Positions 1-64,000 of a DNA stretch of 64,000 nucleotides are shown in pieces. Numbering within the stretch: position 1 is the stretch's first letter; each line of letters opens with the position of its first letter. The position numbers were made by a program, and so were the translations under genes. Below the pieces are notes generated by a model that worked only from the letters and a program-made list of their open reading frames with translations, made no database searches and was not told the origin of the DNA. Source of the stretch: Octopus bimaculoides (Eukaryota); assembly GCF_001194135.2 (NCBI RefSeq), contig NC_068983.1, positions 94,760,659-94,824,658 of the forward strand. The letters run 5' to 3'.

Positions 1-45
<45 letters not shown>

Positions 46-253
46 AGTGGCAGCTTGTGTATAGGCACTGTGGAACTGCAGCACTCCCTATTTCCACTCG
101 ATATTATTGATGACATTCAATATAATGAGTCCTTTTTTTCTTTAATTCTTTCTTTATACTTATACACTATATAATCCTTAAGCTTAATATCAGTAGCCAT
201 CCCCTAGTTTATGAAAAAAATACAAAAATCCTTGTATAGAATTATTACATTAC

Positions 254-423
254 CTGACAAGATGCTTCCGCACCATGGGATGCACAAAAATTAATTGTGT
301 AGTTTCCCACCCACAAGGGAGCAGTGCAAAATGTGTTGAAACGATCATTGTGATCAATAAAGTTTCCCGTATATTCCATTTTCTGTTTCTCTTTCTGTTG
401 TACTAAATGTACACTGAGGAATT
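254..423 (-). CDS. Candidate exon of an unidentified gene divergent from PRKRIP1 (...FLSVHLVQQKEKQKMEYTGNFIDHNDRFNTFCTAPLWVGNYTINFCASHGAEASCQ)
   Basis: Stop-free frame in a complex, GC-richer island, ending at donor CAG|GTAATG (intron starts at 253). The 5' boundary is uncertain (AG at 425-424, or ATG at 379). No family recognised. Confidence 0.35.
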
Positions 424-544
424 CTTGAGGTAGACCCAGTGAAGGTTATGCAATTACCGTGGATAACACAAGGGAGACAGTGAATGTGCTTTATCAGCAT
501 ACTATTAGGGACATTACCCAACACGTAAATTTTAAATTTTATCT

Positions 545-586
<42 letters not shown>

Positions 587-1669
587 ACAAACTTTAAATT
601 ACAACTGGTAGAGAGGCCCTGGTTCAGGAGTTCCAAGGTTTTGAGTAGTGTAGAACCACCTCTTAGCCTCTATTGTTCCTAGGTCTATTCTGACTCAGTA
701 GCACCAGCCATGGTCCCAGCTGTTGGTTAATTAGCATGTCACAAAACTGTCTCTGGAAGGTTATTCATAGACATCCCAATGGACCCAGGGCAGATGAAGC
801 CCTTCAACTTTTTGAGCTGCTCATCTAAGAGAAGATAACTCCATTCAAATCCTGCATCCTGATACCTACTGGACTAGTGATTCTTGTTTCACCAGATGAA
901 GACAAATTTGAAGGACTTGAGAATGGAATTGGCTCAGCACAGACTATGCCCACTATGACAATATTCATCACACAGGTTGTTCAGCAAACAAAGACACCAG
1001 AATCAACACCATTTCACTTTCTTCACAAATTTTAATATTATACAAAAAGAGGCGATGGAGACAGATAGAAGTAAATGATCTGCAAATCCTGGATAGGCCT
1101 GAACTCTGACACAGTGCAACACAACAAAACATTGAACTGAAAACATTGTGCACCAGCATCTTGTTGAGTCTTCATACGTTGAAGTGACGGGGGGGGGGGA
1201 TCTAGTATATATAAAACCACAACAAAAATGAACAATGCCAAAAAAGTTGCCTATGCAGCTCAGATTGTTTTCAAATTTGGTATATCAATGCAGTTCTGAA
1301 TGGTGATTATTCTCAACTAATTACTTTATCTCGTAAATTAAAGAATCTGATGTTATTTGGAATTAATGTTTGGAAAATTTGAGTAATTTTAGCCAATCAA
1401 CAGACAGCGAGGCATTAACAGCTAGTTATCACGACAACCGCATGTTGTATTGATTCTTCACACTACAAGATTCACTTCACTCACACATTCTGTTTGTGTA
1501 TATCAGTTTTTTTCTTAATTTTAAAAAAATTTATATTTCTCAATTAGAATTTTATTGTAGATATTTTTTGTCCATTGTCTTAGTATTTTACATATTTTTC
1601 ATATATATTTTACATATATTTTGTGAAGTTTTTCTGTGCTTATTTCTCCTCTGTTTTTACTGTTGTTGG

Positions 1670-1960
1670 AATGGCTGCATCCACATTCAAGCCTTTTATT
1701 TGTACCACTCTGAAGGAGATTTTGAAAATAGAGGTGGATGCAGTAAATTATTTGGAAGAAAAGGGTGTTATCCCTAGAAAAAAAAGAGGTGCGGTAAATC
1801 TAGGCACATGAGTAAGAAAGTGGTTCATGGGAATTTGTACTAAGGGGGAATCGCAATGGTTGCAACGAATGCCTGTCAGTAAGGACAGGGACATGGCTGG
1901 AAGGCAGTACCCTTCTTCTTAGGACTATATTGTTATTTAATGTATCCATTTTTAAAATGT
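1670..1960 (+). mobile_element. Merlin (IS1016/IS1595-like) transposase N-terminal remnant
   Basis: EILKIEVDAVNYLEEKGVIP, then after a frameshift CNECLSVRTGTWLEGSTLLLRTILLF, matching the S.R.GTW.EGS.L motif of ISXO2/Merlin transposases. Confidence 0.6.
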
Positions 1961-2568
1961 TAGGGCATAGTGTGAGGGAGATTTGGCTGTTATTTCTAAT
2001 GAATTGAACAATCACACAGAGATTACCTAATTGGCTCATTTGCTGTGTATAAGTAAACAAAAACTAAAGGAAATGGATCTTCATCAGTTTCTAGGATGAT
2101 CATTTCAGTTGTATGATAAACTGAACTGGTAACACATTCAACTAGTACCTATTTTATCAACCCTGAAAGGCAAAGTAAACCAAAGTGGAATTTGAACTCA
2201 GAATGTAAAGCATTTTGCCCAGTGTGCTAATTATTCTATCGGCTTGTAGTCTTGTGGTTATACATTATATTAATATATAACTGGCTGAGTATACCACAGC
2301 ACCCACGTACTCACAACATAATCCAAAAAGAGAATCAGTACAACCCAGTGTGACATGGCAAGGCCTTTTAATTACAGGTCCAGGATCTAATTATAGTGTA
2401 ATTTGGTGGAGTATACCATAGATATATGCGGCCTTCATGTAATTCTGGGACAGAATCAGTGTGGAAAACTGCATTAATATAACCAATTTTCAGATTTTTT
2501 ACTTCCTTTCAAAAATTGCAGATTTTGTGAGTGAAACACACTAGATCCAGTTTGAGAAAAAAAGATAC

Positions 2569-2593
2569 TTTCATCAGATCTTGTTTCCATCAT
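2569..2593 (-). CDS. Possible first coding exon (MMETRSDE-) of the same unidentified gene
   Basis: ATGATG followed by a GTATCTTTT donor; phase 1 fits the acceptor at 424; ETS-like motif about 40 nt upstream. Confidence 0.22.
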
Positions 2594-2630
2594 CGGCTAC
2601 CGAAAAAAATGCCAATTGCTAATTGACAGA

Positions 2631-2645
2631 AACGGAAGTGATGTC
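2631..2645. promoter_or_regulatory. ETS-like CGGAAGTG motif in a small CpG-containing patch
   Basis: aaCGGAAGTGatgtc. The motif is common in housekeeping promoters but short enough to occur by chance. Confidence 0.25.
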
Positions 2646-4100
2646 TTGAACTTAATAATCGCTTGTTTGATTCATATATTTTGTATTTAGAATAATTTTA
2701 TGCATTACCTAAAAAAAACATTTGGTTAATGTTTACACGCATTTTTTTTTTCATATTCATTGGCAAGACTTCCGCCCGTCCCCACCAAAAACAACCCTTT
2801 TAAAAAAAATTTTTTTTTTTTGACACAAACCTTTTTTGGCTATGGGGAATACAAATCTGCAAAAAAATTGGCAAAAATCGGCATTTTTAAATTACCACCC
2901 CCATCCCCATTTCCTTCATTTTTTAACTTTTTTCAGAAATTTTTTTTTTTTTTTCAAAATATGCAGAAAAATATGGAGATTATGATTCTGAAAAAAATTT
3001 CCAAGAATGTTTTGCTGAATTATTTTTAAAGAATTTTTTTGGAATCTTTCGAGAATTTAATANNNNNNNNNNNNNNNNNNNNNNNNNNNNNNNNNNNNNN
3101 NNNNNNNNNNNNNNNNNNNNNNNNNNNNNNNNNNNNNNNNNNNNNNNNNNNNNNNNNNNNNNNNNNNNNNNNNNNNNNNNNNNNNNNNNNNNNNNNNNNN
3201 NNNNNNNNNNNNNNNNNNNNNNNNNNNNNNNNNNNNNNNNNNNNNNNNNNNNNNNNNNNNNNNNNNNNNNNNNNNNNNNNNNNNNNNNNNNNNNNNNNNN
3301 NNNNNNNNNNNNNNNNNNNNNNNNNNNNNNNNNNNNNNNNNNNNNNNNNNNNNNNNNNNNNNNNNNNNNNNNNNNNNNNNNNNNNNNNNNNNNNNNNNNN
3401 NNNNNNNNNNNNNNNNNNNNNNNNNNNNNNNNNNNNNNNNNNNNNNNNNNNNNNNNNNNNNNNNNNNNNNNNNNNNNNTAACGAAACACTTTCAAACTTC
3501 GTATACTTGTATATTTTGTGTTATAGAACAGATAAAAAAATTTGTATTCGAAGTTATTTCATGTAACACATTCTACCAGTGTCCGAAGTTTGAAAGTGTT
3601 TAGTTACAAAAAATTAATTTCTCGATGTGCCGTTTAAAGGGTAAAGATCCTTCCTTTTTTTCTAAATATGCGGAAAAATACGGATATTATGATTAGGACA
3701 AAAATTTCAAAACATTTATGTAGTAGCGGTTAGGGTTAGTGTTGGGGAAAAAAGTCAAAATTGAAGAATTGGGAGGGGAAAATTTAACAATGCCGATTTT
3801 TGGCAATTTTCCGGAACCTCTGTTGTATTCGAAAACCGGTGTTTTTGACAAAAACTTTTTTTTAAATAAACAAATTCGGGAGAAAATGTGTGTGGGGGAG
3901 GGGCGGAAGTATTTCCTATTTGTTTCCTACATATTTTTTTTACACACTTTGCACTATTTTTTTTCTGATTTTAGTTTTCGGGTAAAGTTGTAAACATTAA
4001 CCAAGCATTTTACTGGAAAATATTCTTTTAAATTGGATTTAAAATTTTATTCCATCCAGATTAAAACTATTCAGTGCGGTATTAGTGTTAAAATACAAAC

Positions 4101-4184
4101 ATGGCCGAGGAAAGCAATGTTGTTGTCCCAAGGACGGCGACTGAATTGCAGAAGATTAAACTTGAGAAACTGATGAAACACCCT
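4101..4184 (+). CDS. PRKRIP1: PRKRIP1 coding exon 1 ([28 protein letters not shown])
   Basis: aaacATGG start; donor GTAAGT at 4185; phase 0. Confidence 0.93.
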
Positions 4185-7100
4185 GTAAGTAATGCATGTA
4201 GTTAGATACTGTGCAATAGTCCAATTGTTGTTTTAGCTATGTAAAATATACTTTTTAAAGTGATTTGTACCTTTTTACGAACGCTTTGATTAATGGTGTG
4301 AAAACGGAATTTTAAAGAATAACCCGATTTCGAATGGGTTCCGGTTTATAGAAAATTGCTTATCGTGCGGACATAGTTTATGTACGAGAAATAATGCCGC
4401 AATTTTGTTTTTCTTTGGCCTATACTGTGAAAGTATGATAACGAGGTAGCCTCAACGTAATTATTTGATCTGCGAGAAGTAGTAGCTAAAATCCCTCAAA
4501 CTACTCTCTACTATCTTAAAAGAAATATACATTGGATTAAATAGTCATTGATATGCTGTATCTGAATAAAATTATTGGAGAGCCTTATCGTACTCTACTG
4601 ATCAATTGAGTGTTGTCGGTGGGTTAAACCTGAAGAAAATTTCGTGAAACAATGTGAAATTGCAATGTTTTGTCGAAAACTGATAGAACCTAATACTGTC
4701 CCGTGTACTCCACCGCCATGATACCCAGAAATCAGTATCATTGGCGTTGGAAGTGCTTCCTCCACAGACAAAAGAAGCCTTTCCCTTAGAAGTAGCATGT
4801 CAGTATATTTCTTCGATATTTTATTATCTTGAATGTTTAAATGATGAATCAGATACTATTGCTCTGCTTGCAGTTTTTTCTAGCACACACAGAAAGAGTT
4901 GCACCTGTTGGCCCTCCGACATGGGCAAGATCTGTGTGATTGATATTCATGTTCATTTTAAATGCAAGTCACCGACTACAGTAAAAATGTTCAGTTTTTT
5001 TAGAGATGACAACAATCATGTTATTTATTGCAATAAATAACATATATTTTAGGCTGTAAAAGATTGTAATGCAAAAGAACCAAAAGTAGCAGCACTAAAC
5101 TAAGAAAAACAACTGTTAGGGAAAATACAGAAATTCGGAAACTTACTAAATGTATTTGTGTAACAGGAAAAATATATTTACATTAACATTTTCAAATGCC
5201 ATCTGTGTATCCTATTTAATGTAGATATACCATTGATAGTTAGGGTGCAGTGACTTTTGTCTGACAAAATTTCTTCGTAGACGTGTTAAAACAATATATA
5301 TCGAAGCTAGTCGAATATCGTCCGAGCAGCAACTCAAGGAAACCCTTTTGTTACCATATTTCTGAGATACATTCTCTTTGTTTCAATTGATTTTGAAAAT
5401 AATGAAGAATTTATTAAAATATTGGTAGACGGACTATATGTAATCTGAACCTCCCCCCCCCTTATTTATTAATTTTTTGGCACTATCATGCTATTAGCTG
5501 TCAGAAGTGAAAGTGCTCACTGCCTGCTAGTAAAGTATCTGTCTGTCTGCCTGCATGCCTGTTGCTGGCCTGTCGATTCTTTGGCTACTGACAGCTAATA
5601 CCATGACTGGCCGGAGCGAGCTATATGTCTGTCTGTCTCTCTCTTTCTATCTATCTATCTATTACTCGAAAGTCCGCGCTAGCTAGTCGTGAGTAGAAAA
5701 CACAAATTTAATATAAAAACATATTTCCTGAAATTGCAAATTNNNNNNNNNNNNNNNNNNNNNNNNNNNNNNNNNNNNNNNNNNNNNNNNNNNNNNNNNN
5801 NNNNNNNNNNNNNNNNNNNNNNNNNNNNNNNNNNNNNNNNNNNNNNNNNNNNNNNNNNNNNNNNNNNNNNNNNNNNNNNNNNNNNNNNNNNNNNNNNNNN
5901 NNNNNNNNNNNNNNNNNNNNNNNNNNNNNNNNNNNNNNNNNNNNNNNNNNNNNNNNNNNNNNNNNNNNNNNNNNNNNNNNNNNNNNNNNNNNNNNNNNNN
6001 NNNNNNNNNNNNNNNNNNNNNNNNNNNNNNNNNNNNNNNNNNNNNNNNNNNNNNNNNNNNNNNNNNNNNNNNNNNNNNNNNNNNNNNNNNNNNNNNNNNN
6101 NNNNNNNNNNNNNNNNNNNNNNNNNNNNNNNNNNNNNNNNNNNNNNNNNNNNNNNNNNNNNNNNNNNNNNNNNNNNNNNNNNNNNNNNNNNNNNNNNNNN
6201 NNNNNNNNNNNNNNNNNNTGCTAGAAATAACAGCCAAATCTCACAAAACTAGTGTTGGGTTAGGGTTAGGGTTTGAGTTAGGGTTAGGTTTACCCTGTGG
6301 ATCTATATAAAGACCGGGGGTGGGGGATCGAAATTTTGAAATTGAGATTTTTGAAAAAAAATTTTCAGAATCGGAATCTCCATAGCCTAAAACGTGGGAT
6401 TCCGTAAAAAAAAAAAAAGTAGGGAAAGGTTCAGATTACATATAGTCCATCTGGACCAAAATATTTTTTGTCATTAAGCTGGTGTTTGCGATATAATATT
6501 TTGACGGACTGTTTTAATTTAAATCACTTTAAAAACAGTTTTTGCCATAAAAGCGGTTTCAAGCAGGTTGGTATCAAATGAGATAATAGTAAAAATAACA
6601 TTTCGAGGGAACTAATGATGGCAAAAATTCTGTACCGTGAAGTCCTTGAGTTTGAGTATGTTTCTTTGCTTTGGAAGAGGATTGGTGGAATCTTTTGGAA
6701 TTGACACTTCCGAGAGAGAAAAGGATTTGGACAAATTTTTATTCACTCCATTTGAAAATGCTTATTTCTTATAAGGGGTATTAACTCTGTCTGGAATGCC
6801 TGAAAGTTTATGTCACACTCCTTTCTTTAAAATTTATCAAAAAATTAACCGTTTGAACACCGTGTTTCCCCTTCACCCCATTATTAATGTCAGAATTCTT
6901 TTTTAATTAACCTGAGACATATATATAGAATATTAATGCTTTGATAAACTCTGGTAGCTTAAGGAGTTGTGATTCAAGACCCTAAATAAATATTGCAGAT
7001 ATATTGAAACTAAAGTTGCATTAAAAGATAATAGAGGACAGGACCTACATGAGTTGTCTCCATCTGTCATTAGAGGCAAATACATGTGGGTTGATAATGA

Positions 7101-10100
7101 AGTGATACTTTTTAACCCTTTCGTTACTAACCCGGCCGAGTGTACCCATTGTTATTTAAATGTATATTTGAACCCAAATCTCGTTAATACGGTCGTTAAA
7201 ACACCTGATTTCACTTTGCAAACAGTTGAGTTATTGTCTCCCACATTGTTTGGCGTGATATTTGAACTCAGTGAATTTTGGAAGATTTTTTTCCACATAT
7301 TTTGCGGCGTTAATTTTTGTCAACTTTGAAGATGGAGAGGAGTTTCATGCTATCAAGCAGTGATTCCGAATTTGAAGGTTTTTCAACAGAAGATATGGAG
7401 ATATCGAAGAAAAGAATGAATGAGCTACAAAAGCACGTAGTGAACGATAAAAAATTGGATATTTCTGTATCCGAAACTGAAAACAGCGATTCTGAAAGCA
7501 GCGACGGCGACAGCGAGGATGAATTTACACCAGAAAAAGATTTTTTTAATATTTTTATTAACAATTTTTCTGAGGAAACAGGGTCTACCCATAGTCTTTC
7601 TCAGGAAGCGAAACCTTTTAGACTTCTTTTTCATGCTTGTTTGAAATGATTACTGCGGAAACANNNNNNNNNNAAAAAAGATAGCTTGTGGTTTCCTGCA
7701 ACTGTAGATGAAATACGGGCATTTTTTGCCATAAATATTATTATGGGTATTAGACAGTTACCCAGAATAACAAATTACTGGAGCGATCAGGAACCTTTTG
7801 GCGATGAATATACCAGTATTATGAACGAGTACGATTCGTGAAGCTGAACCAATATTTACATGTGAGAGACACTAGCAGTACCCCAGAGACAAAGATTATG
7901 CAATAGAATTGATTAAGAACCCTTTCTTTAATTATGTTCCAAATATCACATTAATATGTTGATAAATAAAAAAGTTACAGGTGTTTAATGAGACTAGCCT
8001 AAATTCATGATTATTTTAGAATTTAATTGAAACTCATGAGGGGTGTATTTTGGTCAGAAATATAGTAACGAAAGGGTTAAAGTGGCATAAGTGAAACCAC
8101 ATAAGCTGAAAATTGAAAGTAGTTAAAGGGTTGGTTTGATGAGACTTTAATGTTGTGCTCTACCAACTATTCTCTTTATGAAAATCAAATATATATTTCA
8201 GGAAAAAGAAATAATTATTCCAGATTCTTCAAAGGAATGGGTACCAAAATTACCTCCAGAATTTATAAGAAACGTTTGGGGTGAGTTATATATTTGTTCA
8301 TTTTTAATAAAGATAATGAAAGCTATAATATTTTCATTTCATTAAACTAATTTGGTACAAGGGTTCTTTGATTAAATTGCTTTCTTACTGACCACACAGC
8401 TATAGCTTCAAATCTTACAATGTGTGGTCCCTATATCTGACAGATGACCGTATATTCCATTCCAGTTTCACAGTCCAGGCAAGAAAGTATTTACTGCTAA
8501 AATGCAAATACCTAAATTTGTTGAGAGGATAAAATCCTATTTTAATTGTGCTAAAGAAAAATGTAAAAAACTTTACAGTCCACAAATATAACTTATGTCA
8601 ACAAGGCTACTACATATTTAATTATTGTACAAGTTATCAATGTTGTCAGTTTGTTAACAGTATTGATTCTCTGTCTTCTCTCATCTGTGCTATTTACTGA
8701 GATTTTGAAGATCCTACTAATTCACTTCTTAGTCTTTGCTGTAATTATCATCACATATTAATGCAATCACTCTCATTCAAATTGTTGAACCTGATTGACC
8801 TTTATGTGATTGTCTCAAGGACTAGAAAGGAAAGACAATAAGGATAGATTGTCCATAAAAGCCACCTATATACTGCAAAGTTTCTGATGAGGGATACTTT
8901 ATAGATTCAGCCTCCTACAAACAGTAGCTAATTTTCCTTCAAATTTTGTATCTTCCCATCTTTAAAAAAAAAAAGTGTCTTTGGATCATGTAGATATATT
9001 GTATGAAAATAAGACAATGGTCATTTTTGTGACCATAGATCTGCTTAATCAAGCTAAACAACTACTAAACTCTCACCAGTTTCGCTGCTATATATGATGT
9101 ATGATAACTTTCATCCTTTCTATGGTTTTCTCATTGCAAGCCAGGCTACAAAGTTTGAGACCACAATAATGGCATTCTCTAAGTTAAATTCAAAGTAGTG
9201 TCATTTGTTTTTAGTTAAGACTGTGTCTTAGTTTTCTCACTGAGATTTAGATGAAAATTGCATTCCGGCCAACCCAATTTTTCTTGAACTAACTTAGGAT
9301 ATTTTCTACCATATTCTTTTGAAATACATTTGGTGCAATCCAATCCTAATGTGACATGATGTGTACCGGGTGCGATAGGTAAATTGTTGCCATTTTATAT
9401 TTTTTTATTTTACACATCTGCATTGTTTGTTTTTGATTTTGTCAACTACACAATATAGTAGGGTCAGCTGGGCACCATCTGTGAGAAAGACAGCACCATG
9501 ACACAATTCACTCTGCCAGAAATTTGGAAACAACATGCACCGGAAGCTCCAAACAAGCATTTCAGAGTGTTTGGGTGTCAATTTGAGGACAGTGCAATCT
9601 AAAGACATGTACTGAGAGTGATAAAAATCAAACATCCAGTCAACATCATGGTGTTTGGAGTGATTACTAGTGATGGTGATGTTATGCCTCCATTCATCTT
9701 CCGACATGGCCTCAGACTCAACACAGGAGAAGGTAGCGCTGCCCTAGGTCAAGAGGTTGGCTACTGGAAGGCCCTATGTCTGGCAACAGGACTGCACTAT
9801 GCCACACAAGCAGGAGAACCCAGTCATGGCTGTCAGACAATTTCTGTGACCACATCACTCCTAACATCTGGCCACTTAACTCCCCAGACTACAACCCTCT
9901 TGATTATTATGTGTGGGGTGCACTTCAGTGAGAGACCAGCAAAACTCCTTGTAACATCAAAGATGAACTGAAGGCAAGGATTATGGTAGCCTTCACCAAC
10001 TTAAAGGAGACTGTCCAGAAGAGCTGCAGAAGATTCTGAAGTCGTCTGGAAGCCATGGTTGAAGCCAATGGTGATTTTATTGAATAAATTTACTCTAGTA

Positions 10101-12019
10101 TTTCAAGATATTTTAATGTAATTTTGGTTGATCCAAACAAGTTGTCAGTGTTATTTTCATTTTTGCATAATTTAGACAACAGTATAGATACACTGCACCC
10201 TGTATATGTGTGTGTGATTTAGTTCAACTTCAATTTTTATTTCCTCAGTTACACATGTTTCTTGCCCAAGGACTCTGTATAAATGTTTGTGTATACTTTC
10301 GTAAATACTTAGGTTCAAGTGCAGGTGCAGGCAGTGGTGATTTCCATGTATATCGTGGGGTACGTCGACGTGAGTATGCTCGTCAGAAGTTCATAGGTGA
10401 AAAAGCTGAAAAAGTGAGTTTCTTTCCTCTTTCTTTTTATTTTTGTTGTATTTGTTGATAATTGAAACCTTTGTTGTAAACATTTTAAGAATTTTAGTCA
10501 ATGTCTCACAAGAGTTGTGCTATATCATCAAAAATAATGTCATTCATTAACGCTGATCTTTAATTTTTTTGTGGTTGTAGTCGAGAGGAAAGGGCATTCA
10601 CAGCCCTCTGAGATTTGTAAGATCAAAGATAGCAGCTATGGCAAAGCCAGAGATAAATGATAATACATCTATGGGCAAGTGGTTGGTGTTTGTTGATACA
10701 TGAATCCTTGCCAATTAGCTGGATGGTTTTCTTAATGTTGTTAAGCATGTTTTTGTGTTTAGCAACATGCCAGATGTGACAGCAGTATTCCAGTCTAGAT
10801 TTTACTAAAATTTTGCAGAGCATCACCAGTTGTTCAGAGCTGAAGTATCTTCTGTTTCTGAAAAGCAAGACTAGTCATTTGGGTGTTGTGTTTTTTTTTT
10901 ATATCATAAATGTGGGCATAGAATTTGTAGCAAATTTGAGCATTTTAATTGCATGTTACTCATGATTAGAGGGTTTGAATACAAGATTGTTTCATTGATA
11001 TGTGCAGTGACTGTGTCTTTGTACTATTAAAGAAAATGAGATCATGTCCCATTGAAGACTGTTCTTGAGATTTCTGCTCATAGAGAAATTACAGAATGAA
11101 TGTGTGATGGTTGTGAGGTCGGTTAAGTAGCAAAGGCTAGTATAATGTGCATAGTAATTAGTCTTGTTAGAGGGGTCAACAACTAAGTTGTTAATGTAAA
11201 AGTGTATGGTAGATGAAATGCGCCTGGGAGCACATTAAAGTTGATAGGATGTGGGTCAGACAGACCTCCATATTCACATGCTCAATGGTGTGATCTGATT
11301 GTTTCTGGATCTTTCATAAACTAACAAAGAAATATTGATATTAATTAATCTGAGAAATATTGACAGATAACGAGGAGTATCTTTTTGTAAAAGTGTATTT
11401 GGGCCATTTGATGACATTATGTTTTTATACAGGATAGCCTGGATGACATTTATCACAAGAAGGTCCTGGAGAATCAGAAAGCTGCTGAAGAACGTACTAG
11501 TAAGAAAAGAGCTAAAAGGTAAATTATTTGTGTGTGTGCATATGTATGTATGTGTATATATTTATATATATATATATATATTTTCCAGTAAATTTTGTAA
11601 TCGTTACCAATATAGCATAAGACTTCACCCCAAAGGATCATTGATTAAATTCCTTAAGGATCGTTCTCATTGTTTATATTTCCAAGGTTTCAAATTTGTA
11701 TATTTAAAAAGGATAGAGATTTTCAACACGATCGATTTTTATTCCATTTATTTAATTATTTGCCATTCGATGTCAACATTTCTGTGTTCAACTCTATCCA
11801 ACGACTGATCCGTTGGATGTCTGACGTTTGGCACTTCCTCAGGAATGGCTTCCGTTAGAACAAATGACCAAAAAACCCAATTATCGATCAGAACAGATTA
11901 TTAAAAATTATTTAACTGTACCGTTCTTTCCGCCATGCTGTCTTGATGATATTTTGATTATGATATACAGGGGAGGTAACACCTAAATCTTTTCTATTAT
12001 CATTATTATCATCATCATC

Positions 12020-12070
<51 letters not shown>

Positions 12071-12731
12071 GAGGTACTATTAATAATAGGGGTAAGGTCT
12101 GTAAGAGTAAGAACATAATCACAGTAAATGAGGTAAACCCTAGGAGATTAAAATTTGAAGGACCCAACGCGAAAGTCAAAAATATAGTATATCAATGTAA
12201 GGTAAAGACCGAAACAGGCACCACGAAATACATTGGCTGCACATCAGGACAGGTATGTAGGAGAATATCTAATCAGTTCACAACGTTTAGAGATAGAAGG
12301 AAAATAGCAAGCACTAGTCTTAGCAAATATATCTGGGAACTCAAAGAAAATAATAAGCTGTATTCATTAGAATGGTCCATAGTAGCAAGATCAATGCCAT
12401 ACGAGAGAGAAAGAAAGTACTGTTCGCTCTGTACGACAGAACTCTACCTTATACTCTTCTCTAAGGGTAAATTGATTAACAAATTAACGAATAATGCTCT
12501 GAAATGTACACACATCTTAAGGAGCACTTTTCGTTGGTTTAAATGAATTTGGGATATGAGAGGGTGTCACAGAGAATCTCGTCATAGCAGTTAGCACATA
12601 GACAGATCACACCAAATATGTAAGAATAGGAGCAACGGCCCTATAAAATCGGGCTTAAATGATACGTATAGAGTCCAATGATAGCATTAGCATAAGGGTT
12701 GCGATAGGATATGTGTATATGTATGTACATG

Positions 12732-12774
<43 letters not shown>

Positions 12775-15700
12775 ATGTATATGTATGTGTATATATATAT
12801 GTGTGTGTGTGTGTGTATATGTATGTGTATATATATATGTGTGTGTGTGTGTATGTATATGTATGTGTATATATATGTATATGTGTGTGTGTATGTATAT
12901 GTACGTGTATATATATGTATATGTGTGTGTGGGTGTATGTATATGTATGTGACTGATGCATAAAATACTAGTGGAAGTTTGGAGATGCACTTGAACCTTA
13001 GTGGAATTAGAAAATTAAGTTAGATTACAATGGATACATGACTATAACGAGAAAGGCACCGTAGCTCTAATTTAAGGAAGGGATTACTATAGTTAATGGG
13101 TCAGTTAAAAATATCTCACTCGAACCCCAAATTATCCATTAATAGGAGTTAACCTGTAATAGTGCAGACCAACCCTAGGTTGCGGCACTATAGTATGTGC
13201 AGCCTATAAGTGTAGATTGTATAAGTTTCAATATAGGATTATTATTAATAATAATAAGAAGAACAACAACAACAACAACAATAACAATAATAATAGTAGA
13301 AGAGTTTGTGAGCGCACACAATAGTAAGGTGGAAGCAGACCATATAGAAAGAATTGTAATAAAGATGTAAGCGGCGGCTGGGAATTTGCTACCCAGACCT
13401 AGGAACAACTCAGTATAGATTGGATATAAAGAAGAGAAGTGGAACGGGTAATACAGTACAGTACAATACAGCCAATTGTTAGATCTCTAAACAGAATATA
13501 AGTGCATGACTCAACCATGATAAGGGTAGATATTAAATTAAAATAGGAACTGGGAATAAGATAACAAACTGGGGATTTTAGTAAGAAGAGATGAGGTTCA
13601 AATCTTAGTATAAGACCCATAGAATATAATGGTAATAGCAAATAATGATAATATATTGAAATATTATTCAATATATCAGTGATGGAGCTTGAAAAGATTC
13701 CTAGGAGCAATGATTTCTGGATAAAATTCTCTTAGCCCAATAATGAGACACAGTATTAATGTAAAATAAAATAATAGCAATGATAGCCTCCCAGGGGCAA
13801 CTAAAATAATCTACCTATCGGGGATAGTCAATAGTCATTAATAAATAAATTAATAAATAAAATAAATTAATCTAGTAGACATTCACAGGAGTGCGGTAAC
13901 AATAGAAAAGATTTAGGAGTTACCTCCCCTGTATATCAATCAAAATATAATCAAGACAGCATGGCGGAAAGAACGGTACAGTTAAATAATTTTTAATAAT
14001 CTGTTCTGATCGATAATTGGGTTTTTTGGTCATTTGTTCTAATGGAAGCCATTCCTGAGGAAGTGCCAAACGTCAGACATCCAACGGATCAGTCGTTGGA
14101 TAGAGTTGAGCACAGAAATGTTGACATCGAATGGTAAATAATTAAATAAATGGAATAAAAATCGATCGTGTTGAAAATCTCTATCCTTTTTATATATATA
14201 TATATATGCGCGCGCACACAGCAAGTGCATATGTAATTGCACAGTCTTTGAAATACTTTGTAGCGGGAATGTTCAGCAGTCACATCACTACACCTGATGT
14301 CATGATTCAGTAGAATATTACCCACATGATTAGCAAAATCTGACCAATCACGACTTTGTGTGGAATAGGCTCCAGTGATGGTTTCATCTTTTAGAACAGG
14401 GGTTTTCAAACTGGTGGACAGCAAATACTTTTTATGGGCAATTTGATTTTATATATGTTTTTTAATCGAAATCTTTTAATTGACAATAAACCTATTTGTT
14501 AAATACTGTTAAATAAATAAATGTAAAAATATATGTTATTTTAAGCAAATATTTATGTATAAATTTCATAAACGTTTATAAGGGGGATCCCTAAGGTAAA
14601 GCTTGAAATATAAAGGGGTCCGCATGTCAAAAAGTTTGAAAACCCCTGTTTTAGAACAATTCCTTTTGAGCCTATCCATGTATAGCACATCCATCTCAAA
14701 TATTTCTTATAAATTCTTCTTGTTCTCGTTTTCTTTGTGTATCTCTACACAAGATCTATAGACTGTAAAGAACATTAAACCTACATAAGTTAAGTGTGCT
14801 TTTGGCAGGGATACAGTGCTACTCTTTTGACAAGATATGAACCATTTGTAAATTGATACCTTCATGTCCCACTTAGAACTTTGTATTAAAGATTTATTTA
14901 TGATAGCAATACTGAACTACTTCCTGTACTTGTTGTTTCACATAAAGACATTAATGTATTATTTGTCATCTCAGATATATTGATATTTGTATTTAAGTCT
15001 CTAGCCTTTTCTCCATCTTCAGATTTAATTTAATAACAATACTAATACTTGCAGGGAAAAAGCATGATAGCCATCATTTCTCATGGTCCCATTCCTCAAA
15101 CAAAATCTCAGATTTTATATCATGCTTTGGAGTTTGAGCTTTTTTTCCATTTCTTTTCTATCAGACAAAAGAAGAAAATGAAGAGGCTGGCTAAAAAGAA
15201 AAAGATGCAGGAAAATAAATGTGAGCTTTTTACCCTATTGTTTACACTTTTTTCATACCATACATCTCTTTTAGTACTATTGCTGAATCAATCCTACCAA
15301 CCACTCCATCAATCCTACCAACCACTCCATCAATCCTACCAACCACTCCATCAATCCTACCAACCACTCCATCAATCCTACCAACCCACTCCATCAATCC
15401 TACCAACCCACTCCNNNNNNNNNNNNNNNNNNNNNNNNNNNNNNNNNNNNNNNNNNNATCAATCCTACCAACCACTCCATCAATCCTACCAACCACTCCA
15501 TCAATCCTACCAACCACTCCATCAATCCTACCAACCCACTCCATCAATCCTACCAACCACTCCATCAATCCTACCAAACACTCCATCAATCCTACAGCTG
15601 TTATTGAGCAGACATACGATCAAAGTCATGATGATCCTGTTTTTTTTTTTATATATATATTTAGCTCGAGTGGGTCCAGTAGTACACATGTATTCCTTCA

Positions 15701-17811
15701 TTTTGAAGATAGTGGGGGGTGGATTCAGAAGAAATTTAGCTGCTCTTAGCAAATAGAGTGACCACATAGAGGATTCCTATTTGACTTGTCCATATTAGGT
15801 AGGTTTTCCTCAATTTGAGTTCAATTATGTTACAGATAGTGTCCTTCTGCCATTTACTTTAAGTTTCTTATTTCTTTATTGCCCACAAGGGGCTAGACAC
15901 AGAGGAGACAAACGGATTAAGTCGATTATATCGATCCCAGTATGTAACTGGTACTTATTTAATCGACCCCAAAAGGATGAAAGCAAAGTCGACCTTGGCG
16001 GAATTTGAACTCAGAATGTCATGGCAGACGAAATACCACTTAGCATTTCGCTCTGCGTGCAAACAGTTCTGCCAGCTCACTGCTCCTCATTTACTTTGAG
16101 TTTCTGTTTTACAAACTTATTTTGTCTGAAACCAATTATGGTTTCCTGTACGGACACCTCACAGTGTCAATAAAGTAGAGTACCAGTCATCATTAAACCT
16201 CTTTTGTTTAGCTGTTTCATGACATTGACAAGCTACACCGGTGAAATACATATCTGTCACTCTCTTGGCCACTTAGCTATGAAGTGCATTGTGGTTTTTA
16301 GCACAATAGGTTTATAAAGGGATTTTTCCTGGATGGAAAACCACAGCTTATGGCTTTTCAATAGCACATGTATGTTAGGTGTGTTATGTAGAATAAAATT
16401 TTACTCTAAAGCTGCTTCTATTGCATAATTTGAAGATATGTATCAACCTATATGTATATATGCATACACATTTTACATGTATATATATAGAGATAGAGAG
16501 AGAGAGAGATGAGTATAGATATGTTTAGGTATGTATATATCAGTGGCGTGCGGTGACTTCTGGAGTTGGGCATGCAATGAACCCCCGGCAATTTTTCAGT
16601 AAAAACATTTTCGTATTCCTACAATTTACACAAAACGAAAAAAAAAACGTTAATTAAACTAATTTAAGATTAATTAGCTACTTCTGAAATAAGAAATATA
16701 ATATATATAATATTTTGGTTTTCAGAACACTCCAAAAATATAATAGTGCAAACAGATGTTTTGGATAAAAAAATTCAAACTTACACGCCAGGCTTGTCTA
16801 AAAATTATGGCTAATTATAGCAGTTCTAAAGAACTGATCCAGTTCCGGTCAATAAGTGGAACATGCAACAATTCTACACTAACAAGGAGAGAGAGAGGGG
16901 GCCTCATGCATTTTTTTAACCGCATGGCCAGCCTGATTTAATTGCCGAGTCACTGGTAGAGAGAGGAAGGGGGTACAAAATATTTCAAACGCGCTGTCTT
17001 AGCATATCTTTTAACAGGTCACTAAGAGAGAGGGGGGGGGACAAACTAACAGAGATAGATAGAGATAGTTGACATGCGGCTTGTTTCATAGCATTGCCTA
17101 CCTGATATATTTGTCGATAGAGAGAGGAAGGGGGTACAAAATATATATGCTATCGGTCTTAGTATATCTTTTAACAGGTCACTAAGAGAGAGAGGGAGGA
17201 AGGACAAACTAACAGACACAGATAGGAAGTGTTTACATGCGGTCTCCTCATCGCATAACTTACTAGTCACTAAATGAGGGGAAGGGAGACAGAATATTTC
17301 GAAGACAACTGGACAAATTTTCTTTGAAACAAAGTAAATATTTTATCTAATTTCCCAATAGAAATTACTGGACATGCGCTGCTTACTTTGCATTACCGAG
17401 ACTGCACGCCACTGGTATATATATATATATTATATGCTTGGATATGTACATATTATGTTTAGATATGAAAGTAATTTATTTTTCGTAATAAAAATGCTCA
17501 TAATTAACATTATGTAACATTTACAGTATACAACCTATTATTATTTTACCTCATTCATGTCACCTTAAAATGCCAAGATACCCAATATATCATAGTTTGG
17601 TTCAGTAACCATTTTCTTCTGATTTTTTTTCTTCTATGTTTTTATTGTTTAATTTTCTTGTCTACTATTAACTGATGAATTGAACTTGATCTGAGATCAA
17701 ATCATTTATTTTTCAGCCAAACAAGTTGGTTCTAATAAGGATATTTCTGAAAATAAAGATACTTCTGATGAAAATGACAGCGATCCTGACAGTAGCTCTG
17801 AAGAAGATTAG
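4101..17811 (+). CDS. PRKRIP1: PRKR-interacting protein 1 homolog, join(4101-4184,8202-8280,10313-10413,11433-11518,15165-15220,17717-17811), 501 nt, 166 aa
   Basis: All five introns are GT-AG with consistent phases (0,1,0,2,1). The spliced translation contains [46 protein letters not shown] and a basic KKRAKRQKKK region, matching the PRKRIP1 family from recall. Confidence 0.95.
7116..8076 (+). mobile_element. Internally deleted piggyBac in PRKRIP1 intron 1
   Basis: Perfect 14-bp TIRs CCCTTTCGTTACTA / TAGTAACGAAAGGG; TTAA TSDs at 7112-7115 and 8077-8080; acidic transposase N-terminus from 7332; [32 protein letters not shown] at about 7687-7785. Confidence 0.92.
8202..8280 (+). CDS. PRKRIP1: PRKRIP1 exon 2 ([27 protein letters not shown])
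   Basis: Acceptor tttcAG; donor GTGAGT at 8281. Confidence 0.95.
9366..10202 (+). mobile_element. Deleted maT (DD37D) Tc1/mariner element in PRKRIP1 intron 2
   Basis: TA flanks; ends C(C/A)GGGTGC; [10 protein letters not shown] start; [23 protein letters not shown]; QQD...[16 protein letters not shown] with 37 residues between the Asp residues after repairing one frameshift. Confidence 0.85.
10313..10413 (+). CDS. PRKRIP1: PRKRIP1 exon 3 ([34 protein letters not shown])
   Basis: Family signature GSSAGAGSG(D/E)FHVYR; acceptor cttAG; donor GTGAGT at 10414. Confidence 0.97.
10580..10870 (-). mobile_element. CR1/L2-type LINE RT C-terminal remnant
   Basis: [13 protein letters not shown]...[12 protein letters not shown] motif. 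Confidence 0.65.
11433..11518 (+). CDS. PRKRIP1: PRKRIP1 exon 4 ([29 protein letters not shown])
   Basis: Acceptor tatacAG; donor GTAAAT at 11519; AAEERT-KKR motif. Confidence 0.93.
11581..14191 (+). mobile_element. 5'-truncated Penelope-like element (Naiad-type GIY-YIG) with inverted terminal duplication, in PRKRIP1 intron 4
   Basis: Stop-free frame 11980-12546 ([45 protein letters not shown]); inverted repeat of about 290 bp at 11706-11996 and 13901-14191. Confidence 0.75.
12710..12950. repeat. Compound (TA)/(TG) microsatellite
   Basis: Directly visible; source of several spurious ORFs. Confidence 0.95.
14397..14648. mobile_element. hAT (Charlie-like) MITE
   Basis: Perfect 16-bp TIRs CAGGGGTTTTCAAACT; 8-bp TSD TTTTAGAA on both sides. 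Confidence 0.92.
15165..15220 (+). CDS. PRKRIP1: PRKRIP1 exon 5 ([19 protein letters not shown])
   Basis: Long pyrimidine tract plus tcAG; donor GTGAGC at 15221; phase 2 to 1. Confidence 0.88.
15287..15595. repeat. 21/22-bp minisatellite (CAATCCTACCAACCACTCCAT)n
   Basis: Tandem copies on both sides of the 15415-15457 gap. Confidence 0.95.
15870..16085 (-). mobile_element. tRNA-derived SINE (MetaSINE-like core)
   Basis: Minus-strand GAGTTCAAATTCC B box and CTTTCATCCTTTTGGGGTCGAT..AAGTACCAG core, shared with copies near 2100-2240, 29540-29800 and 40880-41090. Confidence 0.65.
16541..17414. mobile_element. Non-autonomous hAT element
   Basis: TIRs CAGTGGCGTGC; 8-bp TSD GTATATAT (16533-16540 and 17415-17422); internal duplication with a period of about 160 bp. 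Confidence 0.9.
17717..17811 (+). CDS. PRKRIP1: PRKRIP1 exon 6 ([31 protein letters not shown])
   Basis: Acceptor tttttcAG; phase matches exon 5; acidic tail; TAG at 17809-17811. Confidence 0.85.
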
Positions 17812-17834
17812 CACAATTAAGAATTCTCTAATTA

Positions 17835-19300
17835 GCCTGGAAATTATATTTTTTGTCTGGGAAGGATCACAGGATAGTTTAATGGACTTCTTGCATTTCT
17901 GTGATTGTTATGCTAGAAACTATGGCTTTAAGTCCAACATAAAATTTATGTCTAGTTTTTCAAAAACTAGCGTTGAATTTTTGGACACAAAAGTCAAGTT
18001 TTCTGGAGGCAGAATAGTGACAGTTATTTTGCAAGCCAACGTCATCCCACATTTATCTCCACCGCCGCTCCGATCATCCACATCATCTTATTCGGTCAAA
18101 TCCGAAATCCCAATTTTTGAGGATAAAACGGATTTGTACTGACATAGGGGATTACTGGAAACATACAAATGCTTTTGTATGTCATTATGTCAAATGAGGT
18201 TACAGTGAATCATGTTTAAAGGAAACAGAAAATGAAATAGCTAAGATTGGCAAAGATAGTCAAACCTATACGCATAATTTTAGCAAACAAAATACACTAG
18301 ATGACAGAATTCCTTTAGTGATTAGCTGGCACCGATGTTTTGCTGGCATTTCAAAAGTATTGCCTGAAAGTTACCAACATGTGGTGAAAAAATATCCCAG
18401 TTTCAAACAGATATTTCCTCAACCGCCCATTGTAGCCTTTTGACGGAATAAGAACATAAAAGAATTATTGACCCCTGTTTCTGTCTCCAAGAAAACGAAC
18501 ATTTGGAGTATCTGCATGCTGTACCTTAAAGAACAGCCGCAAGAGAGGTAAGCCCTGTTCATTGTGCAACAACATGAGTGAAGTGAATTCCATCAGAAAT
18601 CATAACAGAAATGTTATGATTTATACAGAAGGGGGAACATGTAAAGATTCCCATTTAGTGTATGCTGCAGAATGCACGAAATACAACTTAATTTATGTTA
18701 GTTGTACAACAGAAAAATTAAACAAAAGATCTAATGGGCACACATTCGATGTTAGGCACAAGAACAGTAGTTCAACAGAACTTGCTAAACAGTTCGTTTC
18801 AAGCGGCTGCAATTTTGAAGAAGACTTGAAAGTGCATATTCTCAAAAAATATTCTGAATCTACCCCACTTTCACTTCTCAGAATGTATGAGGAGAAATAT
18901 GTTTGCAGGTTATTAACATCATGCCCTGGAGGAATGAATAAGATGACAGGAGAATATCATCAAATTTTTATAAAACTGTTTGATTGAATATTCTTCTTTC
19001 TTTCTTTTTCTTTCCTTTTTTCTGTCGTCTTCCTTTTTCTATTTTTTTCTTTCTTTCTGCCTGTTATAAAACTTAAAAACTGATGATGTCATTCCATCAA
19101 CGTGTGGACGCTGGTTGCTCTCGTTCATACTTTACGTTTATATTTCTGAAATTTTTAATTTTTAATCACCTCTTGTTTTGAACTTGGCAAAGACAGACAT
19201 ACTGTTGAAATATTGTTCAACGAATAAAATATCTATACAATTGAATCGCACTCTTCATCTTGACTATTTACCTTCGTGAAGAGTTACATCAATCCTTTTT
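17835..19300 (+). mobile_element. Degenerate 5'-truncated Penelope-like element immediately after the PRKRIP1 stop codon
   Basis: RT C-terminus IFFVWEGSQDSL..SVEFLDTKV, then KPTSSHIYLHRRSDHP..PKSQFLRIKRICT, a CSLC linker, and GIY-YIG ORF 18562-18987 (LVYAAECTKYNLIYVSCTT). Confidence 0.88.
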
Positions 19301-19304
19301 AAGA

Positions 19305-19746
19305 TATTATTATTACTCAGGTCATTGCCTGGAATCGAACTCGGAATCTTGGGGTTAGTAGCCCACACTCTTAGCCACTACACCATATGCCTGTGGGCAC
19401 GTAGAGTGAATTATAGGGCTTATAAATCTAATATTTTCCTATCCTTTATAAGTCCTAAAATTCACTCCATAATTGCCCACAGGCATATGGCATAGTGGTT
19501 AAGAGCACGGGCTACTAACCCCAAGATTCCGAGTTTGATTCCAGACAGTGACCTGAATAATGATAATAATAACATCAAAAAATACCTTAGGAATGAGAAC
19601 CCAAGTTTCAAATTTCCCTAAGACACCTAATGAAGGCTGGAGGGTATATCAGCCGAAATGTTGTGTTAACAACAAACAAGATGAGGACAAATATCCATCA
19701 AATGTAAATAATGTACATAATTCCTCATCTCTTAAATTTAGAAATT
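19305..19746 (+). mobile_element. tRNA-headed, hammerhead-bearing short element, copy A (inverted duplicate head; decayed ribozyme core)
   Basis: tRNA-like head at about 19480-19555 mirrored at 19311-19398; (AAT)n; CTAATGA..GAAATGTT core at 19627-19662; same body as copy B. Confidence 0.75.
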
Positions 19747-20164
19747 GATGTACAGTTTTAATATTATTGACTGCTATGAACATTCAAACTTGCACCTGTC
19801 CTCCTAATTCATAATGCTAAATTTATCTCTTTTGAACATGTTAATTTGTCAACATAGAAACTTTTAAAGATGCTTTTCTAATTCATCATTTTAAACTTTT
19901 ACCATTGATAAACAAAAAATATTGTTGAAACTAGTTTGGTATATATATAAGTAAATGTATTTTAAACAATTACAAGTTTTTGAAATTTAGGTGCATTTTC
20001 AACAACACATTTCCCTATATTTTCTCCTGCATAGAAACACCCTGCCTCTTTTGTCATTTATATTTATATACATATATATATGTACACAGATGCATAGAAC
20101 ACTTTATGACTCATATTGATTTCCAACACACACACACACGTTTGTGTGTGTGTGTATATATATA

Positions 20165-20327
20165 TTCAGCTGTGTGGTAAGTAGCTTGCTTACGAACCAC
20201 ATGGTTCCGGGTTCAGTCCCATTACGTGGCACCTTGGGCAAGTCTCTTCTTCTGTAGCCTCGGGCCGACCAAAGCCTTGTGAGTGGATTTGGTAGATGGA
20301 AACTGAAAGAAGCCCATCGTATACATG

Positions 20328-20362
<35 letters not shown>

Positions 20363-20555
20363 ATGTGTTTGTCCCCCCAACATCACTTGACAACCGATGC
20401 TGGTGTGTTTACGTCCCCGTAACTTAGCAGTTCGGCAAAAGAGACTAATAGTATAAGTACTAGGCTTAGAAAGAATAAGTCCTGGGGTCGATTTGCTCGA
20501 CTAAAGGCGGTGCTCCAGCATGGCCACAGTCAAATGACTGAAACAAGTAAAAGAG
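20165..20555 (+). mobile_element. tRNA-derived SINE with internal (TA/TG)n
   Basis: GGTTCAGTCCC B-box-like head; near-identical body in opposite orientation at 33100-33530; partial copies at about 39295, 47455 and 61340. Confidence 0.8.
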
Positions 20556-21683
20556 ATATGTATATATACACATGAGTTGCACCTACCTGGTACTTTCAGA
20601 TTCTTGTCCTTGAAAATTTCCATTTGATTTGGCATTTATGTACAACACATGCACATTTCTTACTCATTCTCTTTCTCTCCTTGTTTTTGCATTGTTGTGT
20701 ATAACGGTCATTGTTAGTTCTCAGCTACATAAATCTCATTCTGCTTCCATATTTATTTCTATGTTCTCTTGCATCTCCAGAATAAATATATAGCAAAATT
20801 GGCCGCTGATATATTTTCCGAAGTGATTGAATCTGAATGAATCTAATTTGCCAAATTCTTATCAATATAATGCTTATTAATTTTGATATAATATTTTGTA
20901 AGTGAAAAATTTGGAATTTTTTTCCTGTTTAAACCATTTCATTCCTATTTTTGTTATAAAATTCAAACTATCTTTTTTAATGGCTTATCTTATTTTTCAC
21001 ATATTTCTACTTGCTTTTGGCATTGAATTGCAATATACTTTACTTTGTTATTTCTAACTTTTCTCTCTCTTTTTGAGAGAAAAGGAAGAAGTTATGCCAG
21101 CATGGAAGGCAGACATTAAATGATAATAATGTTATATATATTTATATATACACACACACACACACACACTTTATTTGTGAGTCAACAAGGGAACCAATGG
21201 TTTCCATTTGGTTTGTTAGTTATGATTAGTCCATGTTATTCCAAAAGAACCATAGGGCCTATTTCCCAGTTTCTCTGACGTATGTATTCCTCTCTAGATG
21301 GGAAGCTGGTCCTTCACAAGATTACTCATTTCTACCAGCTGAGCAGACTGGAGCCATGTGAAATGATGTGCTTTGGTTCAGAATGCAAAGTATCGCCTGG
21401 TTCAGGAATTGAAACCACAATCTTAAAACCATGAGTCCAACAATCTAACCATTAAGCCATGCACCTCCATATGGTATACTTGAACAATTGTGAAGATTTA
21501 CTCACATGAAACCATTGGTTGCCTTGTTAACCCACACATAAAAAATATATATCCACCAATGCAGTATTGAGCACTCACTGTTCAAATTAGCGTGTATGTG
21601 TGTGTGTGTAAATGTTGAACAATGAGAATGAATGCTCAGCGCCACATTAGTGGATAATATTTATTTATGTATTAAGGCTAAAA

Positions 21684-22073
21684 TTGGTTTCATGTTAAGA
21701 AAATATCTAAAAACATTTTTCAAACCAAACACATGGAGGAATGGTGTTTGTCTCCATTTTGGAGACAAATCACAGGAATTCACAATAAAGTCTCAGAAGA
21801 ACTTTTGGAAAACAGAACAAGAAATCAAGTGGGGTGACTCTTGGGTAACACTTTTTGGGTGATTCTCTCCCTTATATTTGACTTTTGGAAAAAAATTTGT
21901 GTTGAATAATAAGTTTGTTTAGATTATGTTATATCCTAGGTATGCGAGACTTTGTCATGAATTCCCATGAGTTTTTGAGTTTTAATCCAAAATGGAGATG
22001 AACACCATTCCTCCATGTGATCGATTTGAAAAATTGTTAGGATATTAAGAGATTTTCTTAACATGAAATCAAT
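21684..22073. mobile_element. Foldback/MITE-like element with 110-125 bp imperfect inverted arms
   Basis: 21684-21795 is the diverged reverse complement of 21946-22073 (e.g. CACATGGAGGAATGGTGTT..CTCCATTTTGGA). Confidence 0.6.
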
Positions 22074-24071
22074 GGTAGCATCTCTGTTTCTGGAGGATCT
22101 GTCACAATTACTAAATGGCAATTGAGAATGGGGAGAAAATCTGATGAATCCAAAATTCTCGAAAGTTAACATGCCATCAAGGAAAAGGATAGACTTATTG
22201 TTTGGAGATAAGTGGGCATGTTTCTGCTTAAGTAGGTGTCATCAGCACAACAATTGTCCTACCCTATCTGCAGTAGCCACATTTATTGCCTGGGTAATTT
22301 GTGTAAATTAAACAAAGAGAAATAACTGACATTGGCTAGTGGCATGTCAAGAATTTATGTTGTATAGTATTTGATATACCTGTATTTGATAGTGTTGTGT
22401 GTCTATGTTTGTGTTTACACTGGTTTGAATAAAACTTGTGTTGTTTATGTTGTGTGTTGAACTTAGTAACTTATCACATAGGAATGTATAAAAAAAGTAC
22501 CAGTCTGAAAAAAGTTCTGGAGTCAATATGGTTGATTAATTAAACCTTTGAAAGCAGTACCATGGATGGCTACAGTCTTATGAGCAAACCCAGTAAAAGC
22601 TTATCAGAATACAGAAGAAAAAGTGTTGCCTTAGGAAGTTATAACTAGGATGCATTTGAAAGGCATCCAGCCATATAAACTATGTCAAAGCCGACACTGG
22701 AGCTTCATGTAGCCTTGCAGCACACCAGATCCTGTCAAGCCATCCAACCCATACCAGCATGGAAAGCAAACATTGTTGATGATGATGATGATAATGTAAT
22801 ATATATTTAAAATGTGATAAGAATAGAAAGTAATTATTAACATTTGTCTCAGTGCTAAAGGGGTTTTTCAATCACCTGTGTGTGTGTATGTAAATAAATA
22901 TAGATGCATGTGTACTTATGTGGAGTGTATGTCTATAGAATTGGTGTATAAGTATAGTAAAATGCATCAAGAGATTTTGATTTGTTCTACTACAAATGTT
23001 AATGTTTGAGAACATAATAACATTGCAGAGGTCTGGTGCTGTGCTGAGTCCAAAGAAAACCTACTTGACTCTGGGAACACTAGTCCAATAAACTGTAAGC
23101 AGGTACCAAGGACTCATTGTAATTTGCTGTTCTAAATAGAAAGAGCCTTATAAAACTAATTAGTGTTTTGTTAGCTTGCAGCATAGGTTCAAAATTTGTG
23201 TATTTAGCTTAATGAGAAATGTCAGTTTAATAAGCTGTCCAGTATGATACTGACACCTACTGCTTAGGCATCTTTATCAATATTCAGACCAAACTCTAGT
23301 TAAGTGGTTATAAGTAGAAAGAGTATTCAGCTGTAAAGCTCCAACAAAACAAAAATGATTTTCTGTATGTGATAAAAAAAAGTACCCTAATTTGTCTTCT
23401 TGTATATTAAATGTCTGAGTTGAATTGTTTGCTAGACTATTAACTGCCACTTCAGAATGTATTTACAATGTTTATGTCTACAAAATGTTTCAATTGGTTT
23501 GATCTCTAATTGTCATCAGGTGTCTTATTCTCAAATATACACAAGGTCCCAAACTGATTTAAACTTGGAAGCTTTATTTCTAAGCTAAGAAAAAGAAGGT
23601 ATGTTCTCTTCTGATAGGCCACTGAAGCATGTACTTCTTGTTTACTTGTAGTCCTCATTCTCCTGAAGGTGTGTATGTGTACACACAGCACCAGACCAAT
23701 TGTACAACAGTCTTGGGACCAGAAATGTCGTAGATTTCTAGATGTTTTTGGTTTTGGGGAGACAGTCTAAATATATACATAAAATATTAAATATACTATG
23801 AAATATAAAGAACTAAATTGTATGCTCTACACTGCCAAAGCATAGTCTGTTTGATATTTTTTTATCTATACCATACTCTACCGGAAAATTAAAAAATGCA
23901 AAGTAAAGAACATTATTTTAACAGATACAGGTATGAATTAATATACTTCTAATGCAGAGTATGTTTAATCTTTATCAATTCACTTTAAAAAGTGAAGAAC
24001 AAAACTATTTTTAACACTGTATGCAAATTAATCAATTTCTGAAAGTCTTTTTATTCAATATAGGGTACAAT

Positions 24072-24072
<1 letters not shown>

Positions 24073-24110
<38 letters not shown>

Positions 24111-24945
24111 GTTTAACGTCCGCTTTCCATGCTAGCATGGGTTGGACGATTTGACTGAGGACTGGTGAAACCGGATGGCAACACCAGGCTCCAGTCTGAT
24201 TTGGCAGAGTTTCTACAGCTGGATGCCCTTCCTAACGCCAACCACTCAGAGAGTGTAGTGGGTGCTTTTACGTGTCACCCGCACGAAAACGGCCACGCTC
24301 GAAATGGTGTCTTTTATGTGCCACCCGNNNNNNNNNNNNNNNNNNNNNNNNNNNNNNNNNNNNNNNNNNNNNNNNNNNNNNNNNNNNNNNNNNNNNNNNN
24401 NNNNNNNNNNNNNNNNNNNNNNNNNNNNNNNNNNNNNNNNNNNNNNNNNNNNNNNNNNNNNNNNNNNNNNNNNNNNNNNNNNNNNNNNNNNNNNNNNNNN
24501 NNNNNNNNNNNNNNNNNNNNNNNNNNNNNNNNNNNNNNNNNNNNNNNNNNNNNNNNNNNNNNNNNNNNNNNNNNNNNNNNNNNNNNNNNNNNNNNNNNNN
24601 NNNNNNNNNNNNNNNNNNNNNNNNNNNNNNNNCAGGTCTTCCTGGGCCTACCTCTTCCACGGGTTCCCTCAACTGTTAGGGTGTGGCACTTTTTCACGCA
24701 GCTATCCTCCTCCATTCTCACCACATGTCCATACCAGCGCAATCGTCTCTCTTGCACGCCACAACTGATGCTTCTAATGTTCAGCTTTTCTCTCAAGATA
24801 CTTACACTCTGACGGGTATTCACATTGACATTACACATCCAACGGAGCATACTGGCTTCATTCCTTGCGAGCTTACGTATGTCCTCAGCAGTTACAGCCC
24901 ATGTTTCACTGCCATGTAGCATGGTTGTTCGTACGCATGCGTCAT
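24073..24945 (-). mobile_element. RTE-clade LINE 3' end with (GAT)n tail, gap inside
   Basis: MLHGSETWAVT..RNEASMLRWMC..RRLRWYGHVVRM..GRGRPRKT; the 3' tail is shared with short copies at 22660-22790 and 39130-39290. Confidence 0.88.
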
Positions 24946-25869
24946 ACAGTCCAAACCCACTCATAAGGCTTTGATAGACCTGAGGCTATAGAAGATACAA
25001 TGATATTACACAGTAGTCTCAGATTTCTGGAAATCAAATAAGAGCTCTTGTACAGTGTGTGTGTATATATATATATATATAAAACTTACTGTTAATAAAA
25101 GCTGTGGTGTGTTGCATTCCATTAAATGAAGAAATGTATTGTAAATAATGACAGGGTAAAAAACGTACAGCATATACTGAGTGTACAACCAGACAAGAGA
25201 CAGATACAGAAGGTCCCTAATTTTTCATCAGTTATCAACCAGATGGTATTACTCAGTTTTGCACCTTCAATGATAAGACAGAACTTCCTATGCTGGTGGT
25301 GCCCACGAAAGTTGTGGAGAATATATGCCCAAGAGCAAACAAAACAATACAGAGTGGACATACAAAAGTGGATAAATGTAATTTAAGACAATGGACAAAA
25401 ATAAAACAAACAAGAAACCAGTAAAATATAGCCTTAGGGCCAAAAAGACAAGAATCGTGATTAATAAGACATCCTAAAGGATTAGAAAACAACAAATAGC
25501 AAGACAGTAGGACACAGAGAATTCAGGACTGGTCAACTATGCAACTGGTGTAAAAAAAGAGAGAAAGAAGGGCTGGCTATGAGTCACATGTCAGCAGCAG
25601 ACTAAGGAAAAAGAGGGCAAGAGAAAGCAACAAAGAAAACAAGGGAAGGGAGGAAAAGGAGAAAGGCTAGAAATAGAAGTGAGAGAGAGAAAAAAAGAGA
25701 AATAGGAAAGACTAGACAGAAGTATTCCAGGTTGGCTTGGGTTTGACAAGGGTCCAGTGAGTCAAGGACTGCATCATATTCTAGTGTCTGCTTTACCATG
25801 GTTTCTGCAGGTGGATGCCCTTCCTAATGCCAACTACTTAACAATGATATATCCATATATATATATGGG

Positions 25870-28307
25870 GAGAATTCACAAAAAAACAAATGAAGACAGG
25901 TGCTGTAGACAACAAACAGATGTATTAGTTTAACGCTCGGGAAGTGCAAAAGTTTTTAACATTTCGAGCTTACGCTCTTCCACAGGAAGAAACAAGGAGA
26001 GAAAATAAAGAATGTGTAGTGGCTAGTGATCTATCAGGGCGAATGCCGGACAGAGTGGTCACACAGGAGAGCTAGGAAGAAGGGGGGATAATAAAGTAGT
26101 GGTGATCCCAAAACGAAGGTGCACGTGCGTGAGTATAAGAGAGTATGTATGTGTGTGGAAGAGGGCTGGTGACCTTGACGTGTGTGGATGTGGGGCTGGG
26201 AAGTGGTCAGTGTTAGTGTGCGCATGGTGGTGTGTGATGGTGTTGGGAGGTGGGGTAGGGTTCTGTAGAGGTGAGGTGGGGTTATGAGGGAGGGTGATGA
26301 AGAAGGTGGGTAGGAGTGAAGAGAATGTCTCGGAGGTGTTCCACGAACCAGTCAGCCAAGCGGCGTCCCATTTGCCTGATGTATAGAGAAAGGCAGAGAG
26401 AGCAGGAAATGCAGTAGATGACATTGGTAGAAGTACAGGTGAAGGAGTTGGTGATGTGATAGGGTCGGTGAGGAGGGTGGTGTTAGAGAGGTAAAGGCAA
26501 GTGCAGCAGCGTGGGAGGGAGTAGGGTAATGAGCCTGATTGGGAGGTTGTGTTAGGGAAGAAGCTGTGGACCAAGAGGGCTCGTTTGAAGGAGAGGGGTC
26601 GCACTGGAGTTGCCGGAAGGCTCAGCAATTGGTGCGTTGGAGAGGTAGGTGAGGGGAAACGGGAGACAGGAGATGGCGGGGGGAGAGAGCAGATGCATGG
26701 TCCATGGAATGTGCTCTGGTAAAGGCGGCGTGGATAGTGGTGAGGGGATATCCATGTGGGATGAAGTGGCGAACCATGAGTTGAGACTGAGTCTCAAAGT
26801 TATGGTCGTCACTACAGAGCCTGCGTAGACGGAGGAATAGGAGATGGAAAGCTTGGTGTGTTTAGGGTGGGAGGAGGAGTAGTTGAGGTATGAGTGTGAG
26901 TCTGTGTGTTTGAAGTGAATGGAGGTGGTGAGAGTGGAGTGATGAATGCTGACCGAAATGTCAAGAAAGAAGACAGATAGTGTAGGAGAAGTGGAGGGCA
27001 GGATGAAAAGATTTGACAAAAGAGAGGAAGGAGTCTAGATGTTCGCGGGAGAGTGAGGTCGCACCAATACAATAGTCAATATAACGGCCGTATAGTTCGT
27101 GAGTGGGATCAGTGAAACTTGAGAATATTTGGGCCTGAATGTAGCCAACAAACAGTTTCGCATAGTTGGGCCCCATTCTCATTCCCGTGGCCACTCTCGA
27201 GATCTGCTGGTAAAAATCACCAGCGAACGAGAAGCAGTTGAGTGAGAGGACAAGTTCGGCCAGATGAACGAGTATGGAAGTGTTGGGTTGGGGGTTGAGT
27301 TGAAGATCAAGGAGATGGAGTACACGCAGCCTCTTGTGGTGAGGGATCACTGTGTAAAGGCTCTGGATGTCGAGGGTGAAGAGAAGTTTAGAGGGACTAG
27401 GAGGGAATGAGAAAGAGTTAAACAAATGAAGTGCGTGGTTGTTGACATGGATGTGAAAGGGGTGGGAAGCCACTAGGGGGCGCAAGGACACGGTCAAGAT
27501 ATCTGGAGATGACTTCAGTGGGGCAGTTGCAGGCGGAGACGATAGGGCGACCAGGGTTGTTAGGTTTGTGGATTTTGAGGAGGAAGTAAATAGTGGGAGT
27601 GCGAACAATGAGGTTGGAGGTGGTGGGGGAAAGACGGGAGGAGGAGATGAGGTCATGGATGGTGGAGGACACAGTTTGCTGGTAGGGCATGGGATCAGAG
27701 GGCAGTAGAAGGAGGTGTCTTGAAGTTGGCGGAGAGCTTCTGCTTTGTAGAGGTCTGTGCGCCACACCACCATGGCTCCACCCTTGTCGGCTGGTTTTAT
27801 GATGATGTCCGTGCAGCGTTGGAGACATTGAAGGGCCGAGAGTTCGGCTGGGGAGATGTTCGCCTGGAAAAGTTAAACTGGTCCACAGCACGCTGTCAGG
27901 CACCCGCAAAAAGACCGACTGCTTACAATTGACCAGAAGCTGATGTCCATAGGGATGGTTGGTGGCCCAGGTCGGTGAAGCAGTTCTCCTCATTAGATGC
28001 AGGTAGAGTGTCGCGGAAAAGCGCACACAACCTAACATGGTGCACAAAGCTGTGGATATCGGCATGAGTCCGAAATTCGTTGGTGGATAGAGTGAGGGGG
28101 ATGAAGTGCAGACCCCTACTGAGGAGGGAGCACTCCGCCTCAGAGAGGGGAAGATCTGGAGGAATGGTAACAACAGACTGAAGTGGAGAAGGGGTGGATG
28201 GGATAGAAGTAGGAGGGTGGTGGGGGTGGAAGGCTGGGAGGGAGATGATGGGGTATGTGTGTGAGGATGGGGGAGTGTATCAGGGAGGGGAAGGGGTAGT
28301 GGCATCG
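25870..28307 (-). mobile_element. Near full-length degenerate Penelope-like element (RT plus GIY-YIG)
   Basis: KPADKGGAMVVWRTDLY, KIHKPNNPGRPIVS, LDIQSLYTVIP, GMRMGPNYA, RYIDY, FLDISV, SYLNYSSSHP, a RCCTC linker and YIRQMGRRLAD..EHL; many frameshifts; 5' end lost in the gap. Confidence 0.92.
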
Positions 28308-30507
28308 NNNNNNNNNNNNNNNNNNNNNNNNNNNNNNNNNNNNNNNNNNNNNNNNNNNNNNNNNNNNNNNNNNNNNNNNNNNNNNNNNNNNNNNNNNNNN
28401 NNNNNNNNNNNNNNNNNNNNNNNNNNNNNNNNNNNNNNNNNNNNNNNNNNNNNNNNNNNNNNNNNNNNNNNNNNNNNNNNNNNNNNNNNNNNNNNNNNNN
28501 NNNNNNNNNNNNNNNNNNNNNNNNNNNNNNNNNNNNNNNNNNNNNNNNNNNNNNNNNNNNNNNNNNNNNNNNNNNNNNNNNNNNNNNNNNNNNNNNNNNN
28601 NNNNNNNNNNNNNNNNNNNNNNNNNNNNNNNNNNNNNNNNNNNNNNNNNNNNNNNNNNNNNNNNNNNNNNNNNNNNNNNNNNNNNNNNNNNNNNNNNNNN
28701 NNNNNNNNNNNNNNNNNNNNNNNNNNNNNNNNNNNNNNNNNNNNNNNNNNNNNNNNNNNNNNNNNNNNNNNNNNNNNNNNNNNNNNNNNNNNNNNNNNNN
28801 NNNNNNNNNNNNNNNNNNNNNNNNNNNNNNNNNNNNNNNNNNNNNNNNNNNNNNNNNNNNNNNNNNNNNNNNNNNNNNNNNNNNNNNNNNNNNNNNNNNN
28901 NNNNNNNNNNNNNNNNNNNNNNNNNNNNNNNNNNNNNNNNNNNNNNNNNNNNNNNNNNNNNNNNNNNNNNNNNNNNNNNNNNNNNNNNNNNNNNNNNNNN
29001 NNNNNNNNNNNNNNNNNNNNNNNNNNNNNNNNNNNNNNNNNNNNNNNNNNNNNNNNNNNNNNNNNNNNNNNNNNNNNNNNNNNNNNNNNNNNNNNNNNNN
29101 NNNNTATATATGTATGTATATATAAAACATTCCACTATGACATTGTAGTAAAATATAACAGATCTAAAAAGCAAGATAATATCATTTGAAACTCAAGTGT
29201 AAAAGAATTGCTGTGTTTACTCAGTCTTTCCAAGAAAGTCAACAAAACAGTAATTGGTATAATGAAATCTAATAAAAGAGTATATTTCTTAAAGGAGATG
29301 TGATTATATGCTGAAACATTTCTTAGGTTACATAATTGAAGGTGGAGGGGGATATTTCTACAGTTAATAGAAAGTCTGAAGCAGTGTTATTCTGTAGGTA
29401 TTTGCTAAATACCATTTGGTGAAATCCTCAAGAGATCTTTTCTCTGTCCATTACACATCACTAGAATTCTATTTTTGATACCTTTGCCTCATCTTTATTC
29501 TATCGTTAATAATAATTCTTACTAATTTTGGTACAAGGCCAGCAATTTTAAGTGATGTGGGGATAAGTTGATTACATTGACCACAGTGCTAAACTGATAC
29601 TTGTTTTATCAAACTCAAAGGGATGGAATACAAAGTCAATCTCAGTGGTATTTAAAGTAAAACTGCAAAGAGCCAGAAGAAATGCTGCTCAGCATTTTGT
29701 CTGACTCACTAATACTCCTGGCAGCTGGCCAGGCAAAATGCTTAGTAGCATTTCTTTTCTTTTTTTTTACGTTCTAAGTTCAAATTCCGCTGAAGATGAC
29801 TTTGCCTTTCACTCTTTTTGAGTTGGAAAATGAAGAACCAGTTGAGCACAATTTCAAGCCTTGTGTCTGTTATAGAAAGATTGTTTTGGGTGGAATCGCA
29901 GAATCATTCAATGCCGTACAAAATGCCTTGAAGTATTTGTTCCAACTGAGGTGGATTCCGCTGAGGTGGATTTTGCCTTTCTATCCTTCCGGACAGTATT
30001 GGGGTTTATGTAATCGATCAACACCTCCACTCCAAATTTCTGCCTATGTATGAAAATGTTGTTTTAGAAAGCGAGAGCGATATAACATCGGACTCAGTGC
30101 TTTATGTTATTTAGTTTTTTCCCTGAGTTCTATCACAAGGAAGGCCTTTGATTGTCTTGTTTCTATACCGATTAAATAAGTGGCAATAATACAGAGGGGT
30201 GATAAAATAAATATGACTCAATTGACTACGCCTCTTGTTAAAATTTAGTTTTCCGTACAGACAACAAAAATGACTAATTTCTTTTATAAAATTGTCAGCT
30301 GACTGTTTTGAAATTGTGGTGCGCTTAATCCGAGAATAGCGGATTAGTAATATAGATTGTTCGGTTTGAAGAACTCGAATGCTGTATTGTTGATATTTTA
30401 TTTTTTCACCTCCATCACAGAAGATGTCATGTGGCGTTTGGTGTGTGTGATCAGTTCTTTGGGAAGAAAAGCGAAACATTAAGAACACAGCAACGCCACT
30501 TGTCACC

Positions 30508-30526
30508 ATGAGTTTCTCTAACCATG
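30508..30526 (+). CDS. PLEKHM1: PLEKHM1 first coding exon (MSFSNH-)
   Basis: gtcaccATG context; donor G|GTAAGT at 30527; phase 1 matches the exon at 36002. Confidence 0.72.
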
Positions 30527-33335
30527 GTAAGTAGACTTCTTCTAAGGTATAAATGTAAAAGAGAACATGTATTCACGTCGTGTGAAAAAAAGGAAAGAAA
30601 ACAATTGTATTGTAATACTATTAAATAATTTCTTTATGTACAGTTGTCTGAACTGAAGCAACAATTTACAATTTAGTTATACATTAATACTAACACACAC
30701 ACACACACAGATAGATAGATAGATAGATAGACAGACATACACGCACTCAGTTATTGTATATGTGCGGAATTGATATTTTTGACATTGGTGTCTGTGACGC
30801 ATTATATAAATGGTATAATTAGTTGTGCTAGTCATGAATCACGACGAGTTACAAATTATTCAACAGACTTATCATCTCTGCCCCCTCCTAATGTTTATAT
30901 AGAACACAACAATATAGTACTGTTCTTACAAACTGTTCTCCCTGCAGTTCTTCAGCCTTTGTATTGAGTTATATCTATTTGTCTTTCTTACTGTTTGGAT
31001 ATTATCACATGTTTAAGAGATTCTTTATTACTTTTTTTTCCAATTTTATATACATATATTTTTAATGACAGATCGATCTTTTTTTCGGATTTTCGAACGT
31101 AGTTACCGTCAAATTTGTATTTAGAGTACTGTCATTCTGAAATGTGGTTGATTCGAATTGTCATAGACACTTCTGTGTAGTTTTGATTCCCTTATTCTAT
31201 CCTTTTGTCCATTTGTCGTTCTTTATATTTATCTATTGTTTTCTCTGTTCTTGACAACTCACAAATCGTTCATGGCAGCTTTTCATCACGAACAGAAGTT
31301 AACAGTAATATTTTAAACACTTCTTATATTGTTGTAACTATACACACTGCTAATAATTTTAGATACATACATACGTACGTACATACACTTACATAATCAC
31401 ACACACACACACAAACAAACAAACACACTCGTGTTTACGTTAGAGACTTACTTTTCACCTGGAACTAGTCCCTGCATATGACTGAGTATTGATACTTAGG
31501 CATATTAATAGATCCACTATTCTACCCACTGTATAGATCTTGAGACATTTATAGAGAATGTGGGTGCAAGAGCTGATGATAAATTCTATGTAATAGTTCC
31601 CTTTTAATTTCTACTTATGACCAGAAGTGTATACATCTACCACACTAAGTGATACAAGTCAATGTATTTAGGCCTCAAATTCATCTTACAAACGTTTGTA
31701 ATTACTGGTTTCGGTAGCACAGTCATTAAAACCGAGAAAAGTAATAATTTTCAATTATAACATAAATAAATTAAAAGAGGTTTGAGTGAAGAATGTTACC
31801 GTATTATACAGTTGTTTTTGCATTAAAGGTTTTGTATTACACCCGTAGTGTGAAAGGAAAATATTGCTGAGGTGAAAATAAGTGAAATCAACATAGATGT
31901 TGTGGAAAGAGATAAGACAATTTAGTGTTTCATTTAACTAAAGTGTGTCATGATGAAACTAGCTGATCAAGTAAAGTAGAAAGATTTTTGTTCTATTTGA
32001 ATTCTGTTTAAAGGAAGAGTAAGCTACCTTGACTATGTTTCTGTTGAGAAGAGAGCCTAGCTGTATATAGCCAATATGTGGCTAAGAGATACTGTCTCTT
32101 ATTGGCCCCATAAACTGGTGGAAAACAAACAGTGAACAGCCAAAACTTTTCTTGATTGTATGAGAGTTGCTACATTAGCCCTTCTCAATTGCTGGGAAAA
32201 CAATAATTGATAACAATCAGAACAAATAAAAAGATAAAAAGACAATGTTATTCATGCTAAATCAGCAAAAGAACCATCAGAAAATGTCCTGTATACGTAC
32301 ATGATGGAATTGAAATTTACATGACGTGTACATAAGTGATCTGTATAATGCATGCATGAGATCTGTATGCCTTCATGCAAGTGTGTTGTAGAAAGTGAGT
32401 GAGTATGAATATTCGTGATTTTGTCTATATACAAATATGAGTCTACATTCCCATCTGGTACATGTTTTGTAGTGGAAACTGAGCTGGTTAGTAAAGTGAC
32501 ACAGTTTAAGAGTTCTCTATTTTAAACTGTAGCTGCAGAAAGGGGTGACTCATTAATGATGTTTAGCTCACTACTGTTCTCTTCTAGAGCTGATCTGGCT
32601 TACCTGGCAATTGCAGCTTCTCAGTTTGTACTTCATAGCTGGTGAGCACTTTCTGGTTGAAACAAACCATTAACAGAAGCAAACAGTGTAACCATTGATA
32701 TTATGTTGCCTATTAGGCAAAATGGGATACCACATTTGGAAGTCAGAGTCAGATCATTAGACCAGTAAGTAGGCAGCTTTAACTTTATAGCTGATTGGCA
32801 ATCAGCATAATTCGAATCACAATGATGAGCACAATGAGTTAGAACAAATTTTGAAGATTTCATAACTATTATCAGAAAAATGGTTGCCAGGGTCACCAGA
32901 AAATATAGATTTGAAAGTCAGTGATGATAAATTATATGTAATAATTCTCCTTTATTTTCTACATACTACAAAAAGTATAAACCTTTAACTAGTGCAATAA
33001 GTCAATATGTTTAAACAACACATATTCACTTTGTAAATATAGATTTAAATTGCTTGTTTTATCCTCACAGAGAAGAAAATTAACAATTTTTAATTACAGT
33101 TCTCTTTTATTCTCTTTTACTTGTTTCAGTCATTTGACTGTGGCTATGCTGGAGCACCGCCTTTTTAATTGAGCAAATCGACTCCTTGGACTTATTCTTT
33201 GGAAGCCTAGGACTTATTCTTTGGAAGCCTAGTACTTATTCTATCGGTCTCTTTTGCTGAACTGCTAGGTGACGGGGACGCAAACACACCACCATCGGTT
33301 GTCAAGCGATGTTGGGGGGACAAACAGACACACAA

Positions 33336-33372
<37 letters not shown>

Positions 33373-36300
33373 TATATACGACGGGCTTCTTTCAGTTTCT
33401 GTCTACCAAATCCACTCACAAGGCTTTGGTCGGCCTGAGGCTATAGTAGAAGACACTTGCCCAAGGTGCCACGCAGTGGGAATGAACCTGGACCATGTGG
33501 TTGGTAAGCAAGCTACTTACCACACAGCCACTCCTTCTGCCTATTAATAAAAAAGAAACAAGGTTTGAGTAAAACATGTTGTGGAAGTAACATTATACAT
33601 ATGTTTTTGAATTAAAGTTCTTTTCTGTTATATGTGTAGTGTGGAAGAAAAATGTTGCAGGGATAAAAATAAAATAAATCAATGCAGGTGAGCTGAGGGA
33701 AAAACTTATCAAAGTTTGTTGTTTCATTTTGCTAAAATGAGTCCCATGTTGAGACACATTTTAAATAAACAAACAAGAATAAAAAGACTTTGCACTCTTC
33801 CAGAGTAAGCTGACAACTGTTCAGGCTGCATTCTGCCAAGGAAAGGTTTTCAGTTCCACTTTATTTAGCAAATGTCTGACTGAGAGTTACTACTCTCTGA
33901 TTGGTCAAAAAGAAAAAAACATTAGATAGCAAAGTTTCAAAATTGCATCTGTTTGCATGAGGTTTGCTTCACATTATTTTTAAGGTGTCAGAAAGTAGCT
34001 AGGTATGCTGGCAAATAAATGTGACTTGATATATCAGATCTACACATACTCAACCATCATTCTAAGGACTCTCATTAGGTTAAATTTAGTTTTTTTATAG
34101 CTTCACTTATTTCTTTTTACAAAGATTTGGACTTCAAATAATGGCAGTATTTGTACAGTTCTCAACCATGTTTTTAGTTTTTGATCATATCAGTATAAGC
34201 TGAAAGAACAATGATGATGATATTAACGATGTCAGTGACACCTGTATTTTAGTGAGTTTACTTCGTTCATCTCATTGTCCCTAGGAGCTGTCTTTGAGTC
34301 CAGTAACAATCCCCTTGCTTCTAAAATTTTGGGTAAGTCAAACTTTAATTAGCCTTCTTCAAACTCATGGTGATTCATATCATCACAAATTTCAAGGAAT
34401 TTTTAGTCCGGTAGATGTTGTTACTTCATTTAATATTTATTATTTGTTTTAGCTAGCTGCCTGGCTTCACTTTTACTGTTTGGCTGCAGATTGCAGCCAA
34501 TTTAAATATACAAGTTACTGATTAATTGAAGCTACTTTATTTGACTTAGCCACTACTGGACTGTACAGTCAGCTAAACATAACATAGTATGAACAGTGAA
34601 CCATAGGATGTATGAGCATTAATAGAGCAATGTAAATATTTGTGGAGAGCTGATAATTGCTGAGCTCACTAAATAATTTTAATATTATTATTAGCATTTA
34701 AAGACATGAACTTTGTCACAATGAGATGTTAGACCTGCCAGAAATGGCAACCCAAATGTCTCTCATATTATAACCTAACATCTTAAAAAATGAAGTTTAT
34801 ATTGGGCATTGTAGTTTTATATATATGTATATGAAAAAGATGGCTGATCCTGAACAAAATGTCTCCCATCATATAGGTCTGCTGGGTCAATGTAGCTCTC
34901 TGACTAAAACAACATCAAACCTAATATTTCTTTCAGATTTATTCTCCATGATTTTATTGCTTCCTACATAATTCTTTTTTTATGAACAGTCATTTGTTTG
35001 AAACCATTTATTTCTCCATTTTTGTATTCTTATCCAATCAAGCACTGAGGTACACTATGTGCCTTTTCTCTTAGTGATAACTGATTCTAATTTTGGCCAT
35101 TTTCCCCACTTTTTATCAAGTCAGATCTCCTCATTTAATTTGTTATAAATTCCTATCTTCATTGCGTCAATATTACATTTATAACATTTGATAATCTTGT
35201 TGTGATGTCTGTCATTGCAATGTGACTGTTATGATGTGTGCAATTACAATGTGAGTGTTGATAATAGTTCTGTAATGTGACAGTTGATAAAAGTGCTGTT
35301 TGTCATTGCAATATGCCCTTGCATATTATATTGGTTATCTTTTATGTTAGTTTAAAGATGAGGGGAATACCCATGAATTTGTTAATCTCCCCTTGTTTGT
35401 GAAATTGTGATGACAATAGGTCACTTCAGATTATGTAAACTGTTAAGATTAAAATTGGTGTCTTTGAAAGTTTCAAAAAGTTGAAGTTGTAAGATAGGTA
35501 GCATTAAGTATAGGGTCTTGCACATGAGACACAGTAATGATTACGAAAAAAAAAAAAGAAACAAACATTGATTAGATTTAAATGAGCAGTATAGAATTAG
35601 CAATTTAAGCATGTTGAGACTTTTGTTGCCTTAAGAGAAGATACAACTTAATAATGGCTCAGTGATTGAAGGTTGCTTGTTAGTGTGAGTTTTTTTTTTT
35701 TCAGGCAGTAGTTTTTCCTAGGACCAAGGAAATATAGCGAGAACATTATCCTAAGATGCAATTCATCGTAGGGCATAGTAATGTTATTTTCTACATCTAT
35801 TTCAGCCATACTTTGGTACACCTAATACTGCTTTCTTATAATATACATTATATGGCTTTATTTAATAAAATATTATGGCTTCAATCCAGTTAGCAGTACA
35901 ATAATTGAGTCAGAGGATGCCTTGCTTTTAATAATTTGCACCAATGCTTAAATAATGCCTGCATTGTACAGTTTCAAGTCCTTTCATTTCTATTTATTCA
36001 GATGAAGATAAAGAAAATGCCAGAAAAGTTAAAATTACCAAAGAGCTTTCTAAAACATTGAAAGCTTTACAAGCCTCACAAATGTTTGATGAACCAGTAC
36101 AAAGGTCAGTAAATAATTCAATTTTTTTCACAAAGCCTTCATTCGGTTTATGTTAACCCTTGGTCTACTAGAGAAAATGTATGTCACTAATTACCAGCTG
36201 GGTCCAATGGACCCAAATTTTTTCTTTTATTCAAACTACCACTATTTCTTAGCTACATTATATATGCTATCAGGTGAATGAAGAATTACTGTTTCTAACA

Positions 36301-36624
36301 ATTTTTTATTTAAAAAATACAGCTTACAGAATATATTATAAATTTTAAAAATTACAAAAATACAGAATTACAGCTCCTCATGACAGTGAATGCAGACAAT
36401 ACTGGAATATTCTTGGCTAACATGAATATTACACAGTTCTATATTTAAGAGATGAGGAATTATGTACATTATTTACATTTGGAAGATATTTGTCCTCATC
36501 TTGTTTGTTGTTAACACAACATTTCGGCTGATATACCCTCCAGCCTTCATGAGGTGTAGTAGCATAGTGGTTAAGAGTGTGGGCTACTAATCCCAAGATT
36601 CTGAGTTCGATTCCAGGCAGTGAT

Positions 36625-36658
<34 letters not shown>

Positions 36659-39600
36659 TCGAAAAATACCTTAGGAATGAGAACCCAGGTTTGAAATTTC
36701 CCCAAGACACCTGATGAAGGCTGGAGGGTATATCAGCCGAAACGTTGTGTTAACAACAAACAAGATGAGGACAAATATCCGTCAAATGTAAATAATGAAT
36801 ATTACAGTTCTTACATGTAGTACGAGTTTTCCTGTCTTTTTTGGGGCCACGCAAAGAAAATCTTCCCTTTTGCTTTGGCTGAGGAATCTCAAATGAGGTT
36901 GAAGATCATCTTCTTTTCTTGTTTGGTTGAGAAATGTTAGCGGAACTAGAAGATTGTTTGTCATATCCTTGTTTAGCATGAACTCTAGCAAGTTCCATTC
37001 CTAGCTGAATTAGGAACTGTCTTCTTTTATCCTTGAAACTTTGCAAGTGAAGCTGTTTAGCAACAATGAAAGTATTTACTGCACTTATATCAATCATGTT
37101 GTCGAATATAACCATAGGCCATCTTCCAGTCATTCTTTTGTCCTTACCACCATCTTATCTTTGGTATGTACTCCTCCTTTTGTTTTGTTGTAACATGTAA
37201 TAACTTCAGGTTTCATTTCAGCACTTTTTGAATCAATTGAAGGCTGAGAGTGCATTGTACTCACAAATGAGACTACATAATTTTTCTTGGGACACTAAGA
37301 TAGAATCCTTTTGAAATCCAAATATTGTGCTGTTGATTTCTCTTTCTTTTCCATTTGTGAAAGCACTTGGAATTTCAACTCTGTTCTTTCTAATTGTTCC
37401 AACTAAAGTAGTTTTCTTGCTAAGCAGCTTTTGAACCAGTCCTAGACTTGTAAAAAAATTATCACAAGTTATATTGTGATCAATATTTTCAAGTTCTTTT
37501 ACTAGGTCTTCAACAGCTCTTGAACTTTGATTTGTCTCTCTCCCTTTTACTGGGGCTTTTCCAGTGTAGATTTGCATTTTCTAGGCATAAGATGTTTCAC
37601 TGTCACATATTGCCCCAATTTTAATTCCATATTTCCCTGGTTTTGAAGGAATATATACCCGGATTGGGCAGCACCCTGTGAATGAAACTAATTGTTCATC
37701 AACTGTCATGCATGAACTTGGAACATATCCATCTTGCAAATTCTGATTCCACATTTCAAATACTTCTCTTATGGGCTCCAATTTATCATCACTTCTCTTT
37801 TTTCTTCTTGCACTAGCATCATCAAAATGCAATACTTGTAAAATCTGTTGAAATCTTACCCAGCTCATAATTTTGTTGAATATAGGGTGGCCATGTTCTT
37901 GATTCCATAACTGTGTGACATTTTCATGTTTGGATTTATAAACACCTATAAGAATAATCAGTCCAATAAATTTTTTTAGTTCAGAGTGATCAATTTCCTT
38001 CCGTTTATCTTTGTAAACAACCTGACCTTCAACATTTGATCGTTACGAATTACTTGAAGAAGATTCTGGTGCATAAACATAGTAAAACTTGTTTTAATGC
38101 TATCGCGTGACCTTTTAGCAAAATGGGATGGTCTACATTCTTGACACACAATATTGCAAGATGAAGTTCCTACTGCTGCTTGAGTAAGGGGATTAGAATA
38201 CCAAACTTCTTGTCTGTCTCTAGAAACATATTGCTCATTCATTGGGTGGCTTGCAGATAATTGTTTTTGAGTATCTTCATCATCTGATGACTGAGAACCT
38301 AAACTGTCCAGCACACAATCACTTTCATCATCAGCTTCAGAGCAATAGAAGGAATCACTACTATCTTCTTCCTATTCTTCATCTAATTCCAATAACCTGT
38401 TCGATATTTGGTCTTCACTCAAGTTTTCATGTCTAGGCATATTGGAAAGCACAACTGAACTATATGAAACTTGATAGCAGACTAAAGGCAGATATTGCTC
38501 TCTCACATATTAATACTCTCCTGAAAGACGATGCAACATATTGTAAGAATTGCATCACCCTATAACCTAGCAGATTGAAGGTGATACAATACCATGCAAA
38601 TTTACAGGAATATTTTCATAATTTTTCCTATTTTATCTGTAATTCAGCAAATAAATTGAATATAATTTTATCCATTTTATATCTGATAAATATCTAGGAA
38701 AATAATATTTGTTACTGATTTTATTCTGTTTAGAATGACAAGGATATTGTCTGAATTTAATTCAAGGGTCCAATGGACCCATATGGTAATTAATGTATAA
38801 AGTGAAATTTTCTAGCTTTTATAAGCATACAGAAAATTTCCAATTTTGACAAATAAAAGAGAGTCAAGAAAAAGTAAGAGTCACGAGAAATCAGCAGAAT
38901 CAAATAATATAAACAGTAGGCAAAAGCAACTGAAAAAACTGAAATGGGTCCATTGGACCCATTGTAGATAGAAAGTTAAAACAGGATATATTCTTAATGT
39001 CAGTTCTTTTATATTTTTAGTTATACCTAAGCTTTGAATGTAACTGTGAAAGTCATAGCAAATCTAGTGTCAGGTTATGGTCAGCTTACATAAGAGGCAG
39101 TTTGGGTGTATATATATATCAGTAGCATGTAAATGAACCCATTACACTCTGAGTGGTTGAGAGCGTTAGGAAGGGCATCCAGCTGTAGAAAATCATTCCA
39201 AATCAGACTGGAGTCTGGTGTAGCCTTCCAGCGTGCCAGCCTGGTCAAACTGTCCAACTCATGCCAGGATAAACAACGGACATTAAATGATGATGGGCTT
39301 CCTTCAGTTTCCATCTACCAAATCCACTCACAAGGCTTTGGTCAACCTGGGTCTGTAGTAGGAGACAGTTGTCCAAAGTGCCGTGCAGTGTACATTTTAT
39401 AAATTGTTTATTGTACTCTGCCAGTAAACAGTGTTATTGTTTGAAATCAATATTTTTAAATAACTGTATGTAGTTAAAGAAGCTACATTTATTTTGACAT
39501 TAAGGTCGATTGTGGTTAACACTGAAATGTTAAAATGTGTTCCCATGGAGTCATATTTGAAACTCGTTTTATATGTACTTAAAAACCTAGTGTTAAAGTT

Positions 39601-41087
39601 TATCTGTTAAAAAACAAAAACAAAAACAAAACATTTATAATCTTTTGAATTAAGCTTAACAGTTGTATCCTAAGTTCTTGGTAGCACATCATAAGTATTA
39701 GACTGCAGTTTCAGATTTGTCAATCCTTATTAGAGTTGCTGCTCTGATACCAAAAGAAAATCAGTTCAAAGATAATATTACTTAGTTTATACATGAGCAA
39801 ATAAATTTCAGTTTTGATATTGGTTTAAACAACTGTTAAAAAAAAAAAAGAATTACCAAGACAGTACATATATAAAAATAAATTAAGTATACTGGAGGGT
39901 ATTTATGATTGAAAATATATGTATTGTAGTGTGTTCTCTGATAAAGATTAGTGAATCTGAATCTGTAGTCATTTTGAAATCCCTCACATGTCTCCAAGAA
40001 TTTAGGGTATATTTCCAACTTTCAATTCATAGCAAACTCATGTTTTAAACAATTAAACAAATATATTGAATGTTTTAACCACTGTTCAGTTTTGGTGAAT
40101 TAGTAATTTCTATAGTTTGTATATCACAACCAGTTTTTATATGAATGACTGTTCTACAAATTTTTCCTTTTCATATTTTGTTTCTTGTTTTGAAGTAATG
40201 AACTATCCAACCGACTTTGTGACATTCTTGAAGCTATATTCCTTCATGGACTTAAGGAACCAGTTACGCATAAGGTAAAATAACCATTTATTATTATTAT
40301 TATTACTGAGTGAGAGAGCAGTGCATGTCATCAAAGTGACATTGGAGTACAAATATACAAAGCCCAATATATCCATCATGACTACCCATCTGATAAAGGT
40401 ACACCAGGCACATGCATCACAACCACATGTGTGCGACATCGTGGTCTCATATCAAGGTAAACAATGCATGACCTTGCAGGTGGGGCCCAGTTAAAATTTT
40501 CTTCAGGTTGAGTAGCCCATCCCACTCAAAAGGTCCCTGAGTAAGGTTTGTTTAAGGATGATGAACGAAACACCCATGTTTCCAGAGGTGAATTATTCAA
40601 ACCCCAAAGAATTCCTTTCGACTTCCCAACACATGGCTATGATGCTCTCCCACTACTTCTGCTTGTGATCAGAGATGCACATATCATCAACCACCAAGGG
40701 ACATGCTCAACTGGTTATGGTCAAGCAACTGACAAGCAAATCTGTAGTATTGAGCAGAATATTAGCCCATCTTTTATACCAAGATAAAACATGTACATGA
40801 TAGCACTTCTAATCAGTTCAGATCAAAAACCATGAGAACCACTGCCTGATACTGCATTTTATTATTATTATTTAAGCCAGCAAGCTGGCAGAATCATTAG
40901 CATGCTGGATGAAATGCTTAGCGGTATTTCACATGTCACTACGATCTGAGTTCAAATTCCACCGAGATTGACTTTCCCTTTCATCCTTTCGGGGTTGATA
41001 AAATAAGTACCAGTTGAATACTGGGGTCGATATAATTGACTTATCCCCTCCCTCAGAAAGCTGCCCTTATGGAAAAATTTGAAGGCA

Positions 41088-41130
<43 letters not shown>

Positions 41131-44091
41131 GATATTTTTGTTGAAACACCCCGTTTTGCAAGGGGTGTGCATCAATAATTTTAAAATTTTAACTACTTTT
41201 GGCAAAGCAAATATTTTACAATTTTCTGTAATTATTTAAAGATTGCTGATAAAGAAGCCATCATAATGTTTGACAAAAAACCATGCTCCTTGTCGGAAAA
41301 AATTGAGAATAAGAATATCAAATAGCCTAAACTTAATGATGTCACTGAGGTGAATAATGTTTCATTTCTAAGCCATATCAAAACTTTCAGTGTTGACAAT
41401 GCGAACAATAACAGCAACAGTGACAACAACAATGATACTTAAGAAATGAAACATAAAAACGCAGTTATCACCTCCACTTCTTTTGCATTTGTGGCAGGAA
41501 ATATGAAAAGTTTCCACATAGATAAAGAAGAATTAAAATTGGCAAGAAAAATTGTAAAGAGATGGGATAAGGGTAGCTCGAAACCTTCCATCTGACGTGA
41601 TAGAAAATATCGCAAGATGCTCAGTAACGTATCGTTGCATTGAAGTCAAGTCTCAGTGGGTGGGAAATGCTACTGAAAGCAAAATACAGTTAAGCATAAA
41701 ATATAAATATTGTATCAGGATTGAATATTTTATATTTAAGAAATGTTTCAACCCTTCTAAACACCCAGTTCCCTCTTGACATTTGTCATGCTCTTATGAG
41801 TTTATAACACCAACAATGGGGTGATACCACCCAGGTTAAGAGCCACTAATGCAGAGGATCTCTTTTTGTTCAAATTACAGAAATTGTAAAAATGTGTCCT
41901 TATTTAAGTATCTCTTAATATATTTCCAGCTAAAGATGTTTATGCAACCAACTTCAGGACAAGTTACAACCCTTGTAAGTATACCTCAGTTTTATTGTTT
42001 TATTAGTGATTAAAATCCCAGTAAGTTGACCAAAATGGTTGGGCATCTTACTAAATACATTTTACTATTTAGTTTTTACTTCTGTATTCTAACTTCTGAA
42101 TTTGTTGGAATCAGTCACCTGGGGGAAAAGTGTGTCATATATTCAAAACCCATTCCATCATTTCCCCCTCCTTACAATTACTTTGTAATTATTGTATGAA
42201 ATGCCAAAAGAAATCCAATACTTGTTATTGAAACAACTTATCTAACTCATGAACATAAACATGCATATTCAAAGTTAACAGCCTCCTTTCTATCAGTGGC
42301 TGACTAGCTCTGTTAACTTCAGGAAGATAGAAAGTTGGTGCTGTAATTTTTATGCCATTTACTAACAGGCTGGTACTGAAAGAAAAGTGAAATAGCTACT
42401 TTGAAAAATTCAAAGCAGGAAAGCAAAAATTTCATATGTTAGAACATCAATACATAAAAACTTGTAAAATTCAGTTTTCTATTCCTCATTTTTTTATGTA
42501 TAATTAGTCAGAAGTAGAGGGCAATAACTAAGATGTTTGCTGGCTCTATCAAGCTGGTAAGTTTGGGTTGCTTTCAACAGATTGAACTTTGCTAAAGGCT
42601 TCCAAAGAGAAAAAATAGTATTAACTCTCTAACATTCAGATTACTCTATCTGATAAAATTCTTATTTATTCACATTGTTTTGAATCAATCATGCATTATC
42701 TTGTAGCTTCAACATTTCAATGATGTGATTGTTTATTTTCAAATGATATTGTAGGATAGCTGTGAGAGGTGGGACTTGGCCATTTTAAACATAAAACAGG
42801 TAGAATATTGAGCCAGATATGTCCAATTTAAATGCTAAAGTGTTAAACTAGATAGCATATAGGGTCCAAACTTTTCTCACTCTGTAAAAGGAAACTTTTT
42901 AATGGAAAATAAGCACTATCATTTGAATAAAACTGCAAAACATTTTTTGCTTCAACTCTGAAGTGATAAAATTAATTATCATACTAAAGTGCCTTCTTTT
43001 ATGGAAAAAAAAAAGAACCGTTCTCTTACCATACACTTTTGTAACATCTGATCAATGTTGCCTGGCTACTCTGTACAGTTACATGCAGATATCATCATAG
43101 GCCAAATACTAAATTATATTTTTTTTATTATATATAATATTGATTTTGTATATTTCCACGATATAAGTAAGTCCAGTCTAAGCCAAAAACTGACAAGTGG
43201 TTTGCTTGGATTGCATGATAATCATTTTATGCATTGGGACAAAGCCACAATGAACACATATCTGGTATTTACATACTGCTAGCTTCTTTTTGGAAAGTGA
43301 AATGAAAGAGATGATATGCAATAGCTACATGAAACTATTATCATCAATCAGATACTTAAAAACATCTCAAATAACTGTTATTATGTTATTTTGATATTAT
43401 AAATAGATGTTATTCATTTCTTACTTCTATAATATTTATTCTTTCTTCTATACTTATCCTTTTGAAACAGAACTTCTGGAAGTTTATCAGCCGATTTACT
43501 CACAAAAATGTTATTGCTCAAATTCAAGATTTAAATCAGATAAAAACTGATGTTGGCTATTGTCGGGTAAGTATGTGTAGATTTCAGTCGTATGTGATTA
43601 TGTGAACATGCAGATATGTGGATATCATCCAAACACAATGACTGAAGTACAAGGCATCAGTTTTATTTCAATTTAAAAAAAAACTCATCAGATGTGTACT
43701 GAAGTTTGTAACAGTATGGAATATTGTATAACAAGCTGAAGTATTGTCGCATAACAAACTGAGTTGTTGGAGTATAACAGACTGGAGTGCTGCTTCCTAA
43801 CAAACTGGATTGCTGTTTTATAATAAATGAAGTATTTTTGTGAAACACTTGAGTTATATAATTAACTAACTATGTCTTTAAAATTACATAAGTTTGTTAA
43901 AGAATGATATATATATATATATATATATATTACAAATTAAAAGGGTAAAGGTTTATCAATTTATTAATTTATTAATAAATCAACAATTAATAATTTTTAC
44001 CAAGCCCTTCGGTATGTAAGCACCATTATCGGTGGAGAACTTATTTAAAAGTTCATATATATTTATAAACATAATTAAGGGNNNNNNNNNN

Positions 44092-44133
<42 letters not shown>

Positions 44134-47100
44134 TAACAATGCATCCTGGCATTGCCTGGGTGTTATGACCTACAGCCACATTGTATTATTTGTTCCTTTC
44201 TTATGGACAGAATTGGCACAACTGATATATAGTGAGCTGGATTACTAGCATAATGGAAGTTATTGTTAGTTTAAAAGTGAAGTGGGGAGGATACAATTTG
44301 CATGGATTTGCATGAAAGTGCTTCCTGTTCTTAAGAAGTATCTCAAACTATGTATTGTTTCATTGTATATTTTGCCCAGAAATTACATTTTCAAAATTTT
44401 AATTTCCCCGTCCCCACCGCAATTTCTTAATTTGTAACTTTTCTCAATTTTTTTTTCATCCATGTAGAATAGAAATTATGAATTTGGTAAATATATATTT
44501 TTTTTAAAGTTGAATTTTTCTTAAAGAAACACTCAGTACCCCTTCCCCCATCTCACCCACCCATCACCTACCTGCTTTCAAAAGCTAAAACCTCCCAATG
44601 TTTCATGCATGTGTAAAATTGTACTGAAATAGCAGATGTAAAACATACCAGACACCCACCAGAAAACCCAACATGCTAGAAACAACAGGTAAATGACATT
44701 ACTTCAGAAAAAACTTCCCCGCTTTCCAAAAAGCTAAAAGTGAAACATTAGGAGTTTGTAGCTTTTTGAAAGTGGTGAGGTGATGGGTGGATGTTTGGGA
44801 AGGAGATTTTAATGTTTCTTTAAGAAAAAAGGAAAAAGAAAATTCTTAACGATTCATACTCTCTGTTTTTTTCTCTGTGGATTACCAATAAAAAATTTGG
44901 GAAAAAGTAAAAATGAAGGAATTGGGGTGTGGAAGGAGAAAATTAAAATATTGTAAACATCGAAAACATAGGAATCGGAAGAAATTTAGGCAAAAAATAA
45001 GGCAGGGGGCACAAATGTCACCTTGGACATGCTAGAAACAACAGGTAGAGGACAGGATTTCTAGGAAAACCTCCTTTTAAGTTTATATTGAAGATCAGGT
45101 TTTTAAATATGCTCATCATAAACACAAATTACAGAATAGAAAAAAGATCATTTCAATTAGATTTGAGCTGTAATTTTGCGCATGCACACAGCAAGAAATA
45201 ACAATTCGTACAGAAGTTTTACCTAGAGTGTGCATGTGTGTGCCAAAGGAAGTTATATTATGCCATTCTTTCATTTGAAGTAGTAAAGTTTTCAACTCAA
45301 TCATGTGGTTGATCATATGGGATCATATGATTGTTCGTTAATTTCCATAAAAAGAGAGGAAAGTGAAAGATGTATGGATGTACGTGCATGAGAGAGAGTG
45401 AGTGAGTGAAGGTACGTGTTGTCATATATGTATTTTTTTGCATGTATGTGTAAGTGGAACTGTCTCTCTCTCTCTCTCTCTCTCATATACACATATATAA
45501 ATTACATGGAAAAATGCGAGCAAGAGAAATGATAGTCTTAAGATTATAGACCTGGAAAAGTACAGGACAAGTTATTACACTTGAAAAAGTTCAGGGCAAC
45601 TTATTACATCTGGTATAGTACAGAACAAGAAAATTTTTACTTAAAATATTGTAGCACCAAACAGCTGTCAGTGGATATACTCTCCTTTGTGGCGGTCAGT
45701 GCTGTGTCTAACATGACCCATTGTCAGAAGTTTTGACACCTCCTTCAGGTTTGTTGTCCTGCGTCACTCATAAAGTGAATTTAGAGGAGCTGTGGTTGTT
45801 CATTTGTGGATAACAGGGAAACAATGAGGTGATAGACTTGCTCTTGAACTTTGAACGTTGGCATAAATCCATGTTCAACTGTCTCCTTTAGATGCACCAA
45901 ACAATGTCATTTGAAATGCAGAGTTGTATTGTCCGATATTGTTCAGAAAATCCTTTGACTGGATGGAAGTGCCTTCCAGAAGATCCATAAGAGGTTAAGG
46001 AGGAGCTGGTAGTTTTGGCAATCTTACCCTACCACCTGAGCAACACATGCCATTAGTTTCATTTGGAAATTTTAAAGCTTTGCAGAAATGACAATTTGAG
46101 TTTAACACACCAATTTGGACAAAATTATCATTTTTATAAGAATGGGATGGATCATATCTGAAAGCAGTTCCAGGAATTGTGAAGAACGAATTTGTACATA
46201 GTTTGTTTCTGAGAGCTGTTCTATTGGACCTCTGTCTAATCATTAAAATGTAGTTTTAATGATTCAGCATTAAGTGCTGCAGCATGCTTTTGCTGATCTT
46301 GGGATCAGACCCCATTTGATGCGCTGCAGTGCTCATTTTCTGGTCTTGAGAAAGTCTTATTATACTTCTGTCTTGAGACTCTATTTGACGTGCTGCAGCA
46401 TGCATTTGCTGATCTTGGGGAAAGTTTCATCTCCCTTCTGTGTTGAGACTCCATCTGACATGCTGCAGCATGCCTTTGATCATAAGAAAGTCTCATGTTG
46501 CTTATGTCTTGAGACTCCATTGGATGTGCTGCAGCATGCATTTGCTGATTTTGGGAAAGTCTCATCTCCTCTCTGTATTGAGACTCCATCTGACGTGCTG
46601 CAGTATACCTTTGCTGATCTTGTGAAAGTCTCATCTCGCTTCTCTCTTGAGACTCCGTTTTACATGTTACAGCATGCCTTTGCTGATCTTGAGAAAGTCT
46701 CATCTTGCTTCTGTCTTAAGATTTCATTTGATGTGTTGCAGCATGTAGTTTGCTGATCTTGGGAAAGTCTCATAAATATAATAGAAATAAGATGGTTTTA
46801 GTGTTATCAGATTAGAATTAAAAGTAAAAGAATAAAAGTGAAACTTATATCACATTACAATATAGATCTTATTCTTTCACTTTTGACACGTAATACTGAA
46901 CCAGTGCCAATGTTATATTGTTTTAATTCAAATGAAAAAACTCACTTGTTGACACTCACAGGGTCTGATACTATTACCTTGTAAAATTTGATTTGATTGA
47001 GCCATTTGAGAATGCATAGGGAACAGACAGACAGAGAGACAAAGAATTATATATAGAGAGATAGTAAGCAGCCTTCTTTATTATAGTACAGATGTGACTA

Positions 47101-50100
47101 ATTTGGAGAAACATTACTTTCATTATTAACACATCGTCACTCTTATAATGCCACACTTTGTAATTTTGGTTCAAATTGAAAGTGTGAAACTATTTTCACT
47201 TTCTAATGAAACCTGGTCATTGTAGAGCTTTGTCTTTCAAATAACTAAAGCTGGTTGTTGAGATAATGTAGAAAATATGTAGGTGAAAATAAAGTTTATT
47301 TGGTAGCCGAAAGATTACTGAACCTTTTCATATCCCATACGTCAAAATTGGCAACTCAGTTTTCGAATGCATAAGGAACATATGCACACACACACACACA
47401 CACATACAAACTCTCTTTTATATATATAGATTATAAGGGAGAGAAAGACACACGAGCATAGCTTTGTGGATAAGACATTTGCTTCCCAACTATATGGTTT
47501 TGGGTTCAGTACCATGTGTAGTACACTGGGCAAGTGTCTTCCATTATAGCTTTAGGCTGACCAAAGCTTTGTAAGTGAATTTGGTAGACAGAAACTAAAA
47601 GAAACTAGTTGTATACACACACACACATCTATATATTTGATATGTATATATGTATGCGTGTATGTGTGGGCAGATCTTTGAGTGTCTCTCTGCTTTGACA
47701 TCACATGTGAGTTGTAAACAAGCATTACTGTTGTGAAGGTGGTGTCCTTCACACCCAATCTTCCATTAAAACTTGGCTGGCCATGGGAAATAAATCCCAC
47801 TTGAAAACAGCTGAGAGTTACTAACAAGAAGAGCATCCAGCTGTAGAAAATCTACCTCAATGAATTCTGTCCTGTCTGTCCCATGCAAGTATGGAAAAGT
47901 GTATACTAAAACATGATACACACACACACATGTGTATATAAATGAGATGACAAAGAAATAAATGATTATCTTATGAACTTCATTAGCTTATAAGATGCAG
48001 TGGACTCATTGTTGGGTGCCCGAGTGACACTTTCTAGCTTCATTCATATATGTACATTGTAAATAAACTCAGCACAGAGTGAGTTGGTATTCTACAGAAA
48101 ATAAAGGAATTCTCAAACACAGGATAGCCTTGAATTAGTAAGAGGAAATATGTACAAAAATATACCTTTAAATGTATATAATTAACATTTTCAGTAGTTG
48201 TTCCTTGTTTGTATCCTTTAACATTTTAATGGCAATAAGAGCCAGTAGTGCTTATTAAAACCCATCTCTCATTGTATCTGAACAAACCCATGAGTCACTT
48301 AACCTCTCACCTGACATCCAGTTCTTGATTTTTTTTTCTACAGTTTATAACTGTCATTCAGCTAACTGAAGCAGGTGTAGTGAAGTATTGAAATATTCTG
48401 CTCAAAGCTTGAGTGCAGTGTTTGGGACAGGAAACAGAATCATGACCCTTGTCCTGAGAGATTAACACAATACTTCTTCAACTATTCCAACACTCTATTG
48501 AATGTTTAATTTTTTTTGAAGTTTGATAATATATATTTGTCTGCTATAATTTATCTATAACAAAATTGTCTCTATCACTCTTTGTAGGTTTGGATAAGAC
48601 TTGCCCTGAATGATGGTATCCTTGGCAGCTACATTGATGTTATGACTGCAGATGTCCAGGCTCTAGAGTGAGAAATATTTTTATTTCCAAGTCTGTTGAA
48701 AATTTCTGTATCAGAAAGTGGATACATAGCAAATGAGGGGTGTGAAATACCTTAACTGATAATTTGAGAAAAGCAGTTAGTTTTTTATTTATTTATTTAT
48801 TACACTGTGTGACCCCCAAATAAAATGAAATGAAGGGCTGAAAGGATATTAAAGCATAAGCATTTAAACTGGCCATATCCAGCCAAAATATTCTACCTGT
48901 TTTATATTCAAACTGGCCATATCCAGGCTCTCACATCTATCATTTTAAAAATTAACAGTTACCTCATCAAAATCTCAAACCTTCATGATAATGCATGATT
49001 AATTCAAAACAATGTGAATAAGTAAACATTACTTTTAACAGAATGGTGAATGCTAAAGGGTTAATTAATAGATGTCAGAAATGAGGGACAAATAAGTGAA
49101 ACCAAAGACCTAGTCTTCAGTGATACAGCAGTGTTGATAATGATGATAATAATAGGCAGAATTTCTCTTATTTTATGCTTTATATCATCATCGTCGTCAT
49201 CCTCACCCACTTGCATAGATTAGATGGGTTTGTCAAAGAGTATCAAGACATCATTAATCATTTTATCACTGATATTATCAAATATGCTTTTTTCTTTTGT
49301 CCAGAATTTATATCATCTATACTTATACATATATCGCATTCTCTTACTCTCTCTCTCTCTCTCTCTGTATATATATATATATATATAGTAAAGAGTTTAT
49401 TTTGCAAAATAATGTGGCAGTCCTGACTAGGACTATGTTACAACATTTCTTTTTTTTTTTTTGCCACATTACTGANNNNNNNNNNNNNNNNNNNNNNNNN
49501 NNNNNNNNNNNNNNNNNNNNNNNNNNNNNNNNNNNNNNNNNNNNNNNNNNNNNNNNNNNNNNNNNNNNNNNNNNNNNNNNNNNNNNNNNNNNNNNNNNNN
49601 NNNNNNNNNNNNNNNNNNNNNNNNNNNNNNNNNNNNNNNNNNNNNNNNNNNNNNNNNNNNNNNNNNNNTATTTGCCAAAGGAAGTTATCCTTCCCATCTT
49701 GATCTACGATACGTACGTACTCGAGTTTCAGGGTTATTTCCCTTCTTCAGCGTACGACAATCGCCGACCTTCGATGCAAAAGATATCCCTTGGCAAATAT
49801 ATATAAGTTTTTCCAGTGAAATTATTCACTGATATATATATCTATTCCCCCTCCCCCTCTTTTTTTTTTTCCTGAAATAAGTTAATCAGGGAAGTAGAGC
49901 AGTGCTCAGGACTTTTTCAAGATTGACTGGGTCAATGACTGTACAGAAAAAAATGTGGGAGGAGAGGTGACTTCGAGGGGTTGATATCATATTCTGGGAA
50001 GAAAGAATTATAATAGGGAGAGGGATTTGTGTCAGGCACAGTAGAGGTGATGAAGACAGAAAAGTTGGGTGGGAGTACATGGAAGTAGTATGAAGCTAAC

Positions 50101-50631
50101 AAGTTCAGAAGGGCAAAGACCATTGTAGTAGCAATAGAATAGACAGAGAGGAGCCAATATATCTGTGCTAGGTATTGTAATGTGTTATTGTGGAAAGAAG
50201 TGGTGCCATGAAAGTATATGTTATTGTTTCACCCAGGAAGAATTGGGGCATGGCTGGTTTCTTACGGCATTCTTTCAGGGTTTTGATTGGTATCTGAATC
50301 CTTGCATCATCTTCATATGATCTTTTCTGCAGAGGCCTGGCAAAAGATATTGGGTTTATATTTTGTCCTTGTTTATAACTTCGCTACATTTGATGACATG
50401 TTTACGAAAGTTGTCTATTCTTCTTGGGAGAGAGAAAGAGTTTATTATGCTCCACCATTATATTTTCTTAAAACAATCCAGTATATTTTAATCTGTGCTT
50501 TAATCTTGTTTTCTTTTTTTTAAAGTTCATTTTATCACCATCTATCATATTTACGAGATTTGGAGCAACCTGGGATTTTGAAATCATATGTTCAAGGTAA
50601 ATTTCCTGAGGAGTTTTTCCCCCCGTTTGGT

Positions 50632-50671
<40 letters not shown>

Positions 50672-50885
50672 CATGCACACACACACACACACACACAGAG
50701 TAATCCCAACTCCTAACCCCCGCAATAGGTGGAAGTCTGTGAAGTAGAAACAGTGCTGTACTGTATATTTTTTTTAATTATTTTTATAATTTGTATATAT
50801 TTATTTTATTACAAATGCAAAACAACACCACAGGAAGCTTAAATCATAAACTCCAATAGGTGAACCATGATATGGCAAGAGATTA

Positions 50886-50922
<37 letters not shown>

Positions 50923-53900
50923 GACACACATACACACACACACACACACTCTCAGAGTAATGAAAAAGTTAGTAGAAGAATATTGACTACAGGCATAAGT
51001 ATTTCACTAGATTCTCCTTTTTCAAACAGTTGCAGTGATGAATTCTTACCTTCCTCTATTACAGCAATAATAGGAAACATTCTTACAATTTAATGCATTA
51101 GTACAAATTAGATCTCATCCTCAAATGCTACAGATAATTTGTAAAAGACGTATGTGTAAGTGAACAGTTTTTGCTTTTGAAGATACTGTGATTATTATTC
51201 CCAATTTTTGGTAATTAGTGGAAATAATTGGTGTGCCAACTGAATCATTTCCCTTCGTTGTCACTTTTAATGTCAGTTCACTGTTGTGCAAAGCATACAT
51301 TGACCCACATGTTATGCATTTTATCAGGAGATAGGCTTTCAATATAGGATTTAATTTCCATTAATATAAAACAAAATATCTTAAAATATCCCATAAGTTC
51401 AGTGAAAACAATTTTAAAGTATTTTCTGATAAAGAGAGTAACACATGAAAACAAATTCTATAATTCCATCTACATTCACTAATGGAAAGGTTTTAATGAT
51501 TTGGAGTTTTGAACCAGTTTTAGCATAATTACTTGTCTTTCTTGTTAGTTTCTCTCATTTGTCAGGCATTTATTAAATTCAGTGCATAAATAAGTCCTAC
51601 AGATCAGTGACACTCACAAGAGCCATTTGACCTATGTTACAGAATTGCCTAATCACCTACATATTAACATGCAGTATTAAGAGAATAAACCAAATACATG
51701 GCAGACATCAATTTTAATTCTTCACAATAATTTACATATGTTATTGTTTTTTGTTTTTTTCTTATTGTAAATTTGGTTTCCAACAGTGATAGTTTTAGAA
51801 TATTATATAGAGTAGTCACATATACAATAATACAGTTCCAACTTTGATCAAATAAAAAAGTTAAATGTATTTTGGGTTATTTATAGCATTTGTTTTTACT
51901 GCAGGTATAACAGCTTTCCAGTTTGAACTTCCTTACAATTCAAGTGTTTTGAACAGTTGGATGAACATACCTCTATTACTTGCTGGAGTTGATGGGGTAG
52001 CTGGTTTAAATGATGGCATCAGTATTGAAGAGATTGGAAATGCCCGACCTCCACCCGTAACAGTTACTCCTGGAAGAGTGGTAGAATCTGTTGATGTTTC
52101 TGTAGCAACATCACCTAGTAAAGATCTTCCAAACGAAGAAGATCTTGTTGTTATTAAAAAGCTTCCTCCAGATCCCAAAACAGACGACAAACCATCGACT
52201 AGTAATACTGTTGAAGGTAAATGATGTTGTCCTTCTCTTTCTCTCTAAGATATTTCATACTTGTCACAATTTCCTTTTAGAACATACTTTTACTAATTTC
52301 TCTGTTGCTGTGGTGTTTTGCATTTTAATCAGAGGAGGAGAGACAGTGGGCTCTATATGGTAAGCATTCAACTTGATGATTGTTGATAAATTTAAAGAAA
52401 ATGTGATGAGGGAGTACCACTAGGCTACATTTCTTGGGGGCTAATTGCAAACTACTTTCAAGTTCTTGGAGGCAAATCGCTAATTTCAAGTTTTGTGGAT
52501 GAAGCAGAGCTAATATTACAGAATACATATATGGAATTGACAATGCCTTGGGAAGACTTCATGGAGTGGGTACATAAAAGAAGTACCTAAAATATGAGGG
52601 TCTTTGAGAGTTATGTGAGACACATGGAAGCAGTTTACAATTCTTCCAGTGGAAGTGGGATATTGTGAATTTGTATCCACATCTAAAATATCTTACTTGG
52701 CTGACATTGGACTTAAATAACTGAGTAGTGATTCCTGCACTGTTTGTGTAATTAAAGAATGCTTCATCATGGCTGTAGCAGATGAATGTGAAAAAGAGAC
52801 CAAAGCTGAGAATAAGGTACAAAATCTTAAGGGGATAGAAACAAAATAATTGTTGAGTAACAACTGTCTTTGATTTGGTAAGATGACTGCATAAAGAACA
52901 AGATGAAAACACCTTGTTACAACAAGGACAATCCCTGTTAGCATCAATGCTGCTTGGCACTGGAGTGATCTCTAGTTGACATCTTCTAAAACCCCAGAGT
53001 GCAGGCTGTGTATAAAATGATATTTGTAAATATAAAGAAATACCAGTTTACGTGTGTGTATGTATGCAAAGAATTAGATTCCAAGGAAACTAGTGGTTGC
53101 CTACCTAAGTATAATCAGTTAATAAAAGTTTACAAAGCTCAATAGGTTCTGCAAACTCTGTGTGTGTGCACTTGCATGCATATATACATAAGAATCAAGC
53201 TTTGATTTGAAATTACTTTCATTTCTATTCTTAACATCTTTATGATAGTGCCAACTATATTTGTTGATAATTCTGTTAATTTACTTTCAGAGTTATGTTT
53301 GTTATCCTATCGAGATAAAGGAGGTAGCAAAAAGAGTTAAGCATCAGATTATGCTTACGGAGACCTTCAAAACATTTTTTTTTTGTGTGTGTGCTTAACA
53401 TTTACCCATAAAAATTGCAACAATTTTCCTCAGGTTCCTCTGCTTCACAGATCCTAGTTTGACAATTTGGTGTTCAGAATAGAAATTTAGCTGAGTATAT
53501 ATCTCATCTTCCATCCGTTGAAAGAATAATCTGTTTCCTCAAATTTAGTCATTATTAGTCACTGTTTCATTATATTAAGCTTTTCTACTCAGCACAATTT
53601 TACATTAGTGTTTTTTCATGTTTGTCAAGATACACAAAAAGTGAATAAACATTAATTTTCCTTTTCTTTTTTTTTTTCTTTCTTGATTAACAGTCAAGAC
53701 TGTTTTAAAGAAAAACATTAAAGAGAAATCAAATTCCGTATCTGACCCTGTAAATAATCCTTCACAGACCACAGATGACCTCTCACACAAATCAGACAAA
53801 GATGTACGTGATAATACTAAAGACAGTGATACATCAATATCATCAGACAATAATGTTCCACAGCAGACAGATTTAAACCCTTCTCATAATTCTATTCCTC

Positions 53901-54101
53901 AACCACAAAACAAACCCATGTCTGCTCATCAGAAAATTAATCAACGACCAAAGACCCTAGAGCTGTCTAACTCACCTTGTAATCATAGTCTGAATTTAGG
54001 CAACAGCTTAGAGGTTGCTTCAGGCTGGTCATCACATTTCCGTGAAGAAATGAATCCAGAAGTAATGACTGAACCTGCTGAAATAGTTGAAGTTCAAGAT
54101 G
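30508..54101 (+). CDS. PLEKHM1: Pleckstrin homology domain-containing family M member 1 homolog, 5' part: join(30508-30526,36002-36104,40196-40274,41930-41974,43471-43566,48588-48667,50526-50596,51905-52216,53694-54101,...); 3' exons lie beyond the window
   Basis: The GT-AG chain is phase-consistent. The RUN domain reads LCDILEAIFLHGL...FWKFISRFTHK...KTDVGYCRVWIRLALNDG...YLRDLE...QGITAFQFELPYNSSVLNSW, paralleling human PLEKHM1 as recalled (MCSALEAVFIHGL / TDVGRCRAWLRLALNDG / [20 protein letters not shown]). Confidence 0.9.
32600..32830 (-). mobile_element. Gypsy-type gag N-terminal remnant
   Basis: AIKLKLPTYWSND resembles the KLP.FW..DP gag motif; no LTR seen. Confidence 0.4.
33100..33530 (-). 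mobile_element. tRNA-derived SINE, same family as 20165-20555
   Basis: Reverse complement of the 20165 copy along its length. Confidence 0.8.
34285..34332 (+). CDS. PLEKHM1: Candidate 48-nt cassette exon of PLEKHM1 (GAVFESSNNPLASKIL)
   Basis: Acceptor ctcattgtccctAG; donor GG|GTAAGT; phase 1-1; open in the gene frame. Confidence 0.5.
36002..36104 (+). CDS. PLEKHM1: PLEKHM1 exon (DEDKENARKVKITKELSKTLKALQASQMFDEPVQ-S)
   Basis: Acceptor tttattcAG; donor GTCAGT; KALQ motif at the start of the RUN domain. Confidence 0.88.
36434..36794 (+). mobile_element. tRNA-headed, hammerhead-bearing short element, copy B, nested in the piggyBac
   Basis: 12-bp direct flanks ATGAATATTACA (36422-36433 and 36795-36806); inverted 3' copy at 36434-36549; A box TAGCATAGTGG; B box GTTCGATTCC; (AAT)n; hammerhead core. 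Confidence 0.82.
36706..36751 (+). ncRNA. Minimal type I hammerhead ribozyme motif
   Basis: Stem I GACAC/GUGUU; CUGAUGA-A; stem II GGCUG/CAGCC; GAAA; palindromic stem III (AACGUU); predicted cleavage after GUU at 36746. Confidence 0.7.
40196..40274 (+). CDS. PLEKHM1: PLEKHM1 exon (SNELSNRLCDILEAIFLHGLKEPVTHK)
   Basis: RUN motif LC..LEAIF.HGL; acceptor ttttgaAG; donor GTAAAA. Confidence 0.92.
40287..40855 (-). mobile_element. (TAA)n-tailed retro-repeat starting 12 nt after a PLEKHM1 exon
   Basis: Second copy in opposite orientation at 62955-63452, flanked there by TAA runs. Confidence 0.7.
40880..41090 (+). mobile_element. tRNA-derived SINE (MetaSINE-like core)
   Basis: GAGTTCAAATTCC and TTTCATCCTTTCGGGGTTGATAAAATAAGTACCAG. 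Confidence 0.65.
41930..41974 (+). CDS. PLEKHM1: PLEKHM1 45-nt exon (LKMFMQPTSGQVTTL)
   Basis: Acceptor tttccAG; donor GTAAGT; phase 0-0; fills the HGL-to-FW loop. Confidence 0.75.
42518..42556 (+). CDS. PLEKHM1: Candidate 39-nt cassette exon of PLEKHM1 (RAITKMFAGSIKL)
   Basis: Strong donor CTG|GTAAGT; open only from the most distal AG of the tandem CAGAAGTAG; phase 0-0. Confidence 0.35.
42625..42842. mobile_element. Decayed piggyBac-type MITE
   Basis: TTAA on both sides with degenerate CCCTTTAGCATT-type ends; a related end is at about 49050. Confidence 0.5.
43471..43566 (+). CDS. PLEKHM1: PLEKHM1 exon (NFWKFISRFTHKNVIAQIQDLNQIKTDVGYCR)
   Basis: RUN motifs FW and TDVG.CR; acceptor aaacAG; donor GTAAGT. 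Confidence 0.94.
44133..47430 (-). mobile_element. Internally deleted Helitron with RepHel N-terminal remnant
   Basis: Minus-strand A|TCTATA 5' end at 47430; 3' hairpin CCCAGGCAATGCCAGG then TTAG|T at 44133; CHFCKALKFPNE..CCSGGRVRLP and FLNNIGQYNSAFQMT..FMPTFKVQ..VYH motifs. Confidence 0.82.
46275..46772 (-). repeat. About seven 66-70 bp (mostly 69 bp, 23 aa) coding repeats in the Helitron N-terminus
   Basis: (C/T)TGCAGCA-type anchors at 46393, 46463, 46529, 46598, 46667 and 46736; EMRLSQDQQRH-like units. Confidence 0.85.
48588..48667 (+). CDS. PLEKHM1: PLEKHM1 exon (VWIRLALNDGILGSYIDVMTADVQAL-D)
   Basis: RUN motif W.RLALNDG; acceptor tttgtAG; donor GTGAGA. Confidence 0.94.
50526..50596 (+). 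CDS. PLEKHM1: PLEKHM1 exon (DSFYHHLSYLRDLEQPGILKSYVQ-G)
   Basis: RUN motif FY...LRD.E; poly-T tract plus aaAG; donor GTAAAT; phase 2 to 1. Confidence 0.92.
51905..52216 (+). CDS. PLEKHM1: PLEKHM1 exon (GITAFQFELPYNSSVLNSWMNIPLLLAGV...STSNTVE)
   Basis: End of the RUN domain plus linker; acceptor ctgcAG; donor GTAAAT; lies within track ORF 51865-52224. Confidence 0.92.
52333..52359 (+). CDS. PLEKHM1: Candidate 27-nt microexon of PLEKHM1 (EEERQWALY)
   Basis: Branch point TACTAAT at 52291-52297; UGC motifs at 52306 and 52319; acceptor ttttaatcAG; donor G|GTAAGC; phase 1-1; in frame. Confidence 0.6.
53694..54101 (+). CDS. PLEKHM1: PLEKHM1 linker exon (VKTVLKKNIKEKSNS...EIVEVQD-)
   Basis: Long pyrimidine tract plus aacAG; 408 nt open in frame; donor G|GTAAGT at 54102. 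Confidence 0.85.
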
Positions 54102-56504
54102 GTAAGTCAGCAGTTTTGTCATTTTGCTCCAACTTCATTTCTGTTCTGCTATTCCTACACTTCTGATATCAAACAACTACTACTAATAAACAGCTTTTTA
54201 ATACCACAAACATTTGCATGAAAAGCTCTTTTGTCTTCATTAAAGAACATCAGTGATATCTCGATATCAGATTATAATCTTGATCCAGTTTTGCTTCCTC
54301 ATCATTTCATTTAACCTGTCTTTGCTGCTGCTTCCTTGAGATAGAGAGATCTTGTTATTTACTAACTAGACACTGTATCAACTATATAAAGATGTGGCAA
54401 TGTTTTTTATAATAATCAAATGAAATCAACTTTACCTTCCATTCTTTTGGGGTTAACAAAGTACCAATCCAGAATGATGGGTTAGCATAATTATTAGAAC
54501 ACTAGCTTAAAAGCCACCCTATCGGGTGACTTTTCAGCTGGCTCCTGTAGAGTGTTCAACAATGATACTTCATGCATTGAGTACATGTTAAATTTTATTA
54601 AACTTGACCAATATTTTTCAAGTAATGAACAATTTTCATAAAAATAATGATNNNNNNNNNNNAATGATATCATTTGTCAACTTGGAACTTATTGCAAAGC
54701 TGCATGATAAACATTTTTTTGTCTTCCCATTCGGGGGGGTCAGTACAATTTTTTTTCTATCTAACCTCTTTCTTTCTCTCTCTCTCTCTTTCTGTTGATT
54801 ATTTTAAACCGTCACTAGTACCACCAGTATCACCACCACAACTGCCATACATACACCATTCAGACTTCAACGTCACCACCATCAATACCTTTGACTTTGC
54901 CGCCTTCCCCACCACCACCATCACCACTGTCTTTCACATCATTTACTATCACCGTTGTCCCTGACCGCCTTGGCTACCACCACCACCATCACTGTTGCCT
55001 CCGTCTCTATCACAACTACAGCCCATACTACCACCCCATTACCATCACAACCATCAATCTACTACCACCCTCACCATCTCTATGCCTACTATTACTCTCA
55101 CTCCAGCAGGAGGAATAGTAGATGTGTCATTGAATAGTGAGAGAGGGGGTCAAAGTGTGATACACTGACACACAAATTTGTTTTGGCATTTATTATTATA
55201 GATTACATGAGATTTCTTGTAGTATATCTTCTGGCTCTTTGCATTCTGTTGGCAGTGACAATATGACACTGATGCCTAGGTGTATCAGCCTTTACCTTTC
55301 ACTTGGACAACATTAGTGTCATGGGGAGAGGAGGCTTAGATGCTTGGGCAACTGCTGGTTTTTCATAAAATCTTTGTCCAAACCTACATCTAAGAGAAGA
55401 ACTTTCCAGGTGCAGACATTGCCTCATGAGACATTCAGAAGCCCTAGAATACTATTCTTACTATAATATATATAACTGAAGCTTACTTCAGCCTTAGATA
55501 TCTTAGAGAGACATCACATTCTTCTTTAAAGATGTTCTGAGCTTCAATGTCTTTTATAGAATAGTCAGAGGTGGAGTGGTAGGACTTTTTAAACATTGCA
55601 GACACTCCAGGACTAGTGAGATTGACATAGTTATGTTCAGTTTGTAGGAAAAATGCTGTCACAAAGGATTACTATTGTGAGGAGGGGAAGATTAAGCAAA
55701 ATATTAGGATATATAGTAACATACAGTAAGTAGGATATACAGGCCATTGTAGATGCAGTCAAAATAGACATGATAAAGAAAAAAGCAGCGTTTCTGTGAG
55801 CTAGAATGTTTGTTTGTTGGCGATTGAATCTTTCTCAATTTGTTTGCAATTGAATCTTTTCCAATCAGAGATGCAGTCTAGAAAATTTGTGTGTAAAGTA
55901 GTAGCACTATTCCATAGATGTGAGCAATACTCTAATGTCAGATTTGTGGAGTTCAGCAACTGATTAGGGTTGAAGTGATATTTTCATCTTTGTGATGCAG
56001 TTTTGACAGTGACATTGTAAGATCTTGCACATGTAGCATCTTTTGAATTAATAAAAATTAATGAAAAATTGCAACTGCACAGAGACTTTTGATATTGGTA
56101 ATGAATCAAATATACACTGAACTGAGAAAAGGCACCAGCTTCAACAATGGACATGACAGGAGTAACTATAATGATACTTAACTGAAGTAAAATTCTCGCA
56201 ATGTAATTTCTTAATGAGGTTGCCTAAAGAGGAAAGTATATGATTAGAGATTGCTGGTATCTTTCGATTTGTAAAGATTGCAGTTAGATCATTGGGTAGG
56301 ACTTAATAGCTTATGTTGCTGATGAAAAGATGGTTGGTTGAAGAAGCTGATTCAGCATAGGCAGTTCAGTAGTTGCAAAAAGATGCAATAGTTGAGACAT
56401 TCAGTGTAATTGTCAACATTGATTAAAAATAGAGGTGGTAGTGCAACTCGCAACATTTAAACTTTCATTTTCTGCAGTTTTATATTTATATTTCCATGTT
56501 TACA

Positions 56505-57302
56505 TGGCTGTTCCTACCTTTACTGGCAACAAAGGGCCTCTCCCTCAGAGTGAAAGACAGATTGTATAATGCCTGTATGTGAACAGCTATGCTACACAGC
56601 AGTGAAACATGGGCTGTGACAGCTGAGGACATGCATAAGCTTGAAAGAAATGAAGCCAGTATGCTTCACTGGATGTGTAATGTCAGTATGCATATTCAAC
56701 AGCGTGTAAGCATCTTGAGAGAAAAGTTGGGTATAAGAGGCATCAGATGCATTGTGCAAGAGACAACTGTGCTGATATGGTTGTTTGATACATATGGACG
56801 AGGATAGATGTGTAAAGAAGTGCTGATCTCTAACTGTTGAGGGAACTTGTGGTAGAGGTAGACCCAGGAAGACATGGGACAAGGTGGTAAAGCATGATCT
56901 TCGAACTTTGGGCCTCACAGTGGCAATGACTAGTGATCGAGACCTCTGGCGATATGCTGTGCTTGAGAAGACCTGTCAAGCTATGTGAAATCATAATTAT
57001 GGCTGATGTTACATAATTGGTACTTGTGTCAGTGGCATGTAAAAAGCACCTTTCAAGTATTGGGCCTCATAGAGGCTATGACCAAGACCTTTGGCATTAT
57101 GTTGTGCTTGAGAAGAGCCATACGCACCACACGAGCATATCGCCAAAGGTCTCGTTCACTAGTCATTACCATTGTGAGGTCCAAAGTTCAAAGATCGTGC
57201 TTTACCACCTTGTCCCATGTCATCCTGGATCTACCTCTACCACAGGTTCCCTCAACAGAGATCAGCACTTCTTTACACAGCTATCCTTGTCCATATGCAT
57301 CA
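56505..57302. mobile_element. Two RTE LINE 3' fragments tail-to-tail (+ 56505-56990; - 57135-57302)
   Basis: LHSSETWAVTAED..RNEASML..GRGRPRKTW on +, with its reverse complement downstream. Confidence 0.85.
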
Positions 57303-58246
57303 CACGACTTATCAGCCAACTAAAATCACAGTTGTGGCAGGTACTGGTGTCATGCAAGTGGTTTCTATGGCTGAATGCCCTTCCTAGGTGTTTTTTTAAC
57401 ATATTGTTTGCTTCTTTCAAATAACTGCATCTTCAGTTTATCAAAGTTTATTATTGTGCATTACTACCATAATTTCCCCATCCAACATACTCAACCACCA
57501 AAATATTGGGTGCAACTGCTATTGTCATGTTTGCTTACTCTGATATCTTACTTTTTACTGATGCTTGGAAGCCCAATAAAATAAATATTTTTTTATAAAT
57601 TTCATTATTTTAGCAAGCTATTTGAATACTGTGTGTTTCAGTTGTGTACAATGTATTGCTTGTAGCCTAGATCTATGTAAAGTTTGAGGTGTATGGAAAA
57701 AAATGTTTACACATTTTGGTACATAGCAACAAAATATCTTTCAGATATTGATGATCATGATATTTAGTATTGGTAGCTGCCGTAGTAGTGCGATACTATC
57801 TGCATCTGAAGAGAAAAGTTTCTTTGGTTTTTTTTATTTGTTAAGATTGGATCAAATATTATTTCTAGTCCAGTAACAAATTTAGATGGGTGCACCTCAA
57901 ATGTTGTCAGAGACTTTTTATTGTGTCATTCAGCAAGACACAATACTGTTATCCTCAATAATTAAGCAGAATCACAACAGATGATCAAAAAAAGTCATGA
58001 AATCATATTTTGTCTCTGATTCAGCTGTACATCTTTTAGTCTAGTTGTGAAACCTGCAGTTACTTCAATAATACGGTCATGACAGTATTTTATAACTGTG
58101 AGTATTTTGTTCACTTACAGTGTTAACTCAGTTTTATTTGTGTTGTAGTGTTTATGATAATGTAGCCTCTCATTTCAGGGAACACATTATAATTAGATAT
58201 TTGTCTATCCCTTACATAGACAATATAGTTTTATTTATATCATATA

Positions 58247-60722
58247 CCAGTAATGCATCCTGGCGTTGCCTGAATGCTACAACCTACAGCTACATTGTAT
58301 TATTTGTTCCTTTTTTTAAGGGCAGAATTGGCACACAAGGGGTATGAAGCAAACAGCTCTTCTTTATAAACATGTTTTTTGGTCATTTTGTGATGAACAA
58401 TGCTGAAATTTTTGACACCAAAAACATGTACAATAGCGACTTAGATTAGAAAGAAATCTAAACATTGGCCCCAAAATGACCTAAAAATTGTGCAACCAAG
58501 CCGCGTTTGGTGTTAATTTTTGTAGTAAAATAGGTTTGCTGTGCCAAAAACTTACTTTACACTGGTAGCTGAAAGGTTGCTCAATGTTTTGATATCTGAT
58601 ACAGCAATATTGGCAACTCATTTTCATGGTTACAAATTGGGTAATGTAGAAGCTGAAATAGTTCTTATTCACCCCATAATATTTGTTGATAACTGTGAGC
58701 CGCACAGATATACATTAGCTTCCCCAATGAAAAGGTCATGTCCAAAAGTACTATGGTTTTCTGCAAGCATATTTGGTATCAGTTTATATCAATGTTGAGG
58801 CCAACAGAATAAAGAAGGGACTTTTGGGGCTGTATATATATGTACATATATAAGGATATGAGTAAACAGTGTTATTAATGTGGGCAGTTTGGCATAAATG
58901 TATATGGACACTGTGCTTCTTGAAAAGAAATGGGTTATGCTGGTATGCAGAGGTTGGGCAGTAGTAATGGAGCGATGTATGGCTTCATGGTTGATGAACT
59001 ATGAAAGCCTAAGAAATAAATTATCTTTACAGACCATGTTTGGAATTATCTATATAATTGATAGCAAAGTGTGTATGAAATGAAATTAAAATCGGGTTTA
59101 GTCATATACCGATGAAGTTAGTGAAGTTGTAACATGTTGTTCACAACATAGTGTCTCCATACATTATAATGAGAAATTGAAAGAGAGAGATAATGCCAAT
59201 TTTTTTTTTACATGTAGTATTTCAGTAGAATTCTATGCATGTGTGAAACATTAGACGAAAGTGAAACATGAGAAGCAACTTGAAATGTTGCCAGAAAATG
59301 ACCGCAAAATTGTGCGATCCAACCTAATTTCCGAAGTTATTTTATAGTAAAAAGAGTTATGCGAAAAATATACTTTATTTGGTAGCTAAAAATTACTGAA
59401 TCTTTTGATGCCCCATATGTCAAAATGAGCAACTGAGTTTTTGAATCCATGAGGAACATTCAAACAAACACACACACACAGTAGCTTTTTGAAAATGTTG
59501 AGGTTATGGTTAGATGTTGGGGAAGGAGATGTTAGTGTTTCTTCAAGAAAAAAGAAAAGAAAATTCTTAAAAATTCATACTGTCTGTTTCTCTGAGGATT
59601 ACTAAGAAAAAGATGTGGAAAAAAAATTAAAAAATGAAGAAATTGGGGTTGGGAGGGAGAAACTTAAAATATTGAGAATGTGTTTTTGGGTTAAATGCAA
59701 ATCTCTTGTATGGAAAACATAGGATGTGAATAAATTTTGGGAAAAAATAAGGGATAGGGGTACAAATGTCAGACATGCTAGAAACATCAGGTAAAAGTCA
59801 GGATTTCTGGGATAACTTCCTTGTAAGTTTATTTGGAAGATCAGGTTTTGAAATACACTCACCACAAACAGGAATGACAGAATAAGATTTGAGCTGTAAT
59901 TTTGCATGTACATGCAGTAAGATATAACATAATTCATACAGAACTTTTACCTAGAGTGCGTGTGTGTGTGTGTGCCAAAGGAAGTTATTTTTACATACCT
60001 TTCTTAATTCCAAAAGAAGAAAAAGTTGGAGAATACTTTCAAAATTGTAGTTGAGCCATGATTGTGAAGACATGAAGAAGTGTGTGTGTGCATATTTGTA
60101 GGATTGATGCGCCTGAGAAACATGTATGAATTATCTATATAATTGATAGTGAAATATGTAAAAATGGAATGAAATCCAGGTTTCGTCATATATCGATGAA
60201 GTTAGTGAAGTTGTAGCATGTTGTTGACAACATAGTGTCTCCATGCATTATAATGAGAAATTGAAAGAGAGAGATAATGCCAAGTTCTATGCATGCATGA
60301 AGCATCGGACGAAAGTGAAGCATTAGAAGCAAATCAAAATATTGCCGAAAAATGACCTCAAAATCGTGCAACCTGACCTTGTTTCCAAGGTTATCAGCAT
60401 CACCTTCTTTCCCACTTTCCCCCTTTCTTTGTGCTGGCTTTCTTTCACCTTCATCTATAGAACATACATACAATATCAAATGTCAGCATGTCTCTCTCTC
60501 TCTCTCCCACTATCCCTCTGACTTTCAACTTCTCCTATAGAAAGTTGTTTTCTCTGTTTCTTTCTCTCTTCTCTCTGTCTTTTTCTTCTTCTGTTTCTCT
60601 CATTCACACATATTCTAGAAAGATTATAATGTTAAATTTTTGTAATGCAAATATGTAAATGAAAATAAAGTTTATTTGGCAGCCGAAAGATTACTGAATC
60701 TTTTGAATCCATAAGGAACATA

Positions 60723-60782
<60 letters not shown>

Positions 60783-60814
60783 TACACACACACTCACTCT
60801 TTTATATATTAAGA
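58247..60814 (-). mobile_element. Non-autonomous Helitron related to 44133-47430
   Basis: A|TCTTAA 5' end at 60814; CAGGCAACGCCAGG hairpin then CTGG|T at 58247; shares internal modules with the first Helitron. Confidence 0.7.
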
Positions 60815-62219
60815 TGAACTAAAAAGAAAAATAGATAGATGCAACATACTCTGAATGGAACCCTGCATTCCACACTACATCTCTCAAACATTCTCTGATT
60901 GGCATACTACATTACACCCAATGTGTCTTGACTAACATACTTCACCCTTGCAACATCATACAACATTGACAGGTGACCTTCTACTACTTTATCCTTGCAT
61001 CTTGAGAGAGTATGGCAACAAATCTTGATAAGTTGCTAAATGACAGTCAAACTGGTTTGATCAGTCCTCATTCTAAGCTGCTGAAAAGATCCTCTTTGAC
61101 TTAATTTCACAATATGGTTAAACATATATGGATATTACTACATATGTAAAAGATTCTTTATATTTGTTGGTTTATATTAGGTTATATTAGGATTTTATTT
61201 TCGTACTATGAGATCTTATTTAATGATATATGTTTTTGTTTGTTTTATGATATTCCAAGATATTAGAATTGTTGTTTTCAACTTTCTCACAGGGAATTCT
61301 GAAATGATAATTGTAATTTTGAATAGGAGCAAGCATGGCTATATGTAGTTGAGAAGTTCACTCAAAAAACATGTTTCCAGGTGGTACCTTGGCCAAGTGA
61401 CTTCTATCACTCAAGTTGATGAATGCCTTGTGATTGAATTTGGTTGACAGAAACTGTACAAGGTTCAGTGCACGTGTGTGTGTACATGCTTTACATTTGT
61501 GCTTCACTGAAAATCAGTGAGCTACAAGCAATGATGATGTTGTCACCCTTATCATCCACTAGCTCTGCACTTTTGAAGATGTGTGGCGTAAGAAACCTCT
61601 TACATGAAAAGTAAGTAAGGGTTAGTGCCAGGAAAATCATGGCTGTAAAACAATTCATCATTAATGTATTTGTTAAATACATGCTAGCCTGGAAAAATGA
61701 ATGTAAAAATGAACAAATAAATGAACTTTATAACTGAGTAGAGAAGATATTGATTCATCAATTGAATGTATGTTCTGAGGTCTGGAGAGAGAGAGGGGGG
61801 AGGGAGAGGGACAGAGAGAGAGACACACACACACACTTAATTGCCTAACACAGTACATCATACTGTGGAGATTACATATCATGTTGTTAGAGAATAGTAG
61901 ATCAGAGCTAAATTCATTCGCTTGTCTATACTGAACTTGGAGTTATGTACAGGCTTCTATCAATTTATCTTTAATTGTATTATCTTTGTGTTAGAAATAA
62001 GGTGATAAAAAAAGATTTGTTATAGATAAGTTGATCAGTTTCAAGATATTTTGTGTGAGGTATATACTTGAGGAAATACGTAAAAGGTGTACAACTACAG
62101 TCATCATTGTTTGTCTTTATAGAGAATCTTATAAAATGAACAATTTGCATTAACATAGAAACAGTTCATACTAATAAACAGTTGATTTGAATTAATCCAA
62201 AATTTTAATAGCATCTGAC

Positions 62220-62752
62220 TTTTGAAGAGAAATTTGATACTTTGCAGAAAGGACAACCACAAACCTGAAGGCATCGTCGAAAATAGAAATGCAAAGATCC
62301 TATGGGATTTTATGATTCAGTGGGACCATGAGATAGAGAATAGGAAGCCAGACATAGTCTTAATTGAGAAAGAAGACAAACTATGCTGGATCATAGATAT
62401 AGCATGCCCAGCTGACAACAAGGTATGCGATAAGGAAGAAAGAAAAGTTGAGAGATATGACAGGTTAGCTTGGGAAGTTAAGCAGTTGTGGTTGATGAGA
62501 AAGGTAGCAGTAGTACCAATAATTGTCGGAGCCCTGGGAACAGTGAGCAAAAATCTTGAGAAGTATATGGAACAAATAAGGGTGGAGTGCTTGCAGAAAA
62601 CAGCACTGCTTGGAACTGTTCAAATACTCCAGAAGGTGCTTGAAAAATAAAGGGTGTTACCTTAGTTCACTGGTAGTGAACAGCTGACACCGTAGTACAT
62701 CTCCAGCGTTAGCAGTTGTGCAAAGGCAATGATAATAATAATAATAATAATA
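62220..62752 (+). mobile_element. R4/Dong-clade non-LTR retrotransposon 3' end (restriction-like endonuclease)
   Basis: ILWDF.IQ.DHEIENRKPDIVLI..IIDIACP.D..KE..K..Y..L..GALG..LQKTALLGT; the 3'UTR ends in (TAA)n. Confidence 0.88.
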
Positions 62753-63409
62753 TAAAATAACCTTTAATATTCTGCTTGCAGTTCAGTGTTATGCATTTAA
62801 CAGCCTTAATTAACTATGGAATGAAATTGAAAACAATCAAAATATTAAACATATAACAATGTTATATGAAGATCAATAAATTTATGCATGAAAACAGAAA
62901 TAAGAACATTTATAAAATGAGGAATTTCTATGAATCCCACTAATAATAATAATACATTTTGTCTTGGTGTAAAAGATGGGCTACAACAAATATTCTGCAC
63001 AATACCATAGATTTGCTTGTCAATTGCTTGACTTTAACCAGTTGAACCTGTCCCTTGGTGGTTGATATATGTATCTCTGACCACAAACAGGAGTAGTGGG
63101 AGAGCATCATAGTTATGTGTTGAGAGGAATTCTTTGGGGTTTGAGTAATTCACCTCTGGAAACATGGGTGTTTCATTCATCATCCTTAAGCAATTCTTAT
63201 TCAGGGACCTTTTGAGCAGGATGGGCTACTTGACCTGAAGAAAATTCTAACTGGACCCCACCTGCAAGGTGTTGTGCAGTTTATCTTGATATGGGATCAT
63301 CATGTTGTGCACATATGGTTGTGATGCTTGCGCCTTATGATGGGTGTATTGGGCTTCATATATTTGTACCCCAGTGTCACTTTGATGGCAAGCACTGTTC
63401 TCTCACTCA

Positions 63410-63453
<44 letters not shown>

Positions 63454-64000
63454 TAGTAGTAGTAGTAGTAGTAGTAGTAGTATGCATGCATTCATAATAT
63501 TTAATATCTATTTGGGACTCCAGAATGATGACCCCATTTTGTTGCTCATAAGATAGTTCTGAATGCAATATGTTCCTACTTACCCGTTAGTGTGTCAGGC
63601 TAAGGGAAAAAACTCAAATTGAGTAAGAGTTGGTAATTATGGTAGTGGTGTGACAGCAGTGATGTTTGGTGTTGATAATAGTGACTGGATAATTAGGGTG
63701 AGGGGGACAGAGAGAGAGAAAGTTGTAGTAAGATAGATAAATAGATGGATAGAGTAGAGAGAGATAACAAAAAAGAAATAGACAGAATGTAAGTGAGAGA
63801 GAGAACAAAAGAATAAGGCAGAAATAATGAGAGCATTTGTGATGTCACTGTGTCTTTAGTTATCTCTTCTCTCATTTCTCCCTCTATCCACCCCACCTCT
63901 GCATTTGATTAAAGTATTTTTAAAGTGTATCCTGATATATAAAACAATGGCATGATTAGCTAACTGGCAGTATTAGTTTGTTACAAGAATGGAATACAGT

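What the first reader, a model, noticed from the sequence alone, without database searches (positions are those of the whole stretch)
52291..52365. Candidate neural microexon (27 nt) in PLEKHM1 with an SRRM3/4-eMIC signature
Seen: branch point TACTAAT 36 nt upstream; a U-rich tract with UGC at 52306 and 52319; ttttaatcAG; 27 nt; G|GTAAGC donor; phase 1-1; in frame (adds EEERQWALY to the post-RUN linker); only 116 nt after the previous exon. Known: neural microexons of 3-27 nt controlled by eMIC-domain proteins are marked by upstream UGC motifs and occur across bilaterians. Neuron-specific remodelling of this lysosome/autophagy adaptor in a cephalopod is inference.
Basis: partly seen in the sequence, partly recalled or inferred. 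Interest (0 to 1): 0.7.

Follow-up and report, generated by a model that had tools for sequence, protein, structure and literature searches.

The report
Unconfirmed 27-nt microexon candidate, octopod gene
A 27-base stretch inside an intron of a cephalopod lysosome-adaptor-type gene carries the complete sequence signature of a neuron-specific "microexon". It is absent from the nearest available relative (Argonauta) and no RNA evidence could be obtained, so it remains a roughly even-odds candidate.

Summary
The flanking exons are real. The orthologous protein of the octopod Argonauta hians (73% identical over 391 aa) joins exon F directly to exon G, and its only gap against the window protein there is the 9 residues EEERQWALY.

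The region upstream of the candidate meets all four published eMIC-exon 3' features: a CUAAY branch point, a long AG-exclusion zone, a UCUC tract, and UGC close to the AG. Only 8 of 20,171 AG dinucleotides in 333 kb of cephalopod DNA meet all four. Only the candidate is also followed, at a frame-preserving 3-27 nt, by a strong donor (about 0.02 expected per 128 kb).

Three points count against it:
- Neither Argonauta copy has any homologue in the orthologous intron, although the gene's genuine 45-nt exon is found easily there (z 13.7-16.9).
- The only orthologue seen is the skipping form.
- No transcript data were reachable.

The "PLEKHM1" label is approximate. The RUN domain is PLEKHM1-type, but the orthologue is RUN + Rubicon-homology domain with no PH domain.

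My estimates: real exon about 0.58, neural eMIC-regulated exon about 0.45, chance look-alike about 0.40.

The parts
51905..52216 (+). Upstream constitutive exon F (312 nt): the end of the RUN domain plus the first ~90 aa of the linker. Donor AAG|GTAAAT, ends in phase 1.
   Evidence: RUN domain confirmed. 98% aa match to Argonauta exon at L002 50130-50444.
52217..52332 (+). 116-nt upstream intron carrying the whole 3' splice-site code of the candidate.
   Evidence: The first ~35 nt (CT-rich tract ending in taag) resemble the start of the Argonauta intron. The rest has no counterpart there.
52291..52297 (+). Branch-point consensus TACTAAT (CUAAY class). Branch A at 52296, 35 nt before the AG.
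   Evidence: None of the 7 constitutive acceptors tested in this gene has CTRAY within 70 nt.
52299..52303 (+). UCUCU pyrimidine motif between the branch point and the UGCs.
52306..52308 (+). First UGC motif.
52319..52321 (+). Second UGC motif, 12 nt before the AG. This is the position class reported for SRRM4-responsive UGCs.
52281..52330 (+). AG-exclusion zone (50 nt without AG). The AG at 52331-52332 is the first AG after the branch point.
52333..52359 (+). Candidate cassette microexon, 27 nt, phase 1-1, encodes EEERQWALY. Purine-rich (70%), GC 52%.
   Evidence: No homologue in Argonauta.
52360..52365 (+). Donor GTAAGC (exon end ATG|). Generic PWM score 9.24 bits, against 5.4-11.4 for this gene's real donors.
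53694..54101 (+). Downstream constitutive exon G (408 nt), linker. Acceptor ttgattaacag|TC, donor ATG|GTAAGT.
   Evidence: 97% aa match to L002 52979-53410.
36002..36104 (+). Exon A of the same gene (N-terminal region before RUN).
40196..40274 (+). Exon B (start of RUN).
41930..41974 (+). Exon B2, a genuine 45-nt exon (LKMFMQPTSGQVTTL). Used as the positive control for cross-species detection.
43471..43566 (+). Exon C (RUN).
48588..48667 (+). Exon D (RUN).
50526..50596 (+). Exon E (RUN).

Best explanation
The 27 nt at 52333-52359 are a genuine but evolutionarily young cassette microexon, restricted to the octopus lineage, in a RUN-RH endolysosomal adaptor gene.

By default the exon is skipped, because its 3' splice site is weak next to the AG and the branch point lies 35 nt away. 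This step is inferred.

Where the eMIC-containing isoform of Srrm234 is expressed, expected to be neurons, that protein engages the UCUCU...UGC...UGC element between the branch point and the AG. It stabilises SF1/U2AF/U2 assembly there. The short 116-nt upstream intron allows recognition by intron definition, and the strong G|GTAAG donor recruits U1. This step is inferred from the fly and mammalian mechanism.

Inclusion inserts EEERQWALY, an acidic run followed by aromatic and hydrophobic residues, at a locally conserved point of the disordered linker about 90 aa after the RUN domain. This presumably changes a short binding motif.

Shown: the sequence anatomy, its rarity, and the flanking junctions. 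Inferred: that it is spliced at all, the tissue, the regulator, and the protein-level effect.
For: [quoted passage not shown]
- The exon is in frame, 27 nt, and open.
- The donor is as strong as the gene's real donors.
- The upstream intron is short, as for fly eMIC exons.
- The full code is found at 5 of 7,178 AGs in the window and 8 of 20,171 in window plus Argonauta locus.
- The chance of a donor of at least 9.24 bits at a frame-preserving 3-27 nt is 0.0043 per AG. That gives about 0.02 expected per 128 kb and about 0.0015 in this gene's sense introns with an open frame.
- Simulations agree.
- The candidate differs from the 7 constitutive acceptors tested, none of which has CTRAY within 70 nt.
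- The exon body is GC- and purine-rich, as 0.66% of intronic 27-mers are.
- It is not part of a repeat in the window or in the Argonauta loci.
- The Argonauta protein is labelled 'isoform X2', which hints that the protein the name was transferred from has other isoforms. This is a weak inference.
Against: - No transcript or protein containing EEERQWALY was found. The only close orthologue is the skipping form.
- There is no homologue of the exon or its upstream code in the orthologous intron of either Argonauta hians copy (z -0.9 and -0.7), nor anywhere in the gene (z -1.1). The genuine 45-nt exon gives z 13.7 and 16.9, and its central 27 nt alone gives z 7.6.
- By splice-site scores alone about 39 sites in the window do as well.
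- Thresholds and some features (composition, proximity) were chosen after seeing the candidate.
- Genome-wide, tens of equally good look-alikes are expected in roughly 1 Gb of sense intron. This is my extrapolation.
- The fly-specific features (strong downstream branch point, unusually strong upstream donor) are not seen.
Confidence: 0.45

Rival explanations
1. Chance pseudo-exon. An intronic stretch happens to combine a branch-point consensus, a U/G-rich tract with two UGC, an AG and a GTAAG 27 nt later. It is never or only negligibly spliced in, and the intron 52217-53693 is removed as one piece.
For: - The exon is not conserved in Argonauta, while a real small exon of the same gene is.
- The orthologous protein skips it.
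- Splice-site scores alone are unremarkable.
- Other frame-preserving look-alikes exist in the same gene: 42554-42556, and 55110-55136, which is open in phase 1.
- Genome-wide, the expected number of such look-alikes is of the same order as the number of real microexons that would pass the same filter (my extrapolation).
Against: The joint signature is expected about 0.02 times per 128 kb, and about 0.0015 times in this gene's sense introns with an open frame. It is the only site of its kind in 333 kb. The features that make it rare are the ones the literature defined independently for eMIC exons.
Confidence: 0.4
2. A real exon that is not neuron-specific or eMIC-dependent. It would be either constitutive in this species, gained after the split from Argonauta, or a broadly or otherwise regulated alternative exon recognised through its strong branch point, strong donor, purine-rich body and short upstream intron.
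For: The core signals (TACTAAT, G|GTAAG, GGAGGAGAGA purine run, 116-nt intron) could suffice for intron-definition splicing without a tissue-specific factor. UGC is neither strictly necessary nor sufficient for SRRM4 response.
Against: The polypyrimidine tract next to the AG is clearly weaker than in the gene's constitutive exons: PWM 4.47 against 4.97-10.38, with 6 of 7 at 7.8 or above. That fits a regulated exon rather than a constitutive one. The upstream architecture is described as largely unique to eMIC regulation.
Confidence: 0.13

Closest known systems
SRRM3/SRRM4 (nSR100)-dependent neural microexons of vertebrates
   Same: Length of 27 nt or less and frame-preserving. Strong 5' splice site. 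Branch point and Py tract displaced from the AG. Bipartite UCUCUC...UGC intronic enhancer with UGC between branch point and AG. Host gene in membrane trafficking.
   Different: Vertebrate microexons and their flanks are typically highly conserved, whereas this one has no counterpart in another octopod. No inclusion or SRRM dependence is shown here.
eMIC (Srrm234)-dependent exons of Drosophila (PMC8797185)
   Same: Long AG-exclusion zone, UGC near the 3'ss, UCUC motifs, strong CUAAY branch point, weak 3'ss region, short flanking intron and an intron-definition regime.
   Different: Fly eMIC exons have weak 5'ss, strong upstream 5'ss and an unusually strong downstream branch point. Here the donor is strong, the upstream donor is average, and no CTRAY precedes exon G.
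Intronic pseudo-exons (decoy splice-site pairs)
   Same: Located in an intron, with no cross-species conservation and no transcript support. Plain splice-site scores are matched by dozens of other sites in the window.
   Different: Decoys do not normally combine the complete regulator-specific code, an open frame-preserving length and a purine-rich body.
PLEKHM1 / Rubicon family of RUN- and RH-domain endolysosomal adaptors
   Same: The RUN domain is closest to human PLEKHM1 RUN (PDB 8jc5, E 3.4e-33, against PLEKHM2 at 8.4e-13). The orthologue has a C-terminal Rubicon-homology domain (PF13901, 6.4e-69).
   Different: No PH domain in the Argonauta orthologue or in the 5 nearest mollusc-type homologues. 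More distant ~1050-aa homologues do have PH. RUN + RH is the domain set of Rubicon, and the best solved match to the RH domain is Rubicon 6wcw.

Membership tests
eMIC/SRRM3-4-dependent neural microexon | Exon of 3-27 nt that preserves the reading frame | tested here: met
   27 nt, phase 1-1, no stop, adds EEERQWALY. 60% of random intronic 27-mers are also open in this phase.
eMIC/SRRM3-4-dependent neural microexon | UGC motif between branch point and AG, close to the 3' splice site | tested here: met
   TGC at 52306 and 52319, the latter 12 nt before the AG. Present in 74-79% of human SRRM3/4 microexons.
eMIC/SRRM3-4-dependent neural microexon | UCUC-type pyrimidine motif upstream of the UGC | tested here: met
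   UCUCU at 52299-52303.
eMIC/SRRM3-4-dependent neural microexon | Strong branch-point sequence (CUAAY) placed far from the AG, with a long AG-exclusion zone | tested here: met
   TACTAAT, branch A 35 nt before the AG, 50 nt without AG. Absent from the 7 constitutive acceptors tested.
eMIC/SRRM3-4-dependent neural microexon | Weak polypyrimidine/3'ss context next to the AG, with a strong 5'ss (mammalian pattern) | tested here: met
   Generic PWM acceptor 4.47 bits against 4.97-10.38 for real exons. Donor 9.24 against 5.4-11.4. The PWM values are approximations from general knowledge, used for ranking only.
eMIC/SRRM3-4-dependent neural microexon | Inclusion in neurons and skipping elsewhere | not testable with these tools
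   No RNA-seq access. No protein with the insert was found. The only orthologue is the skipping form.
eMIC/SRRM3-4-dependent neural microexon | Inclusion depends on the eMIC domain of Srrm234/SRRM3/4 | not testable with these tools
   Needs a minigene or knock-down experiment.
eMIC/SRRM3-4-dependent neural microexon | Conservation of the exon and flanking intron in related species (typical, not strictly defining) | tested here: not met
   No homologue in either Argonauta hians copy (z -0.9 and -0.7). The control 45-nt exon gives z 13.7 and 16.9.
PLEKHM1 | N-terminal RUN domain of the PLEKHM1 type | tested here: met
   Pfam RUN 1.4e-24. Best solved match is PLEKHM1 RUN 8jc5, 3.4e-33.
PLEKHM1 | Pleckstrin-homology domains between RUN and the C-terminal domain | tested here: not met
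   The Argonauta orthologue (733 aa) has RUN + RH_dom only, with about 105 aa of low-complexity sequence between exon G and the RH domain. The 5 nearest homologues also lack PH, while distant ~1050-aa homologues have PH. That part of the gene lies outside the window.
PLEKHM1 | C-terminal Rubicon-homology (C1-like zinc) domain | tested here: met
   PF13901 6.4e-69 in the orthologue. Outside the window.
Rubicon (RUBCN) | RUN + RH architecture without PH, with Rubicon-type RUN sequence | tested here: inconclusive
   The architecture matches, and the RH domain's best solved hit is Rubicon 6wcw at 5.5e-47. No Rubicon RUN or PLEKHM1 RH sequence appeared among the solved-structure matches for a fair comparison, and the RUN is clearly PLEKHM1-like.

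The most novel reading that the evidence does not exclude
An eMIC-responsive neural microexon was born de novo in the octopus lineage after its split from argonauts, in a RUN-RH endolysosomal/autophagy adaptor. It inserts an acidic-aromatic motif (EEERQWALY) at a conserved point of the linker and so rewires partner binding specifically in neurons. This would be a dated example of how the full cis-code for Srrm234 control assembles from intronic sequence next to a CT-rich tract that also begins the Argonauta intron.
Probability: 0.3. Interest if true: 0.5.

Novelty: new member of a known kind. Interest (0 to 1): 0.33.

Why it matters
If real, this would add a cephalopod, lineage-specific member to the bilaterian eMIC microexon programme, in a gene class that controls lysosome and autophagosome traffic. 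It comes with a clear before-and-after comparison (octopus against Argonauta) for studying how such exons arise.

If it is a look-alike, it is a useful warning. A textbook-complete cis-signature, rare at the scale of one window, still has only about even predictive value at genome scale without RNA evidence.

Either way, hundreds of such exons are known, and one more candidate is of modest interest.

Tried and rejected
1. Word-indexed protein search with the inclusion isoform gave no hits. The same search with the RUN region gave only Elysia and two unnamed sequences. This tool later proved to have missed the Argonauta orthologue, which is in the collection, so its negative results are weak.
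I used Elysia P0001 instead, which found the Argonauta protein.
3. Single-exon Pfam scans were uninformative.
4. Literature: no paper mentions PLEKHM1 together with microexons. The 2026 preprint that includes Octopus bimaculoides tissue-specific exons has no supplementary tables held.
5. A metagenome scan for the exon F peptide found nothing.
6. An exact look-up of the genomic ORF spanning exon F found nothing on record.
7. Repeat or transposon origin of the F-G intron: no other copy in the window or in the Argonauta loci.
8. Alternative readings rejected:
   - Retention of the 116-nt intron gives an immediate TGA stop.
   - The upstream AG at 52279-80 would leave a 63-nt intron and a 79-nt frame-shifting exon.
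   - Recursive splicing is unlikely in a 1.5-kb intron.
9. Motif readings of the peptide are from my own knowledge, not tested. It is not a canonical LIR (W-x-x-Y), not a kinesin W-acidic motif, and not a YxxPhi motif.

Full report
**Observation**

The sequence is as described.
- TACTAAT lies at 52291-52297, with the branch A at 52296.
- UCUCU lies at 52299-52303.
- TGC lies at 52306-52308 and 52319-52321.
- The first AG after the branch point is at 52331-52332, which leaves a 50-nt AG-free zone.
- The 27-nt body is AGGAGGAGAGACAGTGGGCTCTATATG at 52333-52359, followed by the donor G|GTAAGC.
- The upstream exon ends at 52216 (AAG|GTAAAT), so the upstream intron is 116 nt. The downstream exon begins at 53694.
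- The phase is 1-1, and inclusion inserts exactly EEERQWALY.

**Gene and organism**

I rebuilt the gene in the window from open frames and splice sites. The exons are:

| Exon | Coordinates |
|---|---|
| A | 36002-36104 |
| B | 40196-40274 |
| B2 | 41930-41974 |
| C | 43471-43566 |
| D | 48588-48667 |
| E | 50526-50596 |
| F | 51905-52216 |
| G | 53694-54101 |

The spliced product has a Pfam RUN domain (1.4e-24). Its best solved relative is the human PLEKHM1 RUN domain (8jc5, 3.4e-33, against 8.4e-13 for PLEKHM2).

The word-indexed protein searches found no close relative. An exhaustive HMMER search seeded with the Elysia hit returned P0142. P0142 is 73% identical to the window protein over all 391 residues, including the fast-evolving linker. 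It is GAB1611016.1 of Argonauta hians, an incirrate octopod, named 'sorting nexin-29-like isoform X2'. The window therefore comes from a cephalopod, most likely another octopod.

P0142 has RUN + Rubicon-homology domain and no PH domain. So do the five nearest homologues I scanned. More distant ~1050-aa homologues do carry PH. The best solved match to its RH domain is Rubicon. 'PLEKHM1' is thus right for the RUN domain but not for the architecture. 'PLEKHM1-like RUN-RH adaptor' is safer.

**The orthologue and the junctions**

P0142 reads ...STSSVE|VKNILKK... where the window gives ...SNTVE[EEERQWALY]VKTVLKK... At this junction the alignment gap is exactly the nine residues of the candidate. This confirms the exon F to exon G junction and shows that the skipping form is the one on record. 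It gives no evidence for inclusion.

**Conservation**

I fetched both Argonauta loci (L002 and L003) and mapped their exons.
- Blastn across the F-G interval matches only the ends of the flanking exons and the tract before exon G.
- Local alignment of the candidate with 40-nt flanks against the orthologous intron scores below shuffled queries. In L002 z is -0.9, with 180 of 200 shuffles as good. In L003 z is -0.7. Against the whole L002 gene z is -1.1.
- The same test finds the genuine 45-nt exon B2 with z 13.7 and 16.9, and its central 27 nt alone with z 7.6, in a four-fold larger search space.
- No other phase-1, open, splice-flanked microexon resembling the candidate exists in the Argonauta intron.

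If the candidate is an exon, it arose after the split from argonauts or was lost there. According to a 2026 preprint, only a minority of neural tissue-specific exons of insects are shared with another species. Non-conservation therefore weakens the case but does not kill it.

**Chance**

The position-weight matrices are generic approximations from my own knowledge and were used only for ranking. With them:
- The acceptor scores 4.47 bits, against 4.97-10.38 for the gene's real acceptors.
- The donor scores 9.24 bits, against 5.4-11.4 for the real donors.
- By the sum of the two scores the candidate ranks 14th of 5,956 AG..GT pairs of 3-27 nt on the + strand, and 25 pairs on the - strand do as well.

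Splice sites alone therefore prove nothing.

The upstream code is different. PMC8797185 lists long AG-exclusion zones, UGC close to the 3'ss, UCUC-rich tracts and strong CUAAY branch points as shared by fly and mammalian eMIC exons and 'largely unique' to them. bioRxiv 10.1101/2024.09.17.613571 gives the UCUCUC...UGC enhancer, UGC between branch point and AG in 74-79% of human targets, a long BP-AG distance and a strong 5'ss. The candidate meets all of these.
- In real sequence only 5 of 7,178 AGs in the window, and 8 of 20,171 in the window plus L002, have the full code.
- The chance that an AG is followed at a frame-preserving 3-27 nt by a donor of at least 9.24 bits is 0.0043.
- The product is about 0.02 per 128 kb, or about 0.0015 for this gene's sense introns with an open frame. 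The open fraction is 0.60.
- Third-order Markov simulations give 0.02 per 64-kb strand with at least one UGC and 0.003 with two.
- Even with relaxed thresholds, only one other site in 333 kb passes: a 3-nt one on the opposite strand.
- None of the seven constitutive acceptors tested has CTRAY within 70 nt.
- The exon body is unusually GC- and purine-rich, matched by 0.66% of intronic 27-mers.
- The intron is not a repeat.

Two caveats apply. Several thresholds were set at the candidate's own values. Extrapolated to roughly 1 Gb of sense intron, tens of such look-alikes are expected genome-wide, which is the same order as the real microexons likely to pass so strict a filter. Both the intron total and the extrapolation are my own estimates.

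**Mechanism and weighing**

If spliced, the exon would be skipped by default. The eMIC isoform of Srrm234 would rescue it by acting at the UCUCU-UGC-UGC element, helped by intron definition across the 116-nt intron and by the strong donor. All of this is inferred by analogy with fly and mammalian exons.

Combining the rarity of the signature, the base rate of microexons per gene, the non-conservation and the missing RNA evidence, I put the probabilities at:

| Reading | Probability |
|---|---|
| Used exon of any kind | about 0.58 |
| Neural, eMIC-type exon | about 0.45 |
| Real exon under other regulation | about 0.13 |
| Never-used look-alike | about 0.40 |

The plausible range for 'real exon' is wide, about 0.3 to 0.8, because the likelihood ratios are soft.

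**Comparison, novelty and verdict**

The candidate works like a vertebrate SRRM4 microexon or a fly eMIC exon. Membership cannot be granted, because inclusion, tissue and regulator are untested. It would be a new member of a known kind, and one candidate among hundreds of known exons is of modest interest. A junction-read search in existing octopus brain RNA-seq would settle it quickly.

Noticed in passing
window 41930-41974 (+): A genuine 45-nt exon (LKMFMQPTSGQVTTL, ttccag|...|gtaagt) of the same gene. I first missed it and recovered it from the Argonauta protein. The exon and its immediate flanks are conserved in both Argonauta copies (z 13.7 and 16.9).
   Followed up: yes
window ~10171-10455 (+): An exon encoding ...[34 protein letters not shown]. 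It matches PRKR-interacting protein 1 (PF06658) of many molluscs at 88-97% identity over about 34 aa, so a PRKRIP1 gene probably lies upstream on the same strand.
   Followed up: partly
window 62222-62650 (+): A 142-aa ORF 73% identical to unnamed ENA proteins of 471-513 aa. Some more distant relatives carry a reverse-transcriptase domain. It is probably a retrotransposon remnant in the intron after exon G.
   Followed up: partly
window 17690-18984 (+): Three consecutive long open frames (150, 81 and 171 aa) that look retroelement-derived. The last resembles a GIY-YIG-type nuclease by eye only. No database hit could be assigned to it in the chimeric query, whose table does not say which part of the query each hit matched.
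   Followed up: no
window 26001-28000: A block with GC 0.52 and GC skew +0.49 in a window that otherwise has GC 0.24-0.38. It lies between the assembly gaps 24328-24632 and 28308-29104. Its nature was not examined.
   Followed up: no
window 42554-42556, 55110-55136 (+); 46033-46035 (-): Other frame-preserving AG..GT look-alikes. On the + strand there is a 3-nt CTG with donor 10.79 bits, and a 27-nt segment open in phase 1 in the intron after exon G. On the - strand there is a 3-nt site with CTAAY and UGC. None has the full eMIC code together with a strong donor.
   Followed up: partly
L002 and L003 (Argonauta hians BAAFZT010000152.1 and BAAFZT010000184.1): The Argonauta assembly carries two copies of the gene on different contigs. 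Their exons are about 96-100% identical at the protein level, but the F-G introns differ in length (2.55 kb against 1.9 kb). They are either haplotigs or a recent duplication. Both introns begin with a (CT)n tract that corresponds to the CT-rich start of the window's intron.
   Followed up: partly
tool behaviour (against 44, 48): The word-indexed protein search did not return the Argonauta orthologue, although the two proteins share exact stretches of more than 40 residues and the orthologue is in the collection. No cephalopod appeared among the PRKRIP1 hits either. 'No hit' from that tool should not be read as absence.
   Followed up: yes
window, 9 runs of N (e.g. 3063-3478, 5743-6218, 28308-29104, 49476-49668): Scaffold gaps totalling 2,261 N. 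One (49476-49668) lies in the intron between exons D and E. None lies near the candidate.
   Followed up: yes
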